Under the pieces are notes generated by a model. It ran no database searches, was not told the origin of the DNA, and saw only the letters and a list, made by a program, of their open reading frames with translations. A stretch of DNA of 64,000 bases from Schmidtea polychroa (taxonomy: Eukaryota), in assembly GCA_044892525.1 (NCBI GenBank), contig CM097886.1, positions 43,524,001 to 43,588,000 on the forward strand. Direction: 5' to 3'. The position numbers and the translations under genes were made by a program. Shown here one piece after another: positions 1 to 64,000 of this stretch; within the stretch, counting starts at the first letter, position 1, and each line of letters opens with the position of its first letter.

Positions 1-100
1 AATAAGAATATTAAGGTTTATGTTGTATACCAATTGATTGATATGTATACCAAATTTCCATTTGACGTGCGTAGCATGTCGTCTGATTGTTGTTAAGTTA

Positions 101-567
101 GGGGCCGCTCATAATGTACGTCACGCTCCAGGTGGAGGGGGTTCAGGCCATGTATGACGTCACAAATTGTTTTTTTACTTTATTTCTAATTTTTTTTGAA
201 GAATTTAATAGTTTTAAAAATAATTTTCAAAATTTTGTGAGACATTTGAATTAGTTTTATGTTAAAATAGCATGAAATGCGTATCGGATGGATTAGGGAT
301 AGTATTCGATGGTTTAGAGGGTTCCAGGACGGCCGGATTTTTATGAATGAATAAAAAAAACAATTTCATAACCAGGTGGTTAATAAGATTTATGATATAT
401 TATATTATATTTAGAATAAATTTTAAATAGGTGTTAATTAAAAAAAATTTCTTCGAAAATTTGACGTACTTTAGGGAGGGGGCCCGATATTTGAGACAGT
501 TTGTGACATGGGAGGGAGAGGATTCAAAATGTTCAAAAATAGTGTGACGTACTTTATGGATGGCCCC
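101..567. mobile_element. PIF/Harbinger-type MITE
   Basis: Imperfect ~27-bp TIRs (GGGGCCGCTCATAATGTACGTCACGCT at 101; reverse complement GGGGCCATCCATAAAGTACGTCACACT ending at 567), flanked by TTA on both sides (98-100, 568-570). No coding capacity. Confidence 0.8.
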
Positions 568-919
568 TTAGCAGTTATATATTTTATAGCGCCTGACTTA
601 CTTATATAAGCTAAAATAACATACCAGCTCGATTTGAATTGCTTTTGGCGGGTTCGCTCAATGCGAATGTCAATTAATTGTCAGTGTAAGATGTTAATGT
701 TTAAATGTTATTTTTGGGTTAAAGAAAATAAAAGCATGTATTCCAAATCTTTACTAAATGAAATTTTTTAGTGTTTTTAATCCTTTACCTCTTCTCTTGA
801 AATAACCATGAATATATCAATTTCGCTACAGCTTTGAGAAAGTTAAAAAATGAATACAAAAATGCTTTAAAGTTTTCATAAATGCATAAAAATGGGAATA
901 TAAACATAATAATGTTATT

Positions 920-1292
920 ATTATAATTAATCCTTTGTTTAGCTTTTTTTTTCATAAGCTCTTCAATATTTGGTTGCTGTTTTGTAAAGAAAAGTCTCAA
1001 ATTTCATCAATCCTGAATATCAAGACGATTTTTATATTTTTACTTCTTACTTACACGACTGAAATCTCCTTCAAGAAGGTTTAAAGACAAAAAGGTTATG
1101 AAAAAAAGCTTTGATGTTTTCCAAAGAACTGGATATTTGACATAATAGTGCAGAATGGGAATTTTTGAGTGTTTTTTCTACATCTTCTTTATTTTTAATT
1201 TCAAATTCTTTTGTTTGCTTTTCTAAATAAAGCACCCTTTTAGTGAAATTGAACATGAATGAGTTTTTAACCCACCCATGAATTTGCAACAC
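920..1292 (-). pseudogene. hAT (Buster/ZBED-like) transposase C-terminal remnant
   Basis: Stitched frames read ...GDFS.V...K.KYKNRLDI...LRLFFTKQQPNIEELMKK, resembling the hAT dimerisation-domain end (E.GFS...K.K.RNRL...DLRL.LS...PNI..L). Contains stops and frameshifts. Confidence 0.5.
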
Positions 1293-1559
1293 TTTCGTGT
1301 CTTCGAAGCGGTTCGTTTAAGCTTTTACTAATATGAAATATTGACCTTTAATTGCAGATATTATTATTATCAAATGTATCATCTAAGTACGTCAAAATCC
1401 TCTTTCAAAAAATACATCTTCTTTCTTAAGTTATGATCATCTAATACTAAAAATCTTAAGTAAGAATAATCGAAGATCAGCGAACCTGGGTATGAGGATG
1501 GAAACGTTTTAAGTTAACATTTAAATGCACATTCGTTAATAATGTTTATCTTAATGGTT

Positions 1560-2130
1560 AAACTCAAAGGCTTCGACTGAGTTTTTGGAAATGGCACGCT
1601 TACAACGAAAAATAATGTACATTGCAAAAGGTTCATGGAAATCCTAATTCTTAAAAAATTACTTTTACCTAAAGATTACAATATGGGTAATTCTATTCAA
1701 AAAATCTGTTTATAAAATATTACCGTTATGAAGTAATGTTTTCACTTCATTTGCGCAACAAGAACGACCTATTTCTCGATTGAATTGTAATGTGTCACAA
1801 AAACTGAATTCTAGACGACAGCTAGTGCCGAAAGACACAATGATTGGAACAAAATGAAACTCTAAAACTAAATCTGTATTAACAAGAGGTGACCGTTTGG
1901 TGTTCCGTATCCAGATTATTTCACTACAGTTTTCTAAATTTTTCTAACGCCTGCAACCAGCAATGGTCAACAGTAAAAGTCCAATTCTTCTTCATGGCCA
2001 TACTTATCCATAGGTCACTCAAGAAGCTCTTCAAAAATTAAACGAATTGAGCTACGAAGTACTACCTCACCTATTCTTTTCGTCGAACCTATCGCCAACT
2101 GGCTGACACTTTTTCAAGCATTTCTACATT
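1560..2130 (+). pseudogene. mariner transposase remnant
   Basis: Degenerate translation LHLRNKNDLFLD*IVMC... and SPILLHG...LQKLNELSYEVLPH...SNLSPTG*HFFKH matches mariner motifs (FLDRIVTCDEKW; PILLHDNARPH; LPHPPYSPDLSPTDYHFF). Confidence 0.75.
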
Positions 2131-3799
2131 ATATTTTCAAATGTGACAAAGTATAAGGACAATATCCCTTGCTGGATGCAAAGAAGTACATTATCCTAGA
2201 ATCTCGTAGGGTATCTTCATTCACCAGAATTATCCCGCTTTTAGATCTAGATGAATGTGTCTCTATTAAAACTTCTACGACTCTTTGAAATCCAGTTTTA
2301 TCCATTTCGTATTTTTACTGTTTCACGATCTCAAATTGGTAATGAATACAGTGGGTACGCCTTAAGACGAAGTCACATTTCCCACAAAAAATTTCGTCTT
2401 AACCAATATTTGTGTTAAGCTGTAGTGTTAAAAACATGATTATAGAGTAATTTACTGTATTACTGTAGTTTAGATGCACCCTTGCCAAGTCATGGGCCAA
2501 TGTAACATAATGGTGACAGCAAATATTGTAACCTCGCGAATTCAAGAATTAATTTAATTAATTAAATCATCTATGAGGCACATGAAGCAAATTTTATTTT
2601 ACAATTCATTTAAGACTGAGATACTTGAAGTATAATTATGTATATTAAGTATAATTAAAGATGGCATAAATTATTTTATTAAATCAAGACATTCCATGCA
2701 CTGCTTTTCAAGAAGCAAACATGATACTCTCATTTAATTCATAAAAAGGCAGTTAGAAAAAAGCTACTAAAAGCCAGACAGTGTCTTCACATGCATATTG
2801 AAGTTCTTTAAACCCCCATGCCTAGTGAGAGTACAGTGAATTTTATTTGATTAGTTCATTTTTCATTCATCGTGAATTGTTGAATCTTGAAATTTTTTTG
2901 TGGGAATTTTAACATTTGCCAATACAGTTTATTGTACGATAAAGAATTATGGATAAAGCGAAATCTATGAATAATGCTGATTTAAATTAAGATGTTCTTC
3001 CAAATTCTGATTGCTAGGATTCGTCTTAATTTTAGACATTAATAAATTCAAAGTCGTGAATAATTATATATTATTTAAACAACATATTTTCTTAATTCAT
3101 TTCTGGGGAATTAATTCAAATCCAAATAATATTTCCAACAATTTCAACATACTACAACATTCAACTAATCAAATATAAATGCTATAAATATGAATAGTTA
3201 ATATAAATACATCTTACACTGATGAACCAATTTTGTTACCAGTGCATATAGAAGAAACTTGAGTGAATACAGAGAAGATAAAATCGATGAAGTATGATGA
3301 AACATTCTTTTAGTGATTCAATCATTGACTAGCTGAACGGAGATAATACCAATCGGAATTCACTGAGAAATATACTGAGAAGTGGTAGGCGAATTGGTTC
3401 GAATCTCAATAGACAAGCATTTAATCTAGTGAACTCAAATATCTTTAAAATGCATTAACATTCCAGTTGCAGATATAATCAACAGGAACACTCCCAGTTT
3501 CTTTGCTGCGAAAAGACAGTAACCCTGTTATTTAGTGATGTGTAGTTTTTGAACAGGCACTTAAACAAATAGTTTATCCTCTTTTCTTGCTTCTAATCGA
3601 CACTTTTTAAATGTTCTATTGTGAAATTTTCTTTCTTACCTGCTGCTAGTGTGTGGATGATGATCACGATGAGGTATTTACACCAATCACATCACATACC
3701 TGTCATATAAATGCTTAATAGTTAAATACGTCGCCATATCTTCAAGTTTAGCTGCTGTTGCTGTTATGGGATGTTCGTTATTTTGTCTCTATGTAATAT

Positions 3800-4131
3800 T
3801 TTCATGCAGACGCTCTCATTGAATACAAAATCGAAGATCTTGATGAAGATGAAGTTAGACATTTGCAGCAAGTACCATATCAACATTTGTAAAAAGCACA
3901 ACCAAAGTGGGATACAGAGCAAAAACAAAATTGGTGAAATGCATCATAAGCAATATTCTGCTGATTGACAACTGTTCTGCACACAAAGAAGTTCATAATC
4001 TTACCATCAACAATGTTGTAAGACTGCCACTTATTACAATTGCGACCATCCAGTCGTGTGATCAGTGTATTATTCAGGTTACAAAGAGGCGGTACCAAAG
4101 TCAGCTTTTCAAACAATCTTTAGCCACTTAA
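3800..4131 (+). pseudogene. pogo/Tigger (DDE_1) transposase remnant
   Basis: ILLIDNCSAH and ATIQSCDQCIIQVTKRRYQSQL match the DDE_1 motifs LLxDNxxxH and T..LQPxDQGII...K..YR. Confidence 0.65.
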
Positions 4132-4698
4132 GAAGATGGAGTTAAGGTAAATCTGGGTCATGCCATTACACACTGACTCCTGTAACAATCAGTAATTGTT
4201 AGCGTCAGTCAAGCACCATCAAGACTGTTTCTGATATTTTTGAGACTAAAGAGAAAGCTGAAAAGGACAATGGAAATAAAAATACGTACTAAAATTTTAT
4301 TAAAGTTATGTCAATCCACTATATTTTATTTGTGTATAATTCTTGCAACTGGTAACATATTTGACCAACCACACCGTTTCATGGAGATATTTATGACGGT
4401 GGAGGACTACAAGCATGTCGTTTTTGTTCAATTCTTATATGTTTATATTTCCTTTTAAATTTCACTTGTCCACATTATAACTTTAAATCAATATTTCCCC
4501 TATGTAACATAAATTTTTTGCGCTGCCCTTTTCAAGTGTTAAATTTATCAATAATCATAATGAAAACAAACGAAATTTTATAAAATTGCCAATACTTTGC
4601 CAGCTGAATTCCAAGAACCTCACAAGTCGTCATCCAGTAGCAATCTAAATAAGTGAATTAAATTTAAATATAAATGTTATGGAAAAAACAAGAACAAT

Positions 4699-6420
4699 TT
4701 ATTTTCTATATCGATATCGCTTGAAGTGAAAATATAACTGCAGCATATCCCGATAGAACTGACACTTGTATCCATGCCTTTCACTGGTCTCCCATTCGCG
4801 GTTCACTATTTTGAACGCGATGTCCTCATAAGGCGGCCCGGCCTTGAATGTGATCATCGCGTATTGGTCGTCATCGATGCACGGAGTCAACTCGAATGTC
4901 GGAGTTTTCGTTTTATCGATCAAATCCGGATAGAGAATATTAAATTTGTATCCCTGGACGATTTTCGGTGGCGGGTTGTCCATATCGTAATGGGTCTGAT
5001 TGTATTTGTTCCAATCGAATCCCGTATTCACCCGGTTGAGAAATCTTGGCTTCCTCGGTCGATATTTATCCGACCAAAGAAATGATTGCTCCTCGATTGC
5101 GATCTGTTCACTGAAATCCAAATCACCTTTCTCGTCACCTTCTTGCACCAATTTGATCAATTCGTCTTCCTGGTTGATTTTATGACTGCCGAACTTGATA
5201 AATTTCTTTCTCATGAATTCCAGTTTCTTTTCATCGTCGTCAGCTGGATAAATAACATTTTCAATTGCCTCATCACCCAACTCGTCAGCTAACAACAAAA
5301 CCGGACTGTAACGACTGTGGTCGTATTCTTCTCGTTCCAATTTCTGTTCGGGTTTTTTGGAACTTGTTGTCGCTTTTGTGTCGATTTGTTCTTCCGGTAT
5401 TATCGCACTAGGAAAAAGCGGTTCGATTGGCAATCCTTGTTCGTGTTTTAATCTGTTCAATTTGATTCGTAAATTATTAGAATGGCGCTCTTGCAACCGT
5501 TTCTTAGCAATTAAAACTCTGGCAAGATTGCAGAAATATTCGTAATAAGCAACATCAATATGTCGACGATCGCCTGTTTCCAGCATCGTTTTTGCGTCAT
5601 TTAATAATGCCGTTGACTCATCGATAGTTCCTTGGAGAATCATTTGTTTCATGTCGTCAACGCATTCTTTTGTTACTCCTTCAGTTCGACCATCATCTTC
5701 TTTTTTGATGACTCTTTTCAATTCATCTTCAGTTATTAAACGAATATCTTCCCAATATTGGGTGTTCTTTCCCGGCTCCATATTTCGCGAGTATTCGTGA
5801 ATATCCACTAACAAATCATCCAAATCAACTTTTAATAATCCAACTAAAAATTGTGTCGGCTCGTGAATAATTGCATCAGCATTATCACTAATGGTATTAT
5901 CTTCTTCATTTACGTATTGAATTAATAAATCTATCGGTTTTGCTCGACCTTCAGCTATTCTAATTTTAGATCGATTTTTAGCTTGCTCTATATCGAAATT
6001 GGAATCAGATTTTCGTCCACGGAAATTTTGTGCTTCTTTTGCTCGTTGCATTATTTCCTGTTCGAGTAATCGTTCTTCGCGTAATCTTTCATGTTCTTTC
6101 ATTCTTCTTTGAACATTTTCCAATTCTGCCTGTTTTTCTTGACAGTTCAATTGGACAGGATTATTTTTCTTTTTCCATATAAATTCCTTGGTTAAGTTAG
6201 GGTCCATAAATGGATTGTTATCATCAGTATATCCACAAATGGCCTGTTTTGGAGCCTTCGAACTTCGTTTAAAACCAGTAGCGTCGTAATTTTCGTTTTT
6301 AATTTCTTCCTTTTTACTTATGAATTCGGGAGAAGACGAATCTCTTCTTTGATGTTTTTTATGCTTCTTTTTAGATTTTTTATAGTTACTTTCAGAACTT
6401 TTGTTTTTCTCTGAGTTCAT
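4699..6420 (-). CDS. CACTIN: Cactin (spliceosome-associated protein), single exon, 573 aa
   Basis: GYTDDNNPF..NLT..FIWKKK, the KPIDLL mid-domain and the C-terminal WSDKYRPRKPRF.NRV.TGFDWNKYNQTHYD.DNPPPKIVQGYKFNI.YPDL...AGPPYEDIAFKIVNREWE...FHFKRYRYR are cactin hallmarks. Confidence 0.96.
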   Translation of the reverse strand: MNSEKNKSSESNYKKSKKKHKKHQRRDSSSPEFISKKEEIKNENYDATGFKRSSKAPKQAICGYTDDNNPFMDPNLTKEFIWKKKNNPVQLNCQEKQAELENVQRRMKEHERLREERLLEQEIMQRAKEAQNFRGRKSDSNFDIEQAKNRSKIRIAEGRAKPIDLLIQYVNEEDNTISDNADAIIHEPTQFLVGLLKVDLDDLLVDIHEYSRNMEPGKNTQYWEDIRLITEDELKRVIKKEDDGRTEGVTKECVDDMKQMILQGTIDESTALLNDAKTMLETGDRRHIDVAYYEYFCNLARVLIAKKRLQERHSNNLRIKLNRLKHEQGLPIEPLFPSAIIPEEQIDTKATTSSKKPEQKLEREEYDHSRYSPVLLLADELGDEAIENVIYPADDDEKKLEFMRKKFIKFGSHKINQEDELIKLVQEGDEKGDLDFSEQIAIEEQSFLWSDKYRPRKPRFLNRVNTGFDWNKYNQTHYDMDNPPPKIVQGYKFNILYPDLIDKTKTPTFELTPCIDDDQYAMITFKAGPPYEDIAFKIVNREWETSERHGYKCQFYRDMLQLYFHFKRYRYRK

Positions 6421-7942
6421 TTTTAGTACTAAAATTCAATAAAAATTAATATTTTATTTTAAGTAAAAGCTGGTTTTTAAAAATATTTAATAAATAATTC
6501 GATTTTAATTAACGTATCAAAATAATTAGTTGAAAATAAAATTTAATTATAATTTTAAAATTTAGCAATGATGTCGATTATTTAAACTAAGAAAGTGATT
6601 GAACAATTCTAAAACAATTCAAAATTTCAGCTTTCGAATGTATCAAATTTATTTGTTTTGGTGACCTTGCTAATTTTTAAAGGTTAACTGAGATTGACAA
6701 AATTCCAGAAATTTTATATTATTATTAAAATGAAAATTTTGGTTATCTTGTTTTTTATTTTTTTCTGTTACAGTCAATGGACAAATTTGTTTCACATACC
6801 ATGAACATTACGAGAATCAACTACTTAACCAAACAAAATGATATAGTTGGTATGATAATGTTAATATTTCATTGGTCCGAATTTCGGCTTTCATATTTCT
6901 GGGTTCGGGTAGGTTAAAAATTGTTTAGTAGCCCTGAACTGTATAATTTAATTAATCTCAATAATACCCATCAGTAATTGATGTTAGTACTGTACCAACG
7001 GGTTTAGAAGTTATACAAAGGGCGAGTAGCGTTCCCATAGCTGATGAGCTTAATATTCCAGTGGATTTAATGATTAGGTAAAGTATCGTCCCCAAATAGT
7101 TAATATTAATTAAATCCATAAAGAAATTTTATCAAAAATAATGCTTTCGATTTTTGAAATTGCAAGCGATATAATGAGAAAAATAGCATTTTTAACAGAC
7201 AACAACATCTTCAATACTTCGTTACTCCACAAATAAAGTATGAGATAGGTTAAGCAAAATTTGACCCGAGAGGTATTTTGTTGCACAACCTAAAAATTAC
7301 GTAAGGGAATAACAGTTCGGCATGGAACAATTTCTTTCGAGAAAAACAAACTTGAATACAGAAAAATCCTCATGATGGCATATCTTTGGCTTCATAAAAC
7401 CATTGTTAAAGCAATTAGGCAAACAAGTTAAAATTTCAAAATTAATAATATTTCACTTTGCAATTACGGCAGCTTGTTTAAAAGGATTTTGATGTCAATG
7501 ACTCTTGTATCTGATGGAAGTAAATCACCAGAATCTGAAAATAGATTTTCCAAAAATGAAAAATTTAATTTTTATAAATATTACAAGATAGTCATAAGCC
7601 AATAAATAAAAATTACGAAAGATAAAATTAATCACTTTCATTTAAAATTGGGATAACGAAAAACATCACGAATCGATTTCACGACAATTCACAGAAAAAC
7701 AATTCATAGAAAAAAATATTTACTCGATTCAACTAGTTTTATTTTTTTTTTTGGTTTTCATACTAGCCATTTCGGGTTTTATATTATTAATTAGTTATAA
7801 AAAAAGATTAAAATTTTACCGAAATTAGAAATTAAGATATTAAAATTTTAATGAAAATAATTATAGACAAAGTATAAAGTATTTATTGTAGACATCAAAT
7901 TTTGCATTTAATTTCATTGACTTCCGACCAAATGCAGCTCGG

Positions 7943-9176
7943 TGTTGTGGTTGGCGTAGTCCTTTCTGGTAATTTGGCAATAGTTGACCCACTTTTCAAT
8001 TGATCATCTATTTTGTCTATTTCAATTAATATTTTACCTTGTTCGACTTCAAATTTTAAGTTACAGGTTTGCAAAAGATCTGATTTGTTCTTGAATAAAT
8101 TAGACATTGCATTGAAGAAATTTTGTTCGATTTTCTCTAAAACATTTCCAATATAATTCATTATAGAATCGGAATCCGTGAGTGACGTAAAATTTCTTCC
8201 ATCGAATTCGACTTTAATTTTTTTACATAATTGATCTACTATAATTCGGCAATTATGACCATTTATTAATAATGCAGCAAAATGCAAGTTATCATTTCCA
8301 AAGTTCTCTACATTGAAAGATTTTAGAGAATCCATGCATTCGAATGAATCTTTGGAATAACAATAAGAATTTTTAGCTAGCGAAAAACAACCCAATTGAG
8401 GTTTTTGCATATCGTTTATTTTACTCATAAAAATATTCTGATGAATAAGTCAAATTGCAGGTAAAGATATTTTTAATTTTAATTACAAGGTTTTTAATTT
8501 GAATTACAAAAATTTACAGATCTGAGTAAAACAAAAATATATATAATAGAAACTACATAAAAAATGTAAATATAATCAGACCAGGTAAACATATTCAACA
8601 GGCATTTCTCATTTACAAAATGTTAACTAAAAATAATAATTTCATGTAGTCCGATTATTTCTAAAGATTTTACAACCTGCCGATTTGTCCATGAACCAAT
8701 TTGACCATTGTCATTCGCATACAATATTTGAGGAAATGTATATCCTTTGCCGTTCTGATCCTTTTTTGCATAATCACATTGATCAGAATTTGTAAAGACG
8801 TGTGGTGGTTTGATAAAAAGATCTATTCGGGTTCATATTATTGTTAGGATTTGTTACGTATTTCGCGAATTGTAATGGATGAGGGTGTTGGTCTATGAGA
8901 GCCAACACTAAAACTATTGGGAGCCGAATACAGTTTATCTTGATAATGATAACATGGCATCGAATTTGCTTTACTCGCCTGAGATTGATTAATAGAGCCT
9001 GATTGATAAGTAGAAGTATTAGCTGATCGCACGAATTTTGATTGACTGTAATTGTGTTCTGCTTGGTCCTTATTCGCTGGTGACCGCGCATTTATAGATA
9101 TAATATAATATAATATAATATAATATAGTATAATGGGTATATAGATATTGTTAAGGCCGTGTAACGGCTCACTACA
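7943..9176 (-). repeat. Element A 3' LTR
   Basis: Same length as 15295-16528; I found only three substitutions by eye. Preceded on the - strand by a short purine-rich GTGGGGCTGA (weak PPT, 9177-9186). Confidence 0.95.
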
Positions 9177-9345
9177 TCAGCCCCACGGGAAGTCGCGGAG
9201 CGCACAGGGACTCTAGAATAGAGGTTGATGAAAGATCTACCAGAAACAAGATGTAAGTCGAAGAGTAGTGACAATTTATCAAAGGTGGATAGTGTCTACA
9301 AAGGAAATCGGCGATTGATAAATTATTTGATTATATGGAATAAAG

Positions 9346-12300
9346 TTAAGTGAATTTCAGCATCAGATGTGTCAAGTTTTCATTGGAATAGACTCTGGCA
9401 AGTCTAGGAGGTTTGGAAATGTCTTCACCAATTTGGCGCACCCAAATCTTATCACTATGTTTCACATTTTTCGCGGTTCGCTGCTTGTCGGGTTTCGAAA
9501 CAATTGAGCGAAGATTTAGTGGATTTGTTGTTGCTGAACGTGTATTCTCTGTAGCTAAATTTTCATCGCGTTGGTAGTTTGTGATCATGGTACGCGCGAT
9601 TTCGTTTGAGTCCATGGCAGGTTCTTCTGAAAGGTTTTCGTTCGACGTAGTTGAAATGGGTTCGACTGAGACTTTCTCTAAATCAGAGTGAAGTTTGTCT
9701 TCGTCCACGTCATCAGAAATCATAAAAGCCGGTTTAAGTCGGCACAAATTTATATTTTGGGTAACACCGTTAATAACGATGTGAGCATTGTTATCCTTAA
9801 TGTCGATCAATTTGTAAGGCCCCGAATATCTCGGTTTTAGACCTGAATCCGTAATATTACGGAGATAAACGTGAGTTGCGTCCTTGAAGGACTTTGGGAC
9901 GTACGGTGTATATGAGGATGCATAAGAAAACTGTGGGTTGCTATCGATCGAGAGAAAATGATCTCTAGCCATATCTAATTCCTCAAAGGTAGGAGCGTTA
10001 TCGAAATCAACTAATTCGTTAGGTAACGATGTTGAAGAACCGAAAAGTAACTGTGCCGGTGTAGTTCCGGTAGTCCTGGAGGGTGTGTTGCGCCAACCAA
10101 GAAGGACAAAAGGTAAAGCTTTAGTCCAATTAAGTCTCGATGAAAGTATTCCAAGAGAAGTCTTCAAAGTACGGTGAAATCTTTTGATCATGCCGTTTGT
10201 CTGAGGATGGTAAGCAGTTGAACGGAGGTGTTGTATACCGAGCTTTTCAGTTAGTTGTTGAAATAACTGGGATTCAAACTGAGATCCCCTGTCTGTGATT
10301 ATTGATTTCGGAACACCGTATCTAGAAATCCAATGTTGCAAAATTGAATTTGCTACAATTTCAGCAGAAATGTTTTTCAGAGGAATAACTTCAAACCAAC
10401 GCGTTTTCCGGTCAATCATGGTTAATAAGTAAGAAAAACCGCGATCAGAAGGCAAGGGGCCGACCAGGTCGATGTGAAGAATTTCGAACCTATTTCCTGT
10501 CGGATAGTGAATCATCTGTGGCTTAGTGTGTCTAGTGATCTTGTTTTGTTGACAACCGATGCACTGACTCACCCACAATTTAATATCGTGCCTCATTGCT
10601 GGCCAAACCACATGTGAATGCAATAGGTTGAAGGTAGCCGACGAACCTGGATGATGTAAGTCGTGAATGGAGTGGAAAGCTAATTTCCGTAAGGAATCGT
10701 GCAAAATCGGTCTTAAAACACCTGATAAAGACGAGTCAAAGTGTACTCCGTCCACGATTTCAAGCTTATCGCCAAAAGCAGCTAGATCTTTTGCCGAAGG
10801 TGGATTGTCGCGGAGGCACTGTACTGGAAAAATCGGATCGTGCAATATAGCGTTGGTACTGCGGGAAAGACAGTCTGCAATAACGTTTTCTTTGCCGGCA
10901 ATGTGGCGTATTTCGCAAGAAAATTCTGAAATATAACTGATTTGCCTCTGTTGTCGTGGAGATGGGTCTTTCATTCCAAAAAGATAAGTTAGCGGTTTGT
11001 GGTCAGTGTAGATGACAAAAGGACGACCTTCAAGCAAGTGCTTGAAATGTTTGATTGACAGATATATGCCTAAGAGTTCTCGGTCGAAAGCCGAATATTT
11101 CCGTTGTGCGGAAGAAAGTTTCTTTGAGAAAAACTCTAAGGGTTCAGAAATGTCATTATGTAATTGGTGTAATACTGCACCAATAGCAACGTTTGATGCA
11201 TCAGTGGTCAGACTCCAAGGTAAATCAGCATTGGGAAAATGAAGTGTTTGAATTTTCGAAAGTGCCGACTTAGCGTTTTCAAATGCACTGAGTGTGGTAT
11301 CGCTCCATGACACTAAAGACTTTTTTGGTTTTGAAACAAGACCTGAAAGAGGTGACAAAATGTCAGAAACCCCTGGAATAAAACGATGACAATAGTTTAT
11401 CGTTCCCAAAAAACTTCTCAGTTGTGAAACTGTTTTTGGAAGTGGGAATTTGGCTATGGTATCTAGTCTATCCGGAGGAGGTCGGATTCCATCTGCAGAA
11501 ATTAAATGTCCCAGGAAACGAGTCTCGTGTTGGAAGAAGGTACACTTATCGACGTTTACCTTAAGGTTGTATTGCCGAAGTGCTGTTAAAGTTCTTGTCA
11601 GATGGGTTATATGCGTCTCTAAATCAGGTGATCCGACTAAAATGTCGTCTATGTAAGGAACTGCGAAAGGCAGGTCCATTAAGACTTGATCAATATACCT
11701 TTGAAAGGTCTGTGCAGAATTACGAAGGCCAAATGGCATATGCACGTACTCGAAAAGTCCGATCGGAGTTATCACGGCTGTTTTTTCTATGTCAGACTCT
11801 CGCACGGGTATCTGATGGTACGCCTTCACGAGGTCGATTGTGGAGAAAATCTTTGCCTTTGAAAGACGGTGAAGGATATCACTAACAAGCGGCATGCTAT
11901 AGGAATCATGTACCGTAATAGCATTAAGGTTTCGATAGTCGCCACACGGACGGAAAGTGCCATCTTTTTTTGGGACCAGGTGCAATGGCGATGACCATGG
12001 AGATTTAGATCTCCGAATGGTACCCTCATGTAAGAGGTTAGTGAACTCGGAACGTACAAATTCGAGTTTTTCATTCGACAGTGGTCTAATTTTGCATCTA
12101 ACTGGTAAACATGAAGTTGTGTCGATCGTGTGGCAGTAAAGCGGCTTCGAAACGTCACTTATTGGCGAGTTAAAACACCTATTAATAATATCTAAGGCTA
12201 TTTTTGGGTGTTCGATTGTTATAACCGTTTTCGACGGAGTAGTATTTATATCGTCCGTTCCTATCCGTTGTGGATCTTCAAAGATGTTTGAGGGAATAGT

Positions 12301-12711
12301 GCTGCAGTTTAATTGGTTATTTATTCTTAAAGTGCGTCCACGGCAATCTACGAGTAGTTCGTTAGCGCTTAAAAAATCAGATCCTAATATGGGGATAATA
12401 ACCTCTGCTATATAAAATTTCCACTCAAATAATTGGTCGGACAGAAATGGCAACGAGAAAGCAATTGTCTTTGAACCTAAAGTCTCAACAACACTACCGT
12501 TTGCGGCCTTCAAAGAAATATCGACAGTGTTGAGGTCTGGAAGGTACTCTTTAGGTAAGATCGACAAGCTGGAGCCAGTGTCGACAAGGAATTTTAGTCT
12601 GTTGGAAGGAGACGACAATATATTAAAAGCGTTTGACTCTGCTTCTATTAAAAATAAATCTGATTTTGATGAAATTTTGCCTCCCACCTCTGCCGCTAGA
12701 AGTGGTGGCAT
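9346..12711 (-). CDS. pol: Element A Pol (protease, RT, RNase H, integrase)
   Basis: FLVDTGSS (protease), YIDD (RT), [13 protein letters not shown] (RNase H), HHPG...CIGC (integrase zinc finger), HIDLVGP and ITDRGSQF, and a GPY motif. The frame is open back to the slippery site at 12723. The third integrase catalytic residue reads K instead of E. Confidence 0.96.
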
Positions 12712-12723
12712 TATAAGTTTTTT
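12686..12723 (-). promoter_or_regulatory. Putative -1 ribosomal frameshift signal (gag-pol)
   Basis: A AAA AAC heptamer in the gag frame (12723-12717); pol is in the -1 frame. A 7-nt spacer is followed by the stem CCACTTCT/AGAGGTGG, extended by GCC/GGC, which runs a few bases past the listed start. Confidence 0.75.
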
Positions 12724-14386
12724 TGATTGTTTGCTTTAGGTTTTGTGTAATTGGAGCAGCCTTCGAAGCATTTTAAGGCTTTATCTCCAAACCTGTCGTG
12801 GTATATACACTTGTCAAGTATCTGACAGGATGGTGCTTTGTCTCGCCAATTGCAACCTAGATGGCAGAACCGTGCCTTGTTACGAAACTTAAAATGGAAA
12901 CGGCACAGGTTCCTGGTTGCAGGGGAAGGTGAACGTTGACGAGTATTTTGCACAAAGTGTGATTTTTGGGCATATTGCCTGTCGTCCTTTGTCCGCCTGG
13001 TGGACATGCTATTCTCAAGCTCGCTGATGGGTTTAGTGAGGCCTGTAATAGCGCAAAGTAAGGCTTCTTCGGTCGAAGGTTTCAAAGAAGAAGAAGAAGG
13101 TAAAATTTCGGGGTTAGTGCTGCTACTTAACTGCACAGAGCAAGTTGGTTGCGGACCAAGTGGCACGACTTCGTTAATCTTGTCGGCCATCTTTGCTAGC
13201 TCTACCACGTCTGCTGTTGACGAAAGCGCTAAAATTTGTTGTGCGTGTGGCGGTAAAGCGGACAGAAAAAATTGCCTCAAGAGTTTTTGATCCGCCGCAG
13301 CCTCCGGATGTATTTGCGTTAGTTCTGCCATAGCGTGTTGCAAGAACTGTGACGGTTTTCTGCTGCCCAAAGTTTGCGTCTTAAAGTATTTAGTGAAGAC
13401 GGCAGCTGTAGGTTCCTTAAAAATATCGAGGATTGCCGTACGCAATTCTTCATATGGGTTTTTACGCTAGTAGGCGAAGTACGAAGGATCACGGACGAAA
13501 GTTTACTTAATATCGTCGGCGGAATCAACGGCAATATGCGACAGTATTTGTCTCGTGAACTGGTTACCTCGATTCCCTCGAGTGCTAGTTCGGTAGCTAT
13601 CAGCCAAGTAAGTGGAGAGTTATTCTCATCCAAAAAATATTGACATAAGTACGTTGATCGCTGGTTTTTAGACCTACGTTTATGTTTTGCCTGTTTGGGG
13701 TTGCTGCCTGAGTCATTCTCCGAATCGGAGGAACCGCCAAAAAGTGGCAACAAACAATGAATGACGCTGTATGGTGTCACTCCATAGTCGCCCAAGGTAC
13801 GACTGTCGGAAAGGATGTTGCCGTTATACGACAAGAGAAAACGGCATTTGTGATTAGTCAATATGCTGTAATTTTTAGAAAGACCTCTAATTGTAGTGTC
13901 TGTGTCAACTGAAACGGTTTGTGTCTTATTTGTTCCAGGGTTTTCTAGTAATATTTGGAACTTTTTGGGCCCCGGTGCGGCGCTACCCTCTCGTGTGGGC
14001 TGATGCTTATTTAAATAATTTATTATAATTTTATATATGATATCAATAATAATATAAATCAATAATAATATAGTATAATTTAATAATAATATAATATAAT
14101 TTAGAGGTAATCGATCTAAGGTACCTGGCGGTGCTGACACGGGCATTGCTTGATTGAGTCTCGATTCGCTGGGAGACGGTTTATTATCGTGAATAAATGG
14201 CTGTCCCGGTGCACGAGAGTTTAATGTGAAAAAATCATTATTCTGTTGCATTAAGAATTCATTTGGATTTGGTCGAAGCATGATGCGTTGTGGGGCTGTG
14301 TATAAGACATCACTCGTTAGCAATTTGTTATTTGGTACATAATTATCGATCGGAGTCATTTTTTTACGATTTTCAACGGCAATCAT
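12711..14386 (-). CDS. gag: Element A extended Gag (hydrophobic segment + ubiquitin-like domain + Gag), split by a 1-nt deletion near 13460
   Basis: ORF 13319-14395 carries the Gag N-terminus (PLTWL..TELAL....V...RDKY..IL..IP) and ORF 12711-13445 the remainder ([29 protein letters not shown], two C-x2-H...C...C motifs). One extra A in GTAAAAACCC restores [13 protein letters not shown]. Confidence 0.85.
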
Positions 14387-15780
14387 CTCAGCCAATGCTT
14401 GCCGGAAACATTAATCGAATCAAAATCTATATCGGCTGTATCTTTATATTTCTGATCGTAATGTGAATTCGGTTTCTCCGAGCCAAATATGCGATTTATA
14501 TCCATTTCGTTTCGATCCTGATACTGACCGTAGTTAAGCACACCGTTGTTGTTTGCCTGTTGATTGATGTTGTGATGGTATGACTGATTATTATTGTTGT
14601 TATTCTTGATTGCGGCGTGGTTTTGAGAATTTAACTGGCAGAAACTTTCCAGCAGAGAATTCGACGAACCAACTGAATTCAAACTGTTCATAAATGATTT
14701 ATGATCTGAAAGCCGTGACAGGGGAGATGTGGAATTCAGTGTACTGTGGAATTCAGTAATATCATTACCAGCTGAGCTATTGAAAGCACTGAATAGGGGA
14801 AATTCGGATTTAGTATCCGATGATTCAGATTGTAATTGAATACTTTTACTGATAAATTTGAAAGACGATTTATTTATCGGGTCAGAAATTTGAAATTGAC
14901 CATTTGGAATATGATTATTATCTGTGATATTTGCAGGGGTCGAAATGGAATCACATAGAACGACTACGGGATCCAAAAAATCACGATCTGGAATTGTCTG
15001 AATTAATTTGATATACTCTTCTCGATTCGATGACAAACAACAGGAATGAGCAATTATCAAATGATCTATCAGCCTATCAATATCATGGGATATAGGATTA
15101 AATTTTGATGAAAGTTTTAATTCGGAAAATATTTTGGAAAGCATATGGAACATATTTTGACATATTTCCGCTGTTCGTTTATGAGAAACTAACATAGATT
15201 GTTTTTCCTGTAATCTGGATTTAGCAATGATATTAGATAAATAAGTTTCTAATTGTTCAAATCTTGAACATTGTTCTGGCACTTCTGACACCAATGTTGT
15301 GGTTGGCGTAGTCCTTTCTGGTAATTTGGCAATAGTTGACCCACTTTTCAATTGATCATCTATTTTGTCTATTTCAATTAATATTTTACCTTGTTCGACT
15401 TCAAATTTTAAGTTACAGGTTTGCAAAAGATCTGATTTGTTCTTGAATAAATTAGACATTGCATTGAAGAAATTTTGTTCGATTTTCTCTAAAACATTTC
15501 CAATATAATTTATTATAGAATCGGAATCCGTGAGTGACGTAAAATTTCTTCCATCGAATTCGACTTTAATTTTTTTACATAATTGATCTACTATAATTCG
15601 GCAATTATGACCATTTATTAATAATGCAGCAAAATGCAAGTTATCATTTCCAAAGTTCTCTACATTGAAAGATTTTAGAGAATCCATGCATTCGAATGAA
15701 TCTTTGGAATAACAATAAGAATTTTTAGCTAGCGAAAAACAACCCAATTGAGGTTTTTGCATATCGTTTATTTTACTCAT
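14383..15780 (-). CDS. Element A ORF0, 465 aa, unknown function, starts within the 5' LTR
   Basis: Uninterrupted ATG-initiated ORF crossing the LTR end and the PBS, with a Ser-rich and N/Q-rich C-terminal part. No family recognised. Confidence 0.75.
   Translation of the reverse strand: MSKINDMQKPQLGCFSLAKNSYCYSKDSFECMDSLKSFNVENFGNDNLHFAALLINGHNCRIIVDQLCKKIKVEFDGRNFTSLTDSDSIINYIGNVLEKIEQNFFNAMSNLFKNKSDLLQTCNLKFEVEQGKILIEIDKIDDQLKSGSTIAKLPERTTPTTTLVSEVPEQCSRFEQLETYLSNIIAKSRLQEKQSMLVSHKRTAEICQNMFHMLSKIFSELKLSSKFNPISHDIDRLIDHLIIAHSCCLSSNREEYIKLIQTIPDRDFLDPVVVLCDSISTPANITDNNHIPNGQFQISDPINKSSFKFISKSIQLQSESSDTKSEFPLFSAFNSSAGNDITEFHSTLNSTSPLSRLSDHKSFMNSLNSVGSSNSLLESFCQLNSQNHAAIKNNNNNNQSYHHNINQQANNNGVLNYGQYQDRNEMDINRIFGSEKPNSHYDQKYKDTADIDFDSINVSGKHWLR
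15280..15293 (-). promoter_or_regulatory. Element A primer-binding site (tRNA-Leu type)
   Basis: TGGTGTCAGAAGTG 1 nt after the 5' LTR end, complementary to the CACTTCTGACACCA 3' end of tRNA-Leu. Confidence 0.88.
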
Positions 15781-16528
15781 AAAAATATTCTGATGAATAA
15801 GTCAAATTGCAGGTAAAGATATTTTTAATTTTAATTACAAGGTTTTTAATTTGAATTACAAAAATTTACAGATCTGAGTAAAACAAAAATATATATAATA
15901 GAAACTACATAAAAAATGTAAATATAATCAGACCAGGTAAACATATTCAACAGGCATTTCTCATTTACAAAATGTTAACTAAAAATAATAATTTCATGTA
16001 GTCCGATTATTTCTAAAGATTTTACAACCTGCCGATTTGTCCATGAACCAATTTGACCATTGTCATTCGCATACAATATTTGAGGAAATGTATATCCTTT
16101 GCCGTTCTGATCCTTTTTTGCATAATCACATTGATCAGAATTTGTAAAGACGTGTGGTGGTTTGATAAAAAGATCTATTCGGGTTCATATTATTGTTAGG
16201 ATTTGTTACGTATTTCGCGAATTGTAATGGATGAGGGTGTTGGTCTATTAGAGCCAACACTAAAACTATTGGGAGCCGAATACAGTTTATCCTGATAATG
16301 ATAACATGGCATCGAATTTGCTTTACTCGCCTGAGATTGATTAATAGAGCCTGATTGATAAGTAGAAGTATTAGCTGATCGCACGAATTTTGATTGACTG
16401 TAATTGTGTTCTGCTTGGTCCTTATTCGCTGGTGACCGCGCATTTATAGATATAATATAATATAATATAATATAATATAGTATAATGGGTATATAGATAT
16501 TGTTAAGGCCGTGTAACGGCTCACTACA
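15295..16528 (-). repeat. Element A 5' LTR
   Basis: TGTAGTGAG...CCACAACA on the - strand; followed by the PBS; direct repeat of 7943-9176. Confidence 0.95.
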
Positions 16529-17848
16529 CTCGGTTATAAGGAAACCAGTGTGTAAAGTTTACACAGAAGTGAGAGGTATTCGCACAAAATCTGTGAGTTA
16601 CGTTATACTTTTTTCTAATGATTTTCCAGGGTTATTTATAAATCCATTGATAACAAATAACGCTTGGGGCAATCCAAATAACAGTTGACCAGGAATCACA
16701 GCTTAACTTATCAGTATATACTCTAAAGACACATGGTTATATTCTGGAACATGAGATCATAACAAGAAAAACATGTTGTAATGACTGATCAGATTATAAC
16801 TATATTTGAATAAATTCAAGGAAATTTTGGCTTTATGATTACAGGAGAATTAGTTTTCTCATTCTATTTAATTCCATTAGATCGATCTACATAAGTAATT
16901 GAAAGCCGTCACTGACTAAAATTAAAACATTAATCATGCAAATTAACGGCAATAGTTTTTCGATCTGTGCGAATTTTTCATGTTTTTATGTTGTTGTGTT
17001 TGATTTCAATTTTTTACATTAACACGAGTACATGGAATGGTGTAATTGCAGATAGATTTGCGTGTTGGTATGGTAAACATATTCTATATTTAACTAGCGT
17101 ATATCAATAATCAATTGCCGCTGAACCTTAATAAGTTAGGGTTGACTTTGTGGGGGCGTCTCAATTTTGAATAAATGCCTGGAATTAAGACTGTGACTTC
17201 TGGCTTACCAGGGTGGAAGAATGCCGAAAGTGGATCTCCAATACATTTTCATTATGTGAGAGCCCACGCTAAACCCCGCATATGCAGCTCAGTGCAACGG
17301 GTGAACAACGCAATGGTCCGGCTCTAGCGAGTCGTTGAAAAGATTAACACGAGAAGGAACCCGAATGCATACGGAGAACTGCGTGCCCTAACATACAGAG
17401 AATGGTGTTCAGACTTCCAATACCTCTCCGCGGGGTAAATATCACAAATTCAACATAATGTGGATACATGGCTAAAACAAAACGTAGCTCACCGAATTAA
17501 ATCAGTTATTGTAAAGAAATAGTTGGCTTTTAAATAATTCATAAAAATATTCAAGATTAAAAAACCAATTTTCCATATAATGGCATTAAAAGTTCTAATA
17601 CATATTTTAATATACCATTAAGTTTCCAGCGATGGTGATTGCTCAAGACTGACCTGTAATAACGCAACCACAAATAAAATAAAATTAACTGAATGCAAAA
17701 AGTGAATATACAAAATGACAACTAATTATAATACAACTTCAAAATGTGAATTCCAAAAATTTAAATTAGAATTAATACTCAGTACTGTTTAGGTTTACCA
17801 GTAAATGAACTTAAATTGCTAAATTCAAAAATAAAAATGTATTAAAAT

Positions 17849-18522
17849 CTAGTCACTCGGGAGAACATTAAAAAAGTGATAAACACTATTTTGATCAATA
17901 ACTGCAACTTTCGTACTGCATATCTCGCAATAAACTGAATGAAAGATATCATCGGGTTTATCTTTTTGCACAGGCATTTTGTTTGAAGCTACTGGACAAA
18001 CAATTGATTCAGTTTTATCAATTCTGCAATTCTCCACGAACATAGCTCTGAATTGATTGTGATAAATTTCATGTCTAAAATAAGTATACAACTATGCTTA
18101 TTTAATTATTTAATATTACTGTTGACAATCTATTGTAAGCATTGACATACAACCTGGACAATTCAAGACAGCATCACTTTCAATAGGATTATCAACAAAA
18201 TGTGATTCAAATTCTTTTAACGTTTCTTTTTCATCATTAGAATCTGCGTCCTCATCATAAAAATCTATAACATTTTAAATTAAATTTATATACATTTGCA
18301 GTTAACCTTTTTCTGATTCAATACTAAATAACATCTCATATTCAGTAGCTCGTTGTTCATCCATCATTTTTTTAAATGATTCAACAATCGGATTATTTTC
18401 TGATTGATCATTATTACTCAAGCTGAAGTAAATAAATATAGACCAGAAACATTACAAAGCAAAAGAACATTAAAAAGTAAAAAGAAAAATTACAAATTTT
18501 CAAAACTAATTTCTTCATCCAT
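17849..18522 (-). CDS. EAPP: E2F-associated phosphoprotein homologue, 4 exons
   Basis: GT-AG introns at 18423-18493, 18265-18306 and 18075-18119 give a continuous frame with DFYD, [35 protein letters not shown] and YCEICSTKVAVID...YHFFNVLPS (Eapp_C motifs). Confidence 0.92.
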
Positions 18523-19591
18523 TTTAAAGAATTTTTAGATATAATGTATTAAAACAACATCTTTCAACTAATTTTTACTGTGAATTAAAATCGATTATTG
18601 TATATTGAAAAATTTTGAAAAAACCATAAATGAAGTGTATTTGAGTAAACAAAACTGATGTAACGATTTTTAGAGAAATCTAAGTTCATTTATAACTTAA
18701 TTTCCAAAGAAACTTTATGAACTAACTTTTTATAATAAAACTAAAAATTACAATTACAAAATAGAAAAGAAAACGTTTTAATTTGTATGTGTTGAGTTAA
18801 AATCGATATTAGAGCAAAATAGTTGCTGTTGCAAAATCTTTTACCAAAACAAAGGCCCAAACAAAATAAACAAACTTTTAATTTTAAAAGTTACAAACAA
18901 ACTTTTAATTTTAAAAGTTACAAACAAACTTTCTTAAATTGTGCAAAAAATAGAGTATTAAAATAAATATTTTGACAAAAATAAAAATCAAATTATTACA
19001 AATTTATGAATTTATAAATAATTTATTTATAATTCAAGGGGTATAAAGCTTATTCTATCGCATAAACAGAGACAGTCCTAACCAACCATAATAAATTGGT
19101 TATGTATACATGAAAATAATGTGAAATGCTCACAAATTTATATTAATGCACTCATTTTCTATCACAAGGTGAGCAATTTTTTGATTTTTTACAATTTTGA
19201 TTAAATCTTAAAAACTTCCAGAAGATTAATTAATAGACTCTCTCCCAGGTTCCCAAACTAATTGTGATATTTCCATTTAAGGGAATTGGACTTTGGCTAT
19301 TCGCGTAACGAGAATATCGTACACTGAGGATTGTAATTTGATTTTAATCCTTAAGTAATTATTTGTTAATCTATTTGATTATTTATTTGGAAGATAAAAT
19401 TTTGATTGTTCATTAAATCTTTGACTGTGTCATTATTTCCACCTTCATTTTCACTGTTTATGCTAAACACAATATTTAGAAAATGAGTGACTCCAGTCGA
19501 CACTTGAACCTAATAAAACTTGCCATGAACATCTTTGTTAGAAAGAGTAAGGATACAAATAAATTTCTGACAACGTTCGCGGTGTTCATAC

Positions 19592-20237
19592 TGTTAGGTT
19601 CGTGTCTATTCGAAGTAACACAATTAAGGTTTTGACTCCAAATTAGTTTTCAACCGCTTGTAGGTAAAAATTAATAAATAACAAATATGGTTTAAAGGAT
19701 TTTATTAATCAATTACAATAAAATAAAATATAACAAGCTATGTAAATTGGTTGCTACTGAAGGAAAGATGATCGATTATACAAATCACACTGAAGGTTAC
19801 TACTAAGTGTCAAAACTGGCCATAAAATGCGCCAACAGCTCGAAAAGGATGAACGGAAAAAAATGAGGGTAGTTTTCCAGAAAGTTTACGTTATAGTATC
19901 GACCCAGAGAATCGGTCTATACTTGATAATAGTTAGTATTAATTTAATCGGAGCGAAACAGCCACAAAAAGCGTACCACAAAAAAAATTCCAATCGAGTA
20001 AAATGATAATAAATTTCCGAATAATAAAATGATCAACAAATAAATTTCAATATAGATTTTCTAATTGTTGAATTGCGAAAATCCGAAGTGGTTATGATAG
20101 CAAAATATCTAGTTAATCGATAAACTATATGATTTGTGCAAATTTACTCTAGCTCTGTCTTTCTGATTTAATGGTCGTTAATGGTAATATTTATATTATA
20201 ATAAATGTTTCTTAATCTATAAATAGTAATTATCAAT

Positions 20238-20273
<36 letters not shown>

Positions 20274-20786
20274 AGAGGTGAGCTATGAAATTTTTAACAA
20301 GGGGCTCGCTCTTTTCCCTCGAGAATCGTATGAACTAGTACCCTAGAAATGACATATCAAAAACAAAATAATGTTAATTAAATGGTTTATTTTAGACAAA
20401 AAAAACAACAGTATTATATTATTAAGGAATGGAACAAACAATACAATAGAATAAAAGAAAGAAAAATATGACATTTGTAAAAATTCACTAAATATACTAA
20501 TACAAGAAAATATTTACCCAGAAGAACAAGGGGCTCGTAAATCATAGAATAATTTAAAAAAGGGCTCGCGCGAGCCCCTGCAAGCCTATATATATAAGTA
20601 TATAAGTATTTATGTTCAACCATATGCCATTGTTATTTATAGCAATTTTTATTTACTACAATTAACTTATTTATATATAATTATTATTTATAGTAATATT
20701 TAATTACCAAAAATAACTTATTATTATTACCAATATTCAGCTCCTAATTCTATTTTTCCCTATTCCACCTCATCTTGGACCCAACA
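19592..20786 (-). mobile_element. Solo LTR related to element B LTRs
   Basis: On the - strand it begins TGTTGGGTCC and ends GAACCTAACA, like B (TGTTGGGGTTC...GAACCTAACA). Shared internal blocks include GCTGTTGGCGCATTT, TTTACCTAC, TTTGGAGTCA and TTCGAATA. Flanks ATAC/GTAC give a 4-bp TSD with one mismatch. Confidence 0.8.
20273..20586. mobile_element. Probable small non-autonomous insertion within the solo LTR
   Basis: ~310-bp block between TA runs with three GGGCTCG motifs and a perfect 16-bp palindrome GGGCTCGCGCGAGCCC (20562-20577). No clear TIRs. Confidence 0.45.
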
Positions 20787-20875
20787 GTACTCGTATTACA
20801 CAAACAATGAAGGTGATAATTTTAACATTTGGCATCTATTTTTTCCCGAGTTTTGTAATATCAAAAATCATCTAA

Positions 20876-21470
20876 TGTTGGGGTTCAGTAGGAACCGGAA
20901 TTAAAGGTTTTGAAATTAAATAATAATTAATTACTAAAATTAGGATTAAAATATAAATAGTATTTAAAATTACTAAAAGTGGAATTAAAATATAAATAGT
21001 AAAAAATAATTACTAAAAATAAATTCGTAACAAAAATAGTAATTTTTTAAAAAATATATAATAAAAATAGAAATTAAATAATTACTATTAATAGATTTAC
21101 AATAAATAAATTTATATAAATATCAGCAAAATTATATTGATGAGGGGAGAAAATCGAGAGAAAAAAAGATCACAGATCAGAAGAATTTAAAATTAGATCG
21201 GGAAACAATTTCTAATTGGACGAATTTCTGTTTTAGTATTCATTTTATTGATCGGAAAAAAAAGGGAATTTAAGAATCTCTTGGAAATTTATTATCACGT
21301 CAACTTGTAACTTAGCTCCAATATTCTTTGGAGTAATTTAGAAGAGATCAAAAGAGGAAAATTGTTAGGACTTATTTCGACAACCCATCTGTGGTTTTGG
21401 TTATCTACAGGGAGGAATTTAAATAAGGAAAAAATTTTAAATTAGTTAGTTTTTATTGTTCATATCTAAG

Positions 21471-21556
<86 letters not shown>

Positions 21557-21980
21557 TTCGGTCAAATAAAACTAATTTTAACAAGGGAAGCAGTAACGTC
21601 AGCACGTATCTTTTTGTGTTGTTTCGTTACGAATATTATTTGAAAAAGGGTTAACCGATTTCTGGGTTGACTCTATCGCGTTAAAATTAGGTAAACTCCC
21701 TTATCTTTTTTCCGCTCACCTATATCGGGCTGTTGGCGCATTTAAGGCCAGCCTTGATTCTTAGTAATACTCTTTAGGGCGGTTTGTATAACCGTTTCCT
21801 GTTCTTTAGAAAGCAGCGTGATTAATCGTGTAATATAAATAATTGTGTACCAAATTATTTATTGTTAATAAATATTTAAATCATATTCGTTATTTTATTT
21901 ACCTACACGCATTATAAATTATTTGGAGTCAGGTAAAACGTTTTTGTGTTAGTTCGAATACATACCCATCGAACCTAACA
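20876..21980 (+). repeat. Element B 5' LTR (1105 bp, includes a long TA microsatellite)
   Basis: TGTT...AACA termini, imperfect terminal inverted repeat, direct repeat of 35051-35997. Confidence 0.93.
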
Positions 21981-21983
21981 TTT

Positions 21984-22001
21984 TGATGAGCCCGACGTGA
22001 T
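21984..22001 (+). promoter_or_regulatory. Element B primer-binding site (tRNA-Trp type)
   Basis: TGATGAGCCCGACGTGAT, two mismatches from the TGGTGACCCCGACGTGAT complement of the vertebrate tRNA-Trp 3' end, located 3 nt after the LTR. Confidence 0.82.
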
Positions 22002-22079
22002 AAAATTATCAGCGGGTAGAAATTGAAATAAAACAAAATAGCGTTAGGAACTAGAGCCAGAGTAAAACTGGATAGTCAA

Positions 22080-24644
22080 ATGGCAGAGGAAGCTAATGTA
22101 AATGCATTTGCCAGATATCCCGCTCTGCCCGTAAAGGCATTCAGCGGTGATCCGGGAGAATTCTCAGAGTTTATGTCTGAATATTATCAGATGGCCAAAG
22201 CATATGCTTATCCAGATAATATCATGATACAAAGGCTACCTATATATTTGAAGGGGCTGGCAAGAGAAAAATATAATGACATTATGGCATTACCAGTTGC
22301 TCAAGCACCGAAAACATGGGCCGAAATGAGAGAAGCAATGACTGCTCGAATATTGCCCGGAGATGCGGGAAGAATATTTAGACAACAATTTTATCACCGA
22401 AAACAGAATGCCAATGAACATGCGGGGGAATTGGCACACCAGCTATCATTAATTGCTGAAAGAGCATTTGGACCAAAAACCACATGGGCAAAGCCAACAG
22501 AATTGTTAGTTAAGGATCAGCTATGGGCAGGACTTACGCTTACAACGAGGAACGCTCTAATATTACATACTAGTGATGATTTCGACGAATTGACACGGAA
22601 AGCTGTCGTAATTGAAAGCAGCTTGAAAAAGTCAACCATGTTCCTTGTAAACAGTGAGAGAACACCAGTAGAGTGTTTCAATTGCCATAGAAAAGGGCAT
22701 ATAGCGAAAGATTGTACCAGCAGGAAAATTATGGACAATCGCAAAAGTATACAATGTACCAAATGTGGACGGAATAACCACGGTGCGGAAAATTGTAGAG
22801 TGCAGAATTTGCAATGTGAAAAATGCAAACGAAAGGGACACGTTGCTGCAGTCTGTAAGACTAGAAGCTCTCAGAACAGCAATAATTTTGGTACGGTTAA
22901 AAGAGATGATGTAAATTCATCAGGAAAGATAAAATGTCACGGATGTGGGAAATTCGGACATATGATGAGGTCATGTCCTCAGAACCAGAGTGGAAACACG
23001 AGTCAGTTCAATAAAAATACCGATAAGGGTAATGTGAACAAGCCTAAGACAACTTTTATGGTTAACCAGGATCAAGGATTAACTTATCTGCAACAACTGG
23101 AAATGGAAATCCAGGAGGAAAAGAATAGGTTGGCTAGATTGACCGACCAAGAAGGCACCATCTTCATGGTAGAAGTTGGAAGAGATGAATTTCTCAGAAA
23201 AAAGGACTCCGTTAGAGAGGACCTTCAGGAAACGGAATCAGAGGAGAGTTCCGATGATGAACCTAGTATGGCCACCATACTAAGCGAGTTCGATGTAACC
23301 TTGCCAGGGAAAGCAAAGGTAAAAGAAGGGTCAGATACCCTAACAAAATGTTTAAAACTGGTGGATACCAGATATGAGTATCAGCAGAAGCTGGCCAGAC
23401 AATTGAAAAAATTGGGAGAAACAGAGATTAAAATTCACGAAATCGATACAGTAGTAAAACTGATATCGCAGGTCGAAGATGATCCCAAGTATAATAATGA
23501 CACGTACAAAATCCTAAGGAAATTAGGAAAACTCATGGAACATGAGTGGGATCTCCAAGATGCCCAGCTCAATATAAAACTCCCACAGGATAAAGAGTAT
23601 AATCTCGATATAAATGTAAGAAGTCGAGCCGATAAATTAACGGAAACATTGACAAGTATTAAGCATCAAGAATATGACTTATACTTATGTGGAACAAAAC
23701 TAGAAGCAAATCAAACACTTCTACAGAACGGGATACTCCCAGGTAGAGTGACGAAGCTCACAGCAAAGAGAGCACAGAAGCCAGTGGCAGTAATGGATCA
23801 AGATAGTGTATTCTTGATTACTCAGATGGAAATAGAGAGATTGGAGGAAACTCAACAATTAATCCAGCGACTAAGGTTGGAATTGCAGAAATCTCCACGA
23901 GATGGAGAAACTATAAAGGAAATACTTGACTGGATGTTAGTATTACGAATACCAGCAGATTTGTTGGAAGCAATAATTCCACTTATACTACCAGTGGTAA
24001 AGGAAACAAGCCCATTCCAGACGCAAATCGAGGCACTGATGAGGAAAAATGTGAAAGCTATTCGAAGTCAGCCTGATAGACAAGGCAACATTAATCTAGA
24101 CGTGCGAATGATGGGAAAAGAACCATTAACAATGATTTATAATTGTTATATCAAGGTTAAAATATTGAGGAGAGATGTGATTGCCACCGATCAAACTACA
24201 GGTATATTCCTGATAATGATCCACGGTAGGCAAGTGGATGATGATGAATATCTAGTGGATGTGGGTTGTCTACCGTTGGCGATAACCACGGTAATGATCA
24301 TCCCAGTAACTCCACCCGAGTCCCAGTGGTCATTAATGAGACTGCCAGATATAGCAAACGAAATTGCGGAAGAGATCGATGAAATAAGACTAGAGGAAAT
24401 TAATCCCTGTCAAATGGTGGACATTGACGAGGAAGATTACTTCTCAGAGTACGTCAGATTAAATCCAGGAGAAACAAACGTAGGAGCTACTACGTCACAA
24501 GCTATAACAAATCCGGAGACTGAAAAACCCCCGGAGAAAGTGAAGAAAGATGGACTAGGACGTCCTAGAAAGGATCAAATGAAACCTCCACCCAAGGAGC
24601 AGTTAAATCCAGAAACTATTCGGAAAATTCAGCTAAAACATTAG
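22080..24644 (+). CDS. gag: Element B Gag, 854 aa, with four CCHC zinc knuckles and a C-terminal extension
   Basis: Retrotransposon capsid-like N-terminus (FSGDPGEFSEF...LPIYLKGLAREKY, F..RKQ..NE) and knuckles CFNCHRKGHIAKDC, CTKCGRNNHGAENC, CEKCKRKGHVAAVC and CHGCGKFGHMMRSC. Confidence 0.93.
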   Translation: MAEEANVNAFARYPALPVKAFSGDPGEFSEFMSEYYQMAKAYAYPDNIMIQRLPIYLKGLAREKYNDIMALPVAQAPKTWAEMREAMTARILPGDAGRIFRQQFYHRKQNANEHAGELAHQLSLIAERAFGPKTTWAKPTELLVKDQLWAGLTLTTRNALILHTSDDFDELTRKAVVIESSLKKSTMFLVNSERTPVECFNCHRKGHIAKDCTSRKIMDNRKSIQCTKCGRNNHGAENCRVQNLQCEKCKRKGHVAAVCKTRSSQNSNNFGTVKRDDVNSSGKIKCHGCGKFGHMMRSCPQNQSGNTSQFNKNTDKGNVNKPKTTFMVNQDQGLTYLQQLEMEIQEEKNRLARLTDQEGTIFMVEVGRDEFLRKKDSVREDLQETESEESSDDEPSMATILSEFDVTLPGKAKVKEGSDTLTKCLKLVDTRYEYQQKLARQLKKLGETEIKIHEIDTVVKLISQVEDDPKYNNDTYKILRKLGKLMEHEWDLQDAQLNIKLPQDKEYNLDINVRSRADKLTETLTSIKHQEYDLYLCGTKLEANQTLLQNGILPGRVTKLTAKRAQKPVAVMDQDSVFLITQMEIERLEETQQLIQRLRLELQKSPRDGETIKEILDWMLVLRIPADLLEAIIPLILPVVKETSPFQTQIEALMRKNVKAIRSQPDRQGNINLDVRMMGKEPLTMIYNCYIKVKILRRDVIATDQTTGIFLIMIHGRQVDDDEYLVDVGCLPLAITTVMIIPVTPPESQWSLMRLPDIANEIAEEIDEIRLEEINPCQMVDIDEEDYFSEYVRLNPGETNVGATTSQAITNPETEKPPEKVKKDGLGRPRKDQMKPPPKEQLNPETIRKIQLKH

Positions 24645-24898
24645 CCAGGATAGCCCAAGAAATGGACGACCAGGCGGGAGATGAGACAACGCCAGAAGTC
24701 GTTATTGTGGCAACGTATACAACAAATGATCGGGATTATCAGGCCCGAATGGAGAATTCCAAAAATCAAGGGTATCGAAGTAAAGAAAATGACGAAAGAG
24801 GTCAAGAAGACAATGGATAGAGTATCCAAAGATGTATCAACAGGAGATATTCAGGATGCCATAGAAGCATTCGTACAGCAAGGATTAACAAGAGGAAA

Positions 24899-27800
24899 GT
24901 GGTAACATCGCTATCATTGTTAATTCAAAATGCCTTAACCCGAGTAGGGGACGATAAAAGGCTTATAGAACGAGAAATCGATCAAATAGTCGAAATGGTA
25001 GATTATTACCTGGAGGTATGGATGACCGTAAACAAATTTTGGGAAAAGGAAATGATCCCAAAACCACGATACGAAGTCGTGGAAGAAGCCATAGATAATG
25101 GTAGTTCAGGCACAGGAAACATGACAAGCATGATCCTGATGTTCCTAGTAATGATGGGCATATTAAAACAAACAAATTCATTAACAGTATTTGACTGTGG
25201 AAATCCTAAACTATCTCGGATATATTCGCTAGTAGATGCAATTGAGTGCAAAGAGGCGTATCCAGAGAAGGTTCATCAAGGGGAAAAGGTAGAATATTAC
25301 GTCTACCAAGAGAGTGAATTTTATAGAACTACGATAAAGGAATGTAGAATTCAGAGAGCTACATTTGAATATTATTGCGGTAGTAATAGCTATTCTGCTT
25401 TTCTATCTGCAACATTAATACCAAGGCCGGTAAACATAATGCCCGAAGATTGCTTAGATGCATTTCGAAAAGGAAGTGTGAGGATAGACAACGAGGTATC
25501 AATCTCAGCAGAAATTGGGAAAACATTGGGAATAACAATCACTCGCGGAGGAACAATTGCCTCAGATGGAACCTGCGAAGGTAGAAAGAAAATTCGCGGT
25601 AGCAATTTAGTTTCCTATGTGGTAAACATAGAAGATTACTCAGTGGAATTACGAGAATACGAGGGAACATTCGATGTGGCCACAGGAAAATTGATGGCAC
25701 ATCCGCAATGCAACGCCAAGTTCGGTAGTTATAAAACGGGAACCACTACATTAATTTACGAACAAATGAGAGATCATTGTGAGTTGGCTTTCCTCAAGAA
25801 AATTCCTTTTAGAAAATTAAATGGAACTAAATATCGGGACTCCCAGAATCCAGAAAAGGTTTGGGATAAAGCAAAAACGTTGAAGAAAATCAACAAACAA
25901 GAGAAGGAAGATATCGGAGAGGAAAACACACCTCTAGTGTTGATATCGGAAGACAAGACGGAAGCAATTCGATTTGTCCGAAAAGATAAAAAGACTAAAT
26001 GTGGAAAAAGAGTATACGAGACGAACTACAAAGGAATCTTCCTGTCAAGAGAATATATTCGAAATTCCAAGGTCTTACACGTAAAGGATATCAAAATCAC
26101 GAATTATATAAATAATAAAGTAGATTATTTATATCACGACCTGCAAGGACAAATGCAGGATCTGTATCAAGAGGTGATACTAAACGATTGCAAGCTAAAT
26201 AGTGAAATAGTCCGAAATAGATTAGCAATATCTATCGTTAACCCAGAGTTGGTTACTCCAATGTTATTGGAAGACAGAATGTTTGGCAGAATCATGGGAG
26301 AAGCTATATATAGCTATGAGTGTAAACCAGTGGAAGTACAATTAGCCAGATTTAATCAATGCACTCTAGAACTGCCAGTGTCTTACCAAGGAAAATTGAG
26401 ATTTGTTATGCCAGTAACCAGAAAGTTACTTGAGGAAAACGCTAAACCTCAACCAGCTATATGCAACCCGGCAATATCACCATTATACAAAATAAATGAC
26501 ATGTGGATATCTCTGCCGGAAAGAAAACCATCTACACAACGGGTAGAGACCTTGGAGGTAACTAAATTAAAGGATAATCTGGAATTCAAGTCATTAGACG
26601 AATTAGCAAAAGGAGGGATTTATACTCCCGACAATATCGAGGAAGCAAGAAGGACATTGCTATTCCCACAAATCAGAGATAGAGGTATCACGGAAATTAT
26701 AAGAACAATTTATCATGATAGCTTAATACGACCAGATTACAATCTATTATTTGGACCGGAACACTATAAAGAAGCAGCAAAGAACGTAATGATGAAAATA
26801 TGGGGACGATTTACCAATTTTGGTATTTTCGTCGCTGGATGTTCAGGAATATACGCAATATTTGTAATTCTAAAGCTGATAATTACACAACTGATGTCAA
26901 CATATAGCATATTCAAAATTGGGGGATGGTCAAGGAAACTGCTATTAGGACTATGTCCTATGTGTGCAGAGTTTGCATTATTCAAACATCACAGAAAAGA
27001 AATTAAAGAAATTAGACAGAAACATTTGGTCAAACATGAAGTAATTGGAACAGAAATGGAGGAGTATTCGAGTTATCGGGACGATAACAATTCAAAGGGA
27101 GGAGGTAAGGGAGGCTCTCGTGAAACATCTTCAAGATCAAATCAATCACGAAAACAGAACTACAACAAAAAACCGACCCAGCAACAAAGAAAATCGAGAT
27201 TTAAGGAATATCTTCCTCCATATGACCAATCAAAGGAAATCTACGTGAGAAAACAGTCCTCAGAAGGAGAATATGACAGTTCCGACCAGAAATTCGACAT
27301 AAGGTCACCCAGATTCAAGAGAAGTCCAAGATATGTACAATTGCCAACTTTGAGGAGTTTACCATCCGCACCAAACGATGGGCGGGAACATTCAAGGGAA
27401 ACAACACTCAGAACAGGACGACACCAATGGAAAATCGGTGAAGATACCATATTTAATAATCTGACATGTTCAACATTGCCAGAATTACCTAAAGTGCACT
27501 ATCCAAATGAAGCGTTAGAGTCAATTAAAGCTAAATTTAAAGAGCATAATCCTCAACTGAGTGATCCTGAATTACTGGAAGCAGAACAAACGAGAGCCAA
27601 TACAATCGGTATCTCGCACGATACTATCTTGATGGTCAATAACCCAGTGAACTTGGATAAAAAGCCAATGATAAAAATAAGAGTGAACCGACATAAAGTT
27701 AATGCGGTGATAGACTCAGGAGCAGATGGTACCATAATTGAAGCTAAATTGTTAAACCATCATGAACTGCAGTCGCTAAAACCGGTAGGAGTAAAATTAA

Positions 27801-28465
27801 CAGGAGCAAACGGATCCTCATTAAACGTAATAGGGTCATTATCATGTCAGATTAAGCTATGTGACCAAGAGCTCCATCACGACATCATAGTGATGAGAAG
27901 TCTCCCAGCCGAATGTCTATTGGGTATGGACATCCTAAAAAGACTACGAGGAGTAATATTCGATTGTGCATCTGGATTGTTAATCCGAGCACGAGGTAAA
28001 AAGAGAAAAATTTACAACGATGATACAGCTTATATAGATCATACAACTATCATATCACCCAGAGCAGAAACGGTATGCTTTGTAGCTACAAGCAATAATT
28101 GGGAAGGTGAAGTTGTATTCGAACCAGACGAAAAATGTTCGGAGAAATACAACATACCAGTTACTCATAGCGTAGGTTTAATAGTCAATGGCAGAATACC
28201 AATCAGGGTAGCCAATCTGGACATTAAACCACTTTACTTATATCCAGATACCAGAGTGGGCAGAATCTGGAAACAAAACGAGCCACAAGCCACGGGAGAA
28301 GGGTCGATACTCACCGTAAAGGCAGAAGAAAGAGATCCAGATATTGAGTACTACGATGCACCTACAGCAAATAGCAAAGTGCTAACCAGAAAGGAAAACA
28401 TTCAAGTAAATATGCTATTGAGGAAATACGACCAGGTATTCGCCAAACATACCAGTTACTCATAG
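24899..28465 (+). CDS. env: Element B glycoprotein-protease fusion ORF (1188 aa): chuvirus/gB-like envelope followed by aspartic protease
   Basis: Internal signal peptide at 25121 (MTSMILMFLVMMGILKQTNS), Cys-rich ectodomain, TM at ~26810-26900, then in the same frame VIDSGADG (Asp at 27713). The ORF is cut off by a tandem duplication. Confidence 0.85.
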   Translation: MVTSLSLLIQNALTRVGDDKRLIEREIDQIVEMVDYYLEVWMTVNKFWEKEMIPKPRYEVVEEAIDNGSSGTGNMTSMILMFLVMMGILKQTNSLTVFDCGNPKLSRIYSLVDAIECKEAYPEKVHQGEKVEYYVYQESEFYRTTIKECRIQRATFEYYCGSNSYSAFLSATLIPRPVNIMPEDCLDAFRKGSVRIDNEVSISAEIGKTLGITITRGGTIASDGTCEGRKKIRGSNLVSYVVNIEDYSVELREYEGTFDVATGKLMAHPQCNAKFGSYKTGTTTLIYEQMRDHCELAFLKKIPFRKLNGTKYRDSQNPEKVWDKAKTLKKINKQEKEDIGEENTPLVLISEDKTEAIRFVRKDKKTKCGKRVYETNYKGIFLSREYIRNSKVLHVKDIKITNYINNKVDYLYHDLQGQMQDLYQEVILNDCKLNSEIVRNRLAISIVNPELVTPMLLEDRMFGRIMGEAIYSYECKPVEVQLARFNQCTLELPVSYQGKLRFVMPVTRKLLEENAKPQPAICNPAISPLYKINDMWISLPERKPSTQRVETLEVTKLKDNLEFKSLDELAKGGIYTPDNIEEARRTLLFPQIRDRGITEIIRTIYHDSLIRPDYNLLFGPEHYKEAAKNVMMKIWGRFTNFGIFVAGCSGIYAIFVILKLIITQLMSTYSIFKIGGWSRKLLLGLCPMCAEFALFKHHRKEIKEIRQKHLVKHEVIGTEMEEYSSYRDDNNSKGGGKGGSRETSSRSNQSRKQNYNKKPTQQQRKSRFKEYLPPYDQSKEIYVRKQSSEGEYDSSDQKFDIRSPRFKRSPRYVQLPTLRSLPSAPNDGREHSRETTLRTGRHQWKIGEDTIFNNLTCSTLPELPKVHYPNEALESIKAKFKEHNPQLSDPELLEAEQTRANTIGISHDTILMVNNPVNLDKKPMIKIRVNRHKVNAVIDSGADGTIIEAKLLNHHELQSLKPVGVKLTGANGSSLNVIGSLSCQIKLCDQELHHDIIVMRSLPAECLLGMDILKRLRGVIFDCASGLLIRARGKKRKIYNDDTAYIDHTTIISPRAETVCFVATSNNWEGEVVFEPDEKCSEKYNIPVTHSVGLIVNGRIPIRVANLDIKPLYLYPDTRVGRIWKQNEPQATGEGSILTVKAEERDPDIEYYDAPTANSKVLTRKENIQVNMLLRKYDQVFAKHTSYS

Positions 28466-28745
28466 CGTAGGTTTAATAGTCAATGGCAGAATACCAATCA
28501 GGGTAGCCAATCTGGACATTAAACCACTTTACTTATATCCAGATACCAGAGTGGGCAGAATCTGGAAACAAAACGAGCCACAAGCCACGGGAGAAGGGTC
28601 GATACTCACCGTAAAGGCAGAAGAAAGAGATCCAGATATTGAGTACTACGATGCACCTACAGCAAATAGCAAAGTGCTAACCAGAAAGGAAAACATTCAA
28701 GTAAATATGCTATTGAGGAAATACGACCAGGTATTCGCCAAACAT
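28151..28745 (+). repeat. 295-bp tandem duplication in pol
   Basis: 28151-28445 is repeated at 28446-28740, with AACAT microhomology at the junctions. The length is not a multiple of 3, so it shifts the frame. Confidence 0.93.
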
Positions 28746-30191
28746 GAATACGATCTGGGAAAAACAAACCTGTTAGAACATGAGATTGTCCTCACCAATA
28801 CAAAACCTATAAAGTTGAGACCATACCGTATTCCATTCAGTCTGGAGGAATCAGTAGATAAACAGGTGAAATTGATGTTAAAACATGGCATAATCAGGCA
28901 TAGTAAATCACCATATCAATCACCAATGATAACTGGTGGCCAAGAAGGATGGATCAGTACGATTATGTAACGACTATCGCATGGTTAACGAAGCAACATG
29001 CAAAGATAGCCATCCATTGCCAATGTTAGATTATATCTGTGGGCGCATGAGAAACGCTAGGTTCTTCTAAGTAATGGACGCCCAAAAGGGATTTTATCAA
29101 ATTAAGTTAAAAGATGAGACTATACCAATAACAGCGTTCTCTACGAGTATGGGTCATTACGAATATAACGTAATGCCATTTGGACTCACAGGAGCTCCAG
29201 CCACTTTTCAAAGAGCAATGAATTTGATGCTCATGGATGTACATCATGCGATGGTATACATTGACGACGTCATAGTATTCTCGCCAAATTTGGAAAAGCA
29301 CTTGGAACATTTAGAAGATGTATTCAAGAGGTTGATCAACGCAAACATGAAAGTGAAACCAACCAAATGTAAATGGGCTGAACCAGAAGTGGTATATGTT
29401 GGCCATATCATATCACGAGACGGGGTTAAACCCGATCCAGCTAATGTTGAAAAGGTAAAGAATTTCCCGGAGCCTAAAACCGTTAAACATATCAAAGGGT
29501 TTTTAGGCCTAGTCGGATACTATAGAAAGTTCATTAGAAACTTCTCGGTTATAGCTTTTCCACTCACGCAGTTAGAAGGCAAAAACGTCAAATTTGTGTG
29601 GGGAACAGAACAGCAGGAAGCATTTGATATGCTCAAGGAAAAGCTCGTCAAGCCACCTATATTGCGATTTCCAGACTTTGAGAGACAATTTTTGGTTATG
29701 ACAGATGCCAGCACTCGGGGCATAGGTGCTGTGCTAGGTCAAAGAGATGACCTAGGAGATGAGTATGCAATTGCATACGCTAGCAGAGGATTAAAACCAC
29801 ACGAGAGAAACTACGCAGTGATAGAACTAGAGGCTTTAGCAATTGTGTATGCTATAACCCAGTTTAGGACTTATCTATGGGGTCGGAAGATCATAGTGTA
29901 CACCGATCATAGACCATTACAGTGGCTGACAAAACACACAATGGATACCTCAAAACTAGTCAGATGGGCATTAATCTTACAGCCATATGACATAGAAATC
30001 CATTAGAGAAAAGGAGATCATAATGGTAATGCAGATGCTTTATCAAGAATGGACCAGGAGGAGGAAGCAGAAGATGTGAAGGAAGGACGTCTCGAAGGGA
30101 CTATCTTCACATTGACCCGAGAAGCCAACCGGCTAGCTGATTTAATGGAGGCACAAAAATCTGACGAAGAAATCAATATTATCCGTCAACC
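28551..30191 (+). pseudogene. pol: Element B RT-RNase H, disrupted
   Basis: RPYRIP, SPY.SPMI(LV.KKDGS.RLC.DYR), MPFGL, YIDD, MTDAS..GIGAVL, YTDHRPL. Lesions: extra A at ~28931, TAA at 29068, TAG at 30004, 1-nt deletion at ~30190. Confidence 0.93.
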
Positions 30192-32432
30192 TTGGAAGTG
30201 AATTACGTGCCCACAGAATTCACAAAATACTGGGAAAAGAATAAAGACAAATTTGTGCTGGAAGAGGGATTAGTTAAATATTCAGATGTAAGAGATAATG
30301 TTATAATGGTTCCTAAGAAATACCGTGAAGCACTCATGTTGCAGTATCACGATGGAGCCTTAGAAGGCCACCTGTCATCTAGAAAAACATTGTCGAGGCT
30401 AAAACAGAAATATTTTTGGCCAGGTATGAAACAAGACGTTAAAACCTGGTGTCAGACGTGTAAGATCTGTATCACCAGAAGAAATACCAGAAAGAAACCA
30501 CACGTACCAATGAAGCCGATGCCAGTACCATCTACACCTATGGAAATGACGGCAATGGACGTGTTGGGGCCATTCAAAGAATTTAATAGCGGAAACAAGT
30601 ATATATTAGTGTTCTGCGACTATTTGACTAAGTGGCCAGAAGCCTACCCGATGCCTAATCACAAAGCTGATACGATAGCTAGAATTTTCATTGAACAAAT
30701 TGTCTTTAGGTATGGAGTACCTACAAAGTTATTAACGGATCGGGGAGCAGATTTCATGAGTAATTTGCTCAAAGGAATAAATGACTATTTCGGAGTTTTA
30801 AAGTTGAATACTTCCCCATATCACCCACAGACGGATGGGCTAGTAGAACGATTTAATGGAACATTAGCTAATATGTTAGCATCATATGTAAATTCAGGGC
30901 AAACGGACTGGGACATCCACATTCCATCCTGTTTATTTGCATACAGAAATGCAGTGCACGAAGGAACAGGTGAAACACCATTTTACCTAATGTATCTGAG
31001 GCAAAGTAAAATGCCAGTAGACCTGTTGTTTTTCCCTAAAGCAACACAGTATTTAGATCAGGAAAATTATTTGATGGAAATGAGGGAAAGAATGCAGGAA
31101 GCATGGGCTAGAGCAGGCCTCAGTATAAAATATAATCAGGAGGTATCCAAAGATTATCATGACCGAAAAGCCAAGGATCATGGCATAATGGTTGGAGACC
31201 AGGTGATGTTGGAAAGTCATTATAACAAGAAAGGCTTATCACCAAAACTCATGCGAAATTTCAAAGGGCCATATGAGGTATTGAGAACCACAGATACAAA
31301 TCTCATATTACAACTTGTAGCCAACAGAAAAGCAGAACCAATAATGGTGCATGCTAATCGGTGTAAAAAGTGCGAAATCTCAACAAAAGGAACCTCTGGA
31401 AATTCAAAAGTAAAAGCACCAGAGAAACAAGTGAAACCAAACACTACCGAAGAACCACAAGAACACCGATACCCATTGAAATCACGGGGTGTTCCAAAAT
31501 CGGTAACCTTTTTGTTGATAATAAGCTGTATGATGACTTTTGCGATGGCAAAAAGGGATAAAAAGGCATATTTTCAGCCTATGGCTATGCAAGTGGAACA
31601 CTTACATTTCATAAGAACGTATCACGGAATAAGCATACTCACAACGTGCGATAATGCTACAAAATTCAATTTACATTTCTACAACAAGTACTTGCGGATC
31701 CGCCAACTCAATTCAGAAGAAAAAGAGTGGGAATTATATGATTTAAAAGCTGAGACGGATTATAAACTGCATATCGCAGCATCAAGGTTATATCAGAGTG
31801 GTTGGTATACCTATCACGTATCAAATTGGATCCTACGGACGGCGGATTTCACAAATCGCATATCGATATCCTACGAAAGGGATAATGTAAAGTTTAGTCA
31901 GCAAATTAGCAGGGAGGAAAAGGTGAAAGTCTGTATTCTAGACGGACCAACCACGAGAGAAATATTATGGTTAGACCAGAACTCTCCCTCCCAAGAAATG
32001 TATCTAAATCAGTCCGTAGAATATTCGGTTCTAGTTATATATTATAGTCCGAGGAAACGGCAGGACGATAAGTGGTTCGAGGTATTCGAGAAAATATTAC
32101 CTCTGAAACAGCCAGTTATATCGAAAATACCACCAAAAGTAGTCAGGGAGAACATGGTGATACATCCCGCGATGTGGCAACATCTTAGACAATTGCCACC
32201 TATCAAACAAATATCTTGCCAAACTACCCCAAACCTGACAAACTGTTGTGATTGTAATGCCATCACAAACTTTAATGCAGGATATATTCTGAAAATACCC
32301 ATAGGGGTATGGATTACGGTATCGGCCGTACTATCGCTAATAATTACACTGATAGCTATGGGTATTTGGACCAAGCTATATTTCAGACAAGCCATAAGGG
32401 CTTACGATGGAGTACTGATGTCGCAATTATGA
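30192..32432 (+). CDS. pol: Element B integrase fused to a C-terminal type I membrane protein module
   Basis: H..GH...C..C zinc finger, MDVLGP, LTDRGADF, GLVERFN and GPY motifs; then a signal-like VTFLLIISCMMTFAMA (31503), an ectodomain and a TM (IPIGVWITVSAVLSLIITLIAMGIW). Confidence 0.88.
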   Translation: MEVNYVPTEFTKYWEKNKDKFVLEEGLVKYSDVRDNVIMVPKKYREALMLQYHDGALEGHLSSRKTLSRLKQKYFWPGMKQDVKTWCQTCKICITRRNTRKKPHVPMKPMPVPSTPMEMTAMDVLGPFKEFNSGNKYILVFCDYLTKWPEAYPMPNHKADTIARIFIEQIVFRYGVPTKLLTDRGADFMSNLLKGINDYFGVLKLNTSPYHPQTDGLVERFNGTLANMLASYVNSGQTDWDIHIPSCLFAYRNAVHEGTGETPFYLMYLRQSKMPVDLLFFPKATQYLDQENYLMEMRERMQEAWARAGLSIKYNQEVSKDYHDRKAKDHGIMVGDQVMLESHYNKKGLSPKLMRNFKGPYEVLRTTDTNLILQLVANRKAEPIMVHANRCKKCEISTKGTSGNSKVKAPEKQVKPNTTEEPQEHRYPLKSRGVPKSVTFLLIISCMMTFAMAKRDKKAYFQPMAMQVEHLHFIRTYHGISILTTCDNATKFNLHFYNKYLRIRQLNSEEKEWELYDLKAETDYKLHIAASRLYQSGWYTYHVSNWILRTADFTNRISISYERDNVKFSQQISREEKVKVCILDGPTTREILWLDQNSPSQEMYLNQSVEYSVLVIYYSPRKRQDDKWFEVFEKILPLKQPVISKIPPKVVRENMVIHPAMWQHLRQLPPIKQISCQTTPNLTNCCDCNAITNFNAGYILKIPIGVWITVSAVLSLIITLIAMGIWTKLYFRQAIRAYDGVLMSQL

Positions 32433-32630
32433 CAATTACAGACTCCCCCGAGGGAAAAATCATATATAAATATTTATATATATCTTAAAATCTATATTTA
32501 CGTAGAGCTCCAGGTAGCATTAAAATTCAGCATATGTAGATCTTTTATGATAAGACTCATGCATATCTTTTTAGCCTATTATGGCATATCAGTTTATCTG
32601 ATATTATGGTTAATGATTTTTATTTCAGGA

Positions 32631-46200: not shown

Positions 46201-49200
46201 TTAAAAATGTAATAATAGACCTCGACTTTATACTATTTTACTATTTCATGGAATATAGGTTAACCAAAAAAAGTTTCTTTTTCATTTTAAGAGTCAACCA
46301 CTTCTAGTTGTCCTTTGTCTCACAAGGATCCTAAATTTTGACTAACTATTCGTTGTTTAAACTTATACTCGAGTATGATATTAACTTTAAATAAAATTTA
46401 GAAACTATAAATAAAGTATAGGCTAGGCGCAAAGATGGATTTAACGACAGGCGCTTTAAACCACGATAAACATCCACTTACCACTTTTTTCTAATAACAC
46501 GAAGTTTGGTTTCATATGTGCGATTTTAATTAAGTACAAGTTTATGATTGAGGGGGGGACCTGATAATATATTTATAAACGCTCAATTTATTGTCTAAAA
46601 GAGTAAAATATTAACAAAGAAATGGCTATTTTACATATAGAGAACCATTTGCATAAAATTGTTGGTTGTGAAGAAATAGATAACTTTATAAAATGAAAAG
46701 CAAGAGAAATATTTCCCTCCAAATTACACTCCAAGCACAATTGACAACAAAGGTCTTGTATACAAAGTCTTCGGTAGACAAACAAATCTACCATCACTAA
46801 AAACAAACAGTGAAAAGAATAAAGAAATGACGAAACAAATAACAACAGACAATAAAGAATTCAAACCAAAAGGAATTCTTAAAAGAAAGCAAATGCTAAA
46901 ATTGATTGTAAAACAGTTTCAGCTACAGGCTACGTTTTATTAAAAAAAACATTTACTAAAAATTTCGAAACAAAGTAGGAAGGTCACTATCGACTACTAG
47001 AGCTAAACAAAAACGTGGATATTATACTTAAAAACGACAAAAAATACGAATAAAAATTCGAAGATTGAAACATTATGTACTTAACCCCCAAAACAATGAA
47101 ACACATATAAACAACAAATACATCTCATCCAAAGATAAAACCTCAGCAAAAATGAACAAATTGAAACCGCATGCAAAATATAATGCCTACTTCATTATTG
47201 TTATATGAACAATAAACAACAACATAAACATATGTGATTTAGTTTTTGAATTTTATTGTATTAACAATTACTTTCATTTATGTATAATATGCAGCACCGG
47301 CGCTAGAGTTTCAGATGATGTGTGAAAATTGCATATTACCGCCTTCGCATTCCATAATAAGAGTAAAAAAACGATAAATGCATACAAAACAAAAATATTT
47401 TTCACAGATGGAACAATATTGTTCAAATTGGACTAGTTATTAAACAATAGAATGGAAATTGTTATGAAAATAACAAATTTCTGTACAATTTTGCCGCCTT
47501 TTGTATTTTTCCACCGTGGCGCCTGCGTGAAAATCTATCATCGTACCCGCCTCACGCCGGGCCTGACAATATGTTTATTGAGCGCTTTTCATTTTTATTT
47601 TGGTTTTTAAAATTTTTTTGTAATAAGTGACTACTAAAACTCAACACCAATTTTGATGTTCAAGGTAAACTGTAATTTGAAAATTTAATTCAATCTAAGT
47701 GTTTTTCGATCACTGATTTATTCACCCTTCATGTGTGGCCAGAACGAGGCGAATAAGCTGAATGCAGTGCCCTTGGCAGAAAATGTTAAAGAACAAGTTA
47801 TTTTCTCACTAAAAGAAAGTAAATATTTTGCTCCTCAACTTGACGAGACTACAGATGTCTATAGCAATTCACAGCTGATGGTGTATTTTTGTTTCAAAGG
47901 GACACATGCAATTGAAGAGGAATTGGTAATTTGTTCTTCTCTCGAGTTGAGATCTCGTTGAATTGACGTGTATAATAAAGTTAATGAGTACTTTAAATAC
48001 TGAAGGCATTAATTTAAAGAGGGAAAACTGCATCACAGTGTCAGTTAATGGAGCACCAGCCATGTTTGGTCATAATAATAGATTTTCGGCATTTGTGAAA
48101 AAGAAATCCAAAAATTGAAATAAATCATTGTATGAACCATCGCCAGGCACTTCTTGTGAAACATTTGGAACCTAAACTGGAAACCATCATGCACGATGTC
48201 ATCATGATTATTAATTTTGTTATAGGAAATGCACTATACACGTGGTAATTTCGTGAATTATGTCAAGACAGCGGAGCTAAATATACAGACCAAATTTATT
48301 AAGATGGTTTTCCTGGAGAAATGTTCTAAATCGAGTATAGACTCTCAAAGCTGAACTTGAAATTTTTATGGTTGATCATCAAAAACATATTTTGTCGCAT
48401 TTTTGAGCATATAAATGTGTTGAACAAAGAATTGCAAGGAAAATAAATATATGTCATTTCAGCCAGAGAAAAGATGTCATTATTTGGGTTAAGACTTTTG
48501 TATTGGAAGCAAAAAGCACAACAAAACAATATAGCTTCTTTTTAAAGGTTAGCTTTGTTTTTAGAAGATTGTGACAACATCACTTTTAATGACATCAAGG
48601 AAAGAGTTATCGGGAATTTAACCATACTCAGAGAACGGTTCTCTCATTACTTTCCAGATTTAGACCTGCATATTGTCAGTTGGATTGTTGATCCTTTCGA
48701 GTGTGAAGTGTCTAACATACCAAAAGAACCCCAAGGCTTGGCAGAAGCACTTCTTGAACTCCGATGTAATTATGAAGCTCGCATACAATTTGAGAACAAA
48801 AGGGATCTGTAGGAATTTACAAGGGCTTTTAAAATTGCACATGAGAAGGCCATAAAAAAGTTGCTGTCATTTGCAACAACATACCTTTGCGAACAAAGAT
48901 TTCCGACTTTATTAAACGTTAAAACGAAGAACAGAAATTGTCTGAATGCCGAGAACTATTCAAATTGCGCTCACTTCAAAAAGTCCTAATTTAGAAGTCA
49001 TTTTTAGTAAAAATGAAACAACATCATTTTTCTAAAACGAAAAATCGTTCGAATTATGTTATTGTTTACAGTTTTTATTTACTTATAGAGAGTTTTTATA
49101 AAAATTCCAATTAATTCAATAAATAATAAATAATATACATTTACCTTATATTTTTGCTTTTCAGAATGTAGGGGTAGGTAGCGATCTACGCAAAAATATT

Positions 49201-52200
49201 TTGGGGCAATGGATAAAAAAGTTCCCCGATCGCTACAATAAATGAAAATAACACAAAATGTGATTATAATTTTAAACTGTATATACGTTTTTTCTGTTTT
49301 CATATTTTTGGTTATAAACAAATGTAAAAATCATATCGTTTTTTAACATGTTAACCTCAGATTTTAAAGGGGGTGATTTCATTTGGAGGCGAAGCACGGA
49401 TTTACATTAAGTATGTTGTGAGAATTTCAAGAAATTGGCCATCATCCATGCATTTTTATTGGCCCTACAATACACAGGAAGGCTGTTTTTGTTACATCGT
49501 TTCAACGCTCGTGGATTTAACGATCGGTTAATAAATATAGGCTTAGTCATAAAATCACCAGATGCGTTACTGCACAAAAGTAAGGTGATCCGATCTTTAG
49601 CAGCCTTAAATCCAGGTGCTATTTTTTCATTTTTTGAAATATAGGTTCTAGAGAGCATTTTTTCCACCATAGTCCTGTCTCATCGGCGTTAAACACCTGA
49701 TCGGCGGAATAGCCCTTTATTGAATTATTCTGGCAAGTTCTCCTGGATACAGCCTTGCTCCTTCTACATCAGCAGATGCTTTTTCTCCCTATAGTTTTAT
49801 ATTGTGCAATGAATGCTGTTTTTTGAATTTTTCGAACCATTTATCGCTAGCAACAAACTTATGGCTGGGTTCATCAGCTGACGATTCTCCCATTTCTTTT
49901 AAACATTTAAATATTTTTAAAGCTTTTTCTTTGATCACATTTCCGTCTAAAGGAAACCGTTTTTTGTCATATCTTCTACCATTTTTTCCATTATATTTGC
50001 TCTCGGACGAGCAGTAATTTTAGCAAGCACAGATGATCCGGATGCTACCGAATTCCTAATTTTTTCTTCTGTTTGTTTTATGGTTCTAATTGTTGATTCA
50101 TTTAAACTAAAATATTTGGCAACATCAGTAGTCTTCTCTTGATTTTTAAGCCCATACAAAATTTGAATTTTGGTTTGAAGTGAAATAAATTTTCCGATTT
50201 TTTTTTCATTCGGCATTTTGAATGGTATAATGATTTTTTTCCGATAAATTTAAATTATATGTATAATAAATTTATTATATGTATGTACATATAATAAAAT
50301 TTCTTTTCATCATAAATTTACTTTAACTGCAAAATACACACACATTTCTGTATTTATACGCTGTGATTTTTTTAAAACGTACATTTTTTTAAATCGCGTT
50401 GTAGGAAAAAAACTGGCGTTGTGAGAAAGATTGCCGTAATTTATAAATCGCGTTGTAGGAGACTTTTCTGTAATTAAAAAACACTAAAGTTGGTTACTAG
50501 AGCTTATCATTATTTTAAAATTTATTGAAATGCAAATCTTTAAATATCTCGTTATATCAAAAACAGACTTGACCCACTTTATATACAGCTTAATTATTAT
50601 ATAACTTTGAAAATGATAAATTTTTTAATATTTAGAAATGAAGCGATTTTACATTTCCCAAGCATTTCTCTGACAGATTCTTCAAACTACTCATGCAAAG
50701 CCAGCAACTCTAATGGCTTTATAAATAAATGGTTCCAAATTAAAGGTATAGTAAAATAATATATAAATTCAATTTAAATTTAGCCTTTTGAAATATTATG
50801 TTGGATTCACAAGTATATTGCATAATTGAACATCGTTCTTTTAACCTTTAGAGGACAATATTAAAAAATTATTTTAAATACAATTTTAGTAATACATATG
50901 AGTGGTATGTTGTGACACGTTAAAACTAAAGGGGAAATGTCGCCCATTTCCCTTTCACAATGGGGACGTACACTAAAATTATTATCCCTCCCTAATACCT
51001 CATACTAAGAAAATTTATTTTTGACCCCCTTAAAATAGATTTTCCTTATTGATTTCGCATAATCTTTTTGGCAGATTTTAAAGATTTAAGATAACTTGTT
51101 TATCACATACAAGTTTTTCAAATTGACATGGTTTATCTAGAAATAACACATGATAAAATATATCATGCATATTCTACACCTAATTCCGAAAGTTAAAAGT
51201 CTCTATACACGTTGGTGTGTTCATCAGTGGATTCACCATTTATGAGAATGTGAAGTTATTTACTTCATTTCATTTATTCAATTTTACAAGTAAGTTTTTT
51301 TAAATTTAAGTAACTTTTAAGGTTTGAATTCTTATTTTATATAATTATGAGATCATTATTCAAGCTCTTAAATGTTACTTGTAGTCAACATTTTGATTAT
51401 AAATTATTTTTAATTAATTTTCAGGATTTTTATAGGATTCTTATGACTATGAATTTATTTGGAATTATTTCAATAAAATGTAAGTTAGATTAATATTTTT
51501 AACTATGAATAAATAAAGAAATCACCAAAACCATTTATTTTTTTAAGACATTTAAGAAAGAAGTGGAGTATTTTTTTTAAAGTTTTTGTAATGTTCTTTA
51601 TCCAGCTCATTTATATGGTGAATTTTGTCATTTTATGTAATTCTATGAAATTATTATTTTTTTATACAAGTTATAAAAATTTACGATTTTCGAATTTTTT
51701 TCCAGAAAAATATCTAAAAATCTAAAGAAATAATAACTTCAAAAATATTTTATAAATAGATTTTACGATGTTTTGTCGTCCTTTTATCGAAAACTCAAAG
51801 TAGAGTTGTCCTATTGAAAATCCAAAATTTTTTCTGTCATGAATTTTAATAATTTAAAAATAATGATATGTTAACAATATGTTAATGACTTTCTACTTTC
51901 GGAATAAAAAAAGCTATATTAAATTTACGTGTATTTTATATTATGTGTGCTGTGTTTGTATGTAAAATTATTTTTCTGTCACTTTCTCAATTCCTATAAT
52001 TCGGAATATTTCTTAAATTGTTTTAAGTTTATATATTTATTAATTATAGTTTTTTATATTGTTGTTGGATTAATGGGGGGGGGGTTGAACCCTCAGTAAC
52101 CCCCCCCCCCCCCCTCCTACATACGCGCATGATCTTGACAATTGTTATTATCTTACATGTTATTGAAACATGATTAATATAATTTGTATATAATATATAT

Positions 52201-55200
52201 AACTATGAATTTTCCCATCTTACGCGCTATTATGAAATAATTAAATAGCCTTTTCAAATTTATTTAATTCATTAAACTATAAAAATTCTGAAAGTTTGAA
52301 TTTAAAATAAGTTACGTAGATTTGATTTTACTGAATAATTATATTTATAATGAATAGTGTCAAATAGTCTTTGAATGTGCTGAGTAATATTTTTTTATTT
52401 TACTGAAATTTGTAATTTGTTAGTATAACTTTGTTGAGGAGGTTGTTGCAAATTGAATGAGTTATAAATCTTTGAAATCTACCGAGAAGATTTCTGTGAA
52501 ATCAAAAACAGAAAATATTTTTTAGCCGGAGTAAATTAAATAAAATGACTTCAAAGCAGTAATAAACCAATTAGAAACTATACACAAATTAAATACAATA
52601 TTTTGGAAATACATCTCACACTTCAGTCTTAATTAGAAACTAGCAACCACTCTAGAAATAATTTTTAGAAACGTAGTTAGCAGAAGTAACCGTTTGTCCT
52701 TAGAGAGTTATTTGAATTTGTTAAAATCATTAAATTACATGCTGAAGATTAAGAAAAATGACTTTCCTTCAACCTTATCTATAATGACACATATAAAAAT
52801 TTATTAAAATACCGTCCAAATATATAAGCCAACCACTTTTTATGCAGTGTAATCTGTGACATTAAGCCCAATAGGAAGAGGAATAATATTAAAAACAATT
52901 TAAATGTGACAATAAATGAAACAAATACTATATAAACCTTTAAAGCATCAATAATTCCAACAAGAGGTTAGTTTTAAGATAAACTAATCTTTTGTTCGAA
53001 TTTCTCGAGTTTAGGAATAATATTTATATTATAACTGCTCTTGTCACAATGATATTTGCTACAAACTTCATTGAAAACAAGAGTGCACCCGCAATGCTGC
53101 AAGGGGTCTTATAAACTCTTATATAATGACAATTTTTTCTATTAAGCACATAAATCTATTATAGGTTAGTTTTGTTTATAGTATTGAAATTCTAAATTAA
53201 CACTATTAGACTCTTATCAATTACATTTTGGTGTATCTTATTGAGAAAGAAAAGCAACAGAGAGAACGAAAACATACAAAAATGGTATATCAACGCAGCA
53301 AACAAGTTAAATATAAATGAGGCCAATGGAAATTCAATATAGTGCTAGACGAAATAATTTTACAAATTAAAAATGCAATGTTAACATATTTTAAAGCAGG
53401 AGTGGCCAACCGGCGGCCCGCGGGTCATCAATTGGCAGCCCGCATGCTTTAATATTTTGAAAATATAATAAAAACTTTTTCCGTGTCTACATTTGATGTT
53501 AGTATAGAAGAGCTCTTATCTGGCAAACAAGCTCAGGTTTCTCACTGAAAGACATTTGCCCTGAATAGTTAAAACGTAATGTTTTTGTGCAAGAATGTTT
53601 TTTGAATGTAAAGTTTTAAATATCTCTTTCTTTTCTTTTTTTCAGTTGGTAGCTTTACGAACTGTAGTAAAAAATGTAATAATGGGCCGCCGGTAAATAT
53701 TGAACAAAATTTATTGTTTATTTCATATTTTTATCTATTTTAACCAATTAGTTTTGTATGCTACATTTTGAAAATTTGCCCGATTCATTATGCTTTATAA
53801 TCAGGGCTATCAAGTATAAATAGTGCCAGTTTATCCTGTACCTAAGAAGCATAATTTATTTAACATGCACGCAAATGCTTTATTGTTTTTTTAGCGGTTG
53901 TTTCAGACCCCACTACGGGCTATTACTGCGCTTCTCCTGTTCCTTAGTTGGAATTAGCACAGAAGCATTAGTTAAAAATTTACGCCTTTTAAACCTGCGG
54001 CCCGCCGCATTATTCAAAAATATTGTAATGGCCCTTTTACCAAAAAGGTTGGCCACCCCTGTTTTAAAGGCTTCCACATCATCATAAATAGATAAAATTG
54101 AAATACCACATGAAAAAGACAGTGACGAAAATTTGTATAATATATAAAACATTGATCTATCGTTGTAAACTAAATAAAGTAAATAAATAAGTAAAAAAAA
54201 CTAAATAAACTAAAACAATTATGCCAAGACCAGAAAATATTAATACAAAAACATAAAATGGAAATACAAATCACTGAGAAAAATACTTTAAAATATTAAA
54301 TGATGAAATGATGAAGAATTTCGAATTCAAAACATTCCAATTCAATAAGTTTACTAACAAATTTACATTTCTAATTATTTTTCTATTTACACTCAATATT
54401 AACAAAGATCCTCATTATTTCTTTTGAAATTGTTAACACATATTTTATCTTGTTGCAAGGATATACCTCGTCTGTATACTTTCATTCACCTTGTTGCTTT
54501 TCTTCCATACATATATATGTCTTTCAGTTAAAGTATAAACTTAGACAATGTATACATTAACTAGCTAATGTTTACATTACAGTTAAAGTTTTAAATTCAG
54601 TTAAAGTATACAGTCACTAGTAAATTTTCTAGTAGTAAAATTTGTAGATAATAATAAAATATATATTATATCTAGGTGGTATGCTGTATTGCAACATGGC
54701 ATACTAGAATAACATTTATGTATTTTTTTAGAGAATATATATATATAATATTCCAAATTAATGTTTCATATTAATATTTAATAAAACAAATGATGAAATG
54801 ATAAAATAACGGAAAATATCACTTGTCTAAAATGACATTTTATCGAATTTATGACCAAAAAACAACTGACAAAATCACAAGTCATCAATTCTTTGTAAAC
54901 CAATATTTCCAGAATTCCGAAAAAATAATTAACTTTAGTTATTCGATACTTTTATTAATTGAAAATTTGAATAATATTTTTTTGTTGAATTAATAAATAA
55001 CCCGAATTATTTTTATAATTATTTTTATAAAAAAATCGTTATTTTGATTTTAATAAAAGTATAATTAAATAAATAAAAAATTAATTTCAATTAAATTAAA
55101 AAATTAATTTATTAAAACATGTTCTGATGATTGTAATGAGTTTAAATATCATCATATAAATTCATAAAGGTAATATTATTAATAGTCATCTTATAGTCGA

Positions 55201-56278
55201 AAATTCTTTCATTAAATACATTATTTGCAGCAAAANNNNNNNNNNNNNNNNNNNNNNNNNNNNNNNNNNNNNNNNNNNNNNNNNNNNNNNNNNNNNNNNN
55301 NNNNNNNNNNNNNNNNNNNNNNNNNNNNNNNNNNNNNNNNNNNNNNNNNNNNNNNNNNNNNNNNNNNNNNNNNNNNNNNNNNNNNNNNNNNNNNNNNNNN
55401 NNNNNNNNNNNNTTATCTTGTTCTTTCATTTACATTACACATCAGGCAATTTCAACCAAGTTCACTGGATAACAAATTTGAATAATTCACTATAGAAAAT
55501 TGAATAAAAAAAGCACATCACTAACACTAGAATGAAGAATTTTAAAGAATAAAAAGTTAAAAAGGAAAAACATATTTAAAACCTTCAAAAACGCGCTTCA
55601 AAATTAGGAAATAAAATTCTTTATATACAAAAATGAGATAAGACACTAAGAGGATAAAACCTTCTTATTCAATGTAATTCACTAAATTTCTTTCTTAAAA
55701 GATGGCTACAATTTAAATTTAAAATGAAACATTTAAATATTGAGTCAGCGTAAAGCAACGGCCTAAAATTTCCAGTAATAAAAGTTCGAAACATGTACTG
55801 ATATTTAATAGAAGAACCTTTTGATTAATACAAAATTAAATGATACAATTTTCTTCAAGAAATTCTGAAAAGAATAGAATTTCCAAAAAAAGTAAAAGCT
55901 TTTGGTTTTTTGTCTAAGATGCCAAAAGAGTCATTGTTTGATTATAAAATGGAAGTTTGGAAAACAGAAAATATATTTCAAGCGTTTCACTTCTAGGCAA
56001 GACAAAGCATTGTTTGATGAACTAATACCCCATGTTTACAAGTTTGCAGATATTTTTTCTGTGATTTAGCTAAGTTGCAAGTGATGTGATTTCCAGCGTA
56101 ACAAGGAAAGTATGGAATAGAGTTGAATCACCAATATTGTATACTTACCTGGCGCGAAGAGAAATCTTCGCGTCTCCTGCATAGTACTGATGAGAGCCAA
56201 AAGCTCAAAACTAGATTACTATTAGGATTTGCACTAGGTATCACAAACCCTGTAATGGTTATATTATATATGTTTATG

Positions 56279-56320
<42 letters not shown>

Positions 56321-59300
56321 GGCGTTTCACTTATATTCTTAAATAATTTATATTTATTGAAAATCTCATTTTCCTTGTTTTATTCGCATCATTGAAAAAA
56401 TTAATTCATGCGGGACAGAGTTAGCTAAATATTAAAAAATTGAATATTTACACGTTCCTATAATACTTCCTTTCAAATTTATAAATCTTTGAATAACTTA
56501 TGAAATAAATTTAATCAAATTTTACGAGTTACTAAAGGGACTTTCATATTGTTGTCTTCCTTCGTATTTATTGAAACATATGAAATTTTCCCTAACTACG
56601 GCATGGGAATATAAAAACAAATTGACTATTAAATGGAAAATAAATCTTTTATTATTAAATTTTGAAATAGTAATTCTAAATATCAGGAACCGAGAACGAA
56701 ACAAAAGCAATGAAACAACATTATTTGCAATTTAAAAGAAACAAGAATGACATTATTTTGTAAACTAATTAATTGAGTAACTAATAAAATATCAATAAAA
56801 TTCTTAATATTCTTTGGTCACCTTTGACTTGTTTTCATTTATTTTCATTTTGACAAACGATCAAATATTTTATATTATAGTCAAAAACACTTGTAGCTTT
56901 GCCTTTATCAATTGTTATTTTGACTAATAAAAGATTTTTTAATGATAAATTATCAATATCTTTCTGGTTAAAACAAACTGCTAATTAAATGCAAGCATAC
57001 ATTACTTTTTTATAAAATTATATATTTAAAATTAAATTATATTGAAATGTCATGCAATGATTGTAAGAATGTAAAATGTTATGTTAGGTAATATATTTTT
57101 GTATTTTTTGTTCATTACCTTCTGTTTAGAATAAGGTAAAAATAGAAAATACAATACAATTTATACCCTCCATAATAATTTTTACCTTTTTGTGTTTCAA
57201 TTATTTTTAGGATATTTTTCAGGATTAAAAATATTCTTTATAGAGGTACTAGAGTGTATACCTATAAATAACAAATTAAGAGAGATAATTTGGTATATTA
57301 AATAAAAATATTTGATACCTGTGGTCAGGCCCGTTGATAGGGGGACAGGGGGTGCAAATGCCAGGGGCCCGGGTTCGATTTGTTATATATTTAAATATAA
57401 TATTACTGACACTTAAGTTGACTTAACTACAATCAAAGTTCAAACATTTGAATTCCATCAGAATAAATTGAACGCACACCAACAAGTAGTTAGATCAACA
57501 TCGATATCAATATTCAAAAATAAACTAAATAAAGTTTTGAGTTTTTAAATGCTGGAATTAAAAGCTGTTATATTCACTAACCATGATTACTGAAACTGAA
57601 ACCTTATTCGGAATTTAAATTTATTTATTTCTGAATTTCGGATTTACTCCAAAAAAATTTGGTTTGTTTTTGACCAATGATCCCGATTGAGAATTAAGTT
57701 AATCATTCGCGTGGTAAGTTATTCTTTTTGTGAAATAAATTTGTTGACGTTCGGCAGTATTGTTATATTCCGAATTTTGCAATTGACTATTTAAATAAAT
57801 CTTGCATAAGTTTGTTAATGTAATTTGACGAACGGAGAGTCGAAATTGAATGAGAAATGATCATTTAAAACTGTCGCACTGTAAACATTTCGAAAATTCA
57901 TCAGAATCAATATACCCATTTCCATTTTTATCCAACAACTGAAAAGCAGTTGCATATTTAATAAAAACAGATCTTAGACTTTTTCTGTATCTGCTCGATG
58001 CATTATATAAGATTTATATAGATTTTGATAAGACCATCCAATGGCCCACTACAATCACCCAGACTTCAAATTACCAAGTTAAGCCACTGTATGTGTTCAA
58101 TTTTAATTTTTTAATTTTTGGGATTGTGAATTTAATTTGGAAAATGTAATTTGAATTTTATGTTTTAATTTAAAAATTATATTTTATTTTTTTATGATTT
58201 TGTTTAAAATTTTGGAAAGTGTAAATAATTTGAAATTTTAATAAATGTCTATTGAATATTTTTTTATTGAAATACATTTATTATTATGTCGAGAAGCATC
58301 AATTTAAAACTAGATATTTTTGAATACATTGATGGAGCATACATAAAGGAAAGCTTTGAAATTTATTTGAAATATATTGAAAGCTTTGCACCTAAAACCA
58401 GGAAGAAGTACTTAGTGTAATTCAAGATGGTGATAGTGATTTGAATTAAACGAAGAAAGTAAATTGAAAAAATTGATATCTCCAGAAATATTATTGATGA
58501 AATAGCGGAAAATGTAACCACCATGATCTATATGAGTAAATAAAAAGGAACCTGTCTGAAAAATGTTGGCTGCTCTTGATTTATAGTCTTTGTCTTTAGA
58601 TGACCTAACGACCTTCTATTATGGAACAGCGAATCGGCCGAATAACCACAACATTAAGTGAAATTTAAATTATGTTCACAAATAATGCAACTAAATGTTA
58701 TATACTAGTAGTTATATACTAGATTTCTGTCATTAAAAATGGGTTTCAAATGACATAAAAGGATGTTAAATTCTTTCCTGACCAATGAGTTAACAATATG
58801 TAAACTTTATTAACATCTTAAGTGGTTTATTTCGTCAAACAAAATGCGCTTCTCAGTGTTGAGTTTTGTTATCCGCTGGCGTATACGTCTTGGGCATAGT
58901 GTTACAATAAATAAAATAATATCTTATTGGATGATATTTTTTGAGATAATATGTTAACAAAAGTAATATTTATGATAGATTTTTAACATATTTTGTCAAT
59001 TTAGGTCAATTTAGTTGATCACGTATATATCTGTCATAACCACTTAAGAGGTTAAACTAAGATTAGTTGAATAATAATTGTTGAATAATTTCATAAAGGT
59101 TTAATTAGTGTATTGTCACATCTTATATTTTCTATAAATGACGAAAATGATTTGTTAAAAATGTTTCAAAATCGCAGCTTTTACATTTGAAATGAATTTA
59201 AATTGATTAAATTTTAAAGTTATTATAAAGTGATGAAATAATAATATTATCAAACTTTTTAACCTCTTAATTAAAATAATAATCAATTATGATTTTTATT

Positions 59301-59372
59301 TATTTTTTACAGTTATTAAAAATGATTCTTCCAATGACTCTAAAGATGATTGGACTACAAAATTAAATATCA
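43261..59372 (+). CDS. Partial multi-exon gene encoding an Ig I-set domain protein (exons 43261-43382, 45939-46113, 50636-50745, 59313-59372)
   Basis: Phase-compatible AG/GT exons give GKPINIKSL...SLTVRCRVTGKPNPTVYWMKN...KNEAILHFPSISLTDSSNYSCKASNSNG...WFQIKV, a complete I-set pattern (C, W, DxxxYxC). The first and last listed exons are less certain, and the gene ends are not found. Confidence 0.75.
43920..44180. repeat. Two diverged ~140-bp tandem units
   Basis: AGCCACTG.TCCAGA.GGCTAC...AATTCACACTATAGT recurs at ~43952 and ~44091; TTTT..GTACACAAAAT also recurs. Confidence 0.55.
44740..45010. repeat. Degenerate minisatellite (ACTAAC/TACCAA/GGTACT variants)
   Basis: Repeated 9-11-bp variants such as AACTACCAAC, AGATACCAA, GGTACTAAC and CCAGCTAC. 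Confidence 0.6.
45586..45753. mobile_element. Tc1/pogo-type MITE
   Basis: TIRs CAGTAAAATCTTTTTTTACACG / CGTGTAAAAAATATTTTACTG with TA on both sides. Confidence 0.8.
47292..47565. mobile_element. hAT-type MITE
   Basis: Imperfect TIRs CAGCACCGGCG / CGCCGGGCCTG; 8-bp flanks ATAATATG and ACAATATG (one mismatch). Confidence 0.6.
47731..49030 (+). pseudogene. hAT Buster/ZBED5-like transposase remnant
   Basis: QLDETTD...QLMVY, SVNGAPAMFG, HRQAL and LLSFATTYLCEQRF.TL..VKTKNRN motifs spread over several broken frames. Confidence 0.85.
49407..50472 (-). pseudogene. Tigger/pogo transposase remnant with one TIR-like end
   Basis: N-terminal HTH (ISLQTKIQIL...VAKYFSLNESTIRTI), DDE_1 segment (TYISKNEKIAPGFKAAKDRITLLLCSNASG...NKNAWM) and a TA-CAG terminus near 50470. 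Confidence 0.85.
53397..54061 (+). mobile_element. Non-autonomous hAT (Charlie/Buster-type) element
   Basis: TIRs CAGGAGTGGCCAACC / GGTTGGCCACCCCTG, perfect 8-bp TSD TTTTAAAG, and an internal transposase tail VSIEELLSGKQAQVSH*. Confidence 0.9.
56181..56222 (+). ncRNA. Degenerate type I minimal hammerhead-ribozyme-like motif
   Basis: Stem I ATAGTA/TACTAT, core CTGATGA, stem II GAGC/GCTC, then AAAACTAGAT instead of GAAACTAGTH (two core substitutions). Confidence 0.45.
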
Positions 59373-61471
59373 GTAAATAATAATTTTTAAAAAATAAGTT
59401 TATTAAATAAATTTTAAGAGCCATGTTCCGAGAACAGTCGATGCCAATTTCGTGATTGCAAAATTCATGATAATATGGTTACATGTCGGTAGNNNNNNNN
59501 NNNNNNNNNNNNNNNNNNNNNNNNNNNNNNNNNNNNNNNNNNNNNNNNNNNNNNNNNNNNNNNNNNNNNNNNNNNNNNNNNNNNNNNNNNNNNNNNNNNN
59601 NNNNNNNNNNNNNNNNNNNNNNNNNNNNNNNNNNATTTGATTTCAGATATATTAGGGAAAATATTATAAAGAATATCAAGATGACAGACATGCTTCAAGC
59701 TAAATGTTTTCCATTTCATAATTAAAATGTTAATTATACGATAATAAATTCTTAAATTATAACTATTTCATAAAACTTCTTTAACAAAAAAAGTTTTTTG
59801 TTATTTTGGATTTGTACTGAGCAAAGAAATTCATAAGTGACTTATCAGAATTTGAGGATTCGAGTAAATAAGTGCGCATATTAAAAAGTTAAAATATAAA
59901 AAATATGAGTTAAAGTTTTCCATGCTCAAGTAGTATTGCAATTTTATTATTTCTGGTCTTTATAAGTGTTTTTTGCTTATTTGTAAGTCAATTATTATTT
60001 TATGTCACATCAACTAATAATGGTTCTTTGGTACAGAATATTTTACAATTGAAATGATATAAAATGTGTATTACAAGCCTTTCTTAAGGTTTTACCCTAG
60101 TGTTTTATCACATTAAATGTTACTCGAGCAATTCATGAGAAAAAAACAACCGAAACTATATTTAGTGACAACCTAATAAAAATAAATAAATTTAAATTAT
60201 TTTGGAGATTTATTGGAATCTGGGTTCTCTATATAGCTTGAAATTTTGAATGGTACTTTTTAATTTGCTTTCACCGAAAAAATTTTTCAAATAACATATC
60301 AAAGTAATTTCATTAAATTTTCATATTCTAACTTTTTAAATTAGGATGCGTTGCGAGATTTCAAAATTAAGTTCATCCCAGATGACGAGAAAATCATGCC
60401 CAACAATAGAAAGTCCAAAAAAAATTTGTACTTAATTCCTTATTTTATAAATATTATTAAGATTTTAGATTGCCTCCAGAAATATCAAATCATTTTCGCA
60501 TTAATACTGATTGCACTGATATTATTCATAATATTNNNNNNNNNNNNNNNNNNNNNNNNNNNNNNNNNNNNNNNNNNNNNNNNNNNNNNNNNNNNNNNNN
60601 NNNNNNNNNNNNNNNNNNNNNNNNNNNNNNNNNNNNNNNNNNNNNNNNNNNNNNNNNNNNNNNNNNNNNNNNNNNNNNNNNNNNATTTAGTTTCAGAGCG
60701 AAAATAAATTTAAAAATAAATACTCATCAAGATATGACCAGAAAAGGATTTAAAGTAAATTAATTTGTTTGGTAATAAAAATAATAAAAATAAAAAAATC
60801 ATTAATAATTAGCGACGGCACAAAGTACAAACAAACCCTGAGGCTGAAAGAGCCGTTAAAATATTGGAGGTTAATTGAGGGGAGCAACATCCAAAATTTA
60901 CAGAATCACGTCTAAAATTTTGTGATAATGTGAAAATGTGCTATGAGGGATAAAATGAAAAACTGTAAAAATTTTATTATTGAGTTTTAATTCAGAAAAT
61001 AAAAAATATTTTTAAATTATGTTTTTTAATGAACTTAATGAAGTGAATCTTTTCACATATTCAATTTTCACAGTCTGTGGTTTTCTATTTCTTTATGTTG
61101 ATTTTTATTTAATTATTCGGTTTATGAGTTTTAAAAATTATTATTTCTCATGAATATAAACAAATAATAAATACAATTTATATAATTTATTATTTTCAAT
61201 AATCCAAACAAAAACCAAACTTTATTATTATTTACAAATTCACAAAATATGTTCTTAATATTTATATATTAATATAAATTGAAAAGATTTTGTTTAGAAT
61301 TTCATTTATCTTATTTAGATTTTGACTATAGATCAAGGGTTGTTAACCTTTTATATTTCATACCTCCTCTAAATGTGAATTTTTTGTTCCAACTTCATAT
61401 CTATTCTTAAAATAAGAGCAAATCAAATTATAGTTAACTAATATTATTTTATTCTTTGAAAATTTCATTTT

Positions 61472-61476
<5 letters not shown>

Positions 61477-61538
<62 letters not shown>
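61477..61538. repeat. (TA)n microsatellite
   Basis: About 30 perfect TA units; similar runs occur at 20241-20270, 21475-21552 and 56281-56312. Confidence 0.95.
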
Positions 61539-61542
<4 letters not shown>

Positions 61543-63611
61543 TCGTATAAATTATAATAGTTATATTTCCCTTTGGAGAGGACCCACTCACTGGTTAAGA
61601 ATCCCAGCTTTAGATTAATCTTTTTTATCTATTGCTTGAAAATGTTTGTGTTGACAATTTATGTTAAATAGAAAAAACATTATTTATAGTTAGAATTTAA
61701 ATAAATGAAATTATAAATGAAAAAAAGAATCCATCAGAGATGAACAAAAGGAAATAAGTTTACTGATGAAAAGATTATTGTATTTTGTTTTACAAAATAT
61801 CGGTTGATCTACACAAGAATTTCAATCTTAACCAAAAATACCAAAAGCTATTATACATTTTAAAAGTGAAAACATGATCTCAAAAAATCTCAGGGATTTA
61901 AGAGAAGAAAGTTTCATGTTAATTCATGGGAAAACAAAACACTAAATGTAAGGGGAAAGCGTAAAATGTAATTTATACATATATAATTTATACATATCAT
62001 TAAGCTCCCAACATTTCAACTCGACAATGAAGAAGTTTTCAAAGATCTTCCAACCGATGTACTGTTTAATTGTTCGAGTAGAGTGAAAGCGATCAGCGGT
62101 CCGGAAAAATCTCAATTCATCGAAACACCGAAAGAAGATTTGACTTGCTACAGAATTTATGAAAGAAATGGCAAATCCGAAGAACCATTAATGGTCAATG
62201 GTTATTGCTATTTGTCAAACAATCTGAAATAAATAACAAGTTGATCCATTTGTACTTCATCTCAATTAACTATAATAATTAACATTAAATAAATGGACAT
62301 GAATTTTTATGGAAATTATAAATTTTTGTTTATAATAAATAAATTATATAAAAAAGTTTTCAGACATTCGAATTTTAGATTTTCATTGACGAGGTCTGAT
62401 TCACATTTGTTCAATTACATATTTGAATCCATTACAATATTGGTAATTGAGCCGTTTGTACTTCATTTTATAACATATTTTCTTCATTAGACATTGCGTC
62501 GGTATTCATTTCCGTTTTCGAATTATGAGAAAATATATAAAAAGCTATCCAATATTTCTTAATGAAATCTAATATAAGCAGATAAGTTGAATGTCATACT
62601 CACGTGACAGTTATTGTATTTTGATAGAAAATACACCAGTACGAAACTTATTTAAAGTTAATTTAGAATTTTTATGGATTGGATAGAACCAGATATGTTT
62701 AGAATTTGTCACGTGGTTCTGATAGCATGTCACTAATAAGCATCTGTGTGCTCGGGATGTGTACACATTATATTCATGAGTAGTGTGTATATATACCCAA
62801 CCCAAACAGCCCTCCCAACAAAAACATACCTCCATTACGCTTAAACCATTAGAAAAACAACATAAAACCTATGTTTTTATAGTATTTTAACCCCATATTT
62901 TAAACAACAACCACCCTTAATCTTTAAAGCCTCAAACTCAAAAGCTTCAAACTAAAAAGAGAATAGAAAAGAAAATGGCATTATGAAAAAGTTAGAGGGC
63001 TATTTGGGATAGGGCTATATACACACTACTTTTGATCGCAATCAAACTCCGGAGTTGATCTTTATTAGATTATAAAATAAATGAAAAATAGTAAAACTGC
63101 TCTGAGGGGACAGTGGTATTTTTTTTTTTTTTTTTTCACTCTCTCCTCAACAGTTTTTTTGATCCGGATCATTTCAACCTCTTTCGTTTATCAAATCTCT
63201 TCTAATATACAAGCTGGCCAGACTCATACATCAGAATCAATCCGATAATAGCAGCACACCTTATTATTCGCTTCTCGCTCGAATACGATTTCATCGGCGT
63301 TTTAAGCGTGCTGCTCGAAAGTACAAATGAATTCGAAAGTGAATCCGAAAGAGGTCCGAAAACAACTGAGAAATAAATGTGCACATTAAAGAATCGATCC
63401 GGGGGTGTTCGAAAGACAGGTGGCGATAATTACCGGTTCGCCACCATCACCCGTTTCAATAATTTTTTTTTCATATTTATCTTTAAAAATAAAATAATTA
63501 ATAAAATAAATAAAATAAATAAAATAAAATAAAAATAAATAAAATATACAACTACTTTATAAATCTAAGATACCCACACTATTATTTTCAAATTTTTAAA
63601 AAAAAAAAAAA

Positions 63612-63684
63612 CTAACCACAGTTAGGATTTGAACCGCTATCCATTTAAACCACGGTGTCGGTCTAGCCCACTGCGCTATCGGGC
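63612..63684 (-). other. tRNA-derived sequence (SINE head or tRNA pseudogene)
   Basis: A-box-like TAGCGCAGTGG and B-box GGTTCAAATCC at tRNA spacing, followed by a T-run. Acceptor and T stems pair poorly, so it is not called as a functional tRNA. Confidence 0.45.
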
Positions 63685-64000
63685 TTTGGATTTTTGTCAT
63701 TTTTTATACTGTCACATTATGAAAATAAATATAAAAACATAAAAAATCAAAACAGGATATCCAATAAAAAAATTTTTTCTAAAAATGAATTGTAATATTT
63801 GTAATAAAGTTTTTAAAAATAAAACTGGATTGATTTCTCACTTAAAATCGAAAGCTCATTTATTAAAAGATAACAATCTTAATGATACAAATTCAAAAGT
63901 TTGTCCGAAATGTAAAGGAAGATTTCTACATTCTGGATATAATAAACATTTTGAAAATTGTATCGGGAAAAATAGAGAAATATTTACATGTTCTCACTGT

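Follow-up and report, generated by a model that had tools for sequence, protein, structure and literature searches.

The element and its modules

The window (the whole stretch of DNA analysed, 64,000 nucleotides from Schmidtea polychroa) carries a Ty3/gypsy element of 15.1 kb (20876–35997), which like all features described below lies on the plus strand. The hallmarks of this group, TG...CA LTRs, a tRNA primer-binding site, a polypurine tract and a short target-site duplication, are all present. The 5' LTR (TG...CA, 20876–21980) has the 4-bp duplication CTAA directly before it, and CTAA follows the 3' LTR (35051–35997, shorter than the 5' LTR and, together with the polypurine tract, occupying 35039–35997); a 4-bp duplication is readable in the window copy and in nine of 10 sister copies, and nine of 10 sisters have LTR pairs only 0–4 substitutions apart. 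The primer-binding site (21984–22001) matches tRNA-Trp at 17 of 18 nt in the window copy and at 18 of 18 in nine of 10 sisters; the site is complementary to the 3' end, with CCA added, of a host tRNA-Trp(CCA) gene. Pol has the order protease, reverse transcriptase (RT), RNase H, integrase, as in Ty3/gypsy (Metaviridae), and when matches to solved structures are ranked the best relative of the RT is that of Ty3 (E 2e-58, against 1e-36 for a caulimovirus-type enzymatic polyprotein and 1e-20 to 1e-21 for retroviral RTs). The window copy, which has breaks in gag, RT, RNase H/integrase and ORF2, is a damaged member of a young, multi-copy, recently active Ty3/gypsy family.

Gag (22080–22988) consists of a capsid region and CCHC zinc knuckles (Pfam zf-CCHC E 6e-9); one sister (L021) has four zf-CCHC stretches and a match to Retrotrans_gag that is below the cut-off (E 0.004). 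Downstream lies a first, likely but weak, ubiquitin-like domain (approximately 23547–23771), modelled with pLDDT below 50 and suggested by the matching place in a related family (L091), where Pfam ubiquitin scores E 5e-5, below cut-off. The next domain (approximately 24072–24311) is a ubiquitin-like beta-grasp fold: the sister region was modelled here with a pLDDT of about 80, and Foldseek ranks 2–49 for that model were almost entirely ubiquitin, ISG15, SUMO or UBX folds, with E from 8e-4 to 7e-3 and TM by target as high as 0.85. A likely Bcl-2-like helical domain (approximately 24670–25057, frameshifted in the window copy) is assigned transitively: the region itself has no direct Pfam or Foldseek match, but it aligns to the relatives P0005 (E 1e-4) and P0022 (E 0.003), and Pfam Bcl-2 is found just 5' of the glycoprotein in five of eight relatives scanned, always below cut-off (E 8e-5 to 0.2).

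Beyond the glycoprotein come the aspartic protease (27656–27952; DSG motif at 27713; PF13975 E 6e-13, PF00077 E 5e-9), RT with RNase H (28770–30003, start approximate; Pfam RVT_1 and RT_RNaseH), which is interrupted in the window copy, and the integrase zinc finger and core (30309–30827; PF17921 E 2e-20, PF00665 E 2e-8). The interval between protease and RT contains a conserved 175-aa segment (pN/pS 0.06) with homologues and no Pfam dUTPase match. In frame after integrase, hydropathy predicts a second type I membrane module (31491–32432) made up of a signal-like segment, an ectodomain of about 250 aa and a transmembrane (TM) segment (32301–32357). ESM Atlas FN3 clusters at 0.91 for this ectodomain are taken as a lead only; a similar hydrophobic pair follows integrase in the relatives P0006, P0008 and P0017, and a literature search found no published description of a post-integrase FN3-like membrane module. 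ORF2 (32631–34702), broken in the window copy, has 756–761 codons stop-to-stop in seven of 10 sisters and a splice-acceptor-like tract upstream of its ATG in nine of 10; it has a homologue in another family (E 1e-19) and possibly an exonuclease-like domain (weak match to ISG20L2, E 0.079).

The glycoprotein and its reading frame

In the window copy a single stop-to-stop frame of 1,214 codons (24821–28465) carries both the glycoprotein and the aspartic protease, and all the motifs quoted in an earlier note on this DNA, which had described one stop-free frame, occur in it in order: the signal-peptide Met (25121), LTVFDC (25181), YCGSNS (25373), GGTIASDGTCEG (25547), YINNKVDYL (26105), GEAIYSYECKPVEV (26297), CTLELPVSY (26360), LAKGGIYT (26603), LLFP (26657), WGRFTNFG (26801) and IDSGA (27710). 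The sharing of this frame by PF24664 (E 6e-86) and PF13975 is far beyond chance. The same note had the TM helix running directly into the protease, which is not the case, as the two are separated by a basic, low-complexity spacer of about 257 codons (26885–27655, a predicted cytosolic tail; pN/pS 0.12 among sisters). The window frame stops at 28465, short of RT, because it is ended by a perfect 295-nt tandem duplication (28151–28740; repeats 28151–28445 and 28446–28740) that is absent from all 20 sister stretches. Upstream, the gag frame of the window copy closes at 24644 and that of the glycoprotein begins at 24821, but the indels near 24640, 24700 and 24890 are private to this copy (compared with 19–20 of 20 sister stretches); as the break is private damage, no natural ORF starts at 24899.

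Topology was read from simple hydropathy scales. An internal signal-peptide-like segment (25121–25180; 11-residue core, mean hydropathy 2.97) with a predicted cleavage site precedes the ectodomain, and relatives have the same hydrophobic segment ahead of their glycoproteins. A single TM helix (26825–26884) is the only 19-mer segment with hydropathy above 1.3 between signal peptide and protease; a hydrophobic 19-mer on the Gag side (aa 635–653 of L021, hydropathy 2.0) was judged not to span the membrane, as it contains prolines and acidic residues. The ectodomain (25181–26800, 540 aa) has 13 cysteines in the window copy, which is without one near-invariant cysteine, and 14 in 17 of 20 sisters. 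It matches PF24664, its structure model has a pLDDT of 91, and Foldseek places chuvirus G nearest in BFVD (E 3e-37, TM up to 0.76; 15–19% identity to the top viral glycoproteins) and herpes gB in the PDB (E 9e-15, TM 0.42–0.49 for the top ranks, identity 10–13%), so that the proposal of a chuvirus/gB-type class III fusogen is upheld. Among 20 sister copies, picked for long frames, pN/pS is 0.07 for the ectodomain, 0.07 for the capsid and 0.05 for integrase, and shared variants number 100 synonymous versus 12 replacement. The glycoprotein is under purifying selection.

The domain order in the window copy and its sisters confirms that the glycoprotein sits between gag and protease. The sisters' single frame, up to 3,369 codons long, runs through capsid, zinc knuckles, ubiquitin-like and Bcl-2-like regions, glycoprotein, protease, RT, RNase H and integrase. 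It is unbroken from capsid to integrase in seven of 20 sister stretches chosen for long frames, and in 11 of the 20 one frame covers capsid up to and including protease or RT motifs. Among the 20 best-scoring glycoprotein loci, which were not chosen for frame length, there is no stop from glycoprotein to protease in 16 and none from the Gag-side region to the glycoprotein in 15, the breaks falling at scattered places; in the sisters examined, neither a conserved stop nor a slippery break nor an internal deletion that recurs was seen near the glycoprotein. The fusion also extends to relatives: a second family in genome G000 (45% glycoprotein identity) has frames 3,334 codons long in which the capsid and the start of the glycoprotein are read together, and in 10 of 13 long database relatives (26–41% identity) the glycoprotein and a downstream protease are in one protein. 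The glycoprotein–Pol fusion is thus conserved, and the presence of the glycoprotein in all 70 scored copies (92–100% identity) excludes a one-off insertion. What had been read as a separate Env–Pol polyprotein must be amended, since the sisters fuse Gag too, giving one Gag–Env–Pol frame.

A proposed processing route and its alternatives

The sisters thus have Gag, a class III glycoprotein and Pol in one frame, and we think it likely that this product is processed at the ER membrane in the manner of an RNA virus polyprotein, yielding an enveloped particle. Translation would begin in the cytosol with Gag; at the ER the internal signal sequence would insert and host signal peptidase would free the ectodomain N-terminus, and the retained signal segment would anchor the Gag–Ubl–Bcl-2-like precursor to the membrane. 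The single TM helix would bring the chain back to the cytosol, so that protease, RT, RNase H and integrase would stay attached to the tail of the glycoprotein until released by the element's own protease, and the second signal/TM pair after integrase would give another small surface protein. By these two anchors, retained signal and glycoprotein tail, Gag and Pol would both be tethered to the fusogen's membrane and would be packaged together during budding, with no frameshift needed. Cleavage by signal peptidase, the tethering of Pol to the membrane and infectious particles would all agree with the hydropathy profile. A Gag:Env:Pol ratio of 1:1:1 is unusual among retroelements, so other transcripts may matter.

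A more specific version of this scheme is tentative: a retrovirus-like element on a flavivirus plan, whose polyprotein would pass through the ER membrane four times. In it, the envelope's retained signal peptide would anchor Gag through the Bcl-2-like domain, Pol would sit on the fusogen tail, the post-integrase FN3-like protein would serve the gB-like fusogen as its partner in attachment or triggering, and infectious particles would be made in a planarian-type host. If this four-pass model is true, an enveloped retroelement can be built without expressing gag, pol and env separately, and the model would bear on how env genes joined Ty3/gypsy elements.

The best-surviving alternative, though a doubtful one, is that the glycoprotein functions without free infectious particles (for example in ER budding, local cell-to-cell transfer or superinfection interference) and that most insertions arise within the producing cell. 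Selection on the glycoprotein shows its use, not its route, and the long co-divergence of env, pol and host that has been reported (PMC13524379) fits mostly vertical spread; against this, a full-length class III ectodomain with conserved cysteines, kept across families at 26–45% identity, resembles entry proteins. It is also conceivable, but unlikely, that the single frame is real and the full polyprotein a minor product, spliced or shortened RNAs giving most of the Gag or an env-less Gag–Pol. The capsids of Metaviridae and retroviruses need excess Gag, and the acceptor-like tract before ORF2 suggests that the element uses splicing; however, single-ORF gag-pol elements are common in Ty3/gypsy, and the lack of a shared stop, slippery site or repeated deletion near the glycoprotein in the sisters examined also counts against this reading. 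Very improbable is a separate Gag ORF beside an Env–Pol polyprotein, linked by a programmed frameshift or with its own start: the offset frames of the window copy would suggest it, but they result from indels private to that copy, and it is ruled out by the sisters that read through from Gag, with only scattered breaks in the rest. Least credible of all is the one-off capture of a chuvirus gene as an endogenous viral element and passive passenger, for although the nearest viral folds are chuvirus glycoproteins and such captures are reported in arthropods (PMC10084718), it is ruled out by the 70 of 70 copies, the relatives with the fusion and the pN/pS of 0.07, and is further opposed by the low identity to the top viral glycoproteins and by a tree in which one branch (support 100) separates 14 internal from 26 stand-alone glycoproteins.

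Comparison with known elements

The class III fold is common to the present glycoprotein, those of chuviruses (Jingchuvirales) and other Monjiviricetes (PF24664), and herpesvirus gB, but the chuvirus glycoprotein and gB are stand-alone genes, whereas here the glycoprotein is an internal part of a retroelement polyprotein. The Anakin elements of mosquitoes, as described (Dezordi et al.; PMC10084718, PMC13524379), are likewise LTR elements with a PF24664-type glycoprotein but belong to BEL/Pao rather than Ty3/gypsy, and in P0069 the glycoprotein follows DUF5641, i.e. lies at the 3' end of pol.

Closer are the gB-type GAG-ENV-POL errantiviruses of Platyhelminthes catalogued in 2026 as Smed_errantivirus_1–6 (Chary & Hayashi, eLife, PMC13524379), which as catalogued share the Ty3/gypsy Pol, gB-type env 5' of pol, multiple copies and a similar size class. 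The present family likewise has an ENV ectodomain of HSV/gB type, flanked by signal peptide and TM, the order gag, env, pol and multiple near-identical copies. Its env segment is identical to none of the six listed; the nearest is that of Smed_errantivirus_4, for which a hand count gave 67 identities in the first 100 listed residues (about 67%). The Smed_4 motif pattern had no exact match in genome G000, and the Smed_2 motif was found in 11 of 30 loci of a different family there. The listed tRNA type is 'none' for all six, in contrast to the tRNA-Trp site described here, and the main text of that paper is without the words 'polyprotein', 'in frame', 'fused' and 'frameshift'. Judged from these sequence comparisons, the family looks uncatalogued.

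The nearest design is that of Burro/GYPSM1, gypsy-like elements of giant size from Schmidtea mediterranea and Dugesia, in which an env in frame with both the gag before it and the pol after it was published in 2019 (Arkhipova & Yushenova, PMC6431247). As described there, Burro too is a single polyprotein, in which env sits between Gag, with its CCHC knuckles, and the Pol series of protease, RT, RNase H and integrase; there is also an accessory ORF. Its Ubl and Bcl-2-like modules precede env, where we find one Ubl by fold and Bcl-2 transitively, below cut-off. Burro has a dUTPase-like segment between protease and RT, and the conserved 175-aa segment, which has no Pfam dUTPase match, lies at that position here. 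In that account the Burro env is related to mononegavirus fusion glycoproteins and called gypsy-Env-like by HHpred, whereas the env here is class III by fold; Burro exceeds 30 kb and encodes 4,873–5,140 aa, against 15 kb and 3,369 codons; its MATH, BIR and ankyrin modules have no Pfam match in the present element; and the section on Burro does not mention a post-integrase membrane module. As the env-between-gag-and-pol layout is already in print, our finding adds a family, not a principle. The present family works like Burro but is not Burro proper: it gives the Burro design in a compact (15 kb), young and high-copy form, for which we report purifying selection on the envelope, the class III fold assignment, the tRNA-Trp primer site and a predicted post-integrase membrane module.

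Glycoprotein frame and element structure

The frame at 24821-28465 (+), 1,214 codons without a stop, carries every motif quoted in the earlier note, each at the position listed for it, and matches both PF24664 (Monjiviricetes_fusion, E 6e-86) and, in that same frame, a retroelement aspartic protease (E 6e-13) in Pfam. A model of the glycoprotein ectodomain (25181-26800, +, 540 aa), folded from a 97-row alignment, had a mean pLDDT of 91 and a central helix of 48 residues. With Foldseek the PDB matches listed for this model were all herpesvirus gB (best E 9e-15; TM 0.42-0.49 for the top ranks) and the best BFVD matches were chuvirus and related glycoproteins (E 3e-37, TM up to 0.76, 15-19% identity). 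The proposal of a class III fusogen of chuvirus/gB type is upheld by the Pfam and Foldseek matches, and the class III assignment is solid. The TM had also been described as running directly into the protease, but about 257 codons intervene between the predicted TM (26825-26884, +) and the protease (27656-27952, +).

The element occupies 20876-35997 and has TG...CA LTRs, the target-site duplication CTAA and a polypurine tract. Its primer-binding site is the complement of the 3' end of one of the genome's tRNA-Trp(CCA) genes (17/18 nt in the window copy, 18/18 in nine of 10 sisters). Pol has the order PR-RT-RH-IN (Pfam) and the best solved relative of its RT is Ty3 (E 2e-58). The tRNA-Trp(CCA) genes form a tandem array (loci L100-L104, unit 284 bp) from 55022435 on contig C4 of this genome, G000, across which the pattern has 821 matches; it is this tRNA to which the primer-binding site of the element corresponds. 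Elsewhere in the window lies a second, unrelated Ty3/gypsy element (7943-15594, −) with a 100% identical 300-nt LTR block, an open frame within the LTR, a pol frame open for 1,129 codons (9346-12735) and, directly before its gag-like region, a ubiquitin domain (PF00240, E 6e-9). An uninterrupted cactin frame of 578 codons (4699-6435, −; Cactin_mid and CactinC in Pfam) is a host gene without introns or else a retrocopy.

Sister copies and the extent of the polyprotein

A search of the genome for the glycoprotein gave 3,052 candidates, and all 70 that were scored are 92-100% identical to the window's, with open frames of up to 3,369 codons. Among 20 sister stretches chosen for long frames, capsid through integrase lies in one frame in seven, and capsid through protease or RT motifs in 11. 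In a second sample, the 20 best-scoring loci (picked by score, the window's own included), 16 read on in frame into the protease with no intervening stop, so that the glycoprotein-protease fusion is conserved, and 15 have no stop between the Gag-side region and the glycoprotein. Frame breaks among these loci are at scattered positions, which rules out a programmed frameshift.

Indels near 24640, 24700, 24890, 28930 and 30190 are private to the window copy, which also has further stops; its glycoprotein lacks one near-invariant cysteine, and a perfect 295-nt tandem duplication closes its frame at 28465. Given this private damage and the read-through of the sisters, which fuse Gag too, the separate Env-Pol polyprotein of the earlier note gives way to a damaged remnant of a Gag-Env-Pol frame. 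The LTRs of the window copy differ at 13 of about 980 aligned positions as against 0-4 differences in nine of 10 sister pairs (the tenth pair is split), so the window copy is an older insertion, now dead, from a family that remains young. In its 3' LTR (35051-35997) about 95 nt are absent just after the first bases and a TA run is much shorter than in the 5' LTR, whereas sister pairs are nearly co-linear.

Selection and age of the fusion

In the 20 long-frame sisters pN/pS was 0.07 for ectodomain and capsid, 0.04 for RT and 0.05 for integrase, and variants common to at least two copies comprised 100 synonymous and 12 replacement changes with about 3.4 replacement sites available per synonymous site; the choice of long frames may depress pN/pS somewhat but not this contrast. 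A second family in the genome (45% identity) has frames of 3,334 codons, and in it the capsid and the beginning of the glycoprotein share a frame. Among 13 long database relatives (26-41% identity) the protease follows the glycoprotein in the same protein in 10, four of which also include RT and integrase; the other three end within or soon after the glycoprotein. In a midpoint-rooted FastTree phylogeny the internal glycoproteins (14 rows) and 26 stand-alone ones fall on opposite sides of one branch (support 100). The fusion of glycoprotein to Pol is old and maintained.

In the relatives P0004, P0005, P0006, P0007 and P0014 the glycoprotein is followed by two or three aspartic-protease motifs, where the window's family has one, and in P0006 one of these lies beyond integrase. 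P0008, a 2,627-aa glycoprotein-PR-RT-IN relative that NCBI lists as a hypothetical protein from a Flavobacteriaceae MAG, probably stems from eukaryotic DNA that ended up in a bacterial bin; P0016, a database protein in which Bcl-2-like and glycoprotein pieces of this element type are joined to an ion-transport domain, is likely a gene-model artefact.

Predicted membrane topology and known elements

Downstream of the zinc knuckles and upstream of the signal peptide is a ubiquitin-like domain, recognized by fold, probably with a second in the same region (seen in a relative). The helical domain before the signal peptide is linked to Pfam Bcl-2 through relatives, below the cut-off, and has no direct match. 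In frame after integrase a second type I membrane module is predicted (31491-32432, +; 170-1111 of stretch L071), in which hydropathy picks out a signal-like segment and, after about 250 residues, a TM; Atlas points to FN3 (0.91), as a lead only, and P0006, P0008 and P0017 have a similar hydrophobic pair. None of the papers listed by the literature searches describes this module in its listing; the figures or full ORFs of PMC13524379 could show it. ORF2 (32631-34702, +; L071:1115-3397; about 760 codons) stands behind a splice-acceptor-like tract, weakly resembles ISG20L2 exonuclease (E 0.079; ISG20L2/REX4 type) and has a homologue in another family.

Hydropathy suggests the order cytosol (Gag-Ubl-Bcl-2-like), signal, lumen (fusogen), TM, cytosol (tail, PR, RT, RH, IN), signal, lumen (FN3-like), TM. 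Both luminal N-termini would be released by signal peptidase, and the cytosolic parts cleaved by the element's own protease. With Gag anchored through the first signal segment, which it would retain, and Pol attached to the tail of the fusogen, all the parts would come together at a single membrane. We consider a membrane-spanning polyprotein processed in this way likely on hydropathy, and are less sure that particles might leave the cell and infect others. The boldest reading, which adds to the four-pass polyprotein that infectious particles form and that the second surface protein acts in them as partner of the fusogen, seems rather improbable.

GAG-ENV-POL elements with gB-type ENV have been listed from Nematoda, Bryozoa and Platyhelminthes, and S. 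mediterranea accounts for six of those listed (Chary & Hayashi, 2026, PMC13524379). A single frame or extra modules may appear in the figures or full ORFs of that paper; the comparison here is with the listed segments. In 11 of 30 loci another family in our genome carries a motif known from the published Smed_errantivirus_2; judging from such relatives, the host is likely a planarian. Nearest to the window glycoprotein is Smed_errantivirus_4 (67 of its first 100 listed residues identical, by hand count), whose motif has no exact match in the genome, and judged by sequence the window family is not Smed_errantivirus_4 itself. The description of the element as a compact Burro-like Gag-Env-Pol element is well supported.

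Follow-up and report, generated by a model that had tools for sequence, protein, structure and literature searches.

A membrane protein with a predicted tandem fibronectin type III (FN3) ectodomain ends the polyprotein of a planarian Ty3/gypsy retrotransposon, fused in frame behind the integrase. This second protein is almost certainly a real and conserved membrane protein. The host element lies on the plus strand of the 64,000-nucleotide stretch of Schmidtea polychroa DNA that was analysed (contig CM097886.1; the window), measures about 15 kb, and is arranged in the order Gag, gB-type Env, and protease, reverse transcriptase, RNase H and integrase (PR-RT-RH-IN). Flatworm elements with a gB-type Env between gag and pol are already known, and what appears to be new is the FN3-type second membrane protein at the polyprotein end. 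For this layout of membrane protein, enzymes and membrane protein we found no description among LTR elements. The finding bears on the way in which retrotransposons with an envelope enter new cells in animals other than insects: across deeply diverged families of an abundant group, with at least 132 matches for the family of the window element alone, a second surface protein has been maintained by selection. Because the ectodomain is small and the tail short, both lend themselves to experiments in isolation, which makes receptor and cellular route testable in a stem-cell-rich animal.

The class of the element follows from its direct LTRs around gag and pol, its PR-RT-RH-IN order and its GPY/F motif. 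The 3′ LTR (35051..35997) has TG...CA ends and a purine-rich tract in front, and alignment with it places the 5′ LTR at 20971..21980, with an approximate 5′ edge at which the opening TG was not seen; the pair aligns over 942 bases with 6 mismatches and 2 gap blocks. Directly behind the 5′ LTR, a likely primer-binding site was assigned from its position (21984..22000), which we take to be Trp-like in appearance; a search for a tRNA matching these 17 positions gave no match. The Gag frame with CCHC zinc knuckles (22032..24644; zf-CCHC E 6e-9) ends early in the window copy. The protease, reverse transcriptase and RNase H were recognized by Pfam at 27656..30006, a region that is split between several frames in the window copy and includes a tandem duplication of 295 bp (28151-28740). 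The integrase (30165..31487) has matches to Integrase_H2C2 (E 2e-20) and to the rve core (E 2e-8), a GPY motif at 31266 and a basic RYPLKSR end at 31467; each of the seven families discussed below has this end in the form RY[PH]L[RK]S.

A gB/class III-type Env (25109..26881) separates gag from pol and shares its reading frame with the protease; by hydropathy it has a signal-like stretch from about 25109 and one transmembrane (TM) segment at about 26825-26881. The initial annotation had called this first surface protein a fusogen, and its match to PF24664, the fusion glycoprotein of Monjiviricetes (gB/class III-type), bears this out (E 6e-86). Upstream, about 500 residues of unassigned nature separate the zinc knuckles from Env within 22032-24905, and two unexplained hydrophobic stretches occur at about 23934 and about 24252. 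If either of these crosses the membrane, the topology before Env would be more complex than the one proposed below.

Two groups of described elements come close. GAG-ENV-POL errantiviruses with an HSV/gB-type Env occur in Platyhelminthes, Nematoda and Bryozoa and include Smed_errantivirus_1-6 (Chary and Hayashi, PMC13524379). As far as the accessible text of that paper describes them, they share with the window element a Ty3/gypsy Pol, a gB-type Env before Pol, a multicopy state and a length of about 15 kb; among the six rows shown there, domain I of the window Env is by eye, rather than by computation, closest to Smed_errantivirus_4, a resemblance that, together with the low G+C content, agrees with a planarian host. 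Multiple uninterrupted copies are likewise present here (4 of 132, counted on stop-free frames, with the 98% identity criterion not applied). In the accessible main text of PMC13524379, however, the words ‘fibronectin’, ‘in-frame’, ‘fused’ and ‘accessory’ do not occur, and the only domain mentioned behind the integrase is a chromodomain; these elements may well carry the second-protein unit unannotated. The second group is Burro/GYPSM1, giant gypsy elements of planarians which, in the accessible part of PMC6431247, also have one polyprotein with Env in frame between gag and pol, and extra cargo domains. Burro/GYPSM1 exceeds 30 kb with a 4,873-aa ORF, whereas the window family has 15 kb and about 3,370 aa, and the cargo listed in that part (AIR1, Smc, MATH, BIR, BCL2-like, ankyrin, Ubi/SUMO, dUTPase) does not include an FN3 membrane protein. 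At 15 kb, and with no Pfam matches to BIR, MATH, BCL2 or ankyrin, the window element falls outside Burro/GYPSM1 as defined by a length over 30 kb, an ORF1 near 4,900 aa and these domains. The initial annotation knew of no described LTR element with this layout; as far as our search went, that holds for the second protein, but the in-frame Gag-Env-Pol order is on record for planarian elements. Our literature search, with subscription papers, Repbase, Dfam and bioRxiv supplements outside its scope, found no description of the second protein or its FN3 unit, and the accessible parts of PMC11410931 and PMC3315495 contain nothing on it.

Architecture and predicted fold of the second protein

The integrase frame was correctly read as continuing past the GPY and RYPLKSR motifs: the frame 30165-32432 (755 aa) is stop-free from the integrase through the extension to the final stop. 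Behind RYPLKSR follow a predicted internal signal sequence (31488..31550, by hydropathy), whose A-M-A end agrees, judged by eye, with the (-3,-1) rule for signal peptidase; two predicted FN3-type domains (31584..31856 and 31857..32105) bearing the sequons NAT (31653) and NQS (32007); a stalk (32106..32294) with the sequon NLT (32232) and a cluster of four Cys close to the membrane; a predicted TM helix (about 32295..32369; Kyte-Doolittle peak 2.4); and a 20-aa tail ending in S-Q-L-stop (32370..32432; MSQL). Every feature that the initial annotation listed lies where it had been placed. That reading noted the short tail as well, and overlooked its conserved class I PDZ-ligand pattern. In base composition the unit does not differ from the integrase.

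The genome searched comprises 781 Mb. We refer to the family of the window element as A and to six others as B, C, D, E, F and H; G denotes fragments closer to A. An AlphaFold model built on a 17-row alignment of family A has two all-beta domains and an unmodelled stalk (pLDDT under 50), with a mean pLDDT of 57 and a pTM of 0.43. Domain 2 has seven strands (pLDDT mostly 65-88), and domain 1 has six and a poorly modelled segment in place of the last (pLDDT about 60-80). Foldseek returned 133 PDB matches at E<=0.001 (best E 1.9e-5; TM-scores 0.20-0.35, identities 7-14%), led by the FN3 pairs of fibronectin (9-10FN3), integrin beta4, neogenin and tenascin; the other matches shown include cytokine receptors, tissue factor, CD45, LAR, L1CAM, ROS1 and an axon-guidance receptor. 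Several titles name FN3, and we take the remaining matches to be FN3 structures as well. The best matches are adhesion or matrix proteins, and the fold matches do not separate receptors from adhesion proteins.

The motif that had first suggested FN3 repeats, WELYDLKAETDYKLHIAA (31728-31781), falls on the fifth and sixth strands of modelled domain 1, the expected place of the FN3 motif, and family F has a more canonical version of it, IEGLMPNTSYLLEIK. Language-model neighbours of families A and F are FN3-plus-TM proteins, with scores of 0.90-0.92 that are rated weak, and the Atlas recognition value of 2275 lies slightly below the threshold of 2300. At the sequence level, Pfam fn3 (PF00041) has no match above cut-off in A, B, C, D, E or F, and the best PDB match of the family A profile A3 is Centyrin S17 (E 0.17), presumably an FN3 scaffold. 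In family D, residues 1-104 are unmodelled and two beta-sandwiches follow (mean pLDDT 52); the number of domains seems to differ, with two in A, E, F and H and apparently three in B, C and D. A seven-stranded beta-sandwich matching FN3 structures was thus obtained with moderate confidence and for family A only. We consider it very probable that the ectodomain has an FN3 fold.

The tail carries a conserved feature of its own. In all seven families with the end seen, the protein closes on S/T-x-hydrophobic (MSQL, ETRL, ETWV, ETFV, MTTL, ETEV and ETEV), compared with a background of 40 among 961 distinct ORF ends, and within family A the pattern is kept in 24 of 25 distinct rows. As a pattern, this corresponds to the class I PDZ-ligand motif defined in the accessible part of PMC4810129. 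Because the families are related, the seven tails represent two deep groups and not seven trials. Between F and H the unit has an identity of 63-65%, yet the last 11 residues are exactly alike; the tails of these two families (loci L069 and L098-L100) end in WENIYETEV. A Tyr stands a few residues ahead of the motif in B, C, D, F and H and is missing from the E tail. Since the Env tail continues into Pol, a terminal PDZ ligand can only sit on the second protein.

Conservation within and between families

A protein search found 132 genome matches to the extension in family A, four of which lie in stop-free frames of 3366-3369 aa that hold Gag, Env, Pol and the extension together; a fifth frame of such length has a stop inside the match. 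The earlier proposal that two membrane proteins bracket the enzymes of one polyprotein consequently holds for these other copies and not for the window copy, which is decayed, its polyprotein frame being interrupted several times upstream of 30165. Thirty copies were compared in detail, the best 30 of 40 DNA matches listed; they were chosen by similarity to the window and include near-duplicates, leaving 25 distinct rows. Twenty of the 30 are open from GPY to a common MSQL/MTQL end and 21 are open from the RYPL motif, and the remaining fetched copies have stops or frameshifts at scattered places. The open frame of the extension is more than chance. For variants common to at least three rows, the non-synonymous/synonymous ratio is 0.13 in the extension and 0.02 in the integrase core, compared with 0.43 and 0.33 for private variants. 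Across the 25 rows, the signal segment and tail have no shared amino-acid variation, whereas the ectodomain and stalk have 18 variable positions.

The unit is not confined to family A. Six further diverged families (B, C, D, E, F and H), found by a PF24664 search and follow-up searches, with E reached via an Env motif, carry it behind the integrase RYPL[RK]S motif, and the closer family G was encountered as fragments. Long single frames occur in B (3334 aa; 8 of 68 scored), C (3419 aa), D (3437 aa), F (3516 aa) and H (3513 aa), and of family E only decayed copies were seen. Pfam recognizes a gB-type Env in A, B, C, D and F. Family D yielded 1,255 first-look candidates. Among ten stretches fetched behind pattern matches, only one (L052) held a related element end. 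An origin of the extension as a post-insertion accident of the window copy is ruled out, because other families carry the unit.

Ectodomain identity is 39% between A and E, 28% between A and F, 55% between C and D, and 36% between B and D. The extensions form two groups, (A,E,F) and (B,C,D), which match the integrase grouping where this was measured ((A,F) versus (B,C,D), E not being comparable). The link between the two groups is weak, with a non-significant blastp result and an hhalign probability of 45% (E 2e-4). In keeping with the functional surface protein proposed by the initial annotation, the extension is in frame in family members and is under purifying selection: pairwise dN/dS between natural copies is 0.16-0.36 in seven of eight extension pairs, the eighth being saturated, and some of these values are rough because dS exceeds 2 in three pairs. 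The ectodomain-weighted comparison of A with G gives 0.16. Sequence change is faster in the ectodomain than in the integrase, as would suit an attachment protein and, just as well, a host-conflict decoy.

Possible roles and origin

Along the polyprotein, hydropathy detects a signal-like stretch and a TM in Env, none in PR, RT, RH or IN, and again a signal-like stretch and a TM in the second protein. Given this order, the enzymes would be cytosolic and both ectodomains outside: the polyprotein would thread the ER membrane twice, so that Gag and Pol stay on the cytosolic side and the two ectodomains reach the lumen. Signal peptidase would then release the N-terminus of the second ectodomain, the element protease could trim the integrase from the signal remnant, and the second protein, likely cut free of the integrase, would be produced one-to-one with Env. 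No Met stands directly before the internal signal, and synthesis within the polyprotein is for this reason the simplest reading. The sole free C-terminus of the polyprotein carries the PDZ ligand and may place the second protein at scaffolded cell junctions, with budding or fusion there as a possible consequence, while the FN3 pair may bind a surface molecule on the neighbouring cell.

Of the roles weighed, we infer as the most likely, and propose tentatively, that the second protein assists the gB-type fusogen at cell contacts as its partner in adhesion or attachment; receptor mimicry, control of Env or its receptor, and membrane anchoring follow in that order. Some class III fusogens, such as VSV G and baculovirus GP64, need no separate attachment protein, which counts against such a partner. 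More doubtful is the fuller proposal of a two-glycoprotein entry system in one polyprotein, in which a class III fusogen precedes Pol, a host-like FN3 adhesion protein follows the integrase, and the PDZ tail sets up a contact resembling a synapse, through which the element spreads between cells, such as from somatic cells to stem or germ cells. If this were true, attachment and fusion would be divided between two proteins in this retroelement, as they are in paramyxoviruses or herpesviruses. A precedent for the tail is found in HTLV-1 Env and rabies G, viral membrane proteins with a C-terminal PDZ-binding motif; according to the accessible part of PMC4810129, the class I motif in the Env of HTLV-1 plays a part in fusion between cells, and the protein colocalizes with DLG1 at synapse-like sites. 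In these viruses the motif sits on the fusogen itself, whereas in the window element it sits on a separate FN3-type protein, so that the parallel is one of analogy and not of homology. In the literature searched, no gypsy retrotransposon envelope with a PDZ-binding motif was found.

A role in the producing cell with no part in entry, in which the FN3 pair and the Tyr/PDZ tail bind a ligand or scaffold and blunt a defence, survival or polarity signal, appears rather unlikely. The cytokine receptors and tissue factor among the Foldseek neighbours speak for such a receptor mimic, but the same matches cannot tell receptors from adhesion proteins and are best for adhesion and matrix proteins. Similarly, the Tyr kept ahead of the PDZ motif in five families fits signalling, but family E lacks it. 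The tail of F and H is more conserved than their ectodomain, and the Burro elements of planarians carry BIR, BCL2-like and ankyrin cargo (PMC6431247, accessible part), both of which agree with host manipulation; a donor receptor, however, was not found in the searches made.

Less likely again is that the second protein acts on Env itself, by binding its own Env or the Env receptor in the producing cell and thereby controlling Env folding, sorting or premature fusion, as a chaperone or in superinfection exclusion. Herpesvirus gB is regulated by partner glycoproteins, and here the two proteins share one frame and would be made one-to-one, while the grouping of the second protein follows that of the integrase, (A,F) versus (B,C,D). 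Against this, the accessible text of PMC13524379 mentions no such partner for gB-type elements that have the usual GAG-POL-ENV order.

It is also improbable, and would be compatible with every role, that the fusion exists on paper only and the second protein has an RNA to itself, either spliced or with an internal start. Errantivirus Env is usually made in this way, and the unit sits where ordinary GAG-POL-ENV elements have Env. In no family, however, does a stop separate the integrase from the unit, and in all six families checked the first Met of the unit lies inside the hydrophobic core rather than ahead of it. One run, whose RNA origin is a guess, has contigs that cover 30 of 30 bins without a joint, an outcome that carries no weight for expression or splicing. 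A mainly anchoring function, in which the second signal and TM hold Pol at the budding membrane while the FN3 domains serve as a spacer, would suit the lack of shared variation in signal and tail and the seemingly variable domain number but is very unlikely, as the Env TM in the same frame already tethers Pol and the ectodomain is under purifying selection (A versus G, above).

The fold invites comparison with host tandem-FN3 type I proteins (neogenin, cytokine receptors, tissue factor, FNDC5-like proteins), which have in common with the second protein a signal, FN3 domains, a TM and a short tail. This similarity is at the level of fold; unlike those proteins, the second protein is intronless, fused to the integrase and has no sequence-level relative in the searches made. 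Capture from a host receptor, as initially suggested, found no confirmation, either in outside collections or among 20 host FN3-bearing stretches taken around part of the 90 fn3 matches in the genome. Against 573 ORF pieces from these stretches the family A profiles A2 and A3 did no better than reversed controls (best E 0.07-0.08 versus 0.08-0.24). Outside the genome, in collections from which eukaryotic transposon proteins may be missing, protein sets of 172-548 aa and 549-2000 aa gave no match, nor did 1.84 billion representatives queried with a single sequence; 31 pattern matches in metagenome contigs included none confirmed as a relative, and no long polyprotein with a PF24664-type Env was found. 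Because the combination of FN3 domains, TM and PDZ ligand is typical of animal surface proteins, an ancient capture from a host gene is plausible, and another virus is a possible source.

Downstream reading frame and neighbouring sequences

Behind the polyprotein lies a separate ORF on the plus strand, which is broken in the window copy (32433..34702); further loci are L041:1991-3478, L035:5268-6725 and L069:1609-3933, and no long downstream ORF was seen within the stretches fetched for family B. In family D this ORF matches ISG20/ISG20L2 DEDDh exonucleases (E 1e-10). The D-x-E catalytic motif is kept in C and D and seemingly lost, by eye, in A, E and F, and the ORF in family A is still under selection, with a shared-variant ratio of 0.05. 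A piece of family F, comprising the second half of the membrane protein and part of the next ORF, is tandemly arrayed in dozens of near-identical units that repeat about every 2.87-2.88 kb (contig C3, about 106.49-106.52 and 107.05-107.23 Mb; L102).

Other mobile sequences were also observed. The window holds a second LTR element on the minus strand (about 7943-15594) with PR-RT-RH-IN and an ORF whose ubiquitin domain (E 6e-9) precedes what may be a gag part. Nearly all of the 150 listed genome BIR matches belong to a multicopy BIR-domain ORF, mostly of 392-393 aa, which is probably cargo of another mobile element. The window also contains a single-frame cactin gene on the minus strand (4699-6435).
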